Source: Candidatus Jettenia sp.
GTDB lineage: Bacteria; Planctomycetota; Brocadiia; Brocadiales; Brocadiaceae
Length of the DNA stretch: 32,000 bases
Assembly: GCA_021650895.1 (NCBI GenBank)
Contig: CP091278.1
Location: 323,736 to 355,735 of the forward strand
Direction of reading: 5' to 3'
In this document: positions 1 to 32,000 of the stretch, piece by piece
How positions within the stretch are numbered: the stretch's first letter is position 1
How the letters are laid out: each line of letters begins with the position of its first letter
Made by a program: the position numbers and the translations under genes
Notes under the pieces: generated by a model
Told to the model about the DNA's origin: nothing
Database searches by the model: none
The model's input: only the letters and a program-made list of their open reading frames with translations

Positions 1-27
1 TTGTCCTGGCACGTATTCAAAGGGGAA

Positions 28-45
28 GCAAGGCTAAAGCCTTGC
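28..45. repeat. Family-B hairpin unit GCAAGGCT-NN-AGCCTTGC, copy 1 of 5
   Basis: Perfect 8-bp stem with a 2-nt loop, read directly. The same 18-mer recurs at 730-747, 2944-2961, 5162-5179 and 5242-5259. Confidence 0.8.
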
Positions 46-269
46 TCTAATGCTCCTGAGAGTGCCCAATGTCAGAGGGGTGAGGTCTCCTTCAGGGAAA
101 ACGTTTTCCGCCCTGTAACCGATCGTAACTGCGGTACTGTGAGGGTGTGGTGGCGAGCAACGAGAGGTGAAAAGCTATAGTATGCAAGAGATGAAACCGA
201 ACAGGATATGGAGGGAGTTAAGGCTTTTGTTATATGCAGGTGTATTGGATGTACGGAACTCTTAACCAT

Positions 270-363
270 GTCATTGCGAGGGTCTTTTCCGAAGCAATCT
301 TTTTTTTAGAATGCCAGATCCAATAGTTTATGAGATTGCTTCGGAAAAGACCCTCGCAATGAC
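270..363. repeat. Family-A long inverted repeat (GTCATTGCGAGG..CCGAAGCAATC / GATTGCTTCGG..CCTCGCAATGAC), copy 1 of 3
   Basis: The 31-nt arms 270-300 and 333-363 are perfect reverse complements around a 32-nt loop. Related copies lie at 5019-5119 and 31069-31150. Confidence 0.85.
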
Positions 364-729
364 AGGCTAGGTAGTTTTTCGTCAGTTAAGGATATATTCG
401 GTTTCACCCTTTGGATACTATAGTCCGTAGAATAACGAACTCGATTCGGCCTGTTGTGTTGACGAGCCTGCCAGGGAATGGCGATGCCCGGACCTTTTAT
501 TCATCCCTTGAGATATCGTGCCATAATTCTTTTAACCAGGATCGCTATACTTAATGTTATTGTGTAAAAGCTATGAGTTACTGCATGATAAAAATTATAA
601 CACAACCTCTCAAGAAAAGGGAAGTTTACTCAGTAAATTACTGAAGACCGTATTTGATGTACAGAAATTTCAATTATATAGAGCAACTCTTCAGGGTTGC
701 AATCTCCGTGTATGTTTCTCTCGAAAGGA

Positions 730-747
730 GCAAGGCTAAAGCCTTAC
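730..747. repeat. Family-B hairpin unit, copy 2 (one stem mismatch)
   Basis: GCAAGGCTAAAGCCTTAC; same unit as 28-45. Confidence 0.7.
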
Positions 748-819
748 CCTCCTATCAAAGACAGCTTAATTTATTAAAATCTCTGATGAAAATTATAATA
801 CATACGAGAAAGTACTGAA

Positions 820-2928
820 ATGGCGACCCAGTGGAAGAAGTCAGTATGCCCGTATTGTGGTATAGGGTGCGGGTTAATGGTAGGTATTGAAGAGGGAAAG
901 GTCGTTAACATCCATGGGATGAAGGAGCATCCTGTTAACCATGGCGGATCCTGCACACTTGTGTATAATTTCTCGCCTCTCTTTACTGACAGGGATAGAT
1001 TGACACAGCCTATGATTCGCCGTAACGGTACCTTACTGCCCGTTACGTGGGATGATGCCATTATGCATGTTGCCAATGAATTTTATCGTATTATTCGGGA
1101 ATACGGACCAGGTGCAATTGCTTTCTACGGTGGAGCTGCTGCTTTTAATGAAGAATACTATCTCATAAATAAACTCATGAAGGGATATATCGGCACAAAT
1201 AATGTGGAGTGTACCTCCCGCTTATGCATGGCAAGTACCGCAATGGGATTTATTTCTACCTTCGGCGCTAATGCCCCGCCTACCTGTTATGCCGACATCG
1301 AAGAGGCAGACCTGTTTCTTATTGCCGGCATGAATATGGCAGTATCATTGCCTGTTATATTCAACCGTGTGTGCGCTACGAGGAAGACCAAAGGCGCCAG
1401 GACTATTGTTATTGATCCCCGGAAAACAGAAACTGCTGCCATTGCAGATATCCATCTTCAAATCAGGCCTGGCACTGATGTTGCTCTTAATAACGCACTG
1501 GCCTATATTCTTCTTGAAGAAGGTTTTGTACATGAAGAGGAGGTTGCACACTATACCACCGGGCTTGATGATTTAAAATTGGTATTAAAAGAATATTCAC
1601 CATCGCGCGTCGCCAGGATTACGGGTTGTACACAAGAGCAGATCTTCAAGGCTGCGCATCTCATCGGCCATGCGAAAGCAATGCTAACCTTTTGGCTGCA
1701 AGGTTACAACCAGTCAACCCAGGCGGTCTTCAAAAATAATACGTTACACAACTTGTCATTATTGACAGGGAATTTTTGTCGTCCCGGGGCTGGTCCATTA
1801 TCTATTGCGGGCGAGTCAAATAGTTTGGGCAGCCGGTGGATTGGCGTACAGTCGCACCTTTTACCTGGCATGCGTTTTGTTACCAATCCTGCGCATCGGC
1901 AAGAGATCGCTGATTTTTGGGGTATTCCGATTGAAAAAATTCAATCCATGCCCGGTCGTTCGATTATCGATATTATCAAGGGACTCCATACGGGCGAAGT
2001 CCGTGCATTATGGGTTATGTCTTCCAATCCTGCAGCTTCTCTTCCTTATACCCAATGGGTAACTGAAGGACTTAAGAAGGCAGAGTTTCTGGTCGTTCAG
2101 GATATACTTCATCCTACAGAAACAACCGTACTGGCAGACGTGATTCTTGCTGGTGCCCAATGGTCCGAAAAGACCGTTACCCTTATCTCTTCTGAGCGGC
2201 GTATCGAACTGGCAGAAAAGATCCTCGATCCACCGGGAATGGCAAAGCCTGACTATGAGATCATTTGCCTCATCGCAAGGGCTATGGGGTTCAGTGAGGA
2301 ATTTTCTTATACTTCGGGTGAGGAGGTGTTTGAAGAATTGAAGGAGATTACCCGCGGACGTATCTGTGATATGAATGGTGTGAGCTACGAGCGACTCCGG
2401 AATACGATGGGTCTGCAGTTGCCCTGTCCCAAAGCGGATCATCCGGGTACGGCAAGGTTGTTTTCTGACATTCGGTTTCCGAGGCCGGACGGTCGTGCTG
2501 CGCTGCTTGCCCGGGATTATAGAGAACTAGCCGAAACGGCTGATGATGACTATCCCTTTATCCTTATCACTGGTCGCCTTGCTAGTCAATTCAATACCGG
2601 TACTCGTACCCGCCGCATTAAAAAGCTTATCGATATTGAACCAAATAATTTTGTGGAGATCCATTCCGCAGATGCTCAACGTCTCGGAATTATTGAAGGG
2701 GATGAGGTTGAAATGGCTTCACGACGGGGTAGTATTCGATGTATTGCCCATATTAAAGACCATGTACTCGAAGGTAATGTTTATATGAATTTATGTTGTG
2801 GTAATTCATTTTTGACCGAAAATGATAAACAGGTCAATTTTGTTTGCAATACGGTTTACGATGCTCATTCCAAACAGCCTGAGCTGAAGTGCTGCGCCGT
2901 TAAGATAACGAAAGTTGCATCAATATGA
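820..2928 (+). CDS. Molybdopterin (bis-MGD) oxidoreductase, assimilatory nitrate reductase NasA/NarB-like
   Basis: 702-aa ORF. N-terminal 4Fe-4S motif CPYCGIGCG..x27..C. Colinear with Mo-bisPGD enzymes. C-terminal ..DAHSKQPELKCCAVKI resembles the nitrate/formate-reductase family tail. Confidence 0.8.
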   Translation: MATQWKKSVCPYCGIGCGLMVGIEEGKVVNIHGMKEHPVNHGGSCTLVYNFSPLFTDRDRLTQPMIRRNGTLLPVTWDDAIMHVANEFYRIIREYGPGAIAFYGGAAAFNEEYYLINKLMKGYIGTNNVECTSRLCMASTAMGFISTFGANAPPTCYADIEEADLFLIAGMNMAVSLPVIFNRVCATRKTKGARTIVIDPRKTETAAIADIHLQIRPGTDVALNNALAYILLEEGFVHEEEVAHYTTGLDDLKLVLKEYSPSRVARITGCTQEQIFKAAHLIGHAKAMLTFWLQGYNQSTQAVFKNNTLHNLSLLTGNFCRPGAGPLSIAGESNSLGSRWIGVQSHLLPGMRFVTNPAHRQEIADFWGIPIEKIQSMPGRSIIDIIKGLHTGEVRALWVMSSNPAASLPYTQWVTEGLKKAEFLVVQDILHPTETTVLADVILAGAQWSEKTVTLISSERRIELAEKILDPPGMAKPDYEIICLIARAMGFSEEFSYTSGEEVFEELKEITRGRICDMNGVSYERLRNTMGLQLPCPKADHPGTARLFSDIRFPRPDGRAALLARDYRELAETADDDYPFILITGRLASQFNTGTRTRRIKKLIDIEPNNFVEIHSADAQRLGIIEGDEVEMASRRGSIRCIAHIKDHVLEGNVYMNLCCGNSFLTENDKQVNFVCNTVYDAHSKQPELKCCAVKITKVASI

Positions 2929-2943
2929 ACTATACAAAGTAGG

Positions 2944-2961
2944 GCAAGGCTTCAGCCTTGC
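2944..2961. repeat. Family-B hairpin unit, copy 3
   Basis: GCAAGGCTTCAGCCTTGC, 16 nt after the stop codon at 2926-2928. No U-tract follows, so it is not a clean intrinsic terminator. Confidence 0.75.
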
Positions 2962-3049
2962 AAATAAGTCCAAATACCTAATTCCTTTAGCATAGGATAA
3001 TGGCTCTTAATAACCCTATTGGCAAACCGAAAGATTTGCCCTATCGTAT

Positions 3050-3214
3050 CAATGTCATTAAGTTAAGGATTATTTTAGCTAAACAACCCCCTATGTCCCC
3101 CTTTGTTAAGGGGGATTTGATGGTTTGTTCCCCCTTACTAAAGGGGGATTCAGAGGGTTGTTTTTCCTTTGGTGATAGGGAGTTTTACGGCAGATTCTTA
3201 ACTTAATGACATTG
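3050..3214. mobile_element. 165-bp MITE-like non-autonomous element with a target-site duplication
   Basis: Perfect 18-bp terminal inverted repeats: CAATGTCATTAAGTTAAG (3050-3067) and its reverse complement (3197-3214). Flanked by a 10-bp direct repeat CCTATCGTAT (3040-3049 and 3215-3224). The interior holds nested CCCCC..GGGGG hairpins and no credible ORF. Confidence 0.8.
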
Positions 3215-3262
3215 CCTATCGTATGGGAACTGAAGGGTAAAAATTCATACGGTGGAAATTTC

Positions 3263-4903
3263 ATGATTGGACAAGATAAAAAAAAGAACAGAGAGCTTAC
3301 TCAGCATACAATTAAATTTTTTGAGAAGCTGCTGCGGGCATCAAGTGATGGAATTGTGATTACCGATGCAGCACATAATATCATTATTGTCAATGAGGCG
3401 TTCTGTGATTTCTTTGGACGGCAACATCGTGAGGTCATCGAAACAGATCTGTTCTTTTGGTTAGAACAACTTGGTACCAGTAGTCTCAAACGCTGGGCTG
3501 AAATGGAGAGCCGGGTCCATAGTGAAGGCTTATGTCATGATACAGAATTTACCCTGATGACACACGAGGGGATAAAACACTTAAGCGTCAATGCCTCTCT
3601 TATGGAGAAAGTTGGCACCGAAGAATCTGGTACTATAATTAGTATCTGGCGGGATATTACAAAACAAAAGCGAATTGAAGAAGAGCTGAAAATCCTCAAC
3701 AAATCTCTGGAGCAACGGGTAGCAGAAAAGACACTGGCGCTGATAGAATCAAACAAAGAACTTCGTGTGAAAATTGCAGAGCAGAGATTGTCTGAAGAAG
3801 CACTGCGTACGAGTGAGAGCAAGTATCGGTTGCTTCTGGAGAATCTTCCCCAAAGAATCTTTTATAAAAATAAAGATTCAATGTATATATCCTGTAATGA
3901 GAATTATGCAGGGGATATGTGTATCAAACCGGATGAGATTCAGGGAAAGACAGATTATGATTTCTTTCCGAAGGCACTTGCTGAAAAATACCGGGCAGAT
4001 GACAAGAGAATTATGGAATCAGGGAAAGCTGAGGAGATTGAGGAAAAATACGTCAAAGATGGGCAGGAATATATTATACATACCGTGAAAACTCCTATGA
4101 AAGATGAAAAGGGCACTATCATCGGTATATTGGGTATTTTCTGGGATATCACGGAAAAGATAGCTATGGAGAAGGAGGCTATACGCTCCAGACACCTGGT
4201 ATCATTGGGTGAACTGGCGGCAAGTGTTGCTCACGAAGTGAATAATCCTATAACTGGTGTTATCAACTACGCCCAGATACTGTGTAATAAAAGCACTGAG
4301 GGAAGCAAGGAAAAAGATATAGCGAACCGGATTATCAGGGAAGGCGACCGCATAGCAAGCATCGTTCAAAGCCTTCTTTCTTTTGCCAGGATCAGTGATA
4401 AAAAAGAGAAAAAGAGTATTATCAGTGTTCATGAAATATTATCTGACACCCTTATCCTGACAAAGGCGCAGTTGCGGCAAGAGGGTATCAGAATAAAATT
4501 AGATATCCCTCAAAGATTACCCGAAATAGTTGCAGACCCCCAACAAATACAGCAGGTATTTTTGAATGCTATAAGTAATGCACGATATGCCTTAAATCAA
4601 AAATATCCGGAGACACATGATAACAAAATCCTCGAGGTCTTAGGTGAAGAGATGACTATAGATAATCAACAATGTGTAAAAATCACCTTCTATGATCATG
4701 GTACGGGTATACCTGCTGAGATACGAGACAAGATAATGGATCCGTTTTTTACCACAAAGCCCCGTGGCAAGGGAACAGGTTTGGGATTAAGCATTAGTCA
4801 GAGTATTATACAAGATCATCATGGTAAACTTACCATCGAGAGTATTGAAGGTGAGTTTACCAAAGTTGCAATTATTTTTCCGGTAATGGCGAAAACCGGG
4901 TAA
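3263..4903 (+). CDS. Sensor histidine kinase with two PAS domains, a coiled coil, HisKA and HATPase_c
   Basis: H-box [10 protein letters not shown]-box [12 protein letters not shown]-boxes DHGTGIP and GTGLGLS. The ORF opens at 3206, but that ATG lies inside the MITE terminal repeat. ATG 3263 has a GGTGGA Shine-Dalgarno sequence 7 nt upstream. Confidence 0.85.
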
Positions 4904-5018
4904 CTACCTAAATACGGTATAAAACTATTCCACTGTCAAGATAATTCATGATACTACGACTGGCTCAATCTTTCACGATTGAATCGAGACGTTGAGCATT
5001 TCTCTCAGATATTATCTT

Positions 5019-5119
5019 GTCATTGCGAGGGTATTGTCCGAAGCAATCTCTTGAATAGTTCAGAAGAGATTGCTTCGGGAAAAAAACCCCTCGCAAGGGA
5101 AAAAACCCCTCGCAATGAC
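5019..5119. repeat. Family-A inverted repeat, copy 2 (right arm carries an internal duplication)
   Basis: GTCATTGCGAGGGTATTGTCCGAAGCAATC ... GATTGCTTCGGG(AAAAAACCCCTCGCAA)x2 TGAC. Confidence 0.8.
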
Positions 5120-5161
5120 AAATACGAGAAAGCCTATTGTGGTATATCCTGATTGCTCCCG

Positions 5162-5179
5162 GCAAGGCTAAAGCCTTGC
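5162..5179. repeat. Family-B hairpin unit, copy 4
   Basis: GCAAGGCTAAAGCCTTGC followed by a CCTACG flank. Confidence 0.8.
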
Positions 5180-5241
5180 CCTACGTCTTAATTATTAAGG
5201 CTATACGCCCCCGGCAGGGATATAGCCGATGTAGATGTAGG

Positions 5242-5259
5242 GCAAGGCTTTAGCCTTGC
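5242..5259. repeat. Family-B hairpin unit, copy 5 (opposite orientation to copy 4, judged by the flanks)
   Basis: GTAGG-GCAAGGCTTTAGCCTTGC. Confidence 0.8.
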
Positions 5260-5641
5260 ATACCCCCGCTTGAATACCCGCACAGGGATAAGCACCTCTA
5301 AAGGGTTGTCCTGCAATCCAACGATTCCAGGCAAGAATTTTAAGAGATTCTTTAAGTATCTTAGTTATATCATATTATGATAGTTTTGATTTGATTATGG
5401 AGTAGTTTGTGTTATTATAAGGGAACTTAATCAAGTTGGCACTTGTTCTACCACCATAGAAATGATTATGTTAGAAATATTTAGGGTATAAAAAAGTAAA
5501 TAAATAGTGTATAATTAATACCAATAGTGAATAATTTTTATTTGATTTACTGGAGAAGGAAATGGTTAATTTTAAAATTTCTATGATAGAGATCAGGCAT
5601 CAAACTTACCTTCAAAGGTTTTTAGAAGGGAGGGGGATGAT

Positions 5642-7345
5642 ATGAAGGCTAAAATTCTTATTATCGATGACGAAGAAAACATCAGATTTACCTTTGAGAG
5701 TTTTCTTTCGGATGAGGGGTATGATGTAAAAACAGCCAGCAATTACCATGAGGCAATAAACTCGATTAGTACCTCTGATTTTGATTTAATTTTTGCTGAT
5801 ATTATCCTGGAAGGTAAAACCGGCATCGACATTCTAAAAAAAGTTAAGGAAAAAAAACTTGCATGTCCGGTTGTTATGATTACCGGGGCTCCTAATATCG
5901 AAACATCCTTAGATGCGCTGAGATTAGGTGCCTTTGACTATATTCTCAAACCGGTTCGGCAGGAAACACTCCTGCACGTTACCGAGAAGGCATTACAGCA
6001 CAAAGTATTGGTGGACGAAAAGGAACGATATCGATCAAACCTTGAGGCAATCTTTAGTAGTGTAAAAGATGCAATTGTTACCGTAGATAAGGAATTGGTT
6101 GTGCTTGAGGTTAACGAAGCAACAAAAGGTATGTGCAATTTATCCCGCAACGCAATTGGAAAGTCCTTCGCTTCTTTTCCGAAATATTGTAATGAAGAGT
6201 GTCTCCATGCACTTGAGAAAACCATTCAAACAAAACAACCGGTAGAAATATATCGCCTGGAGTGTAAACATGAGCTTCGTCCACACCAGGTGGTAAATGT
6301 TACGACATATCCTCTCCTGTACAATAAAAGTATATTTGCCGGGGCGGTGCTGGTAATAAGAGATGAGACGCATCTGGTAGATCTTGAGCGGGATATGAAG
6401 GAACGTCAACAGTTACATAATATCGTGGGCAAGAGTGATAAAATGCAAACGATTTATTCCCTCATAGAAAACTTATCGGATGTTCAGACAACCGTCCTCA
6501 TTACGGGAGAAAGCGGAACCGGCAAGGAGTTAGTTGCTGAGGCACTCCATTATAAAGGGGGAAGGGATAAGAAGCCCTTTGTAAGGGTAAACTGTTCAGC
6601 CTTATCAGAGAATTTGCTTGAGAGTGAGCTTTTTGGACACGTGAAAGGCGCTTTTACCGGTGCTGTCAGCAATAGAGTTGGCAGGTTCGAAAAGGCAAAT
6701 GGTGGAACCATTTTTTTAGATGAAATAGGAGACATATCACCCCGGACGCAATTACAGCTCTTGAGAGTATTACAGGAAAGAGAGTTTGAAAAAGTTGGCG
6801 ATTCAACTCCCATTAAAGTGGATGTTCGCGTTATTGCTGCTACGAACCAGAACCTGAAGGAAAAAATTGAGCACGGAGAATTCCGGAAAGATCTTTACTA
6901 CCGTCTCAAGGTTGTTGAAATAGTCTTGCCACCATTAAGAGACCGGAGGGAAGATATACCGCTCCTGGTAAATTTCTTTTTAAATAAGTTCAATAAAAAG
7001 TTAAATAAAGAGATTACCGGTATTTCTTCCGATGTTCAAAAGATATTTATGGAATATCAATGGCCTGGCAATGTCAGAGAGCTGGAACATATCATAGAAC
7101 ATGCCTTTGTCCTTTGCCACCAGGATACCATAACCGTTAATCATCTTCCGCCTGATTTAAAGGAATTTCTCGGGCAAAAAATCTCTTTCCTTGGAGATAT
7201 GAAAGTTGATGAACCAAAGGCAATTCTTCAGGCGCTAAAAAAGACCTCATGGAATAAGGTCATGGCTGCTCATCTGCTCGGTATGAGCCGAAGAACCATT
7301 TATCGGAAAATCCATAATTACAAGATAAAGATGAAGGACTCATAG
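5642..7345 (+). CDS. Sigma-54-dependent response regulator (REC-PAS-AAA+ EBP-Fis HTH), paralog 1
   Basis: REC domain with a DDEE acidic pocket and acceptor Asp in LIFAD. Walker A GESGTGKE, GAFTGA loop, C-terminal HTH ..GMSRRTIYRKI. Shine-Dalgarno GGGAGGGGG upstream. Confidence 0.9.
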   Translation: MKAKILIIDDEENIRFTFESFLSDEGYDVKTASNYHEAINSISTSDFDLIFADIILEGKTGIDILKKVKEKKLACPVVMITGAPNIETSLDALRLGAFDYILKPVRQETLLHVTEKALQHKVLVDEKERYRSNLEAIFSSVKDAIVTVDKELVVLEVNEATKGMCNLSRNAIGKSFASFPKYCNEECLHALEKTIQTKQPVEIYRLECKHELRPHQVVNVTTYPLLYNKSIFAGAVLVIRDETHLVDLERDMKERQQLHNIVGKSDKMQTIYSLIENLSDVQTTVLITGESGTGKELVAEALHYKGGRDKKPFVRVNCSALSENLLESELFGHVKGAFTGAVSNRVGRFEKANGGTIFLDEIGDISPRTQLQLLRVLQEREFEKVGDSTPIKVDVRVIAATNQNLKEKIEHGEFRKDLYYRLKVVEIVLPPLRDRREDIPLLVNFFLNKFNKKLNKEITGISSDVQKIFMEYQWPGNVRELEHIIEHAFVLCHQDTITVNHLPPDLKEFLGQKISFLGDMKVDEPKAILQALKKTSWNKVMAAHLLGMSRRTIYRKIHNYKIKMKDS

Positions 7346-7660
7346 TATAAAAGTTATCTCCATCGAAAATGAGATGTGAGAGTATCCATTCCTCAGGAAA
7401 CATGGTCTTATGTAATACCGTTACTGCCAGAACGTTGCTTCTTTTCCTACGAAATTCTTTATTCAGCATGGACAAACCTTCCCGCTTAAAGCCTAATGGT
7501 ATAAGGTTTGTTCATGCCACCTCAAAGAACAAAGCATATAGGTAATGATGGGCTTGACACCGAATCGATAAGCTGATCAAAATCTTTACCTGTCTGACAT
7601 TCGAGTTTTGGATTTGCATAATCTACGATAGTCCTCCATGTCACTCCCGAATGCCCCTGT

Positions 7661-7689
7661 GCGGGTTCAGGTTTATAACCTGAACCCGC
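7661..7689. repeat. Hairpin GCGGGTTCAGGTT-TAT-AACCTGAACCCGC
   Basis: 13-bp perfect stem. It shares the GAACCCGCAA tail with the hairpin at 7758-7782. Confidence 0.7.
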
Positions 7690-7757
7690 AATTTGGAATA
7701 CTTTCTTATGTGTTTAACCATGAAAACGCTGTGAGCTATCGACCATGCAAAATATAG

Positions 7758-7782
7758 GGGTTCAATTTACAAAATTGAACCC
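7758..7782. repeat. Hairpin GGGTTCAATTT-ACA-AAATTGAACCC
   Basis: 11-bp perfect stem, followed by GCAA as in the hairpin at 7661-7689. Confidence 0.7.
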
Positions 7783-7850
7783 GCAAGGGTGTGAGATATT
7801 AAGCAAATAACATTCCCTGGTTTACCTCTTTCCCATGAGTTGTATCGTTT

Positions 7851-7865
7851 TGTGCCATGTCACAT
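7851..7865 (+). promoter_or_regulatory. Candidate operator-like motif TGTGCCATGTCACAT
   Basis: Near-palindromic 14-mer TGTGnCA/TGnCACA. Two more copies lie at 9981-9994 and 10015-10028. Confidence 0.3.
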
Positions 7866-8244
7866 TCTCGCAATGACACATCTTTGTGACGTGGCACGTT
7901 TTTTCAACGTATCATACGAACTATTCCATTGCGTGCCAATTTAATTCGATTAAATTTCAATTATACCAGCAATAAAGTAGTTCTTTGGACAAAAAAGACC
8001 CAGGGAGCATTACTGATCTCATATGAGAGTCTGTGGAGAGGGAATGTTTTCCGCGTATAATTTTCAAAATAAGAGAATTTACAGGCATTCCACAATAAAA
8101 ATTTAATTATTCTTTATTCCTTATACAACATTGGCACAATTTTTTCTATATAAGCTGTGTAGAAAAAGTAAAAGTATCTTTTGTTGAAGAGCATAAGGTA
8201 AATTACTCAAAAGCTATAGTTTGTTTTAATCTTAGGGAGGATTA

Positions 8245-9948
8245 ATGAAGGCAAAAATTCTTGTAATCGATGACGAAGAAAGTATTCGTTTTACCTTTGA
8301 AAGATTCCTTCAGGATGAGGGGTATGAGGTAATTGCTGTCAAAGATTATAATGAAGCTTTACTAAAGGTATCGGAGTCGAATTTTGATTTAATATTTGCA
8401 GATGTTATCCTGGAGAATAATACGGGGATTGATTTCCTGAGAGAAATCAGAAAGAAAAGCTTTAATTCTCCCGTTGTTATGATAACGGGAAGCCCCAATA
8501 TCGAGACTGCATCCGATGCCCTTAGGTTGGGTGCTTTTGATTATATTCCAAAGCCTGTGCGCCAGGAAACCTTGTTGCGTATTACCAAAATAGCATTGCA
8601 GCACAAGGAGTTAGTCGATGAAAAGGAGAAGTACCGGTCAAATTTAGAGGCCATTTTCAGCAGTGTTAAAGACGCAATTATTACGGTAGATAAGGAACTG
8701 CTTGTACTTGAGATTAATGAAGCGGCAAAAGGCATCTGTAATTTATCACGGGATGCTATCGGTCAGCCGTTAGGCTCCATATCAAAATTCTGCAACGGAC
8801 AGTGTCTCAATGCGCTTGAGGAAACGATTAAGGAAAAGCAGCCGGTAGAAATATATCGTTTAGAATGCAAACATAAATTCCATTCGCAACAGGTTGTGAA
8901 CGTTACCACCTATCCGCTCCTGGACAATAAAGGCGTGTTTTCCGGGGCAATATTAGTGGTGCGGGATGAGACACATCTGGCAGACCTTGAGCGGGATATG
9001 AAAGAGCGTCAACAATTTCATAATATCATAGGAAAAAGTGAAAAGATGCAGTTGATTTACTCTCTGATGGAAAATCTGGCAGATGTGCAGACAACAGTTC
9101 TGGTTACCGGAGAAAGTGGAACAGGCAAGGAGTTGGTTGCTGAGGCGCTCCATTATAAAGGTGAACGTAATAATAAGCCTTTTGTTAAGGTAAACTGTTC
9201 AGCTTTATCAGAGAACTTGCTTGAGAGTGAGCTTTTTGGACACGTGAAAGGCGCTTTTACCGGCGCTGTTCAGGATAGGATCGGCAGGTTTCAAAAGGCA
9301 AATAGCGGAACTATCTTTTTAGATGAGATAGGAGACATATCACCCCGGATGCAATTACAGCTCTTAAGGGTATTGCAGGAAAGGGAATTTGAGAGGGTTG
9401 GAGACTCGACGCCTATCCGGGTGGATGTCCGGGTTGTTGCTGCTACCAATCAAAATTTAAAGGAAAAAATACGGCGCGGTGAGTTCCGTGAAGATCTGTA
9501 TTACCGTCTAAAGGTAGTGGAGGTGAATTTACCACCATTAAGAGACCGGAGGGAGGATATACCACTCTTGGTTAATCATTTCTTAAATAAGTTCAATAAG
9601 AAGTTAACGAAGGAAATTGTAGCAGTTTCTTCCGATGTTCAAAAGATATTCATGGAATATCAATGGCCTGGTAATATCAGGGAGCTGGAGCATACCCTTG
9701 AACATGCGTTTATTCTGTGTCGCCAAAAGACCATTACCGTTAATCACCTACCAAGTGCATTTAAAGACTTTGTTGGAACAAAGACATCCTTTCTGGAAGA
9801 TATGAAGATTGATGAGCCTCAGGCCATCCTTCAGGCATTGAAAAAAGCATCGTGGAATAAAGCAATGGCAGCCCGCTTATTAGGAATGAGCCGACGTACC
9901 ATCTACCGAAAAATTCATGATTACAAAATAAAAATACAGGACTTATAA
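8245..9948 (+). CDS. Sigma-54-dependent response regulator (REC-PAS-AAA+ EBP-Fis HTH), paralog 2
   Basis: Also 567 aa and gap-free colinear with the protein encoded at 5642-7345. Carries the same motifs. Shine-Dalgarno AGGGAGG. Confidence 0.9.
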   Translation: MKAKILVIDDEESIRFTFERFLQDEGYEVIAVKDYNEALLKVSESNFDLIFADVILENNTGIDFLREIRKKSFNSPVVMITGSPNIETASDALRLGAFDYIPKPVRQETLLRITKIALQHKELVDEKEKYRSNLEAIFSSVKDAIITVDKELLVLEINEAAKGICNLSRDAIGQPLGSISKFCNGQCLNALEETIKEKQPVEIYRLECKHKFHSQQVVNVTTYPLLDNKGVFSGAILVVRDETHLADLERDMKERQQFHNIIGKSEKMQLIYSLMENLADVQTTVLVTGESGTGKELVAEALHYKGERNNKPFVKVNCSALSENLLESELFGHVKGAFTGAVQDRIGRFQKANSGTIFLDEIGDISPRMQLQLLRVLQEREFERVGDSTPIRVDVRVVAATNQNLKEKIRRGEFREDLYYRLKVVEVNLPPLRDRREDIPLLVNHFLNKFNKKLTKEIVAVSSDVQKIFMEYQWPGNIRELEHTLEHAFILCRQKTITVNHLPSAFKDFVGTKTSFLEDMKIDEPQAILQALKKASWNKAMAARLLGMSRRTIYRKIHDYKIKIQDL

Positions 9949-9980
9949 CCATTCCTTAGTCTGTATCTTCCTCACGCATA

Positions 9981-10028
9981 TGTGTCATGTCGCAGTGTGT
10001 GACAAGACACTTCTGTGTCATGTCACAT
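9981..10028 (+). promoter_or_regulatory. Two direct copies of the TGTGTCATGTC(G/A)CA motif, 34 bp apart
   Basis: Copies at 9981-9994 and 10015-10028, starting about 30 nt after the stop codon of paralog 2. Confidence 0.3.
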
Positions 10029-10567
10029 TTCATGTTGGTAAAATATGTACGATAATCTGATCCTGAAAGCATATGTGAATAGCCTTATCTATTTGTTATA
10101 AAAAGATATAAGAACGGTCTGTTCTGGTTATACATAATGAATTCATGATGAAATTCATCGTGTAGATTAAGAGTCAATTCTGGTTGAATGTTGTGCCATC
10201 TTACCTATGATTCTGGATTATCGAACATGTTAGAAAAACCATGCTTATGTAGCCTTATGATTTAGTATCTTGTAGCACAAAAGGTATGGAAGACCTGTCC
10301 TGCAGTAATTGAAATTTCATAAGATTATATGTTAGCTAAATTTATGCACATACCATATTGAAATTCTGTTAAAATTTAGCGCTTTAAATCAATGATATAA
10401 AGCTTTTTTCTTTTCTCTGTTTCCTCTTTGCGTTTGTACATTAATGGTCTGTTTTTTGCTTACAAGACTATGAGAAGTAAGCTGCTTTTTAATAAAAACT
10501 TAAGAATATGTATAGGAATTTCAAAGTTTTTCATGATACCGTTAACACATCCCTAATTCCAATTTGT

Positions 10568-10710
10568 AGAGACGCAAGATGCTGCGTCTCTCCAGGGAAA
10601 TGAACCCACCCCTAACCCCTCCCAAAGAGGGGACTTTTTTATTCCCCTCTTGGGAGGGGTTAGGGGTGGGTAAAAAGCCGTTGGGTTTTGTCGTTTAAAA
10701 CTCAGTCTAA
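10568..10710. repeat. Family-D composite palindromic element (intact copy)
   Basis: Hairpin AGAGACGCA-AGATGC-TGCGTCTCT (10568-10591), then ~29-bp inverted arms ACCCACCCCTAACCCCTCCC.. / ..GGGAGGGGTTAGGGGTGGGT (10604-10671), then a tail. A second copy at 13861-14750 is split. Confidence 0.75.
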
Positions 10711-10805
10711 TTTATTTGTTATTAAGAGTATGATACTGGTAGGTTATCAAAGTTCTGATAAGAAAAATACCTTATTACCCTGTTTTGTAAATTGGAGATT
10801 TCAGA

Positions 10806-11963
10806 TTGGAGATATCAAAATTTATTTATACATTGACTGAAAATGAACAGGCAAGGCTATTGCTCGCTGGCTTGAATGACCTTGCGTATATCTATGATAC
10901 AGAGGGAAATATTGTATTTGTAAACAAAGTATTTGAGAAGCTAACAGGACATAAAGCGGAAGAATTCTGTGGAAAACCATTCACGTCCCTTTTTGAAGAA
11001 GATGATATAAAAAAGGCACTGGACACTTATACAAGAACGCTTCAGGGGGAAAGCCCGCACTATGAAATCTATTTTAGAAATACAAAAGTATTCTGTGAGT
11101 ATAAGAATTCTCCTTTGACAGATGAGGGGGGAAATATAATTGGAGTTGCTGGTATTGCCAGAGATATTACCCTCCGTAAGGAACGCGAAGAAAAATTGAA
11201 AGCACTTAACAAATCTTTAGAAAAACGGGTAGTTGAACATTCAACAAAACTCATGAAGATAAATGAAGAATTAACAGAAGAAATGAACGATCATAAACGG
11301 ATAGAGACAGAATTCAAACAAGATATTGAGAAGTTACAGAGGTCTTTAAGGATAATTATTCATATTCTTGCCTCTACGATTGAGTCGAAAGACATTTTTG
11401 CGGCGGATCACCAAAAACGTGTAACCCGGCTTGCCCGATGTATAGCAGAAGAGATGGGTCTTTTAAAGGACAGGGTTGATAGTATCTGTTTGGCAGCCGC
11501 TCTCCATGATATAGGAAAAGTGTCTGTGCCGGCAGAGATCCTTGGAAAAGTTGAGCAGCTCACCGAGAGTGAGTTGAATGTGCTTAAGGCTCATTCGAGG
11601 GTAGGCTATGATATAGTAAGAGAAATAGAATTTCCTTCCCCTGTTGCTCAAATTGTGCTTCAGCATCATGAGAGAATTGATGGTTCCGGATATCCCATGC
11701 GTCTGACAAGTAAAGATATACTTTTGGAAGCCAAGATTTTAAGTGTGGCCGATGTTGTAGAGGCGATATCCTTTCCCCGTCCTTATCGGTCAACCTTTGG
11801 TCTGGATAATGCGCTGGAGGAGATCTCCCGAAACAAGGGCATTCTTTACGATTTTAATGTGGTGAACGCCTGTCTGACTGTTTTTCATGAAAAAGGATTT
11901 ACCTTTGAACAGGAATTATACTCAAATGTAAAACTGCTCGATGACGTTTTATTGAGGAGATAA
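10806..11963 (+). CDS. PAS-domain HD-GYP phosphohydrolase (c-di-GMP phosphodiesterase family)
   Basis: HD motif ALHDIGK and HHERIDGSGYP. TTG start with a GGAGA Shine-Dalgarno 7 nt upstream; there is no nearby in-frame ATG. Confidence 0.85.
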   Translation: MEISKFIYTLTENEQARLLLAGLNDLAYIYDTEGNIVFVNKVFEKLTGHKAEEFCGKPFTSLFEEDDIKKALDTYTRTLQGESPHYEIYFRNTKVFCEYKNSPLTDEGGNIIGVAGIARDITLRKEREEKLKALNKSLEKRVVEHSTKLMKINEELTEEMNDHKRIETEFKQDIEKLQRSLRIIIHILASTIESKDIFAADHQKRVTRLARCIAEEMGLLKDRVDSICLAAALHDIGKVSVPAEILGKVEQLTESELNVLKAHSRVGYDIVREIEFPSPVAQIVLQHHERIDGSGYPMRLTSKDILLEAKILSVADVVEAISFPRPYRSTFGLDNALEEISRNKGILYDFNVVNACLTVFHEKGFTFEQELYSNVKLLDDVLLRR

Positions 11964-12159
11964 TTTTGTTACCTAATAGTGGGATACAGATTAGCACAGA
12001 TAAGTACAAATAAAATAATGATGCGGGTGTTTTATGTAACTTACCCAATAGGTAATTAACTGTGCTTCTCTCTACGAATAAAAAATCTGTGTTCTTTATC
12101 GTCGTATTTCATAACACAAGTGTAAAGTCTGGAGTACCTTCGAAAGAGGATAATAGTAC

Positions 12160-12438
12160 ATGAGAACCAATAAATTCTTTGTATGTCCAAACTGTGGCAA
12201 TATCAAAAAATTTAAAGTATTTACGAGTAATTTTCAAATAGTTACACAATCCCCGGAATTAGGAATACGCATGAATGAAAGCGGTGTTTTGCCTAATTTG
12301 CGGCAGGCAGATAATTATATTGAATGTCAGTTGTGTTTTAAAAAATCAGAATACGATGCAGCAGTAAATCTTGGTGAGAAATATATCAAAGACATATCAA
12401 ATCAACCCAGAGAATTAAGGCGGTATACTGAGATATAA
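12160..12438 (+). CDS. Small Zn-ribbon protein of unknown function
   Basis: 92 aa with CPNC ... CQLC pairs. AGAGGA Shine-Dalgarno upstream. I recognise no family. Confidence 0.55.
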   Translation: MRTNKFFVCPNCGNIKKFKVFTSNFQIVTQSPELGIRMNESGVLPNLRQADNYIECQLCFKKSEYDAAVNLGEKYIKDISNQPRELRRYTEI

Positions 12439-12464
12439 AAAGTAGTTAATCTGGCAAAGCAAAG

Positions 12465-12482
12465 TGTATGCTATAACATACA
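12465..12482 (+). promoter_or_regulatory. Candidate enhancer (UAS) site 1: TGTATG-N6-CATACA
   Basis: Perfect 6-bp half sites. It shares the 11-mer ATAACATACAG with the site at 12564-12580. Confidence 0.4.
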
Positions 12483-12563
12483 GTGTTGTATGATTTAAAA
12501 ACAGACAAACATGCATATAAAGATTTTATTTTAGAATACTTATGACAATTTATAAGTAAAACA

Positions 12564-12580
12564 GTATGAATAACATACAG
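12564..12580 (+). promoter_or_regulatory. Candidate enhancer (UAS) site 2: GTATG-N5-CATAC
   Basis: GTATGAATAACATACAG, about 100 bp from site 1 and about 145 bp upstream of the -24/-12 element. Confidence 0.4.
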
Positions 12581-12708
12581 AAAGTACGAATAAAAATTTC
12601 TCTTTATGGAAAAGGGATGCTATAATAAACTAAATACAGGTATTGTAATAAGTTATGTTTTAAATAGTTATATATTATCCTTGTAGAAATTTTCGCATAA
12701 GGCGTTCT

Positions 12709-12725
12709 TGGCAGGTACATTGCTA
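12709..12725 (+). promoter_or_regulatory. Sigma-54 (-24/-12) promoter candidate for the PAS-GGDEF gene
   Basis: TGGCAG-GTACA-TTGCTA compared with the consensus TGGCAC-N5-TTGCW: correct GG/GC spacing and one mismatch. The 3' end of the element (12725) lies 85 nt upstream of ATG 12810. Confidence 0.6.
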
Positions 12726-12809
12726 ATGATGGCAATGTTACACAGCACTAAAAATAATTTTGCATGATATCTTGTGTTTGGTGTCTGTTTGTAGAAATAA
12801 ACAAGATTA

Positions 12810-13814
12810 ATGAAAGATGCAATGAAGCTAATTGAAAATTATAAAAAAATAAGAGTTTTGAATAAAGCATTAAATATAGTGCCAAATCACGTGAAGACGG
12901 AAGTAAACCATTATGCCCTAGTTGAAACATTTGTAGATGCTATTATATCGGCAAATCAGGAAGGGCGTATTGTTTATTGTAACCCTGCAGCAAAAAAGAT
13001 GTTTGGATATCAGGAAGAGATCATTGGTTGCGATATTACTGTCCTTATGCCTGAACGATATCGGCTAAAATATCAAATAGGTATGACGAAGTATATAAAT
13101 ACAGGGCTAACAAGGATTATAGGACAAACCATAGAGTCAGTTGGTTTAAAGAAGGATGGTATTGAATTTCCCATAGAGTTATCTGTATCGGCATCCATGG
13201 TTGATGACCGATATTTTTTTACCGGTATTATCCGGGATATTACTGAAAGAAAGTGTACGGAGTTTAAACTCCTTGAGTCTAATAGGAAATTGCAAGAGCT
13301 TTCTATTAAGGATAGTTTAACGAATTTATATAATCGGCGCCATACTTTTCATGTAATGGAAATTGAATTCAACAGGGCAAAAAGATATCAAAAATCCCTC
13401 TCATGTTTAATGATCGATATAGATTATTTTAAAAATATCAATGATCTCTATGGTCATCCCTTTGGAGATAAAGTACTCGTACATTTCTCCTCCTTTTTAC
13501 TCAATATGATACGCTCTACCGATATAGTTTCCCGATATGGAGGTGAAGAGTTTCTTGTTATTCTTCCCGATGTAGATATAAAGGGTGCTATGGACTTTGC
13601 TGAAAGATTACGGGAAGCCGTATCTAAACATACTATAGAGGATAAAGAAAGGAATATAAATGCAGCATTGAGCATCAGTGTTGGAGTCAGCTCTTTTACA
13701 GATAGTACACTTAATAAAGAAGAAATAATAAGCCAGGCAGATAAAGCCCTTTACGAGGCCAAGCGATCGGGAAGAAACAGAGTTTGCTGTATTCAAACTT
13801 GTAAGACTGTTTAA
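12810..13814 (+). CDS. PAS-GGDEF diguanylate cyclase
   Basis: GGEEF active site (RYGGEEF) with an RxxD I-site (RSTD) five residues upstream. N-terminal PAS domain. Confidence 0.9.
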   Translation: MKDAMKLIENYKKIRVLNKALNIVPNHVKTEVNHYALVETFVDAIISANQEGRIVYCNPAAKKMFGYQEEIIGCDITVLMPERYRLKYQIGMTKYINTGLTRIIGQTIESVGLKKDGIEFPIELSVSASMVDDRYFFTGIIRDITERKCTEFKLLESNRKLQELSIKDSLTNLYNRRHTFHVMEIEFNRAKRYQKSLSCLMIDIDYFKNINDLYGHPFGDKVLVHFSSFLLNMIRSTDIVSRYGGEEFLVILPDVDIKGAMDFAERLREAVSKHTIEDKERNINAALSISVGVSSFTDSTLNKEEIISQADKALYEAKRSGRNRVCCIQTCKTV

Positions 13815-13860
13815 AAAGAATAACTGTATCCGTATCTTTAAAATACTAACACAGGACGTG

Positions 13861-14750
13861 GAGACGCAAGATTTTGCGTCTCTCAGGGGAATGAACCCAC
13901 CCTTAACCCCATATACATCAAGCTAAAATAGGGAAACGGTGAAGAATAACATAATCCCCCTTAATCCCCTTTTAGAAAACTTATCCTTATCCACATCTTT
14001 AAATACCACAAAGAGCACGAAGTACACGAAGAATAAGAGAGTTCCAAATCTCAATAAATTCTTTTTATGATCGATCCCTTCTTGAGGCGATGTGAGTGTG
14101 AGTGAGAAAACACTGACACTGACACTAAACAAAAAGCAACACACCCCTACCTCAATTGTAAAGACGCAAAATCTTGCGTCTCTACGCCCTTTCTTCGTGT
14201 ACTTCGTGCTCTTTGTGGTATTTAAAGATGTGGGTAAGGATAAGTTTAAAAAGGGGGAAAGAAAGATAAATTTAGAAAAGAGGGAACGAGGGATTTCCCC
14301 CTTTTCTAAAACACCCATATATTTTCCCCTTTTTTAAAGGGGGATCAAGGGGGATTGTAGGTGGCTTGTTATTCTTCACCATTTCCCTATTTTAGCTTGA
14401 TGCATATGCCCCTAACCTCCCTTTTAGAAAAAGGGGGAAAAGAAGGATAAGTTTAGAAAAGCAGGGTGGCACGGACAAACCGTGTCCCCGTACGTCTTGA
14501 ACGGGGACATGGTTTGTCCATGGTGTTCGAATACACCCGCGGATAGGGAATATACCACACTGACAAACAGAGTTTGTCAGTGCCACCCAGGAAGAGGCTT
14601 AAAAAGAGAATAAAAATTTCACGAGAGACGCCCCCGGCGAGATATCTCTATATTCTAAAGATGTGGGTAAGGATAAGCTGGACGGGAGGGGATTGAGGGG
14701 TGGGTAAAAAAAGTTGCTGGATTTTATCTTTTAAAACCCAACCTAACTAA
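13861..14750. repeat. Nested repeat block: a family-D element split by about 770 bp of other repeats
   Basis: The left D half (13861-13910) and right D half (about 14685-14745) match 10568-10710. Between them lie a large imperfect palindrome (arms 13911-14033 and 14191-14407) and family-E copy 1. The 21-mer AAAGATGTGGGTAAGGATAAG occurs at 14224-14244 and 14657-14677, and in reverse orientation at 13980-14000. Confidence 0.75.
14464..14677 (+). repeat. Family-E element copy 1, containing a 125-nt cloverleaf-like module (14464-14588)
   Basis: About 90% identical by eye to 17495-17711. Module helices: P1 GGGTGGC/GCCACCC, P2 a 19-bp hairpin, P3 GGTGT-TCGAAT-ACACC, P4 a 10-bp hairpin. Confidence 0.75.
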
Positions 14751-14891
14751 AGTGGTAAAGAAATATCTCAGAGTAGAGTAAAATTGCTTATTTGACCCAG
14801 CCTGCTTGCTCCCCGCGTGAATGTAGACAGGGATAGCAAATCTAAAAGTTTTTCCTATAGAATTGCATTTCCTAAACATTTGTTATTCCCA

Positions 14892-14963
14892 AATGTCTGT
14901 GTCGGGAATCCAGTCTCCTTTCCTGTTTTTCTTCCTCATACCGGGATTTCCGACACAGACATT
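14892..14963. repeat. Long hairpin AATGTCTGTGTCGGGAATCC ... GGATTTCCGACACAGACATT
   Basis: 20-nt arms with 19/20 complementarity and a 32-nt pyrimidine-rich loop. Confidence 0.7.
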
Positions 14964-15108
14964 CAGGAATGGCAAGAAGAACCATCGTGGATTCAAACCC
15001 ACGCTCTTGTTCCTTCTCTGGTGCGCCAAATCATTCCCAGGTTTCACGTGTCCATTCCTAATTATAGAGAATGCACTCCGAGAGAATTTTAAGCAGTTGA
15101 AATTGTCA

Positions 15109-15137
15109 TTGACATTAATTTTGTAAACTTGTAAAAT
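15109..15137 (+). promoter_or_regulatory. Sigma-70-type promoter candidate upstream of acpS
   Basis: TTGACA (15109-15114), a 17-nt spacer, then TAAAAT (15132-15137). It lies about 70 nt upstream of ATG 15209. Confidence 0.5.
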
Positions 15138-15208
15138 GCCGTTTTCTCAGTGACAGATACTTGTATGATAAGTAGTTACAATAATTCCCATTATTGCATG
15201 AAATACGT

Positions 15209-15586
15209 ATGTACATTGGCATTGATATAATAGAAATAAAACGTATTGAAAGATTATTTTCTTCTAATGAGGGTTTTTTGAAGAAAATTTATACGGAAAA
15301 AGAAGTAGAATACTGTAATCAAAAAAAGAATAAATATCAGCATTTTGCAGCGCGTTTTGCTACCAAAGAGGCTGTATTCAAGGCATTAGGGACGGGCTGG
15401 ATAGGCACTATGAAATGGACAGATATTGAGTTGTTAAACGACGAAATGGGAAAACCGTATTTGAACCTTTATGGAAGTGTAAAAGAACTGGCAAATAAAA
15501 AGAATATTAACAATATTTCTGTATCAGTATCCCATTGCCGGGATTATGCTATTGCTCAGGTATTATTAGTGCCAGGTAGTATATGA
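15209..15586 (+). CDS. acpS: Holo-[acyl-carrier-protein] synthase (4'-phosphopantetheinyl transferase)
   Basis: MYIGIDIIEIKRI.. N-terminus, FAARFATKEAVFKALG and ISVSHCRDYAIAQV motifs, and about 125 aa are all typical of AcpS. The ORF track opens at TTG 15194; ATG 15209 fits the family N-terminus. Confidence 0.85.
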   Translation: MYIGIDIIEIKRIERLFSSNEGFLKKIYTEKEVEYCNQKKNKYQHFAARFATKEAVFKALGTGWIGTMKWTDIELLNDEMGKPYLNLYGSVKELANKKNINNISVSVSHCRDYAIAQVLLVPGSI

Positions 15587-15676
15587 AAATCTCAAACAGA
15601 GAAAAGTATAAAGGGTATCTGTGTGATTTCTATAGATAAGTTTTGACAATACTTACTAACGCCAGAGGGAACTTTC

Positions 15677-17155
15677 ATGAAAAAACTCGTACTGATTAAT
15701 CCTCATCCGATTGGAAATGTTGGGGAAGAAAACGTTTCTGTGCTAAATCAGATGCCGGTGAATCTCGGTTATCTTAAGAGATTAACACCGCAGCATTGGC
15801 AGGTTGATATTATTGATGAGACCCAGGAGCTTGCTATTGACAGCGCAGGGAATATTACTTTCAGTGGGGCAGATCTGGTGGGTATTACATCGGTAAGTTA
15901 TCAGGCTCATCGCGCCTACCAAATAGCTACTGCCTGCAAAAAAAAAGGCATACCTGTCATTATGGGTGGAATTCATGCTACGAGCTATCCGGAAGAGGTT
16001 GCAAAATATGTAGATTGTGTTGTTACCAGAGAGGCTATAACAATATGGGAAAAGATACTGGCTGATTTTGAAAATGGTGTTCTTCAAAAGAGATACGATG
16101 GTAATCTGACACCTATGGAGCTTTATCGTGATCTGAGGTCTGATAGGGAATATTTGAAGAATAAATACAAATATAGATATTCAGGCATCATAACGACGGC
16201 CGGATGCCCGTTTAGTTGCGAGTTTTGTTCTGTTCCTCAGTTTCAGGGTAAAAAATATCGGGAAAGGCCTATTGAAGACGTCCTGGATGAATTAGAATCC
16301 ATTAAGGGTCAATATCGTGGCCTGATATTAACGGATGAAAACTTTTATGGACATAGTAAAAAATCCAACGAGCGTGTTCGTGCACTTTTCAAGGGTATGG
16401 TAGAAAGAGGTATTTATCAAAATTGGTTTGGTTTTACCTCTCTTAATATTTACTCAGATGACGAAACTCTTGAATATATGGTCAAGAGCGGATGCGTTGG
16501 GGTGCTTATTGGAATTGAATCTATCAACGAAGAAGCCCTGAAAACCATGAATAAAAATGTGAATTTGCGTATCTCAATAGAGAAGTATTTCGAGGCAATT
16601 GCTAACATCCGTAAACACGGTCTTGCTGTATGGGGGACTATGGTTTTCGGAAACGATGCCGATACGCCTGAGACATTTAAGCAAGTTGCTGATTTTGTTT
16701 TAGACTCTCACGTAGATATTATGACGTGCGGCATTTTATGCCCATTTATTAACACGCCGCTTTATCATAGATTAAAAAGTGATAATAGACTTTTTCGGAC
16801 AAATTTTCCTGAGGACTGGAAGTATTATACATCTCATCACCTTACCTATATCCTTAAGAATATGTCTCTCCAGGAGCTTATTGATGGCTTTCAATATCTC
16901 TATGATAAAATTTATGCTACGGAGGTGTTACGACAAAGATTCCAGAATGCTAAGGACGTGTTGAGTAAGAATATGAATGCCGCTATGTTTGCATTCAGGG
17001 TCAATTTAGACTGGCAGAACGTGTATCAGCACTTGATCCAAAATTTAAAAGAATTGCAGGCATCAGGATTTTACGATGAGGTCCTGAAGCTCTATAATGA
17101 ATCGGAAAGACAAGGGAAAAAAACATCATTGACGCCAATTGAGGTCCCATCATAA
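15677..17155 (+). CDS. B12-binding-domain radical SAM enzyme (class B rSAM)
   Basis: N-terminal Rossmann-like cobalamin domain (..VIMGGIHAT..). CPFSCEFC CX3CX2C cluster motif with Cys codons at 16205, 16217 and 16226. GAGGGA Shine-Dalgarno. Confidence 0.85.
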   Translation: MKKLVLINPHPIGNVGEENVSVLNQMPVNLGYLKRLTPQHWQVDIIDETQELAIDSAGNITFSGADLVGITSVSYQAHRAYQIATACKKKGIPVIMGGIHATSYPEEVAKYVDCVVTREAITIWEKILADFENGVLQKRYDGNLTPMELYRDLRSDREYLKNKYKYRYSGIITTAGCPFSCEFCSVPQFQGKKYRERPIEDVLDELESIKGQYRGLILTDENFYGHSKKSNERVRALFKGMVERGIYQNWFGFTSLNIYSDDETLEYMVKSGCVGVLIGIESINEEALKTMNKNVNLRISIEKYFEAIANIRKHGLAVWGTMVFGNDADTPETFKQVADFVLDSHVDIMTCGILCPFINTPLYHRLKSDNRLFRTNFPEDWKYYTSHHLTYILKNMSLQELIDGFQYLYDKIYATEVLRQRFQNAKDVLSKNMNAAMFAFRVNLDWQNVYQHLIQNLKELQASGFYDEVLKLYNESERQGKKTSLTPIEVPS

Positions 17156-17365
17156 AACCTGTCAACACCTAACTATAGAGTTAGCAAATTACTATACTCA
17201 AGACAGAAACTTATTTTCATGGTCTTTTTACGTTATATTAACAATTAACAGGTCAGCGTATACACGGGAGATGGGTGAATACGTTGACCTCTGTTGTTTT
17301 ACCAGTTAAAATAGATATATCAGCAGAGTTCATAATTACAGAAAATAGCGCTCGGACAAGAATCT

Positions 17366-17711
17366 TATCTTTACCCACAAGCATTCTCCCCCTTTTCTAA
17401 AGGGGGTTAGGGGGGATTAGAGGGAAACATGGACACACGTTGTTCTTTTTACCGCTCAGAGAGGTAAATTTGAGTAGTGCGATAAGACAAAACGGGGTGG
17501 CACGGACAAACCGTGTCCCCGTACGCCTTGAACGGGGACATGGTTTGTCCGTGTTGTTCGAATACACCCGTGGATAGGGAATATACCACACTGACAAACG
17601 GAGTTTGTCAGTGCCACCCAGGAATGGGCTTGCAGAGAATAACAATTTCACGAGAGACGTCCCCGGCCAGACATCTTTTCATAGTATTCTAAAGATGTGG
17701 GTAAGGATAAG
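17366..17711 (+). mobile_element. Family-E element copy 2 (MITE-like, with inverted termini), containing the 125-nt module at 17495-17619
   Basis: Left end CTTATCTTTACCCACA (17366-) and right end TGTGGGTAAGGATAAG (-17711) are inverted. The core matches 14464-14677. Confidence 0.65.
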
Positions 17712-17732
17712 GACAAGAATGGAGCATGGGTT

Positions 17733-18428
17733 ATGCCATCTACAAAGGATAGAGTTGATAATCTTGAGAGGGTACTTGCAGAATATATTAAAAATATTGG
17801 CAATGCCCAGATGCAGACCGAAAGAGAAATTCGGGAATTCAAGGAAGAGGTGAAAGAGTTTAAAGATGAGATGAAGGAGTTTAAAGATGAAATGAAGGAA
17901 TTCAAAGACGAGATGAAGGAGTTCAAAGATGAAATGAAGGAATTTAAGGACGAGATGAAGGAATTCAAGGACGAGATGAGGGAAGATAGAAGAAATATGA
18001 ACAAAAAGTGGGGTGAAATTGCCAATAAGATGGGGACGGTGGTAGAAGATATCGTAGCGCCCAATATCCCACGGATTGCACAAGAATATTTTCAATGCGA
18101 AGATGCGGAATTTTTTGGGTTAAGGGTAACGAAAAGAAATTCAAAGGATAAATCAAGAAGCAGGGAGTTTGATATAATCGCTGTATACGATGATAAGATA
18201 CTCATAAACGAAACTAAATCTTCACCAAGGATTGATTACATCAACGAATTTATCGAGGTACTGAAAGAGGTTTACGATTACTTTCCCGAGTATAAAGGAA
18301 AAAGAATAATTCCCATATTTTCTTCCCTTTATATTCCGGAAAATGTGGTAACGTATCTTACGAAAGTGAAAGTTTACGCCATGGCTATGAAGGATGATGT
18401 CATGGAGTTGTTGAATCCCCATATTTGA
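17733..18428 (+). CDS. Coiled-coil heptad-repeat protein with a C-terminal PD-(D/E)XK nuclease-fold domain (DUF3782-like architecture)
   Basis: Seven EFK(D/E)E(M/V)(K/R) heptads, then ..EFDIIAV..x..INETKS (a D..ExK motif). The ORF-track ATG at 17697 lies inside the repeated 21-mer, so ATG 17733 is preferred. Confidence 0.7.
   Translation: MPSTKDRVDNLERVLAEYIKNIGNAQMQTEREIREFKEEVKEFKDEMKEFKDEMKEFKDEMKEFKDEMKEFKDEMKEFKDEMREDRRNMNKKWGEIANKMGTVVEDIVAPNIPRIAQEYFQCEDAEFFGLRVTKRNSKDKSRSREFDIIAVYDDKILINETKSSPRIDYINEFIEVLKEVYDYFPEYKGKRIIPIFSSLYIPENVVTYLTKVKVYAMAMKDDVMELLNPHI
17835..17981 (+). repeat. 7 x 21-bp in-frame tandem repeat
   Basis: Units start at 17835, 17856, 17877, 17898, 17919, 17940 and 17961. 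Units 2-6 differ only at synonymous third positions. Confidence 0.9.
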
Positions 18429-18495
18429 TATAACGGGCAATCTCCTTTTGACAGATACGCATCAATTTTAAAAATATTCAAATGAGGTATTATTT

Positions 18496-19728
18496 CTGAT
18501 TACTGAAAAAAATAAGTCAAAAGTAGTAATTACCGGATTAGGACTGGTTACCCCTGTTGGGATAGGTGTTCAAAAAAGTTGGGAATCCTTTATCCATGGC
18601 CGCGATGGAGCTAATGAGATGAAGTCATTCGATACCTCCCATTACAAGGTTCACCGTTCTTGTGAGGTAAAGGATTTTCATCTGGATGTTGAATTAGAGA
18701 ATCAAATAAAGGAAAATACCATCCATAAATATGTTTATTATGCAGCCCGGGAGGCATTGCAGGAAAGCGGTTTGTTGCATGATAAGAGCAGCTTTAATAA
18801 GGAACGTTTTGGTATTGCCATGGGAACCTTAGCGGCTGAATTAACACCTCATGAAAGACTTTTACGATTACATACCTCAAAAAAAGATAACGGTTTTGAT
18901 AAGATTGTTGCTGCTGTTTATCCTCCAAATTCTATTACGAATATCCTTGCTCAATATTTTCACTTTGAAGGGCCTACCATGGTCTCACTGAATGCCTGTT
19001 CTTCAGGTAATCATGCCATTGCCTGGGCTTACGACCTTCTTATAGAAAATAAGGTAGATGTTGTAATGGTTGGTGGAGGGGATATGATCCCTCAAACGGA
19101 ATTTACTCATTTCCATAATCTCAAAGCGCTTGCTCCTGAACACTGTCAGCCTTTTGATAAAAACAGGCAAGGACTCATGATCGGAGAAGGAGCCGGTATC
19201 TTGATCATGGAACGTTATGAATTTGCCAGGAAAAGGGGGGCAGTTATTATTGCTGAAATGGCGGGTTATGGATTAAGCTGTGATGGATTCCATATGACAG
19301 CACCTCATCCGGAAGGTGAAGGTGCTGTAAAATGTATGAGTGATGCGCTAAAAATGGCAAGACTTTCTCCGTCTGATATTGGCTATATCAATGCACATGG
19401 TACGGGTACACCACATAATGATAAGGCGGAGACTATTGCTATAAAGCACCTATTCAGAGATCATGCTTATAACATTCCCTGCAGTTCTACAAAATCCATG
19501 ATAGGTCATCTTATGGGTGCAGCGAGTGCTGTAGAATCTGTTATATGCTGCCTTGCATTACGATACGGAATATTGCCTCCAACAATTCATTACCATACAC
19601 CTGATCCGGAGTGTGACCTTGATTACGTACCTAATAGGGCACGGGAGTTAACCGTTAAGCATGTTTTAAATAACTCATTTGCCTTTGGTGGTAATAACGC
19701 TACCACGATATTCAGTAAAATAGAATAG
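18496..19728 (+). CDS. Beta-ketoacyl-ACP synthase (KAS I/II, FabF-like), catalytically intact
   Basis: Cys-His-His triad present: NACSSG (Cys codon 18997-18999), NAHGTGT, GHLMG. The conserved N-terminus KVVITGLGLVTPVG is encoded upstream of the first ATG (18619). The start is therefore placed at CTG 18496 (or ATT 18499), after a GAGGT Shine-Dalgarno at 18484-18488. Confidence 0.8.
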   Translation: MITEKNKSKVVITGLGLVTPVGIGVQKSWESFIHGRDGANEMKSFDTSHYKVHRSCEVKDFHLDVELENQIKENTIHKYVYYAAREALQESGLLHDKSSFNKERFGIAMGTLAAELTPHERLLRLHTSKKDNGFDKIVAAVYPPNSITNILAQYFHFEGPTMVSLNACSSGNHAIAWAYDLLIENKVDVVMVGGGDMIPQTEFTHFHNLKALAPEHCQPFDKNRQGLMIGEGAGILIMERYEFARKRGAVIIAEMAGYGLSCDGFHMTAPHPEGEGAVKCMSDALKMARLSPSDIGYINAHGTGTPHNDKAETIAIKHLFRDHAYNIPCSSTKSMIGHLMGAASAVESVICCLALRYGILPPTIHYHTPDPECDLDYVPNRARELTVKHVLNNSFAFGGNNATTIFSKIE

Positions 19729-19741
19729 TCTTTACATACTT

Positions 19742-20971
19742 ATGAAACGAAGAGTCGTAGTTACAGGAATAGGGATTGTATCACCTCTTGGATTTACCAA
19801 AGAGGATTTTTGGAATAACCTCATAGAGGGAAAATCGGGCATTGTGCCAATGACATCTCTTGATCTCTCACCATATACATGCAAGCTTGGCGGAGAGGTT
19901 AGAGACCTTCATCCCGAAATCTATCTTGGTAATAAAGGTTTGAAGTACTTACATAAAGGCACAAGGTTCTTAGGATCGGCCACGAAGATGGCGCTTGATG
20001 ATGCAAAGTTACCGCAGGATGGTTCTTTATCGGATCAAACAGGTGTGGTTATTGGGTCGTCTTTAGGCAATTTTTCTGAAACAACAGATTATTTCTATGA
20101 GATTATCAGAAATAATCCTTCAGAATTATCGCCGATGGTCAGCTATGATGTCGCATTAAATTCTTCAATTAACTACGTTTCTGTTACCTTTAAGATAAAG
20201 GGACTTGCACGGACTATATCAGCAGGTTTCACATCAAGTGCGGATGCGATAGGGAATGCATATGGCATAATTCAGCGAGATATGGCCAAAGTTATTGTTG
20301 CGGGTGGAGTCGAGCAGATTTCTATCGACCTGTATCTCATATTTTATCTGCGAGGTCTCTTATCAGGTCTTGATGGCACAAAGGAGGCTAGTTTACCCTT
20401 CGATAATAAAAGGAATGGTTTTGTAATGTCTGAAGGCAGTTATGTGGTTATTCTCGAAGAGCTTCAGCATGCTCTGGACAGAGGAGCGCCTATCTACGCA
20501 GAAGTAAGAGGCTTTGGGAACACCTTTGTAGGCGGTAAAAATTATTCGAAAGAGGAAAGGACACGCCGTGTTGAAAGGGCCATGTACAGCGCCTTAGAAG
20601 AAGCAGATATTCAGAAAGAAACTATTGATCTTATCAGCGCAAATGCAAATGGATGCAAAATGCAGGACGCTATTGAAGCACAGGCAATCCAATCCTTTTA
20701 TGGCTCAAAGGGCAATGATATTCCTATCTCGGCAATAAAATCGAATATGGGTGAATCTTATGGTGCCGCAGGTGCTGCTCAGTTTATTTCTACTGTAATG
20801 TCTATACATACCAGCACAATACCCCACATCATTAATCACAACGAAAAAGATCCGAAAGTTAATCTAAACCTTATCCTGCAGAATCCCGTCAGGAAAGAAA
20901 TTCAAAATGCAATGGTAAACACCATGGATTACGATGGAAATAATTCATGTTTGGTGATAAGTAAATTATGA
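19742..20971 (+). CDS. Ketosynthase-like protein lacking the catalytic triad (chain-length-factor/KS-beta-like partner)
   Basis: Full-length thiolase-fold KS homologue. Cys->Phe (codon 20228-20230), His->Asn (20642-20644), His->Glu (20753-20755). It starts 13 nt after the KS stop. Confidence 0.8.
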   Translation: MKRRVVVTGIGIVSPLGFTKEDFWNNLIEGKSGIVPMTSLDLSPYTCKLGGEVRDLHPEIYLGNKGLKYLHKGTRFLGSATKMALDDAKLPQDGSLSDQTGVVIGSSLGNFSETTDYFYEIIRNNPSELSPMVSYDVALNSSINYVSVTFKIKGLARTISAGFTSSADAIGNAYGIIQRDMAKVIVAGGVEQISIDLYLIFYLRGLLSGLDGTKEASLPFDNKRNGFVMSEGSYVVILEELQHALDRGAPIYAEVRGFGNTFVGGKNYSKEERTRRVERAMYSALEEADIQKETIDLISANANGCKMQDAIEAQAIQSFYGSKGNDIPISAIKSNMGESYGAAGAAQFISTVMSIHTSTIPHIINHNEKDPKVNLNLILQNPVRKEIQNAMVNTMDYDGNNSCLVISKL

Positions 20972-21369
20972 GCAAACTGTTTGAAGAAATACCTGTCGGT
21001 CAGATGGCAGTAAAAAACAGGATAATCATGTCTGCCATGGATTTGGGATTTACTTCTGACGGTACAGTGAATGACCGGATTATTCGTTTTTACGAGGATC
21101 GTGCCAAAGGTGGTGTTGGTCTTATTGTTGTAGGCGGTTGTTATCCGGAAATGAATGGTAAGGTTTGGAAGAGTATTATTGGATTAGACAAGGATGAGCT
21201 TATTCCGGGATTACGAAGATTAACCGATACTGTTCATGCCTATCAGGTGCGTATCGCCGCTCAGTTGCTTCACGGTGGCCGCAGCGCCTCATCCTTCTTT
21301 ACAAAATGCAGCCTGTTTCTCCCTCTCCCCTGGTGCACAGAAGTATCAAACAGGAACCTCATGCCCTGA
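20968..21369 (+). CDS. N-terminal fragment of a 2,4-dienoyl-CoA reductase/enoate reductase (OYE-like FMN domain); out of frame after about codon 113
   Basis: Homology (..AAQLLHGGR..) ends near 21305, and the remaining 20 codons are unrelated. The start overlaps the previous stop codon (ATGA). Confidence 0.7.
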   Translation: MSKLFEEIPVGQMAVKNRIIMSAMDLGFTSDGTVNDRIIRFYEDRAKGGVGLIVVGGCYPEMNGKVWKSIIGLDKDELIPGLRRLTDTVHAYQVRIAAQLLHGGRSASSFFTKCSLFLPLPWCTEVSNRNLMP

Positions 21370-22988
21370 CAGTTTCAGAGATTAAAACGGTTATCGGTAA
21401 TTATGTCAGCGCAACCGTAAGGGCAAAAAAGGCCGGCTTTGATGCCGTGGAGCTTCACGGTGGTATGGGATATCTCATTAATCAATTCCTTTCAAAGGCT
21501 ACCAATAAGCGTGATGATGAGTATGGTGGAAGTCTTGAAAACAGAGTTCGTTTTGCCAGGGAGATAATAATCGCCATAAAAGAAGCCGTTGGGAAGGACT
21601 ATCCTATCATCTTTCGAATGTCAGGAGATGATCTTGTTGCAGAAGGGCTCAAAATAGATGAGAGTCTGGAAATTGCCCGGATGTTAGAGCAATCAGGTGC
21701 TGATGCCTTTAACGTATCTCCTGGCTGGCATGAGAGCAGAACGCCTATCCTATCAATGATTATTCCACGGATGGCTTATACCTTTCTTTCACAAAGGATC
21801 AAATCATGCGTAAAAGTTCCGGTAATTGCCTCAGTCAGAATAAACGATCTTACCCTGGCCGAAGAGATCTTAGGCAATGAGCAGGCAGACATGGTATCCC
21901 TTGGCAGACCACTCATCGTAGATCCTGATTTGCCGAATAAATACAAAAACGGGCAATTTGATGATATCAGAACATGTATTGCCTGTAATCAGGGTTGCTT
22001 TGATTCTTTGCTGAATTTTAAATCCGTTTCCTGTACGTATAATGCAATGGCAGGACATGAAGGTGAATATAAAATAATTCCATCGAGCAAACCGAAAAAG
22101 GTGGTGGTCGTAGGTGGAGGACCTGCCGGTATGGAAGCTGCCCGTGTTTTGGCATTACGGGGACACAGGGTTACCTTGTATGAGAGGAAAAAACACCTGG
22201 GCGGTCAATTACGGTATGCCTTTATTCCTCCGGGACGTGAAGAAATACAAAATATTATCACCTACCTGGAAAAGCAGATTTTCAGGCTTAAGGTACATAT
22301 AAAAACCGGAAAAGAGGCTGATTTACCAACGTTACAGGAGGAACATCCCGATGCCATAGTTGTAGCCACGGGCGGAAATCCTGTCATGCCTAATCTTCCC
22401 GGTATAAAAGGGAAACAGGTATATACAGCAAGTACTATATTGGAGGGAAAAGTTTTACCGGGAAAGGACGTGGTCATACTTGGCGGTGGAACTGTAGGAT
22501 GTGAGGTGGCACTGCACATAGCCAAACAGGGAACAATGCGGCCTGATGTGGCTTGTTTTCTGCTAAAACACAAGGTGCTCAGCGACAGGGATGTCATTGA
22601 ATACACTACAAGGGGAAATAAGAATGTCACCATTCTGGAAATGAAAAAGAAAATAGGTGGCGGATTTGGTATTTCCACACGATGGGTTATTCTCAATGAG
22701 TTAAAAGACGCGGGGGTAAAAGAAATAACAGAAGTGCGGGTGAAGGAAATAATACATACTAGTGAAAATGGCAGAAAAACGGAAGGTGTCGTTTATGAAA
22801 AGGGCGGAAAAGATTATTTTATCAAGGCAGATACCGTTATTATTGCTGTCGGGTACAGTCCTTATAACGATATACAAAAGCAGATAGAAGGAAAGTTTCC
22901 GGAGATATATTGTATTGGTGATTGCGTTAAGGTTCGCACTGCATTAGAAGCTATTCACGAAGGTTTTGAAGTTGCCTTAAAGATATAA
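21306..22988 (+). CDS. C-terminal 560 aa of the same FadH-type reductase (rest of the TIM barrel, 4Fe-4S, FAD/NAD(P)H domains)
   Basis: PSPL..ELHGGMGYLINQFLS, CIACNQGC..C cluster motif, VVVVGGGPAGMEAA dinucleotide fold. No Shine-Dalgarno before ATG 21306. Confidence 0.8.
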   Translation: MQPVSPSPLVHRSIKQEPHALTVSEIKTVIGNYVSATVRAKKAGFDAVELHGGMGYLINQFLSKATNKRDDEYGGSLENRVRFAREIIIAIKEAVGKDYPIIFRMSGDDLVAEGLKIDESLEIARMLEQSGADAFNVSPGWHESRTPILSMIIPRMAYTFLSQRIKSCVKVPVIASVRINDLTLAEEILGNEQADMVSLGRPLIVDPDLPNKYKNGQFDDIRTCIACNQGCFDSLLNFKSVSCTYNAMAGHEGEYKIIPSSKPKKVVVVGGGPAGMEAARVLALRGHRVTLYERKKHLGGQLRYAFIPPGREEIQNIITYLEKQIFRLKVHIKTGKEADLPTLQEEHPDAIVVATGGNPVMPNLPGIKGKQVYTASTILEGKVLPGKDVVILGGGTVGCEVALHIAKQGTMRPDVACFLLKHKVLSDRDVIEYTTRGNKNVTILEMKKKIGGGFGISTRWVILNELKDAGVKEITEVRVKEIIHTSENGRKTEGVVYEKGGKDYFIKADTVIIAVGYSPYNDIQKQIEGKFPEIYCIGDCVKVRTALEAIHEGFEVALKI

Positions 22989-23045
22989 CATGTTTTTACC
23001 CCGGATAGATACAGACAAGCATAGATAACAATAAGGGTTTTGACA

Positions 23046-23852
23046 ATGAAAGATATCCGCATGAATCGTGGTGATAACTCCGGTTATGATCACATTGAAT
23101 TTGAAGAAATCAGGACAAATAATGGTAAGGCCATCGGTATTATTTATCTGAAAAAACCTCCACGAAACTCTATAGGTTCATGGCTTCTGGATGCCCTCTA
23201 TGATAAGATGGATCAATATGAGGGTGATGAGAGAGTGGGCGCTATTATTATTGCCAGTAAACTAAGGGGCGTCTTTAGTGACGGCGCTGACCGTGATGAG
23301 CTCTTTGGCACCTGGATATCGGGTCTTGTAGCTGATAAGAATTATGAGCGGTTTCATCGCGCTCATGAGATGTTTGTGGAGATTGAAAATTGTAAAAAGC
23401 CTGTTATTGCTGCCATAAACGGAGTTACGATCGGTGCTGGTTTAGAGCTTGCTATGCTGTGTGACCTGCGTATTGCATCTGAACTTTCCTTTTTCAGCCT
23501 GCCAGAGGCAAAACCTGAACTGAGTATTATTCCCGGTCTTGGAGGCACACAGCGTTTGCCCCGTTATATCGGTATGGCACGTGCTAAGGAGATGCTGTTT
23601 TTAGGAAAGATGATCCGTGCTGAGACTGCTTTGGAATGGGGTCTCATTAATCAAATTTCACCTCATAAAGAGGTTATAGATCATGCCATAGTTTTGGCAG
23701 AAACGCTGTTAAAACGAGATGCAAGGGCACTCAAAGAGATGAAGAAATGTATCAATTTTGCGGGAGAGAACGATATCCTGAAAGGTATTGAATATGAGGT
23801 GGGTCTCTTTGCAGAGATGATGCGATTAAAATTTTCGAATAAGGGTAAATAA
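23046..23852 (+). CDS. Enoyl-CoA hydratase/isomerase (crotonase) family protein
   Basis: Oxyanion and catalytic motifs ING..GAGLELAMLCD and LPEAKPELSIIPGLGGTQRL; both catalytic Glu positions are present. The ORF track opens at TTG 23040. Confidence 0.85.
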   Translation: MKDIRMNRGDNSGYDHIEFEEIRTNNGKAIGIIYLKKPPRNSIGSWLLDALYDKMDQYEGDERVGAIIIASKLRGVFSDGADRDELFGTWISGLVADKNYERFHRAHEMFVEIENCKKPVIAAINGVTIGAGLELAMLCDLRIASELSFFSLPEAKPELSIIPGLGGTQRLPRYIGMARAKEMLFLGKMIRAETALEWGLINQISPHKEVIDHAIVLAETLLKRDARALKEMKKCINFAGENDILKGIEYEVGLFAEMMRLKFSNKGK

Positions 23853-23923
23853 GGCATATTTTGAAAGTGCTTCCCATATTTTTTACCTTATAAAGAGAAA
23901 CGACTAATCAAAAGGAGGTAATT

Positions 23924-24667
23924 ATGGAGTTCAAGGATACCGTAGCAATAGTTACGGGTGGTACCCGGGGTATAGGCAAGTCAATCGCATTAGAACTGGC
24001 AAAAAACGGCTGCAACATAGCCTTTAACTACAATAAAAATACCGATGCTGCCCATCTTCTGGTAAAGGAAATTGAATCGATGGGTACAAAGGCCATTTCT
24101 TTCCAGGTAAATGCAGCCAGCTTTGAAGGTGCTAAGAATATGGTAAAAGAAGTGAAGGATAGATTTGGAAAGATTGATTTCCTGGTAAATAATGCCGGTA
24201 TTACCCGTGATAAACTCCTCGCTTTAATGGCAGAGAATGATTGGGATGATGTTATCAATACCAATCTCAAAAGTGTTTATAATTTTTCTAAATCGGTAAT
24301 TACCCAGATGATCAAACAAAAATCCGGTAGTATCCTGAATATAACCTCAGTAAGCGGAATAACGGGAATAGCAGGTCAGGTAAACTATTCTTCCTCCAAG
24401 GCCGGTATGATAGGATTTACCAAGGCCCTTGCCAAAGAGGTGGGGAAGGCAAATATTACGGTAAATGCAATAGCCTGCGGCTTTATTGAAACAGATATGA
24501 CGGCAGTTTTACCTCAGGAATATAAGGATAAAATGATTGAGATGATTCCGGTAAGAAGATTTGGCACACCTGATGATGTCGCTAAAGCGGCGATTTTCCT
24601 GTTATCAGACCATGCTAAATACATTACCGGTCATGTAATTAGTGTCGATGGTGGTTTAGCAATGTAG
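23924..24667 (+). CDS. fabG: 3-oxoacyl-ACP reductase (SDR)
   Basis: TGGTRGIGKS, NNAG, S..YSSSK catalytic motif, 247 aa. AAGGAGG Shine-Dalgarno. Confidence 0.85.
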   Translation: MEFKDTVAIVTGGTRGIGKSIALELAKNGCNIAFNYNKNTDAAHLLVKEIESMGTKAISFQVNAASFEGAKNMVKEVKDRFGKIDFLVNNAGITRDKLLALMAENDWDDVINTNLKSVYNFSKSVITQMIKQKSGSILNITSVSGITGIAGQVNYSSSKAGMIGFTKALAKEVGKANITVNAIACGFIETDMTAVLPQEYKDKMIEMIPVRRFGTPDDVAKAAIFLLSDHAKYITGHVISVDGGLAM

Positions 24668-24747
24668 AAAGAGAGTGGAGTCCTGATTCCTGTAGGAAAC
24701 CAGGAAACGTTACCGTTGCAACTATTGTAAATTGAAAGGTAAAGACT

Positions 24748-25059
24748 ATGCTATTTTTATTAAAAGTTGAAATAAAGCAAATGCCCCCTTTGCCGGTAAA
24801 AGACTTTTTGGAATATGTTATAAAAGAATGGGAATATTTTTCACGATTTCAAAGGCGTGGCAAGATTATAGCGGGTGGGAAATTAGCTGGTAAGAGGGGG
24901 GCTGCGGCTATAATCGATGCTGAATCCAATGAAGAGATGGAAGAGATCGTCTCAAAATTACCGCTCTTTCCGTTCTTTACCGATATAGAAATTACGCCTC
25001 TTGTGCCTATGGAGAAGGCACTTCTGGATACCAAGAGGATTCATTCGCTGATGAAGTAG
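24748..25059 (+). CDS. Muconolactone delta-isomerase-fold small protein
   Basis: 103 aa. MLF..K.. N-terminus and the LPLFPFFTDIEITPL signature align, by my recollection, with CatC-type muconolactone isomerases (LPLFPYMDIEV). Confidence 0.55.
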   Translation: MLFLLKVEIKQMPPLPVKDFLEYVIKEWEYFSRFQRRGKIIAGGKLAGKRGAAAIIDAESNEEMEEIVSKLPLFPFFTDIEITPLVPMEKALLDTKRIHSLMK

Positions 25060-25064
25060 CGGCG

Positions 25065-26357
25065 CTAATGTTGAGGGTGGTCCGTATGATGGAAAATTCC
25101 AAATAACTTTTTGATGGTTTCTACGTATCGATATCCACCTCCGTTTTTCGCCTCTTGTTTTGCTACCTTTGCCGGGTGGTGAAGGAGTTTATTAATGGTA
25201 CGTTCAATAGTGTAAACAACTTGTTCCCATTCTCCATCTTGCATGTTTTTCAGTTTTGGTTTTAAACGATTTAACTCTTCCCTGCCGATCGCATGAAAAT
25301 GATTCCGCAATAGGGTTATTGCAGGTTCTATCTTTATTTCCTCAAGCTTTGCCATAAAATGTTCTACTTCCTCTTCAATAATACTACGGCATTTTTCTAT
25401 CTCTCTGGTTCGCTCATCGATGTTTTGGCTTACGACAGATTGTAAATCATCAATATTGTAGAGATATACATTGTCAATTTTGGCGACGTCAGGTTCAATA
25501 TCTCTTGGAACGGCAATATCTATGAGGAATATAGGATTTCCCCTCCGGTGTTTGATGGCCTCTTTTATCTGCTGGGCATGAATCACATAGTGAGGAGCGG
25601 AAGTGGAGCTAATAATAATATCAGCCTTTGCGAGGTATTCTCCCAGTAATTCATATTTAATGGCCTGGCCATGATATGTGTGAGCAAGTTCCTGTGCACG
25701 TTCAAATGTGCGGTTTGCAACCACGAATGTACGCGCTCCTTCTTCATACAGATGCTTTATGAGAAGCTCGCACATTTCACCGGCGCCTACCACGAGAACC
25801 ATTTTTCCGGTAAAATCCTGAAATATTTTTTCGGCAAATTCTACTGCTACAGAACTTATAGAGACCTTTCTCTTTCCAATAGAAGTTTTCGTATGCACGA
25901 TTTTAGCGACATTGAGCGCCTGCTGAAATAGCTGATTGAGGACCTTTCCCGTGGATTCCTGCAAAGACGCTATGGTATAGGCTTCTTTAACCTGTGACAG
26001 GATTTGTGATTCTCCTAATACCATAGAATCAAGGCTGGTAGTGACAAAGAAAAGATGATTAACCGCCCGGTCGTCCTTGTTATGGTACATATAAGGGGAA
26101 AAAACAGGTAACTCAACCTTGTGGAAATCAGCAAGGAATGAAAGGACATCCTCTGCTTGAATAGTGCCATCCAAAGAGGATACATATATTTCAACACGGT
26201 TACAGGTCGATAAGATAACAGCTTCTGCCTTTTGATATTTTTGAAGAAAATAGGATAAAGCAGTGGGGATATTATTAGCATTAAAAGCAAGTTTTTCTCT
26301 AACCTCTACAGGGGCTGATTTATGGTTCAACCCTACAACTAAAATACTCATGTCCAA
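25065..26357 (-). CDS. hemA: Glutamyl-tRNA reductase
   Basis: N-terminus ..ILVVGLNHKSAPVEVREKL, catalytic-Cys region LSTCNRVEIY, NADPH fold VVGAGEM. 430 aa. Confidence 0.9.
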   Translation of the reverse strand: MDMSILVVGLNHKSAPVEVREKLAFNANNIPTALSYFLQKYQKAEAVILSTCNRVEIYVSSLDGTIQAEDVLSFLADFHKVELPVFSPYMYHNKDDRAVNHLFFVTTSLDSMVLGESQILSQVKEAYTIASLQESTGKVLNQLFQQALNVAKIVHTKTSIGKRKVSISSVAVEFAEKIFQDFTGKMVLVVGAGEMCELLIKHLYEEGARTFVVANRTFERAQELAHTYHGQAIKYELLGEYLAKADIIISSTSAPHYVIHAQQIKEAIKHRRGNPIFLIDIAVPRDIEPDVAKIDNVYLYNIDDLQSVVSQNIDERTREIEKCRSIIEEEVEHFMAKLEEIKIEPAITLLRNHFHAIGREELNRLKPKLKNMQDGEWEQVVYTIERTINKLLHHPAKVAKQEAKNGGGYRYVETIKKLFGIFHHTDHPQH

Positions 26358-26407
26358 TCCTTAGTCAAATAGAAACGATATAGAATTTCGGTTGCAGCCT
26401 AAATTTT

Positions 26408-27277
26408 TTATTGAATATGTAAAATCTTTGTATGAGATTGTTCGTTGACATTCTGAAAGGCATGTTTGGATCCCATAAAGAAGGTACCGATAAAGGTAAA
26501 AAGCACAAGGCAAAAACCTGCAATAGTCAAACATGCGATCTTTGTACCATGAAAAGATGCGACAAGGCGCATATGCAACAGCGCTGCGTATATGAGCCAG
26601 GTTGCCAAACCAAGAATAACCTTGTAATCCAAATACCACATCTCGCCTAAAATATTTTGTGTTTTTACCCAAAAAGTACCAAATACAAGTCCTAAGGTGA
26701 GGAGAGGAAAGCCAAAAGAAATTGTTTTCCACATAAGCTTGTCAATTCCTTCCAATGAGGGCAATCTATTAAAAAGAGGGCCAAATAACTTATGTTTTAA
26801 TTGTCTTTGCTGTGTTAAATACATGATACTCAGGCTAAAGGATATGGTAAAGGCGGCGTATCCTACAAATATAGGGATAATATGCGCTATAAGCCAAAAG
26901 TTCTGAAGATGCACGGTAATGAGCAGATTCCCTCCATCAAATGTAAGTGCCCATAGTGAAAGCGCTGTAACAACAGGAATTAAAAAAGTATCTAGAGAGG
27001 GTAATTTGTAAAGATAATCCAGATTGATGTAAACAAAGAGAATACACCAGAGTAATGATATGAAGGATTCGTATACATTGGTTATCGGGATATTGCTTGA
27101 TTCAAAACCCAGGAATACCAGAAAACCGCTGTGAATAAAGAATCCCATCATCATAGACCACTTGACTACTTTTCTATTAAAAGCAAGTGGTTTTACGATG
27201 GATCCTATAGACCATACCGAAGATATGAAATAGAGGACTATAACAATTATAAAAGGAGTATGTGGTAACGATATCAT
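26408..27277 (-). CDS. CcsA/ResC-family (HemX-like) polytopic membrane protein
   Basis: About 8 hydrophobic segments. Sits directly upstream of hemA on the same strand. The Trp-rich region FWVKTQNILGEMWYLDYKV is a degenerate version of the WGxxWxWDPKE haem-handling motif. Confidence 0.6.
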   Translation of the reverse strand: MISLPHTPFIIVIVLYFISSVWSIGSIVKPLAFNRKVVKWSMMMGFFIHSGFLVFLGFESSNIPITNVYESFISLLWCILFVYINLDYLYKLPSLDTFLIPVVTALSLWALTFDGGNLLITVHLQNFWLIAHIIPIFVGYAAFTISFSLSIMYLTQQRQLKHKLFGPLFNRLPSLEGIDKLMWKTISFGFPLLTLGLVFGTFWVKTQNILGEMWYLDYKVILGLATWLIYAALLHMRLVASFHGTKIACLTIAGFCLVLFTFIGTFFMGSKHAFQNVNEQSHTKILHIQ

Positions 27278-27447
27278 ATCATAAATAATTTAAGAGATAA
27301 ACATTCATTAATCAACCAAAATCTTAAAACATCATCTTAATTTTTGCATTTTTTTTATTTGACAAAGACACGGTTGTCCGATAACCTAAGATTCTGTCGT
27401 ACTATGAATGTAATTATCTCAAATAATGTTCATAATAAGGAATTGTT

Positions 27448-27672
27448 ATGGATGAGAATATAAAGAAGATAACGAAAAAGACCAGTATTGGGGATGTGAT
27501 TAAGCAATATCCCGAGACGGAACCTGTTATAAAAAAATATTTCGGTTCCGGTTGTTTTACATGTCCAGGCTCAAAGATGGAAGACATTTCATTTGGTGCT
27601 ACGATGCATAATATTGACCCTGAAGTAATCATTAAAGAATTGAATGAAGTTATTAGTAAGAAAAAAAGTTAA
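27448..27672 (+). CDS. DUF1858 / hybrid-cluster-protein-associated redox-disulfide domain protein
   Basis: 74 aa. TIGDVIKQYPET..GCFTCPGS..ISFGATMH is typical of this family. Confidence 0.7.
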   Translation: MDENIKKITKKTSIGDVIKQYPETEPVIKKYFGSGCFTCPGSKMEDISFGATMHNIDPEVIIKELNEVISKKKS

Positions 27673-27704
27673 CTATTTCATAACATAATCAAGGAGATTG
27701 ATCA

Positions 27705-27923
27705 ATGAGAGAAAAAGTAGAAGAAGCACTTAATCATATTAGACCTGCACTACAGGCGGATGGCGGCGATATTGAATTAGTAGATATAGAGGGAGGTATT
27801 GTGAAGGTGCGCCTGAGAGGAGCTTGTGGAACTTGCCCAAGTGCACTCATGACGCTAAAGTATGGTGTGGAAGAACGTCTTAAAGAAGAGATCCCTGAAG
27901 TAGAATCTGTGGAACTTGCATAG
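27705..27923 (+). CDS. NifU C-terminal (Nfu-type) Fe-S scaffold/carrier domain protein
   Basis: 72 aa. IRPALQADGGDIELVD..V.L.GACGTCPS motif. Confidence 0.85.
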   Translation: MREKVEEALNHIRPALQADGGDIELVDIEGGIVKVRLRGACGTCPSALMTLKYGVEERLKEEIPEVESVELA

Positions 27924-28086
27924 TTCGGTTTCATTTTGCTAATAGTTTACCGCAGAGTTATGGAAGATTTTATAGAAAAGATAACAAATAAATTGTGTGC
28001 TTCTCTAAGAAAAACAAATTCTTGTATTGCATTATCCTCTGCGGTAGGCTTATCCTTATGAGAATACTACTATTAAGGAGTTTTAC

Positions 28087-28764
28087 ATGAGTTTAGTACT
28101 TGGCCCCATACATCATTGGATGTACGGGAAAATAAAAACCACGGAGGCACGGGAGTCTGCCATCATTTCTGCATTTAAATCAAAGTACGGTGCAGAAGCG
28201 GATGACCTTCTTGTACAGGTATATAAAAAGTATCCAAAATCGAGTGTTAGCAAACCGCTTGAAGAATTATTGGCCAACAAATCAATTCATCAAGGAATCC
28301 AAAGCCTCATTATAGAAGTGGAGACGAGAGAAGCCGCTGTGATTGCTGCGTTCTGTTCCAAATATCATGATGCTGCAAAAGTAGCTGCAGAGGCTGCGCA
28401 TAAACACGGAATAAACTGTGGTAAAGAGGCCATCAAGAACAAGGGACTATCAGGAGCCGATTGCAACAATACATCAAAAGTATTTGAGGTAATGGGAGAT
28501 TATCACAGTGATGGGATGCCCTGTGACCGGGGAGCGCAGATAGTATCAGAATCTGACAAACGTACCTTATGGGATCACGAAAGCTGTATTCATGAGCAAT
28601 ACTGGAAGAGCGCAGGAGCAGATTTTTTAACCATGTGTACTATCATTAATGAATGGATTGCAGGGTTTGGTGAAGGAATACAGAGTAAGATCAGATATAA
28701 GAGAGAAAAAGCTATTGCAGCAGGTGATCCATCATGTTTAGGTAGTTTCGAAATTAAAGACTAA
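28087..28764 (+). CDS. Hypothetical Cys-rich protein; the C-terminal part faintly resembles L-2-amino-thiazoline-4-carboxylate hydrolase-like domains
   Basis: Good Shine-Dalgarno (AAGGAG). Internal duplication E(A/T)RE.A.I.AF.SKY at about residues 20-38 and 79-97. C-terminus ..MCTIINEW..AAGDPSCLGSFEI. The family assignment is weak. Confidence 0.5.
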   Translation: MSLVLGPIHHWMYGKIKTTEARESAIISAFKSKYGAEADDLLVQVYKKYPKSSVSKPLEELLANKSIHQGIQSLIIEVETREAAVIAAFCSKYHDAAKVAAEAAHKHGINCGKEAIKNKGLSGADCNNTSKVFEVMGDYHSDGMPCDRGAQIVSESDKRTLWDHESCIHEQYWKSAGADFLTMCTIINEWIAGFGEGIQSKIRYKREKAIAAGDPSCLGSFEIKD

Positions 28765-28771
28765 ATAAGGC

Positions 28772-29797
28772 ATGTCAGAACGTTATGTCCGGCAGACAAT
28801 GTTTTATGGTATAGGCAATCATGGCCAAAAAATACTTATGGATAAGTCTGCCGTGCTTATCGGTTGCGGTGCCTTAGGCTGCACCTCAGCAAACCTTCTT
28901 GTCCGCAGCGGAATTGGATGCCTAAAAATTGTAGACCGTGATTATATTGAAGAAAGTAATTTGCAACGCCAATCGTTATTTGACGAAGAAGATATAAAAA
29001 AAAACCTTCCCAAATCTGTCGCCGCACAAAAAAAACTTCAAGCAGTTAATTCCCATATCCAGATTGAATCCTGTGTTGCTGACCTTAATCCATCGAATAT
29101 AGAGTCCCTTTTAGAGAATACCGATATTGTTATTGATGGAACTGATAATTTTGAAACACGGTTCCTGATGAATGATTATTGTGTGAAAAAAGAGATACCC
29201 TGGATTTATGGGGCATGCATCGGATCTGTAGGTTTAATCATGGATATTGTTCCGTCAAAAACGCCCTGTTTGCGGTGCCTGCTTGATCATATCCCGCCTT
29301 TTGGCACCACAGAAACATGCGATACGGCAGGGATTATTGCACCCATTGCCAGTATTATTGCTTCTATCCAAGTAGCAGAAGCATTAAAGATCTTAACAAA
29401 CAACTTTGATGTCTTAAATAACGGTCTTTTAAAGATAGACATCTGGCAAAATGAGATAAAAAGATTGCATGTCGGGGATATCAAAAGGAAGTCTGATTGT
29501 GTAACATGCAAACAACATTATTATGAATTCCTGTCCAAAGATAGCTATTCAATGACCACCTCTTTGTGTGGCAGAAATGCCGTACAAATTTTACATCCCA
29601 ACAGATCAAAATTAGATTTAACGCAGCTTGCAGCACGACTTGAAAAAGTGGGAACGGTCTCTTTTAATAACTTTTTATTACGGTTAAAGACAGAGAAATA
29701 TGATATAACGGTATTTCCTGATGGGCGTTCAATTATTTCTGGCACAAATGATATGTCTTTAGCAAAAGGGCTTTACGCAAAATATATAGGAATGTAA
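28772..29797 (+). CDS. ThiF/MoeB/HesA-family E1-like adenylyltransferase with a C-terminal extension
   Basis: RY.RQ..., GCGALGC nucleotide loop, DRD..E.SNLQRQ, two CxxC pairs (CLRC, CVTC). The tail ..FPDGRSIISGTNDMSLAKGLYAKYIG resembles long Bacillus-type ThiF. Confidence 0.8.
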   Translation: MSERYVRQTMFYGIGNHGQKILMDKSAVLIGCGALGCTSANLLVRSGIGCLKIVDRDYIEESNLQRQSLFDEEDIKKNLPKSVAAQKKLQAVNSHIQIESCVADLNPSNIESLLENTDIVIDGTDNFETRFLMNDYCVKKEIPWIYGACIGSVGLIMDIVPSKTPCLRCLLDHIPPFGTTETCDTAGIIAPIASIIASIQVAEALKILTNNFDVLNNGLLKIDIWQNEIKRLHVGDIKRKSDCVTCKQHYYEFLSKDSYSMTTSLCGRNAVQILHPNRSKLDLTQLAARLEKVGTVSFNNFLLRLKTEKYDITVFPDGRSIISGTNDMSLAKGLYAKYIGM

Positions 29798-29803
29798 TAA
29801 ATT

Positions 29804-30952
29804 ATGATCTATCTCGATAATGCAGCAACGACATTTCCAAAACCGGAAATTGTCTATAAGACAATGGACACATTCTATCGGACCTTAGGTGCGAACCCTG
29901 GCCGCTCGGGCCACAGGATGGCTGTGGCAGCAGAAAAAGAAATTGAGGATACACGCAATGTTGTTGCACGATTATTTGGTATCAAGGATTCGCGGCGGTT
30001 TATTTTTACGTTTAATGCCACTGATGCGATAAATATGGGAATTAAAGGATTACTCAAAACGGGTGATCATGCCATTACAACTCATCTTGAACATAATGCT
30101 GTATCCCGATCTCTTTATAGTCTTGAGAAAAAGGGCATCATCACAATAACTAAGGTTAAAAATTCTCTGGAAGGTCTTATTGATCCAAATGATATTAAGA
30201 CTGCTATTACGTCCAAAACCCGATTAATCGTTATGGCACATGCTCCTAACGTTCTGGGTACGATTCAACCGATTAAGGAAATTGGTTCCATTGCAAGAGA
30301 ACATGATATTTTGTTTATGGTAGATGCTGCTCAAACGGCGGGGGTATGTGAAATTGATGTTAATAAATATGCCATTGACATGCTTGCCTTTACAGGACAC
30401 AAAGGTACGTTAGGGCCAACAGGGACTGGCGGATTGTATGTAGGGGAGCGATTAACGCTTGACCCCTGGCGGGAAGGCGGTACAGGTTTTGAGCCTGCAT
30501 TATTATCGCAACCGGAAGAGTTACCGTTTAAACTCGAGAGTGGGACACCCAATACGGTGGGTATAGCAGGTTTGAGGGCCGGTATTGAATATATTGCATC
30601 CGCAGGTATTCATACCATCAGAATGCATGAACAAAAATTAATCAATAAACTCATACAGGCACTAAAAGATGATCAGCGTTTTATCCTGTATGGAACACAG
30701 GAGATATCGAAGAAAGTAGGCATTCTTTCTCTCAATGTAAAGGGATTTAAGCCGGCGGAGATCGGAGCCATCCTTGATCAGTCTTTCGATATTGCGGTGC
30801 GTCCGGGTCTTCATTGTGCTCCTTTTGCGCATCAGATGATGGGGACATTTCCCGATGGAACCGTAAGGATAAGCCCCGGATGTTTTACTACAGAGGAAGA
30901 GATAGATCAACTCATAGCTGCACTCGATCAAATTGCGAGTGAGGAAATATAA
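29804..30952 (+). CDS. Class V aminotransferase-fold cysteine desulfurase
   Basis: IYLDNAATT N-terminus, PLP Lys in FTGHKG, ESGTPN, active-site Cys in RPGLHCAP. Confidence 0.85.
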   Translation: MIYLDNAATTFPKPEIVYKTMDTFYRTLGANPGRSGHRMAVAAEKEIEDTRNVVARLFGIKDSRRFIFTFNATDAINMGIKGLLKTGDHAITTHLEHNAVSRSLYSLEKKGIITITKVKNSLEGLIDPNDIKTAITSKTRLIVMAHAPNVLGTIQPIKEIGSIAREHDILFMVDAAQTAGVCEIDVNKYAIDMLAFTGHKGTLGPTGTGGLYVGERLTLDPWREGGTGFEPALLSQPEELPFKLESGTPNTVGIAGLRAGIEYIASAGIHTIRMHEQKLINKLIQALKDDQRFILYGTQEISKKVGILSLNVKGFKPAEIGAILDQSFDIAVRPGLHCAPFAHQMMGTFPDGTVRISPGCFTTEEEIDQLIAALDQIASEEI

Positions 30953-31068
30953 TCAGGCAAGAAAGATGAGGTTTTTGCAAAAATGCGTAAAGATATAGCT
31001 GTTTTTATTATAGTATTCCAAAGGATGAAATCGAATATATCATCAACAGAGGAAAGACTACCCCGTCG

Positions 31069-31150
31069 GTCATTGCGAGGGTATATTGTCCGAAGCAATC
31101 CCTTTGCATGTTTCAGAAGAGATTGCTTCGGAAAAATCCCTCACAATGAC
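31069..31150. repeat. Family-A inverted repeat, copy 3
   Basis: GTCATTGCGAGGGTATATTGTCCGAAGCAATC ... GATTGCTTCGGAAAAATCCCTCACAATGAC. Confidence 0.8.
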
Positions 31151-31480
31151 ATGTTTAAGGATTTTGTACGTTCCATGCATCAGTATACAACTAAGAATTC
31201 AACTTTTGCCACATTCTCTTCAGTTTCATCTATTGGATGCTATAATTTTACAACAAAATAATATTTTCTGTTTGCATTATTTCCTTTTATTCATGTATAA
31301 TCCACACTCGATAGGCAGATAGGTTGTTCGTTTAGATAATTTACAAGTCATCTTTTGTCTGATTTGGTTTTATAGGTTTGCTCGTTTCTGGAAGTGAAGT
31401 AATTTAAGAATAATTGTAGTTTGAGGTATCATGTATAAGCTTTGTTATATCGGGAAACTATAATATCCTAATACGGTAAA

Positions 31481-32000
31481 GTGAATAATCTAATAAAATA
31501 TTTTAAGACAACATCCTTATCCTTCGTAGTTTTTTTTGCAGCTTTTTTTATAACTGCCAATCCAAATGCTTATTCTTTTGACTATCACGAGCCAGTTCTC
31601 TCAATTACCAACTTTCTTGATTCACTTTCGTATGATTATAAGGGTTTTAACATAAAACTTACAGGAATATCAGTTGGTGAGACCTATGATGATAATGTTA
31701 CCTTTGAAAATGAGAATGAAAAAGACGATTTTATAACGGATGCGAGTATCGGATTCGGTATAAGCTATATAGGTAAGGCCAGTAGTTTTGAATTAGTGGG
31801 TAATTTACACAGTCAGGCATTTATGAAGAATAATGAATTCAACAATATCTCTGAAGATATTAATTTTAGTTTTAATCATGAATTCTCAGAAAATGATCGC
31901 TTGAGTGTAAAAAATTTCTTTGTTTATTCAGAGGCCCCTCTCTTTTTCCGGGATGATTTTTTTGATGAACAGTTTGTAAGAGAAGGAGGACGATTTAAAC
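31481..32000 (+). CDS. 5'-partial secreted protein (possibly outer-membrane) that runs off the window
   Basis: Not in the ORF track. I read frame 31481 by hand: it is open to the end of the window (173 codons), starts at GTG after an in-frame TAA at 31469, and has a signal-peptide-like N-terminus ..SLSFVVFFAAFFITANPNAYS. The composition is rich in alternating aromatic and polar residues. Confidence 0.5.
   Translation, partial: MNNLIKYFKTTSLSFVVFFAAFFITANPNAYSFDYHEPVLSITNFLDSLSYDYKGFNIKLTGISVGETYDDNVTFENENEKDDFITDASIGFGISYIGKASSFELVGNLHSQAFMKNNEFNNISEDINFSFNHEFSENDRLSVKNFFVYSEAPLFFRDDFFDEQFVREGGRFK

Follow-up and report, generated by a model that had tools for sequence, protein, structure and literature searches.

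A conserved acyl-ACP gene cluster of anammox bacteria in Candidatus Jettenia and its possible role in ladderane lipid synthesis

Gene content of the locus

Positions 15109-25059 of the window, the whole 32,000-nucleotide stretch that was analysed, contain a run of genes to which Pfam and NCBIfam profiles assign, in order, AcpS, a cobalamin-domain radical SAM enzyme (rSAM), an inserted repeat-rich gene, a ketosynthase (KS), a KS-like partner (KS'), a FadH-type reductase, a crotonase, FabG and a protein with the muconolactone isomerase (MIase) fold (Table 1). All these ORFs lie on the + strand, at the coordinates given in an earlier note made from the sequence alone. The KS-like protein shares 97-99% identity with proteins of the anammox bacterium Candidatus Jettenia, in line with the anammox source that the note had thought possible. 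The promoter-like match upstream of AcpS agrees with the consensus at 11/12 positions and is the top-scoring one within 13800-25400. Two previously reported details proved real, the 13-nt gap between KS and KS' and the ATGA at 20968-20971, where the KS' stop overlaps the next start. The same holds for the claim that the window encodes no ACP, FabD, FabH, FabZ/A or FabI/K/L/V: a scan of every ORF of at least 80 aa recovered none of them, tblastn with E. coli AcpP gave no match and the GxDSL motif is absent.

Table 1. Features of the Jettenia cluster (positions within the window)
Feature	Position	Strand	Remarks
Best sigma-70-like promoter match, upstream of AcpS	15109..15137	+	TTGACA-17-TAAAAT; consensus match only
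Holo-ACP synthase AcpS	15194..15586	+	likely start ATG 15209; 125 aa, as in the L001 gene call; Pfam ACPS, TIGR00516
Cobalamin-domain (class B type) radical SAM enzyme	15677..17155	+	Pfam B12-binding, Radical_SAM, DUF4070
Repeat copy of ~230 nt (of 14458-14688), running into inserted gene	17489..17722	+	families D2, D3, D4
Inserted gene, 243 aa	17697..18428	+	heptad KEFKDEM repeats and C-terminal domain without assignment; coiled-coil/repeat protein
Active KS, kuste2804 orthologue	18496..19728	+	annotated ATG 18619; Cys/His/His present
Triad-less KS partner (KS', CLF-like), kuste2805 orthologue	19742..20971	+	Phe163/Asn/Glu at triad positions, Lys retained
FadH-type FMN/4Fe-4S/FAD reductase (OYE/FadH type)	20968..22988	+	halves 20968-21369 and 21306-22988
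Crotonase (enoyl-thioester hydratase/isomerase)	23040..23852	+	likely start ATG 23046; Pfam ECH_1 164 bits
3-oxoacyl-ACP reductase FabG	23924..24667	+	TIGR01830 321.8 bits, cut-off 297.75
Small muconolactone-isomerase-fold protein, 103 aa	24748..25059	+	Pfam MIase 52.9 bits, cut-off 26.7

AcpS (Pfam ACPS 72 bits; TIGR00516 103 bits, cut-off 59.8) is orthologous to kuste2802, besides which Table 1 of Rattray et al. (PMC2649909) gives no other AcpS for Kuenenia. It is probably the genome's only AcpS, and the label "non-housekeeping", as applied to it in the earlier note, is wrong. The rSAM, an orthologue of kuste2803 that shares 82% identity with its syntenic counterpart in Kuenenia hertensis, has the CxxxCxxC motif in the form CPFSCEFC at residue 177. 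Within the sample used, the 2803-type clade is monophyletic and includes sequences of anammox lineages only. With 80.7 bits, where 360 are required, the rSAM does not belong to the NCBIfam family rSAM_ladder_B12.

The two ketosynthase-like proteins have as their best PDB matches the two chains of an anammox FabF heterodimer, 9s5h_B (amxFabF2, 370 bits) for KS and 9s5h_C (amxFabFmut, 305 bits) for KS', which supports the KS/CLF architecture proposed earlier. The two subunits of this heterodimer decarboxylate malonyl-ACP together but not singly (preprint 10.64898/2026.05.19.726425). The residues at the triad positions of KS' agree with those listed for Kuste2805 in Table 2 of Rattray et al. (PMC2649909), and its named relatives are from anammox bacteria without exception. 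The annotated 369-aa form of KS (18619-19728) is to be rejected as an artefact of a lost ATG, because the usual ATG reads AAG in Jettenia (18514-18516) and ATG 18619 is preceded in the same frame by 34 conserved codons of the N-terminus; possible starts are CTG 18496 or ATT 18499, behind a GAGG at 18485-18488.

The reductase had been described as split. Two ORFs are indeed present, but they represent one gene with a frameshift due to a 1-nt homopolymer deletion (A4 at 21303-21306, A5 in two other Jettenia assemblies), which is intact elsewhere with 673-682 aa. The full-length protein aligns end to end with its best PDB match, E. coli FadH (1PS9; 375 bits), and keeps all the FadH cofactor and catalytic residues, among them four Cys as well as a Tyr and a His at the positions of FadH Tyr166 and His252. 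Both catalytic Glu residues previously noted in the crotonase are found in its motifs GAGLELAM and SLPEAK, on alignment to solved enoyl-CoA hydratases. FabG lies immediately 5' of the isomerase-fold gene in all metagenome loci with upstream DNA. The MIase-fold protein, 62-75% identical between anammox families, scores 42.5 on the equivalog model of true muconolactone isomerase, below the cut-off of 130.6, and has remote similarity to PDB entries (E ~3e-4).

The gene between rSAM and KS had been taken for a PD-(D/E)XK mobile interloper. That it is an insertion is supported by the repeat copies at 14458-14688 and 17489-17722, which flank AcpS-rSAM on both sides (families D2, D3 and D4, 79-92% identity, ~3031 nt spacing), and by its distribution, as among the loci compared it was found only in Jettenia (L001, with a remnant in L005) and L024. 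The PD-(D/E)XK fold was not recovered: Pfam and PHROG gave no match and the AF2 model has a pLDDT of only 38. Its KEFKDEM tract consists of seven 21-bp units at 17834-17984.

Conservation across anammox genomes

The first four genes constitute a ladderane candidate that was published in 2009 and is unproven. What appears to be new is that the conserved unit comprises eight genes, AcpS-rSAM-KS-KS'-reductase-crotonase-FabG-isomerase, and the Jettenia locus is one copy of this operon, which is conserved across every anammox lineage sampled. In Scalindua the eight-gene order is contiguous with overlapping stop and start codons (L042; L094, L095, L098, L101, L107), and such an overlap joins KS' to the reductase in Jettenia and Scalindua alike. 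A seven-gene form without the crotonase is found in Hypogeohydataceae-type genomes, L044 and L124; in L044 it adjoins Cluster I. The order is thus kept over the deeply diverged Scalinduaceae, Brocadiaceae and Hypogeohydataceae, and this synteny upholds the earlier treatment of the whole gene set as one unit. Scalindua and dozens of anammox contigs repeat this order, and the arrangement is far beyond chance.

The AcpS-rSAM-KS-KS' core is intact in 25/26 Brocadiaceae loci with enough upstream DNA. The unit is fragmented in Kuenenia, Loosdrechtia and many Brocadia, where the downstream block stands apart with unrelated genes between or after; co-transcription is therefore not obligatory. Given its contiguity in Scalindua and, but for the crotonase, in genomes of the Hypogeohydataceae type, the unit of eight genes is ancestral, and the Kuenenia arrangement is a broken remnant of it.

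Possible function and alternative explanations

On balance, we favor reading the operon as a self-contained set of enzymes for non-canonical elongation and tailoring of acyl-ACP. Its product would be a lipid specific to anammox bacteria, the most plausible candidate being a ladderane fatty acid intermediate or component made together with Cluster I (kuste3603-3608). The active KS and triad-less KS' are predicted to form a KS/chain-length-factor-like heterodimer extending an acyl chain on an ACP primed by AcpS, which would have to be supplied in trans because the cluster has neither ACP nor FabD. FabG would reduce the 3-keto group, the crotonase might dehydrate or isomerise in the role of FabZ, and the FadH-type flavoprotein might reduce a conjugated enoyl or dienoyl thioester in that of FabI. 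The isomerase-fold protein may move a double bond or help ring closure, and the rSAM could perform a radical C-H/C-C step such as methyl transfer or ring formation. A polyene-then-cyclise route of the kind suggested earlier would likewise be conjectural.

The rSAM lends itself to another interpretation, namely that it is a C-methyltransferase acting on an ACP-bound chain and that the product is a different anammox lipid, such as the mid-chain methyl-branched 10-methylhexadecanoic acid. Most class B radical SAM enzymes characterised so far are methylases, and methyl-branched fatty acids are present in anammox bacteria. In NCBIfam, the rSAM finds its best partial matches among cobalamin-dependent methylases and their relatives (PhpK, HpnR, BchE), and its Kuenenia paralogue is annotated as a bacteriochlorophyllide methyltransferase. 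However, these matches are all far under the family cut-offs, a methylase needs no KS/CLF pair, dienoyl reductase and isomerase of its own, and methyl-branched fatty acids occur more widely than anammox bacteria, whereas the rSAM clade is apparently restricted to them; we regard this alternative as unlikely. FadH and crotonase are classical CoA-dependent beta-oxidation enzymes, the reductase being closest in the PDB to E. coli FadH. Together with the isomerase and an SDR resembling 3-hydroxyacyl dehydrogenases they might form a fatty-acid-degradation set for CoA esters that merely neighbors the four-gene core, as the detached block in Kuenenia, Loosdrechtia and many Brocadia would suggest. Yet the order held across three families and the KS'-reductase overlaps argue against two unrelated units, the SDR is a FabG equivalog and hence of the ACP type, and the window has no acyl-CoA dehydrogenase, thiolase or acyl-CoA synthetase nearby, which makes this account improbable.

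Still less probable is a small type II PKS-like secondary metabolite (a polyene or carbocycle, as with ishigamide or cispentacin) rather than a membrane lipid. The KS/CLF architecture is compatible with it, as is a moderate similarity to the ishigamide KS (6kxd) and to the cispentacin AmcF model, which scored 194.5 bits (cut-off 325), but FabF and the anammox FabF heterodimer are matched better than either. Moreover, the dedicated ACP, adenylation enzyme, thioesterase, transporter and regulator typical of such clusters are lacking, and among anammox bacteria the cluster is universal, with vertical conservation that extends to its position beside Cluster I in L044. Ordinary housekeeping fatty acid synthesis is already strongly disfavored and very improbable: although AcpS is the only one reported for Kuenenia and FabG passes its equivalog cut-off, FabD, FabH, ACP, FabZ and FabI are absent from the window, the KS partner has no catalytic triad and Kuenenia has a separate canonical set (kustd1386-1389).

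Several observations also speak against the ladderane interpretation itself: the seven-gene forms do without the crotonase, FadH and crotonase classically act in CoA-dependent beta-oxidation, expression of kuste2802-2805 gave a null result, the operon is fragmented, KS/KS'/B12-rSAM sets occur in non-anammox MAGs, and locus L040 (52% GC) has the gene set rSAM-KS-KS'-crotonase-FabG-isomerase.

Comparison with known systems

By sequence comparison, the first four genes are orthologous to kuste2802-2805 of Kuenenia stuttgartiensis, with the same order of AcpS, B12 radical SAM, FabF and non-canonical FabB/F and the same replacement of the triad by Phe/Asn/Glu with Lys kept; the syntenic Kuenenia hertensis genes are 72-86% identical to those of Jettenia. 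This matches the published ladderane candidacy that the earlier note mentioned: kuste2802-2805, operons 3+4 of Javidpour et al. 2016 (PMC4790861), were named as a candidate there and by Rattray et al. 2009 (PMC2649909), the Kuenenia papers termed the four genes "a complete cluster", and in E. coli they yielded no new fatty acid, the proteins being mostly insoluble (PMC4790861). The note's remark that the ladderane pathway is unresolved holds as of August 2026 (PMC13459092). Unlike kuste2802-2805, the clusters of Jettenia, Scalindua and several other lineages add the FadH-type reductase, crotonase, FabG and isomerase-fold genes, and Jettenia also has the gene inserted between rSAM and KS.

The type II PKS KS/CLF pairs (actinorhodin, 1TQY; ishigamide Iga11/Iga12, 6KXD) share an active KS adjoining an inactive homologue in a presumed chain-length-setting heterodimer. 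However, similarity to them is below that to FabF, the Jettenia partner has Phe where the classical CLF has Gln, and the cluster has no PKS cyclases/aromatases or dedicated ACP. With E. coli FadH (1PS9) the reductase shares the FMN/4Fe-4S/FAD-NADPH architecture, the four cysteines and the proton-donating Tyr and His, but it lies within an acyl-ACP synthesis operon, is translationally coupled to the KS partner and is frameshifted in this assembly.

Our searches for relatives were pattern- or word-limited, and absence outside anammox bacteria applies within such searches. They recovered the same KS/KS'/B12-rSAM trio in the non-anammox MAGs L039 (labelled Acidobacteria), L125 (Planctomycetota) and L126 (Myxococcota), with the full Cluster I order ACP-FabZ-KS-KS'-desaturase-like-rSAM in L039, and the ladderane specificity of the trio is therefore weakened. 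In contrast to the Jettenia cluster, their rSAMs fall outside the 2803-type clade and none has the reductase-crotonase-FabG-isomerase block.

The rSAM, KS and KS' of Jettenia are, by similarity, paralogous to the Cluster I rSAM, amxFabF2 and amxFabFmut (54% identity to kuste3608, 47% to kuste3605 and 40% to kuste3606, respectively), the latter two forming the heterodimer (PDB 9s5h/9s5i) that KS and KS' match best. At the Cys position KS' has Phe, whereas amxFabFmut has Val or Thr. Cluster I includes an ACP, a FabZ and a phytoene-desaturase-like enzyme of its own, whereas the Jettenia cluster has AcpS, the FadH-type reductase, crotonase, FabG and the isomerase-fold protein.

Host and gene content of the cluster

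The window comes from an anammox bacterium, as the earlier note had guessed: the triad-less ketosynthase partner (KS') is 97-99% identical to Candidatus Jettenia proteins, the 120 best matches to it, reaching down to 73% identity, all come from anammox bacteria or metagenome sequences, and a contig of GCA_029287025.1 encodes proteins 99-100% identical across the cluster, except in the region of a frameshift. The genes for AcpS, the B12 radical SAM enzyme (rSAM), the active ketosynthase (KS) and KS' lie on one strand in the order of kuste2802-2805 of Kuenenia stuttgartiensis (AcpS, B12 radical SAM, FabF and a non-canonical FabB/F). KS' has the motifs SAGFTSS, ANANGC and IKSNMGESYG and carries Phe163/Asn298/Lys328/Glu333 (alignment to B. 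subtilis FabF and 9s5h_C), residues tabulated for Kuste2805 in Table 2 of Rattray et al. 2009 (PMC2649909). The earlier note pointed to clusters of this kind as published candidates, and the window indeed holds the orthologues of kuste2802-2805, which both Rattray et al. 2009 (PMC2649909) and Javidpour et al. 2016 (PMC4790861) name as ladderane candidates. In its core the finding is thus not new, and this type of cluster is a candidate maker of ladderane lipids. Expression of kuste2802-2805 in E. coli yielded no new fatty acids and mostly insoluble proteins (Javidpour et al. 2016, PMC4790861).

All claimed ORFs are present, every one on the forward strand, and the tight coupling described from the sequence was recovered, with a gap of 13 nt between KS and KS' and an ATGA overlap at 20968-20971.

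Features of the cluster in window coordinates
Feature	Coordinates	Strand	Basis or remark
Promoter-like match TTGACA-17-TAAAAT	15109-15137	+	Best match in the region; start of the feature in the earlier note
AcpS	15194/15209-15586	+	Pfam and NCBIfam
B12-binding, radical SAM and DUF4070 protein (rSAM)	15677-17155	+	Pfam and NCBIfam
Inserted 243-aa coiled-coil/repeat protein	17697-18428	+	ORF
KS, Cys-His-His intact	18619-19728	+	Pfam and NCBIfam
KS', second ketosynthase homologue	19742-20971	+	Pfam and NCBIfam
OYE/FadH-type reductase, two pieces	20968-21369 and 21306-22988	+	Pfam and NCBIfam
Crotonase	23040-23852	+	Pfam and NCBIfam; both catalytic Glu kept, as had been claimed (alignment and motif search)
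FabG	23924-24667	+	TIGR01830, 321.8 bits against a cut-off of 297.75
Muconolactone-isomerase-fold protein	24748-25059	+	Pfam MIase

Two gene models need revision. The reductase, which had been read as split into two halves, is one gene with a single-base deletion in an A-run: positions 21303-21306 hold A4, against A5 in two other Jettenia assemblies (L001 and L005), and the frame, broken in the window, is intact at 673-682 aa in all other genomes examined. The likeliest cause of this deletion is a misassembly or a strain-level lesion. The protein aligns end to end with the E. coli 2,4-dienoyl-CoA reductase FadH (1PS9, 375 bits) and shares an architecture of FMN (OYE), 4Fe-4S and FAD/NAD(P)H modules; it keeps four Fe-S cysteines, Tyr and His proton donors aligning with Tyr166 and His252 of FadH, and the conserved motifs CIACNQGC...C, GMGYLIN and GWHESR. 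Likewise, the 369-aa length previously given for KS is an annotation artefact, as the conserved frame continues upstream of 18619 for 34 extra codons (KVVITGLGLVTPVG...), and in other genera KS starts with ATG at that upstream site to give about 402 aa. In both Jettenia genomes this canonical start has mutated to AAG (18514-18516), so that gene callers return a 369-aa KS without its first strand. We rejected a genuine N-terminal truncation of KS, because it is the canonical start that is lost and the upstream reading frame is conserved. Translation may instead begin at a non-canonical start, CTG (18496) or ATT (18499), both of which follow a GAGG at 18485-18488. The last gene belongs to the muconolactone isomerase group by fold family alone (Pfam MIase); a true muconolactone isomerase was rejected, as TIGR03221 gives 42.5 bits against 130.6 and the neighbors are FabG and HemA.

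The gene between rSAM and KS had been taken for an inserted PD-(D/E)XK gene, and its placement, its 21-bp repeats and a flanking duplication give good support to the predicted insertion. Among more than 30 loci it occurs between rSAM and KS only in Jettenia and one other MAG (L024), which has a 62%-identical homologue in the same intergenic position; Jettenia ecosi (L005) retains a remnant. Seven tandem 21-bp units (17834-17984) encode KEFKDEM heptads, and the 230 nt leading into the gene (17489-17722) duplicate 14458-14688 upstream of AcpS. No match to its C-terminal domain was found in Pfam (E up to 1) or among PHROGs, a single-sequence AlphaFold (AF2) model reached a pLDDT of 38, and visual inspection shows no more than a D...ExK-like motif (FDIIAV...INETK).

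Several further features were observed around the cluster. The direct repeat of about 230 nt, with copies 79-92% identical, flanks AcpS-rSAM on both sides, and the motif TAAAGATGTGGGTAAGGATAAG, which covers the start of the inserted gene, is present in three copies (14223, 14656 and 17690). The 1.4 kb of intergenic DNA before AcpS contains nested long inverted repeats at 13845-14408 (arms of 57 nt, 42 nt and 37 nt, respectively 98%, 95% and 86% complementary) that look like a MITE-like or palindromic element. A 33-bp tandem repeat in two copies (3096-3162), between molybdopterin oxidoreductase and PAS histidine kinase genes, has a CCCCC...GGGGG hairpin-like core resembling the 13.9-14.5 kb motifs. 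Rfam and tRNA scans of the window gave no match, and a T-arm-like hairpin at 14986-15003 was rejected as a tRNA. Two sigma-54 response-regulator genes stand in tandem (5642-7345 and 8245-9948), each of 567 aa and with 78% mutual identity. Upstream of AcpS lie histidine kinase, regulator and HD-GYP genes (with GGDEF too in a few cases), a block syntenic in Brocadia, Jettenia and Loosdrechtia and not in Kuenenia or Scalindua.

Extent of the unit across anammox lineages

A scan of species-representative genomes, which used very specific peptide patterns and is unusable as evidence of absence elsewhere, recovered 33 loci, all in Brocadiaceae (Jettenia, Brocadia, Kuenenia hertensis, Loosdrechtia and Wunengus). 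Of the 26 Brocadiaceae loci with enough upstream DNA, 25 have AcpS-rSAM-KS-KS' intact, among them that of Kuenenia hertensis (L031). In the sole exception, L023 (CAYJPZ010000049.1), the 9 kb upstream of KS' contain no KS, rSAM or AcpS. Only nine of the scanned Brocadiaceae loci have the reductase and crotonase within 9 kb downstream. Unrelated genes (FapA-like, GNAT) often stand between KS' and the reductase and crotonase, and in Kuenenia, Loosdrechtia and many Brocadia unrelated genes lie downstream of the core instead.

Deeper lineages show the whole unit. In Scalindua (L042) AcpS-rSAM-KS-KS'-reductase-crotonase-FabG-isomerase is contiguous with overlapping stops and starts, and the same order minus crotonase is found in a Hypogeohydataceae MAG (L043) and in a 53%-GC Planctomycetota contig (L044), which upholds the earlier view of these eight genes as one unit. 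A metagenome scan by alignment of the isomerase-fold protein recovered 80 loci, with FabG directly upstream of the isomerase-fold gene in every locus that has upstream DNA. The full eight-gene order recurs in the Scalindua-like contigs L094, L095, L098, L101, L107, L108, L109 and L119; in Brocadia-like contigs reductase-crotonase-FabG-isomerase adjoins convergent HemA-CcsA, as in the window, and some contigs have FabG-isomerase alone behind unrelated housekeeping genes. This synteny across deep lineages and metagenomes indicates that the eight-gene order is ancestral to the sampled anammox families, and that the four-gene "complete cluster" of Kuenenia is a broken remnant.

The pair of FabG and the isomerase-fold gene (window 23924-27277; L045-L081) stays together without exception, also where the other operon genes lie elsewhere. 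Convergent HemA and CcsA come next in Brocadiaceae, and in the window the stop codons of the isomerase-fold gene and HemA are 5 nt apart. In L044 (6886-21239; JGI 3300041077 Ga0452210_000054) a Cluster I (rSAM, desaturase-like, KS'), that is, the other anammox candidate ladderane cluster (kuste3603-3608), lies 3 kb on from the seven-gene operon in opposite orientation, a layout which suggests that these paralogous modules are former neighbors.

Paralogy with Cluster I and relatives outside anammox bacteria

KS has the Cys-His-His triad, and its neighboring homologue KS' lacks it, as had been noticed from the sequence. In KS' Cys is replaced by Phe and the two His by Asn and Glu, with Lys retained. 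Each best matches a different chain of PDB 9s5h/9s5i: the best solved structure for KS is 9s5h_B (370 bits, 152 to chain C) and for KS' 9s5h_C (305 bits, 206 to chain B). These entries are evidently the anammox amxFabF2/amxFabFmut heterodimer of preprint 10.64898/2026.05.19.726425, described there as a KS/chain-length-factor-like complex that decarboxylates malonyl-ACP only as a pair and prefers short chains. The KS/CLF architecture proposed in the earlier note thus finds a structural counterpart, and a putative KS/chain-length-factor-like heterodimer of the amxFabF type is supported for KS/KS'.

The rSAM has the CxxxCxxC motif (CPFSCEFC at residue 177), an N-terminal B12-binding domain (PF02310, 38.9 bits against 32.1) and PF04055 (75.7 bits). 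Membership of NCBIfam TIGR04072 'rSAM_ladder_B12' was rejected, since the protein scores 80.7 bits against a curated cut-off of 360; by this measure it belongs to a different B12-rSAM lineage. Identities to Cluster I are 54% for rSAM (to kuste3608), 47% for KS (to kuste3605) and 40% for KS' (to kuste3606), and the K. stuttgartiensis context ACP-FabZ-KS-KS'-desaturase-like-rSAM confirms kuste3608 as the Cluster I rSAM. In neighbor-joining trees the 2803-type rSAMs (Jettenia, Brocadia, Kuenenia, Scalindua, Hypogeohydataceae and L044) form one clade, sister to a larger one with the Cluster I rSAMs and non-anammox sequences. Together, the identities and trees point to two paralogous rSAM/KS/KS' trios per anammox genome, with different accessory enzymes.

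An all-against-library HMMER search with the rSAM gave 1334 representatives at E < 1e-30. The nearest cluster representative shares 52% identity, and beyond it identities run on continuously at 35-44%; the older view of kuste2803 as a protein almost without relatives is hence outdated. An Acidobacteria-labelled MAG of 60% GC (L039, 5476-12338; GCA_036790625.1, DAIQJH010000003.1) has the full Cluster I order, ACP-FabZ-KS-KS'-phytoene-desaturase-like-B12 rSAM, then FabG and FabH, with a triad-less KS' and proteins 39-59% identical to kuste3603-3608; Cluster I has been called unique to ladderane producers (2026 preprint). In a Planctomycetota MAG (L125) the order is KS-KS'-rSAM, and Glu takes the place of the catalytic Cys in KS'; in a Myxococcota MAG (L126, 1-2640) the order is rSAM-rSAM-KS. 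The 52%-GC contig L040 (10001-16113; ENA ERZ27247351 k141_425567) encodes rSAM-KS-KS'(Phe/Asn/Glu)-crotonase-FabG-isomerase, without AcpS or a FadH-type reductase; identities to the window proteins are 59% for KS, 46% for KS', 63% for FabG and 62% for the isomerase. Its rSAM lies nearer the Cluster I type and groups with Blastocatellia-labelled sequences rather than with the 2803 type, and the named relatives of its KS' are all anammox bacteria at 44-51% identity, with none above 51%. This contig may derive from a deep-branching relative of the anammox bacteria or from a carrier outside the group. These contexts indicate that the KS/KS'/B12-rSAM trio is a wider type of module. The 2803/2804/2805 lineage with the reductase-crotonase-FabG-isomerase block was found in the sampled set only in anammox-lineage contigs and L040, a distribution that is no proof of absence elsewhere, as the scans were pattern- or word-limited. 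In some non-anammox contigs, namely L041 (123-3168) and L126, we also observed two tandem B12 radical SAM paralogues.

Proposed pathway and its place among ladderane candidates

With a FadH-type reductase, FabG and a hydratase-competent crotonase beside KS/KS', every step of an elongation cycle could be served by its own enzyme from the operon. Condensation would fall to the KS/KS' pair, ketoreduction to FabG, dehydration or isomerization to the crotonase in place of FabZ, and enoyl or dienoyl reduction to the FadH-type enzyme in place of FabI; the radical SAM enzyme and the small isomerase-fold protein might then perform tailoring. ACP and malonyl transfer would have to come from elsewhere, the carrier being primed by AcpS. 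The FadH-type enzyme and the isomerase fold would fit the conjugated or migrating double bonds proposed in the earlier note, and the rSAM might methylate, cyclize or do something else. In that note's interpretation the organism, the published candidacy, the KS/CLF architecture and the eight-gene unity have stood, and its chemistry stays at the level of inference.

On balance we somewhat favor an acyl-ACP elongation and tailoring operon for an anammox-specific lipid, most plausibly a ladderane-related one. Another kind of anammox lipid as the product, for instance methyl-branched acids, is unlikely though still the strongest competitor, and a small polyketide-like metabolite is improbable. The Brocadiaceae scan had suggested a Jettenia-specific juxtaposition of the four downstream genes, which was rejected on the synteny in Scalindua, Hypogeohydataceae and metagenomes; we consider it quite doubtful that the cluster consists of two unrelated units that are merely adjacent. 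Housekeeping FASII is the least credible alternative, hardly worth entertaining: as the earlier note had claimed, a scan of all ORFs of at least 80 aa in the 32-kb window found no ACP, FabD, FabH, FabZ/A or FabI-type gene, for which reason a canonical FASII operon was rejected, and neither tblastn with E. coli AcpP nor a search for the GxDSL motif gave an ACP match in the window.

An extension of the ladderane-related reading, which in all its parts jointly we regard as rather unlikely, is that the anammox-restricted half of ladderane synthesis lies in the eight-gene operon and not in Cluster I alone. The operon would provide a complete alternative elongation cycle (KS/CLF, FabG, crotonase as dehydratase and the FadH-type enzyme as enoyl/dienoyl reductase), with rSAM and the isomerase-fold protein forming or processing the cyclobutane rings one step at a time while the ACP-bound chain grows. 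From Cluster I, found in full synteny in the Acidobacteria MAG as well, would come a more widespread precursor, for instance a short linear or unsaturated part.

Ladderane lipids have chains of fused cyclobutanes, and how anammox bacteria make them has resisted explanation for over 20 years. Their biosynthesis was still described as unresolved in August 2026 (PMC13459092), no cluster has biochemical proof of ladderane synthesis (PMC13459092; preprint 10.64898/2026.05.19.726425), and the 2026 reviews and preprints tie no enzyme to it. In the open-access literature we found no paper linking a dienoyl reductase, crotonase or muconolactone-isomerase-like gene to ladderanes. Prior experiments centered on Cluster I, and heterologous work on the kuste2802-2805-type cluster used only four Kuenenia genes. 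The conserved unit has eight, adding the dienoyl reductase, crotonase, FabG and isomerase-fold protein, which changes what should be cloned or reconstituted, as do the paralogy of its rSAM/KS/KS' trio with that of Cluster I and the Cluster-I-like modules outside anammox bacteria. The function is still a candidate one, now framed as a concrete, testable hypothesis; relative to the published kuste2802-2805 core, the eight-gene boundary, the Cluster I paralogy and the non-anammox relatives are a modest but real advance.

Follow-up and report, generated by a model that had tools for sequence, protein, structure and literature searches.

We describe a pair of adjacent FabF-type ketosynthase (KS) genes, KS1 (18496..19728) and KS2 (19742..20971), on the forward strand of a 32,000-nucleotide stretch of the Candidatus Jettenia sp. 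genome (contig CP091278.1; the whole stretch is referred to here as the window). KS1 has an active-site triad and KS2 has none. We consider it likely that the two are a second anammox pair of a FabF-derived KS and a dead KS, that they form an obligate heterodimer, and that this heterodimer carries out the condensing step of an eight-gene module. The triad-less, Phe-type partner is already known from 2009 and is not new in itself. Added here are the near-invariance of Phe163, Lys333 and Glu338 in KS2, the clade structure, the linkage of KS1 to KS2, a comparison of the acyl tunnels, the eight-gene operon, and a supercluster. Ladderane lipid synthesis is a long-standing open problem with few candidate genes, and the pair suggests a condensing enzyme that might deal with the unusual portion of the chain.

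Judged by sequence, KS1 and KS2 are the Jettenia orthologs of Kuste2804 and Kuste2805. They are 85% and 72% identical to the K. hertensis proteins, versus 47% and 39% to amxFabF2 and amxFabFmut of B. fulgida, respectively. The cluster of Kuenenia stuttgartiensis consists of acpS (Kuste2802), a B12-binding radical SAM gene (B12-rSAM, Kuste2803), fabF (Kuste2804), and "fabB" (Kuste2805) (Rattray et al. 2009, Biol Direct 4:8). Kuste2805 is listed in Table 2 of that paper as a "non-canonical FabB" with Phe163, Asn298, Asn300, Cys302, Lys328, Glu333, and Gln342, so the Phe/Asn/Glu substitutions that the preliminary description had singled out were tabulated in 2009. The B12-rSAM protein has been named in the literature as a candidate ladderane cyclase. 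Kuenenia proteins produced in E. coli were insoluble and yielded no new lipid; they had been assigned to different operons (Javidpour et al. 2016, PLoS One). A sister pair, amxFabF2/amxFabFmut (Cluster I, KustE3605/3606), forms the heterodimer amxFabFhet (PDB 9S5H/9S5I), as established by co-purification, activity only on co-expression, crystal structures, and tunnel mutants (Granatino et al., bioRxiv 2026, doi 10.64898/2026.05.19.726425). That preprint makes no mention of Kuste2804/2805.

KS1 was assigned as an amxFabF2-like, FabF-type ketosynthase using Pfam, NCBIfam, an alignment, and a tree; by Pfam, both KS1 and KS2 are full-length, two-domain ketosynthases. The FabF triad that the preliminary description had read in the first protein is present: Cys168 is encoded by TGT at 18997-18999, His301 (in NAHGT) at 19396-19398, and His338 (in GHL) at 19507-19509. 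In a MAFFT alignment, the Cys, His, Lys, and His residues and the gating Phe are kept in all KS1 orthologs. KS1 scores 412.6 bits against the fabF equivalog model, below the cut-off of 493.75, and passes the NF005589 subfamily model (402.7 versus a cut-off of 387). The start of KS1 in the preliminary description, at 18496, is a CTG codon. No ATG, GTG, or TTG was found upstream of the conserved N-terminus (KSKVVITGLG), and use of the first canonical start, an ATG at 18619, would cost 41 conserved residues. The codons just before VVITG are ATG-TCA-AAA in every other genus and AAG-TCA-AAA in all four Jettenia assemblies. The start at 18496 is a reasonable guess rather than a demonstrated one.

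KS2 was assigned as a triad-less FabF paralog and proposed CLF-like partner using Pfam, alignments, and an AF2 model. Phe163 (TTC, 20228-20230), Asn301 (AAT, 20642-20644), and Glu338 (GAA, 20753-20755) align with Cys163, His303, and His340 of E. coli FabF in a MAFFT alignment that included E. coli and B. subtilis FabF. The Lys335 position is kept (Lys333, 20738-20740) and the gating Phe400 is replaced by Tyr. A pairwise HMMER alignment to B. subtilis FabF gave the same residue correspondence. The preliminary description had reported the loss of all three catalytic residues and proposed an alignment as the check; its codons are correct and both alignments agree with it. Across the window KS2 and 120 orthologs with 73-99% identity, the residues are Phe in 121 of 121 sequences, Asn in 118, Lys in 121, and Glu in 120. 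The substitutions are not noise, because they are near-invariant across the 121 sequences. Ortholog loci were taken from a genome scan with a six-sequence alignment profile, and in about 80 species genomes the KS2 gene has its full length without interruption. Its evolution is faster than that of KS1, with identities between Jettenia and Scalindua of 58% for KS2 and 64% for KS1.

An AF2 model of KS2 from 71 sequences, Cluster I paralogs among them, has a pLDDT of 89 and a pTM of 0.91. Low confidence is confined to a helix-loop-helix at residues 109-136. The top structural match of the model is B. subtilis FabF (TM 0.90; Foldseek, PDB to April 2026, without 9S5H), which is also the top structural match of amxFabFmut (Granatino et al., bioRxiv 2026).

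The conservation of Lys333, Glu338, and Asn301 goes beyond what space filling needs, so some residual chemistry or a ligand-binding role is conceivable; the Lys/Glu pair is present in every triad-less relative examined. KS2 could accordingly be read as an enzyme with new chemistry, in which these three residues replace Cys-His-His and the protein couples a unit from outside fatty acid synthesis. This is the original literature proposal, in which Kuste2805 brings a non-FAS building block, for example a preformed ladderane unit, into fatty acid synthesis by recruiting or coupling it (Rattray et al. 2009). We regard it as improbable. KS2 lacks a nucleophile where FabF has the Cys, as Phe cannot be acylated, and its paralog amxFabFmut, when alone, shows no decarboxylation, condensation, or crosslinking, for which reason the authors call the earlier proposal refuted (Granatino et al., bioRxiv 2026). 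A compensating structural network would also explain the Lys/Glu/Gln pattern.

The inert-partner reading of KS2 is favored by its relationship to the characterized heterodimer. KS1 matches 9S5H chain B (Brocadia fulgida) with an E value of 4.6e-121 and KS2 matches chain C with 5.4e-90, both better than any FabF. The phylogeny that the preliminary description had also suggested was made by neighbor joining with Kimura distances and 200 bootstraps. A single clade (200/200 bootstraps) unites all 44 triad-less proteins, with KS2 and amxFabFmut in different subclades; KS1 groups with amxFabF2 at 99%. The window pair is not Cluster I itself: its neighbors differ, its partner motif is SYDVA, and it has Phe at the Cys position. 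The Cluster I ortholog of Jettenia CY-1 is P0293, a distinct protein encoded on the same chromosome.

In 66 of 69 loci, KS1 immediately precedes KS2 on the same strand, and the two genes often abut or overlap by 4 nt; the KS1 and KS2 trees have similar topologies. Fusion proteins joining KS and KS' in this domain order occur naturally among more distant relatives. The helix-loop-helix and contact helix carry a net charge of 0 to +1 in KS1 and -4 in KS2 (Brocadiaceae), by a crude count that gave -3 for both B. fulgida subunits and missed the published asymmetry. An alternative with a similarly slim chance is that KS2 works without KS1, as a homodimeric noncatalytic scaffold or as an ACP- or acyl-binding regulator or sequesterer, with adjacency reflecting only a shared pathway. 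Some Brocadia genomes have 0.3-4.4 kb between the two genes, one locus has KS2 alone, and Scalindua amxFabFmut expressed alone crystallized as a homodimer. That homodimer, however, was inactive and had a disordered helix-loop-helix (Granatino et al., bioRxiv 2026), the same region as the low-confidence segment 109-136 of the KS2 model. The linkage in 66 loci, the frequent stop/start overlaps, and the similar tree topologies also argue against independent function. Support for a KS/CLF-like pair comes from homology, and the active KS with an inert, pocket-shaping partner put forward in the preliminary description is favored by the anammox FabF heterodimer, phylogeny, adjacency, and purifying selection.

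The operon, all on the forward strand, begins with a gene for holo-ACP synthase AcpS (15194..15586; Kuste2802 ortholog; Pfam ACPS 4.7e-20, TIGR00516 acpS), which is upstream of the rSAM gene in most Brocadiales loci. The B12-binding radical SAM enzyme follows (15677..17155; Kuste2803 ortholog; Pfam B12-binding, Radical_SAM, and DUF4070). It is syntenic across Brocadiales with 70-99% identity and falls under the TIGR04072 cut-off (80.7 versus 360 bits). The order AcpS, B12-radical SAM, KS, KS' on one strand holds in the window, with an extra gene in Jettenia between rSAM and KS. This gene (17697..18428) encodes a coiled-coil/repeat protein with weak coiled-coil Pfam matches only, contains a 21-nt tandem repeat (7.2 copies, 17834-17984) encoding EFKDEMK, and is restricted to Jettenia loci and a single further locus (L026); it is not a conserved operon member.

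Downstream of KS2 is a gene for a FadH/old-yellow-enzyme (OYE)-type Fe-S flavoprotein of the 2,4-dienoyl-CoA reductase/enoate reductase family (20968..22988; Pfam Oxidored_FMN and Pyr_redox_2), whose ATG overlaps the KS2 stop codon (ATGA). It is split in the window by a 1-nt deletion near 21306 (A5 to A4 relative to loci L001 and L007), is intact at 673 aa in Jettenia CY-1, and follows KS2 directly in Scalindua, Jettenia, and deep Brocadiales. The remaining genes encode a crotonase-fold enoyl-CoA hydratase/isomerase (23040..23852; Pfam ECH_1 4e-48), syntenic in anammox and non-anammox relatives; the 3-oxoacyl-ACP reductase FabG (23924..24667; TIGR01830, 321.8 bits, above the 297.75 cut-off), also syntenic; and a small muconolactone-isomerase-like (MIase-like) protein (24748..25059; Pfam MIase 4.2e-14), the last gene of the block and syntenic in Scalindua, Jettenia, and deep Brocadiales. 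The ancestral operon comprises eight genes (AcpS, rSAM, KS, KS', FadH/OYE, crotonase, FabG, and MIase-like), which enlarges the published cluster of four genes to a conserved module of eight. The window gave no match in Rfam and tRNA scans, and promoter and terminator scans of the window were not usefully above shuffled expectation.

Both types of pair are found in one contiguous cluster in three loci of non-anammox relatives (L089, L080, and L083), which favors a pathway shared with Cluster I. The link to ladderanes is weak, because related clusters are present in Thermodesulfobacteriota and Acidobacteria metagenome-assembled genomes and because Desulfotalea has a syntenic cluster while ladderanes were not found there (Rattray et al. 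2009).

The preliminary description had likened the two proteins to a pair of a KS and a chain-length factor (CLF), but a kinship of KS2 with the CLFs of type II polyketide synthases (PKS) does not hold. KS2 scores 229 bits against B. subtilis FabF and 142 against the act CLF (1TQY_B), and it belongs to a separate, FabF-derived clade. Aromatic CLFs carry Gln161 at the Cys position, and this glutamine is missing from KS2. KS2 is below every curated NCBIfam cut-off (321.9 versus 493.75 and 320 versus 387), and FabF models score best for both proteins. It is therefore very unlikely that the pair is a true type II PKS KS/CLF, of the aromatic or the highly reducing (aryl-polyene/ishigamide) type, with a secondary metabolite as its product instead of a membrane lipid. 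The architecture of an active KS with an inactive partner would fit such a system, KS1 matches the ishigamide KS 6KXD (E 4.8e-78), and the phytoene-desaturase-like and radical SAM genes of related clusters resemble specialized metabolism. Against this, no cyclase, aromatase, ACP, or thioesterase gene is present in the window, and the pair is universal in Brocadiales, which acquired it, along with the Cluster I genes, at their origin. A reading of KS2 as the decaying, unexpressed relic of a fabF duplication, as the loss of every catalytic residue and its faster evolution might suggest, is hardly credible and is effectively refuted by conservation: the frame is intact across species, the replaced residues are invariant, signatures of translational coupling are present, and the fold is confidently predicted.

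The tunnel residues suggest how the heterodimer might differ from its sister. The lining on the KS side (A110, A164, F203, M337, and F394) is identical in KS1 and amxFabF2. On the partner side, KS2's helix-loop-helix motif, Ser134-Tyr-Asp-Val-Ala138 (20141..20155, forward strand), aligns with Phe135-Pro-Asn-Thr-Val139 of amxFabFmut, giving SYDVA in KS2 versus FPNTV in amxFabFmut. SYDVALN is invariant in anammox KS2 orthologs and FPNT is invariant in 114 Cluster I orthologs. Phe135 and Val139 line the tunnel in amxFabFmut (Granatino et al., bioRxiv 2026). With Ser and Ala in place of these constricting residues, KS2 is predicted to confer a different, probably wider or longer, acyl specificity. 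The two ancient paralogous pairs, with the same KS-side tunnel and different partner motifs, offer a handle on how the partner sets specificity.

In the mechanism that we propose, KS1 and KS2 would be co-translated and assemble into an obligate heterodimer. KS1 alone would do the chemistry, with Cys168, His301, Lys, His338, and the gating Phe serving malonyl-ACP decarboxylation and condensation with the acyl chain. KS2 would do no chemistry; it would provide the dimer interface, with its SYDVA helix-loop-helix forming one wall of the KS1 acyl tunnel. Phe163 probably plugs the vestigial KS2 site rather than setting chain length, and the suggestion in the preliminary description that the residue at the Cys position sets chain length is unlikely for a side chain within that site. 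Lys333 and Glu338, with a Glu-to-Gln change at the FabF Glu349 position, may preserve the fold as a compensating network. The heterodimer would then serve as the condensing step of a module with its own candidates for keto reduction, dehydration, and enoyl/dienoyl reduction, and the eight-gene module may belong with Cluster I to one pathway, the candidate route to ladderane lipids.

More speculatively, and in our view doubtfully, two FabF-type KS/CLF heterodimers may divide the work in one lipid pathway, in anammox bacteria and in the Thermodesulfobacteriota and Acidobacteria lineages with the supercluster. The Cluster I dimer, with FPNTV, a constricted tunnel, and a preference for C6-C8, would make or process the short linear portion, and the Phe-type SYDVA dimer would accept a long or bulky chain, polyunsaturated or cyclized. 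The Phe-type module would then be self-contained, with a crotonase dehydratase and a FadH/OYE enoyl/dienoyl reductase beside a B12-radical SAM enzyme, and this would be the first assignment of steps in ladderane-type lipid assembly.

Among known systems, amxFabFhet likewise joins an active FabF-type KS to an adjoining triad-less FabF paralog that keeps the Lys and carries Glu in place of the second His. It is a paralog rather than an ortholog of KS1/KS2, and the same organisms carry both. At the Cys position, 114 Cluster I sequences have Val, Thr, Ile, or Glu and none has Phe, whereas Phe is invariant there in KS2 orthologs. The Cluster I neighbors are amxACP, amxFabZ, phytoene-desaturase-like, and rSAM genes, in contrast to AcpS, rSAM, FadH/OYE, crotonase, and FabG around KS1/KS2. 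Heterodimerization and activity are demonstrated for amxFabFhet and inferred for KS1/KS2. Kuste2804/2805 share with the window pair the substituted KS2 residues and the order of acpS, B12-rSAM, fabF, and noncanonical KS; the literature named Kuste2805 a noncanonical FabB and proposed no CLF-like role. Jettenia differs from Kuenenia in the repeat-protein gene before KS1 and in the loss of the KS1 ATG. The FadH/OYE, crotonase, FabG, and MIase-like genes are contiguous with the pair in Jettenia but are not adjacent, and lie outside the published cluster, in Kuenenia and most Brocadia. The type II PKS KS/CLF systems (actinorhodin, 1TQY; ishigamide Iga11/Iga12, 6KXD) also combine a catalytic subunit with an inactive, tunnel-shaping homolog encoded by an adjacent gene, but they are a separate lineage, and their tailoring genes are absent from the window. 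Canonical FabF (E. coli and B. subtilis) has the same fold and domain structure and is a homodimer, versus the presumed heterodimer of KS1 and the triad-less KS2. KS1 keeps every catalytic residue of these enzymes, while Ile108 and Leu342 of the canonical FabF pocket are replaced by Ala and Met.

The window has a G+C content of 39.7% and belongs to an anammox bacterium of the genus Candidatus Jettenia; the KS2 protein is 97 to 99% identical to those of Jettenia sp. CY-1, J. ecosi, and J. caeni. KS1 (18496 to 19728, plus strand; 410 residues) is a two-domain ketosynthase (Pfam PF00109 and PF02801), and KS2 (19742 to 20971; 409 residues), which begins 13 nt past the KS1 stop on the same strand, matches the same two families. 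In an alignment including Escherichia coli and Bacillus subtilis FabF, KS1 has Cys/His/Lys/His at the FabF catalytic columns and the gating Phe, and KS2 has Phe163, Asn301, Lys333, and Glu338, with Tyr at the gating position. A HMMER pairwise alignment of KS2 with B. subtilis FabF gave the same assignments. The loss of the Cys and both His residues from KS2, as read in the preliminary description, is therefore borne out; all codons cited there proved correct, and its interpretation of the two genes as a pair resembling a ketosynthase and a chain-length factor (CLF) appears reasonable on grounds of homology.

No ATG, GTG, or TTG lies upstream of the conserved KS1 N terminus (KSKVVITGLG), so the ORF listing opens at Met42 (18619). 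The products called by gene finders are truncated, at 388 and 369 aa. All four Jettenia assemblies carry AAG-TCA-AAA where other genera have the ATG-TCA-AAA start immediately before VVITG, and the ATG start has evidently been lost in the Jettenia lineage. Within 18469 to 18525, the only in-frame candidates past the upstream stop are CTG (18496) and ATT (18499), with GAGG located 7 to 10 nt 5′ of them. Initiation at CTG 18496, as first proposed, or at ATT 18499 is plausible but unproven. A 5-codon mini-ORF runs from ATG 18482 to a TGA at 18497 to 18499, and its end overlaps the ATT (TGATT), an arrangement that would allow termination-reinitiation for KS1.

Scanning a single genome for each species yielded 80 loci, from Jettenia, Brocadia, Kuenenia, Loosdrechtia, Wunengus, Scalindua, Anammoxibacter, Subterrananammoxibius, and unnamed Brocadiales (50 to 98% identity) and from a few Thermodesulfobacteriota, “delta proteobacterium,” and Blastocatellia metagenome-assembled genomes (MAGs; 39 to 41%). 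Upstream sequence was sufficient at 69 loci, and in 66 of them a same-strand KS1 ortholog immediately precedes KS2; the two genes frequently adjoin or share 4 nt in Scalindua and deep-branching lineages. In the window, KS2 ends within ATGA, where its stop codon and the following gene's ATG overlap. The KS2 reading frame is uninterrupted in all loci, which rules out a decaying remnant.

Searches of all loci with the window proteins (tblastn) gave the order AcpS, B12-binding radical SAM protein, KS1, KS2, FadH/old-yellow-enzyme (OYE)-type flavoprotein, crotonase, FabG, and muconolactone isomerase-like protein. These eight genes are contiguous in Jettenia, nearly all Scalindua, and deep-branching Brocadiales (most of the last group lacking the crotonase); the first four alone have stayed together in Brocadia and Kuenenia, where the back half has moved away. 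FabG scores above the TIGR01830 cutoff. Next to the radical SAM gene, the block thus has candidates for condensation (KS1/KS2), keto-reduction (FabG), dehydration (crotonase), and enoyl/dienoyl reduction (FadH/OYE). No gene for ACP, FabZ, or FabI was found within the eight-gene block, which we infer may be a self-contained elongation module.

The FadH/OYE-type gene (20968 to 22988) is split in the window into ORFs 20968 to 21369 and 21306 to 22988. The break, near 21306, is a 1-base deletion in an A run (A4 in the window, A5 in Jettenia CY-1 and J. ecosi), and the CY-1 gene is an intact 673-aa ORF. A homopolymer sequencing error is likely, but the frameshift could be real. The radical SAM gene and KS1 are separated by an inserted, lineage-restricted gene (17697 to 18428); its product has 7 tandem EFKDEMK heptads (21-nt repeat, 17834 to 17984) and, in its C-terminal domain, a weak match to DUF8196, and the gene was found in Jettenia loci and one further Brocadiaceae locus (L026). 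Elsewhere in the window are two tandem paralogous sigma-54-type response-regulator genes (5642 to 7345 and 8245 to 9948; 567 aa each), 2,603 nt apart and with 70 to 78% DNA identity across repeated stretches. PAS sensor kinase, HD-GYP-like, and GGDEF genes border the two, and the ORF-poor spacers between are unusually long (0.7 to 0.9 kb). In a 3.49-Mb Brocadiaceae genome with a locus identical to that of B. sapporoensis (L003/L004), seven to eight 48-aa ORFs form a minus-strand array with near-regular spacing (12311 to 14380) downstream of the KS pair, adjoining an ISL3 transposase gene.

The Kuenenia stuttgartiensis orthologs, Kuste2804 and Kuste2805, have been described previously. Rattray et al. 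(2009) examined the fabF paralogs of that organism, listed Phe163, Asn298, Asn300, Cys302, Lys328, Glu333, and Gln342 for Kuste2805 (their Table 2), and reported a cluster of acpS (Kuste2802), a B12-binding radical SAM gene (Kuste2803), fabF (Kuste2804), and “fabB” (Kuste2805). The window has the same gene order, and KS2 has the same residues (Asn301, Asn303, and Cys305 in ANANGCK; Lys333; Glu338; and Gln at the position equivalent to Glu349). Across the loci (window 15194 to 25059 compared with L007 to L086), the published Kuste2802-2805 cluster corresponds to the front half of the conserved eight-gene block. Javidpour et al. (2016) named Kuste2805 a “non-canonical FabB”; placed on an operon other than that of Kuste2804 and expressed in E. 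coli, it gave insoluble protein and no new lipid. The KS2-type feature was thus published in 2009 for the Kuenenia ortholog, and its functional logic was published in 2026 for a sister pair, amxFabF2/amxFabFmut (Cluster I; KustE3605/3606), in a preprint that does not mention Kuste2804/2805 (Granatino et al., bioRxiv 2026, doi 10.64898/2026.05.19.726425).

KS2 does not belong with the polyketide CLFs: its score was 229 bits with B. subtilis FabF but 142 bits with the actinorhodin CLF, and the NCBIfam models that fitted it best, all under the cutoff, were those of FabF. When 1.84 billion cluster representatives were searched in full with HMMER, many single-domain relatives (33 to 55% identity) were found, mostly with “GF” at the Cys position and a variable first His position; Lys and Glu occupy the remaining two catalytic positions without exception. 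The Phe/Lys/Glu pattern is widespread. Approximately 25 representatives (P0123 to P0256; about 750 to 880 aa) are natural fusions of an N-terminal intact ketosynthase (C/H/K/H) to a C-terminal triad-less one, and several of these C-terminal domains retain the Lys/Glu pair. The fusion order is that of the KS1 and KS2 genes, which hints, in the Rosetta-stone sense, that the two proteins associate physically.

The best solved relatives of KS1 and KS2 are chains B (E value, 4.6e-121) and C (5.4e-90), respectively, of PDB 9S5H/9S5I, ahead of every FabF; these are Brocadia fulgida amxFabF2 and amxFabFmut, from the May 2026 preprint. Identities are only 47% for KS1-amxFabF2 and 39% for KS2-amxFabFmut, versus 85% and 72% for the K. 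hertensis orthologs of KS1 and KS2. Querying with amxFabFmut retrieved an ortholog family separate from that of KS2, and the 3.76-Mb Jettenia CY-1 chromosome holds a member of each. At the Cys position, 114 Cluster I proteins have Val (78), Thr (27), Ile (6), or Glu (3) and never Phe; in the KS2 family (n = 121), Phe and Lys are invariant, Asn is present in 118, and Glu is present in 120. In a neighbor-joining tree (407 columns, 200 bootstraps), all 44 triad-less proteins form a single clade (100%), within which amxFabFmut and KS2 occupy different subclades, and KS1 orthologs and amxFabF2 form one clade (99%). These clades and the separate ortholog families indicate that the window pair is a second pair, paralogous to that of Cluster I, and point to a single origin of the arrangement from FabF-like ancestors followed by duplication as a pair.

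In some other genomes, the two gene sets lie together. L089 (1 to 12051; contig of 56% G+C) encodes, in order, a FabA/FabZ-like protein, a ketosynthase (C/H/K/H; 65% identity to amxFabF2), a triad-less partner (E/G/K/E; 57% to amxFabFmut), a phytoene-desaturase-like protein, three B12-radical SAM proteins, a ketosynthase (59% to KS1), a triad-less partner (F/A/K/E; 43% to KS2), and a crotonase. L080 and L083 (1 to 12000; “delta proteobacterium” MAGs, 69 to 70% G+C) have an amxFabFmut-like fragment with VNPMEFPNTVLNAPASR upstream of radical SAM genes, followed by a ketosynthase (not detected in L083), a Phe-type partner, crotonase, FabG, and another radical SAM gene; a related MAG (L082) has a desaturase-like protein in place of the fragment. 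In L089, L080, and L083, Cluster I-type genes (FabZ-like, ketosynthase, partner of the Val-type family, phytoene-desaturase-like) are contiguous with window-type genes (radical SAM, ketosynthase, Phe-type partner, crotonase, FabG), with three to four B12-radical SAM genes overall. From these gene orders, anammox Cluster I and the window cluster are two halves of what is elsewhere one supercluster, and both pairs would derive from one ancestral pathway. Synteny with Desulfotalea, an organism in which no ladderanes are made, was recorded by Rattray et al. (2009), so the pathway is not, as such, specific to ladderanes.

According to the preprint, the Cluster I proteins KustE3605/3606 copurify, and amxFabF2 and amxFabFmut are active only together (malonyl-ACP decarboxylation, acetoacetyl-ACP formation, and probe cross-linking), as a heterodimer whose only tunnel leading to a catalytic triad is that of amxFabF2. 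By homology, KS1 and KS2 most likely form a heterodimer as well, with the chemistry performed by KS1. The weight first given to Phe in setting chain length is probably unwarranted; Phe163 lies in the vestigial site of KS2, outside the KS1 tunnel. That it is strictly invariant, while the sister family varies among Val, Thr, Ile, and Glu, suggests a role as a plug of the vestigial cavity. A compensating polar network appears to be formed by Lys333-Glu338 and the Gln that occupies the FabF Glu349 position.

An AlphaFold2 model of KS2 from a shallow alignment had a pLDDT of 33; the model used, from 71 sequences, had a pLDDT of 89.1 and a pTM of 0.91. Its top Foldseek match, in a library predating 9S5H, was B. 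subtilis FabF (TM score, 0.90), reported also as amxFabFmut's nearest structural homolog. The pLDDT falls below 50 only at residues 109 to 136, a helix-loop-helix whose counterpart is disordered in amxFabFmut crystallized without its partner; the match is suggestive, but alignment divergence there could explain the low confidence likewise. KS1 and amxFabF2 share all five residues with which the catalytic subunit lines the tunnel (Ala110, Ala164, Phe203, Met337, and the gate Phe394; B. fulgida numbering); two of the five positions are occupied by Ile and Leu in the FabF proteins of E. coli and B. subtilis. In amxFabFmut, helix-loop-helix residues Phe135 and Val139 line the active tunnel and influence chain-length preference, and the F135G/V139G double mutant lost discrimination among C6, C8, and C16 probes. 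Opposite the invariant Phe135-Pro-Asn-Thr-Val139 of Cluster I in the alignment, KS2 has Ser134-Tyr-Asp-Val-Ala138, which is likewise invariant; by analogy with that mutant, the pocket of the predicted KS1/KS2 heterodimer, with its natural Ser and Ala, may be wider or longer.
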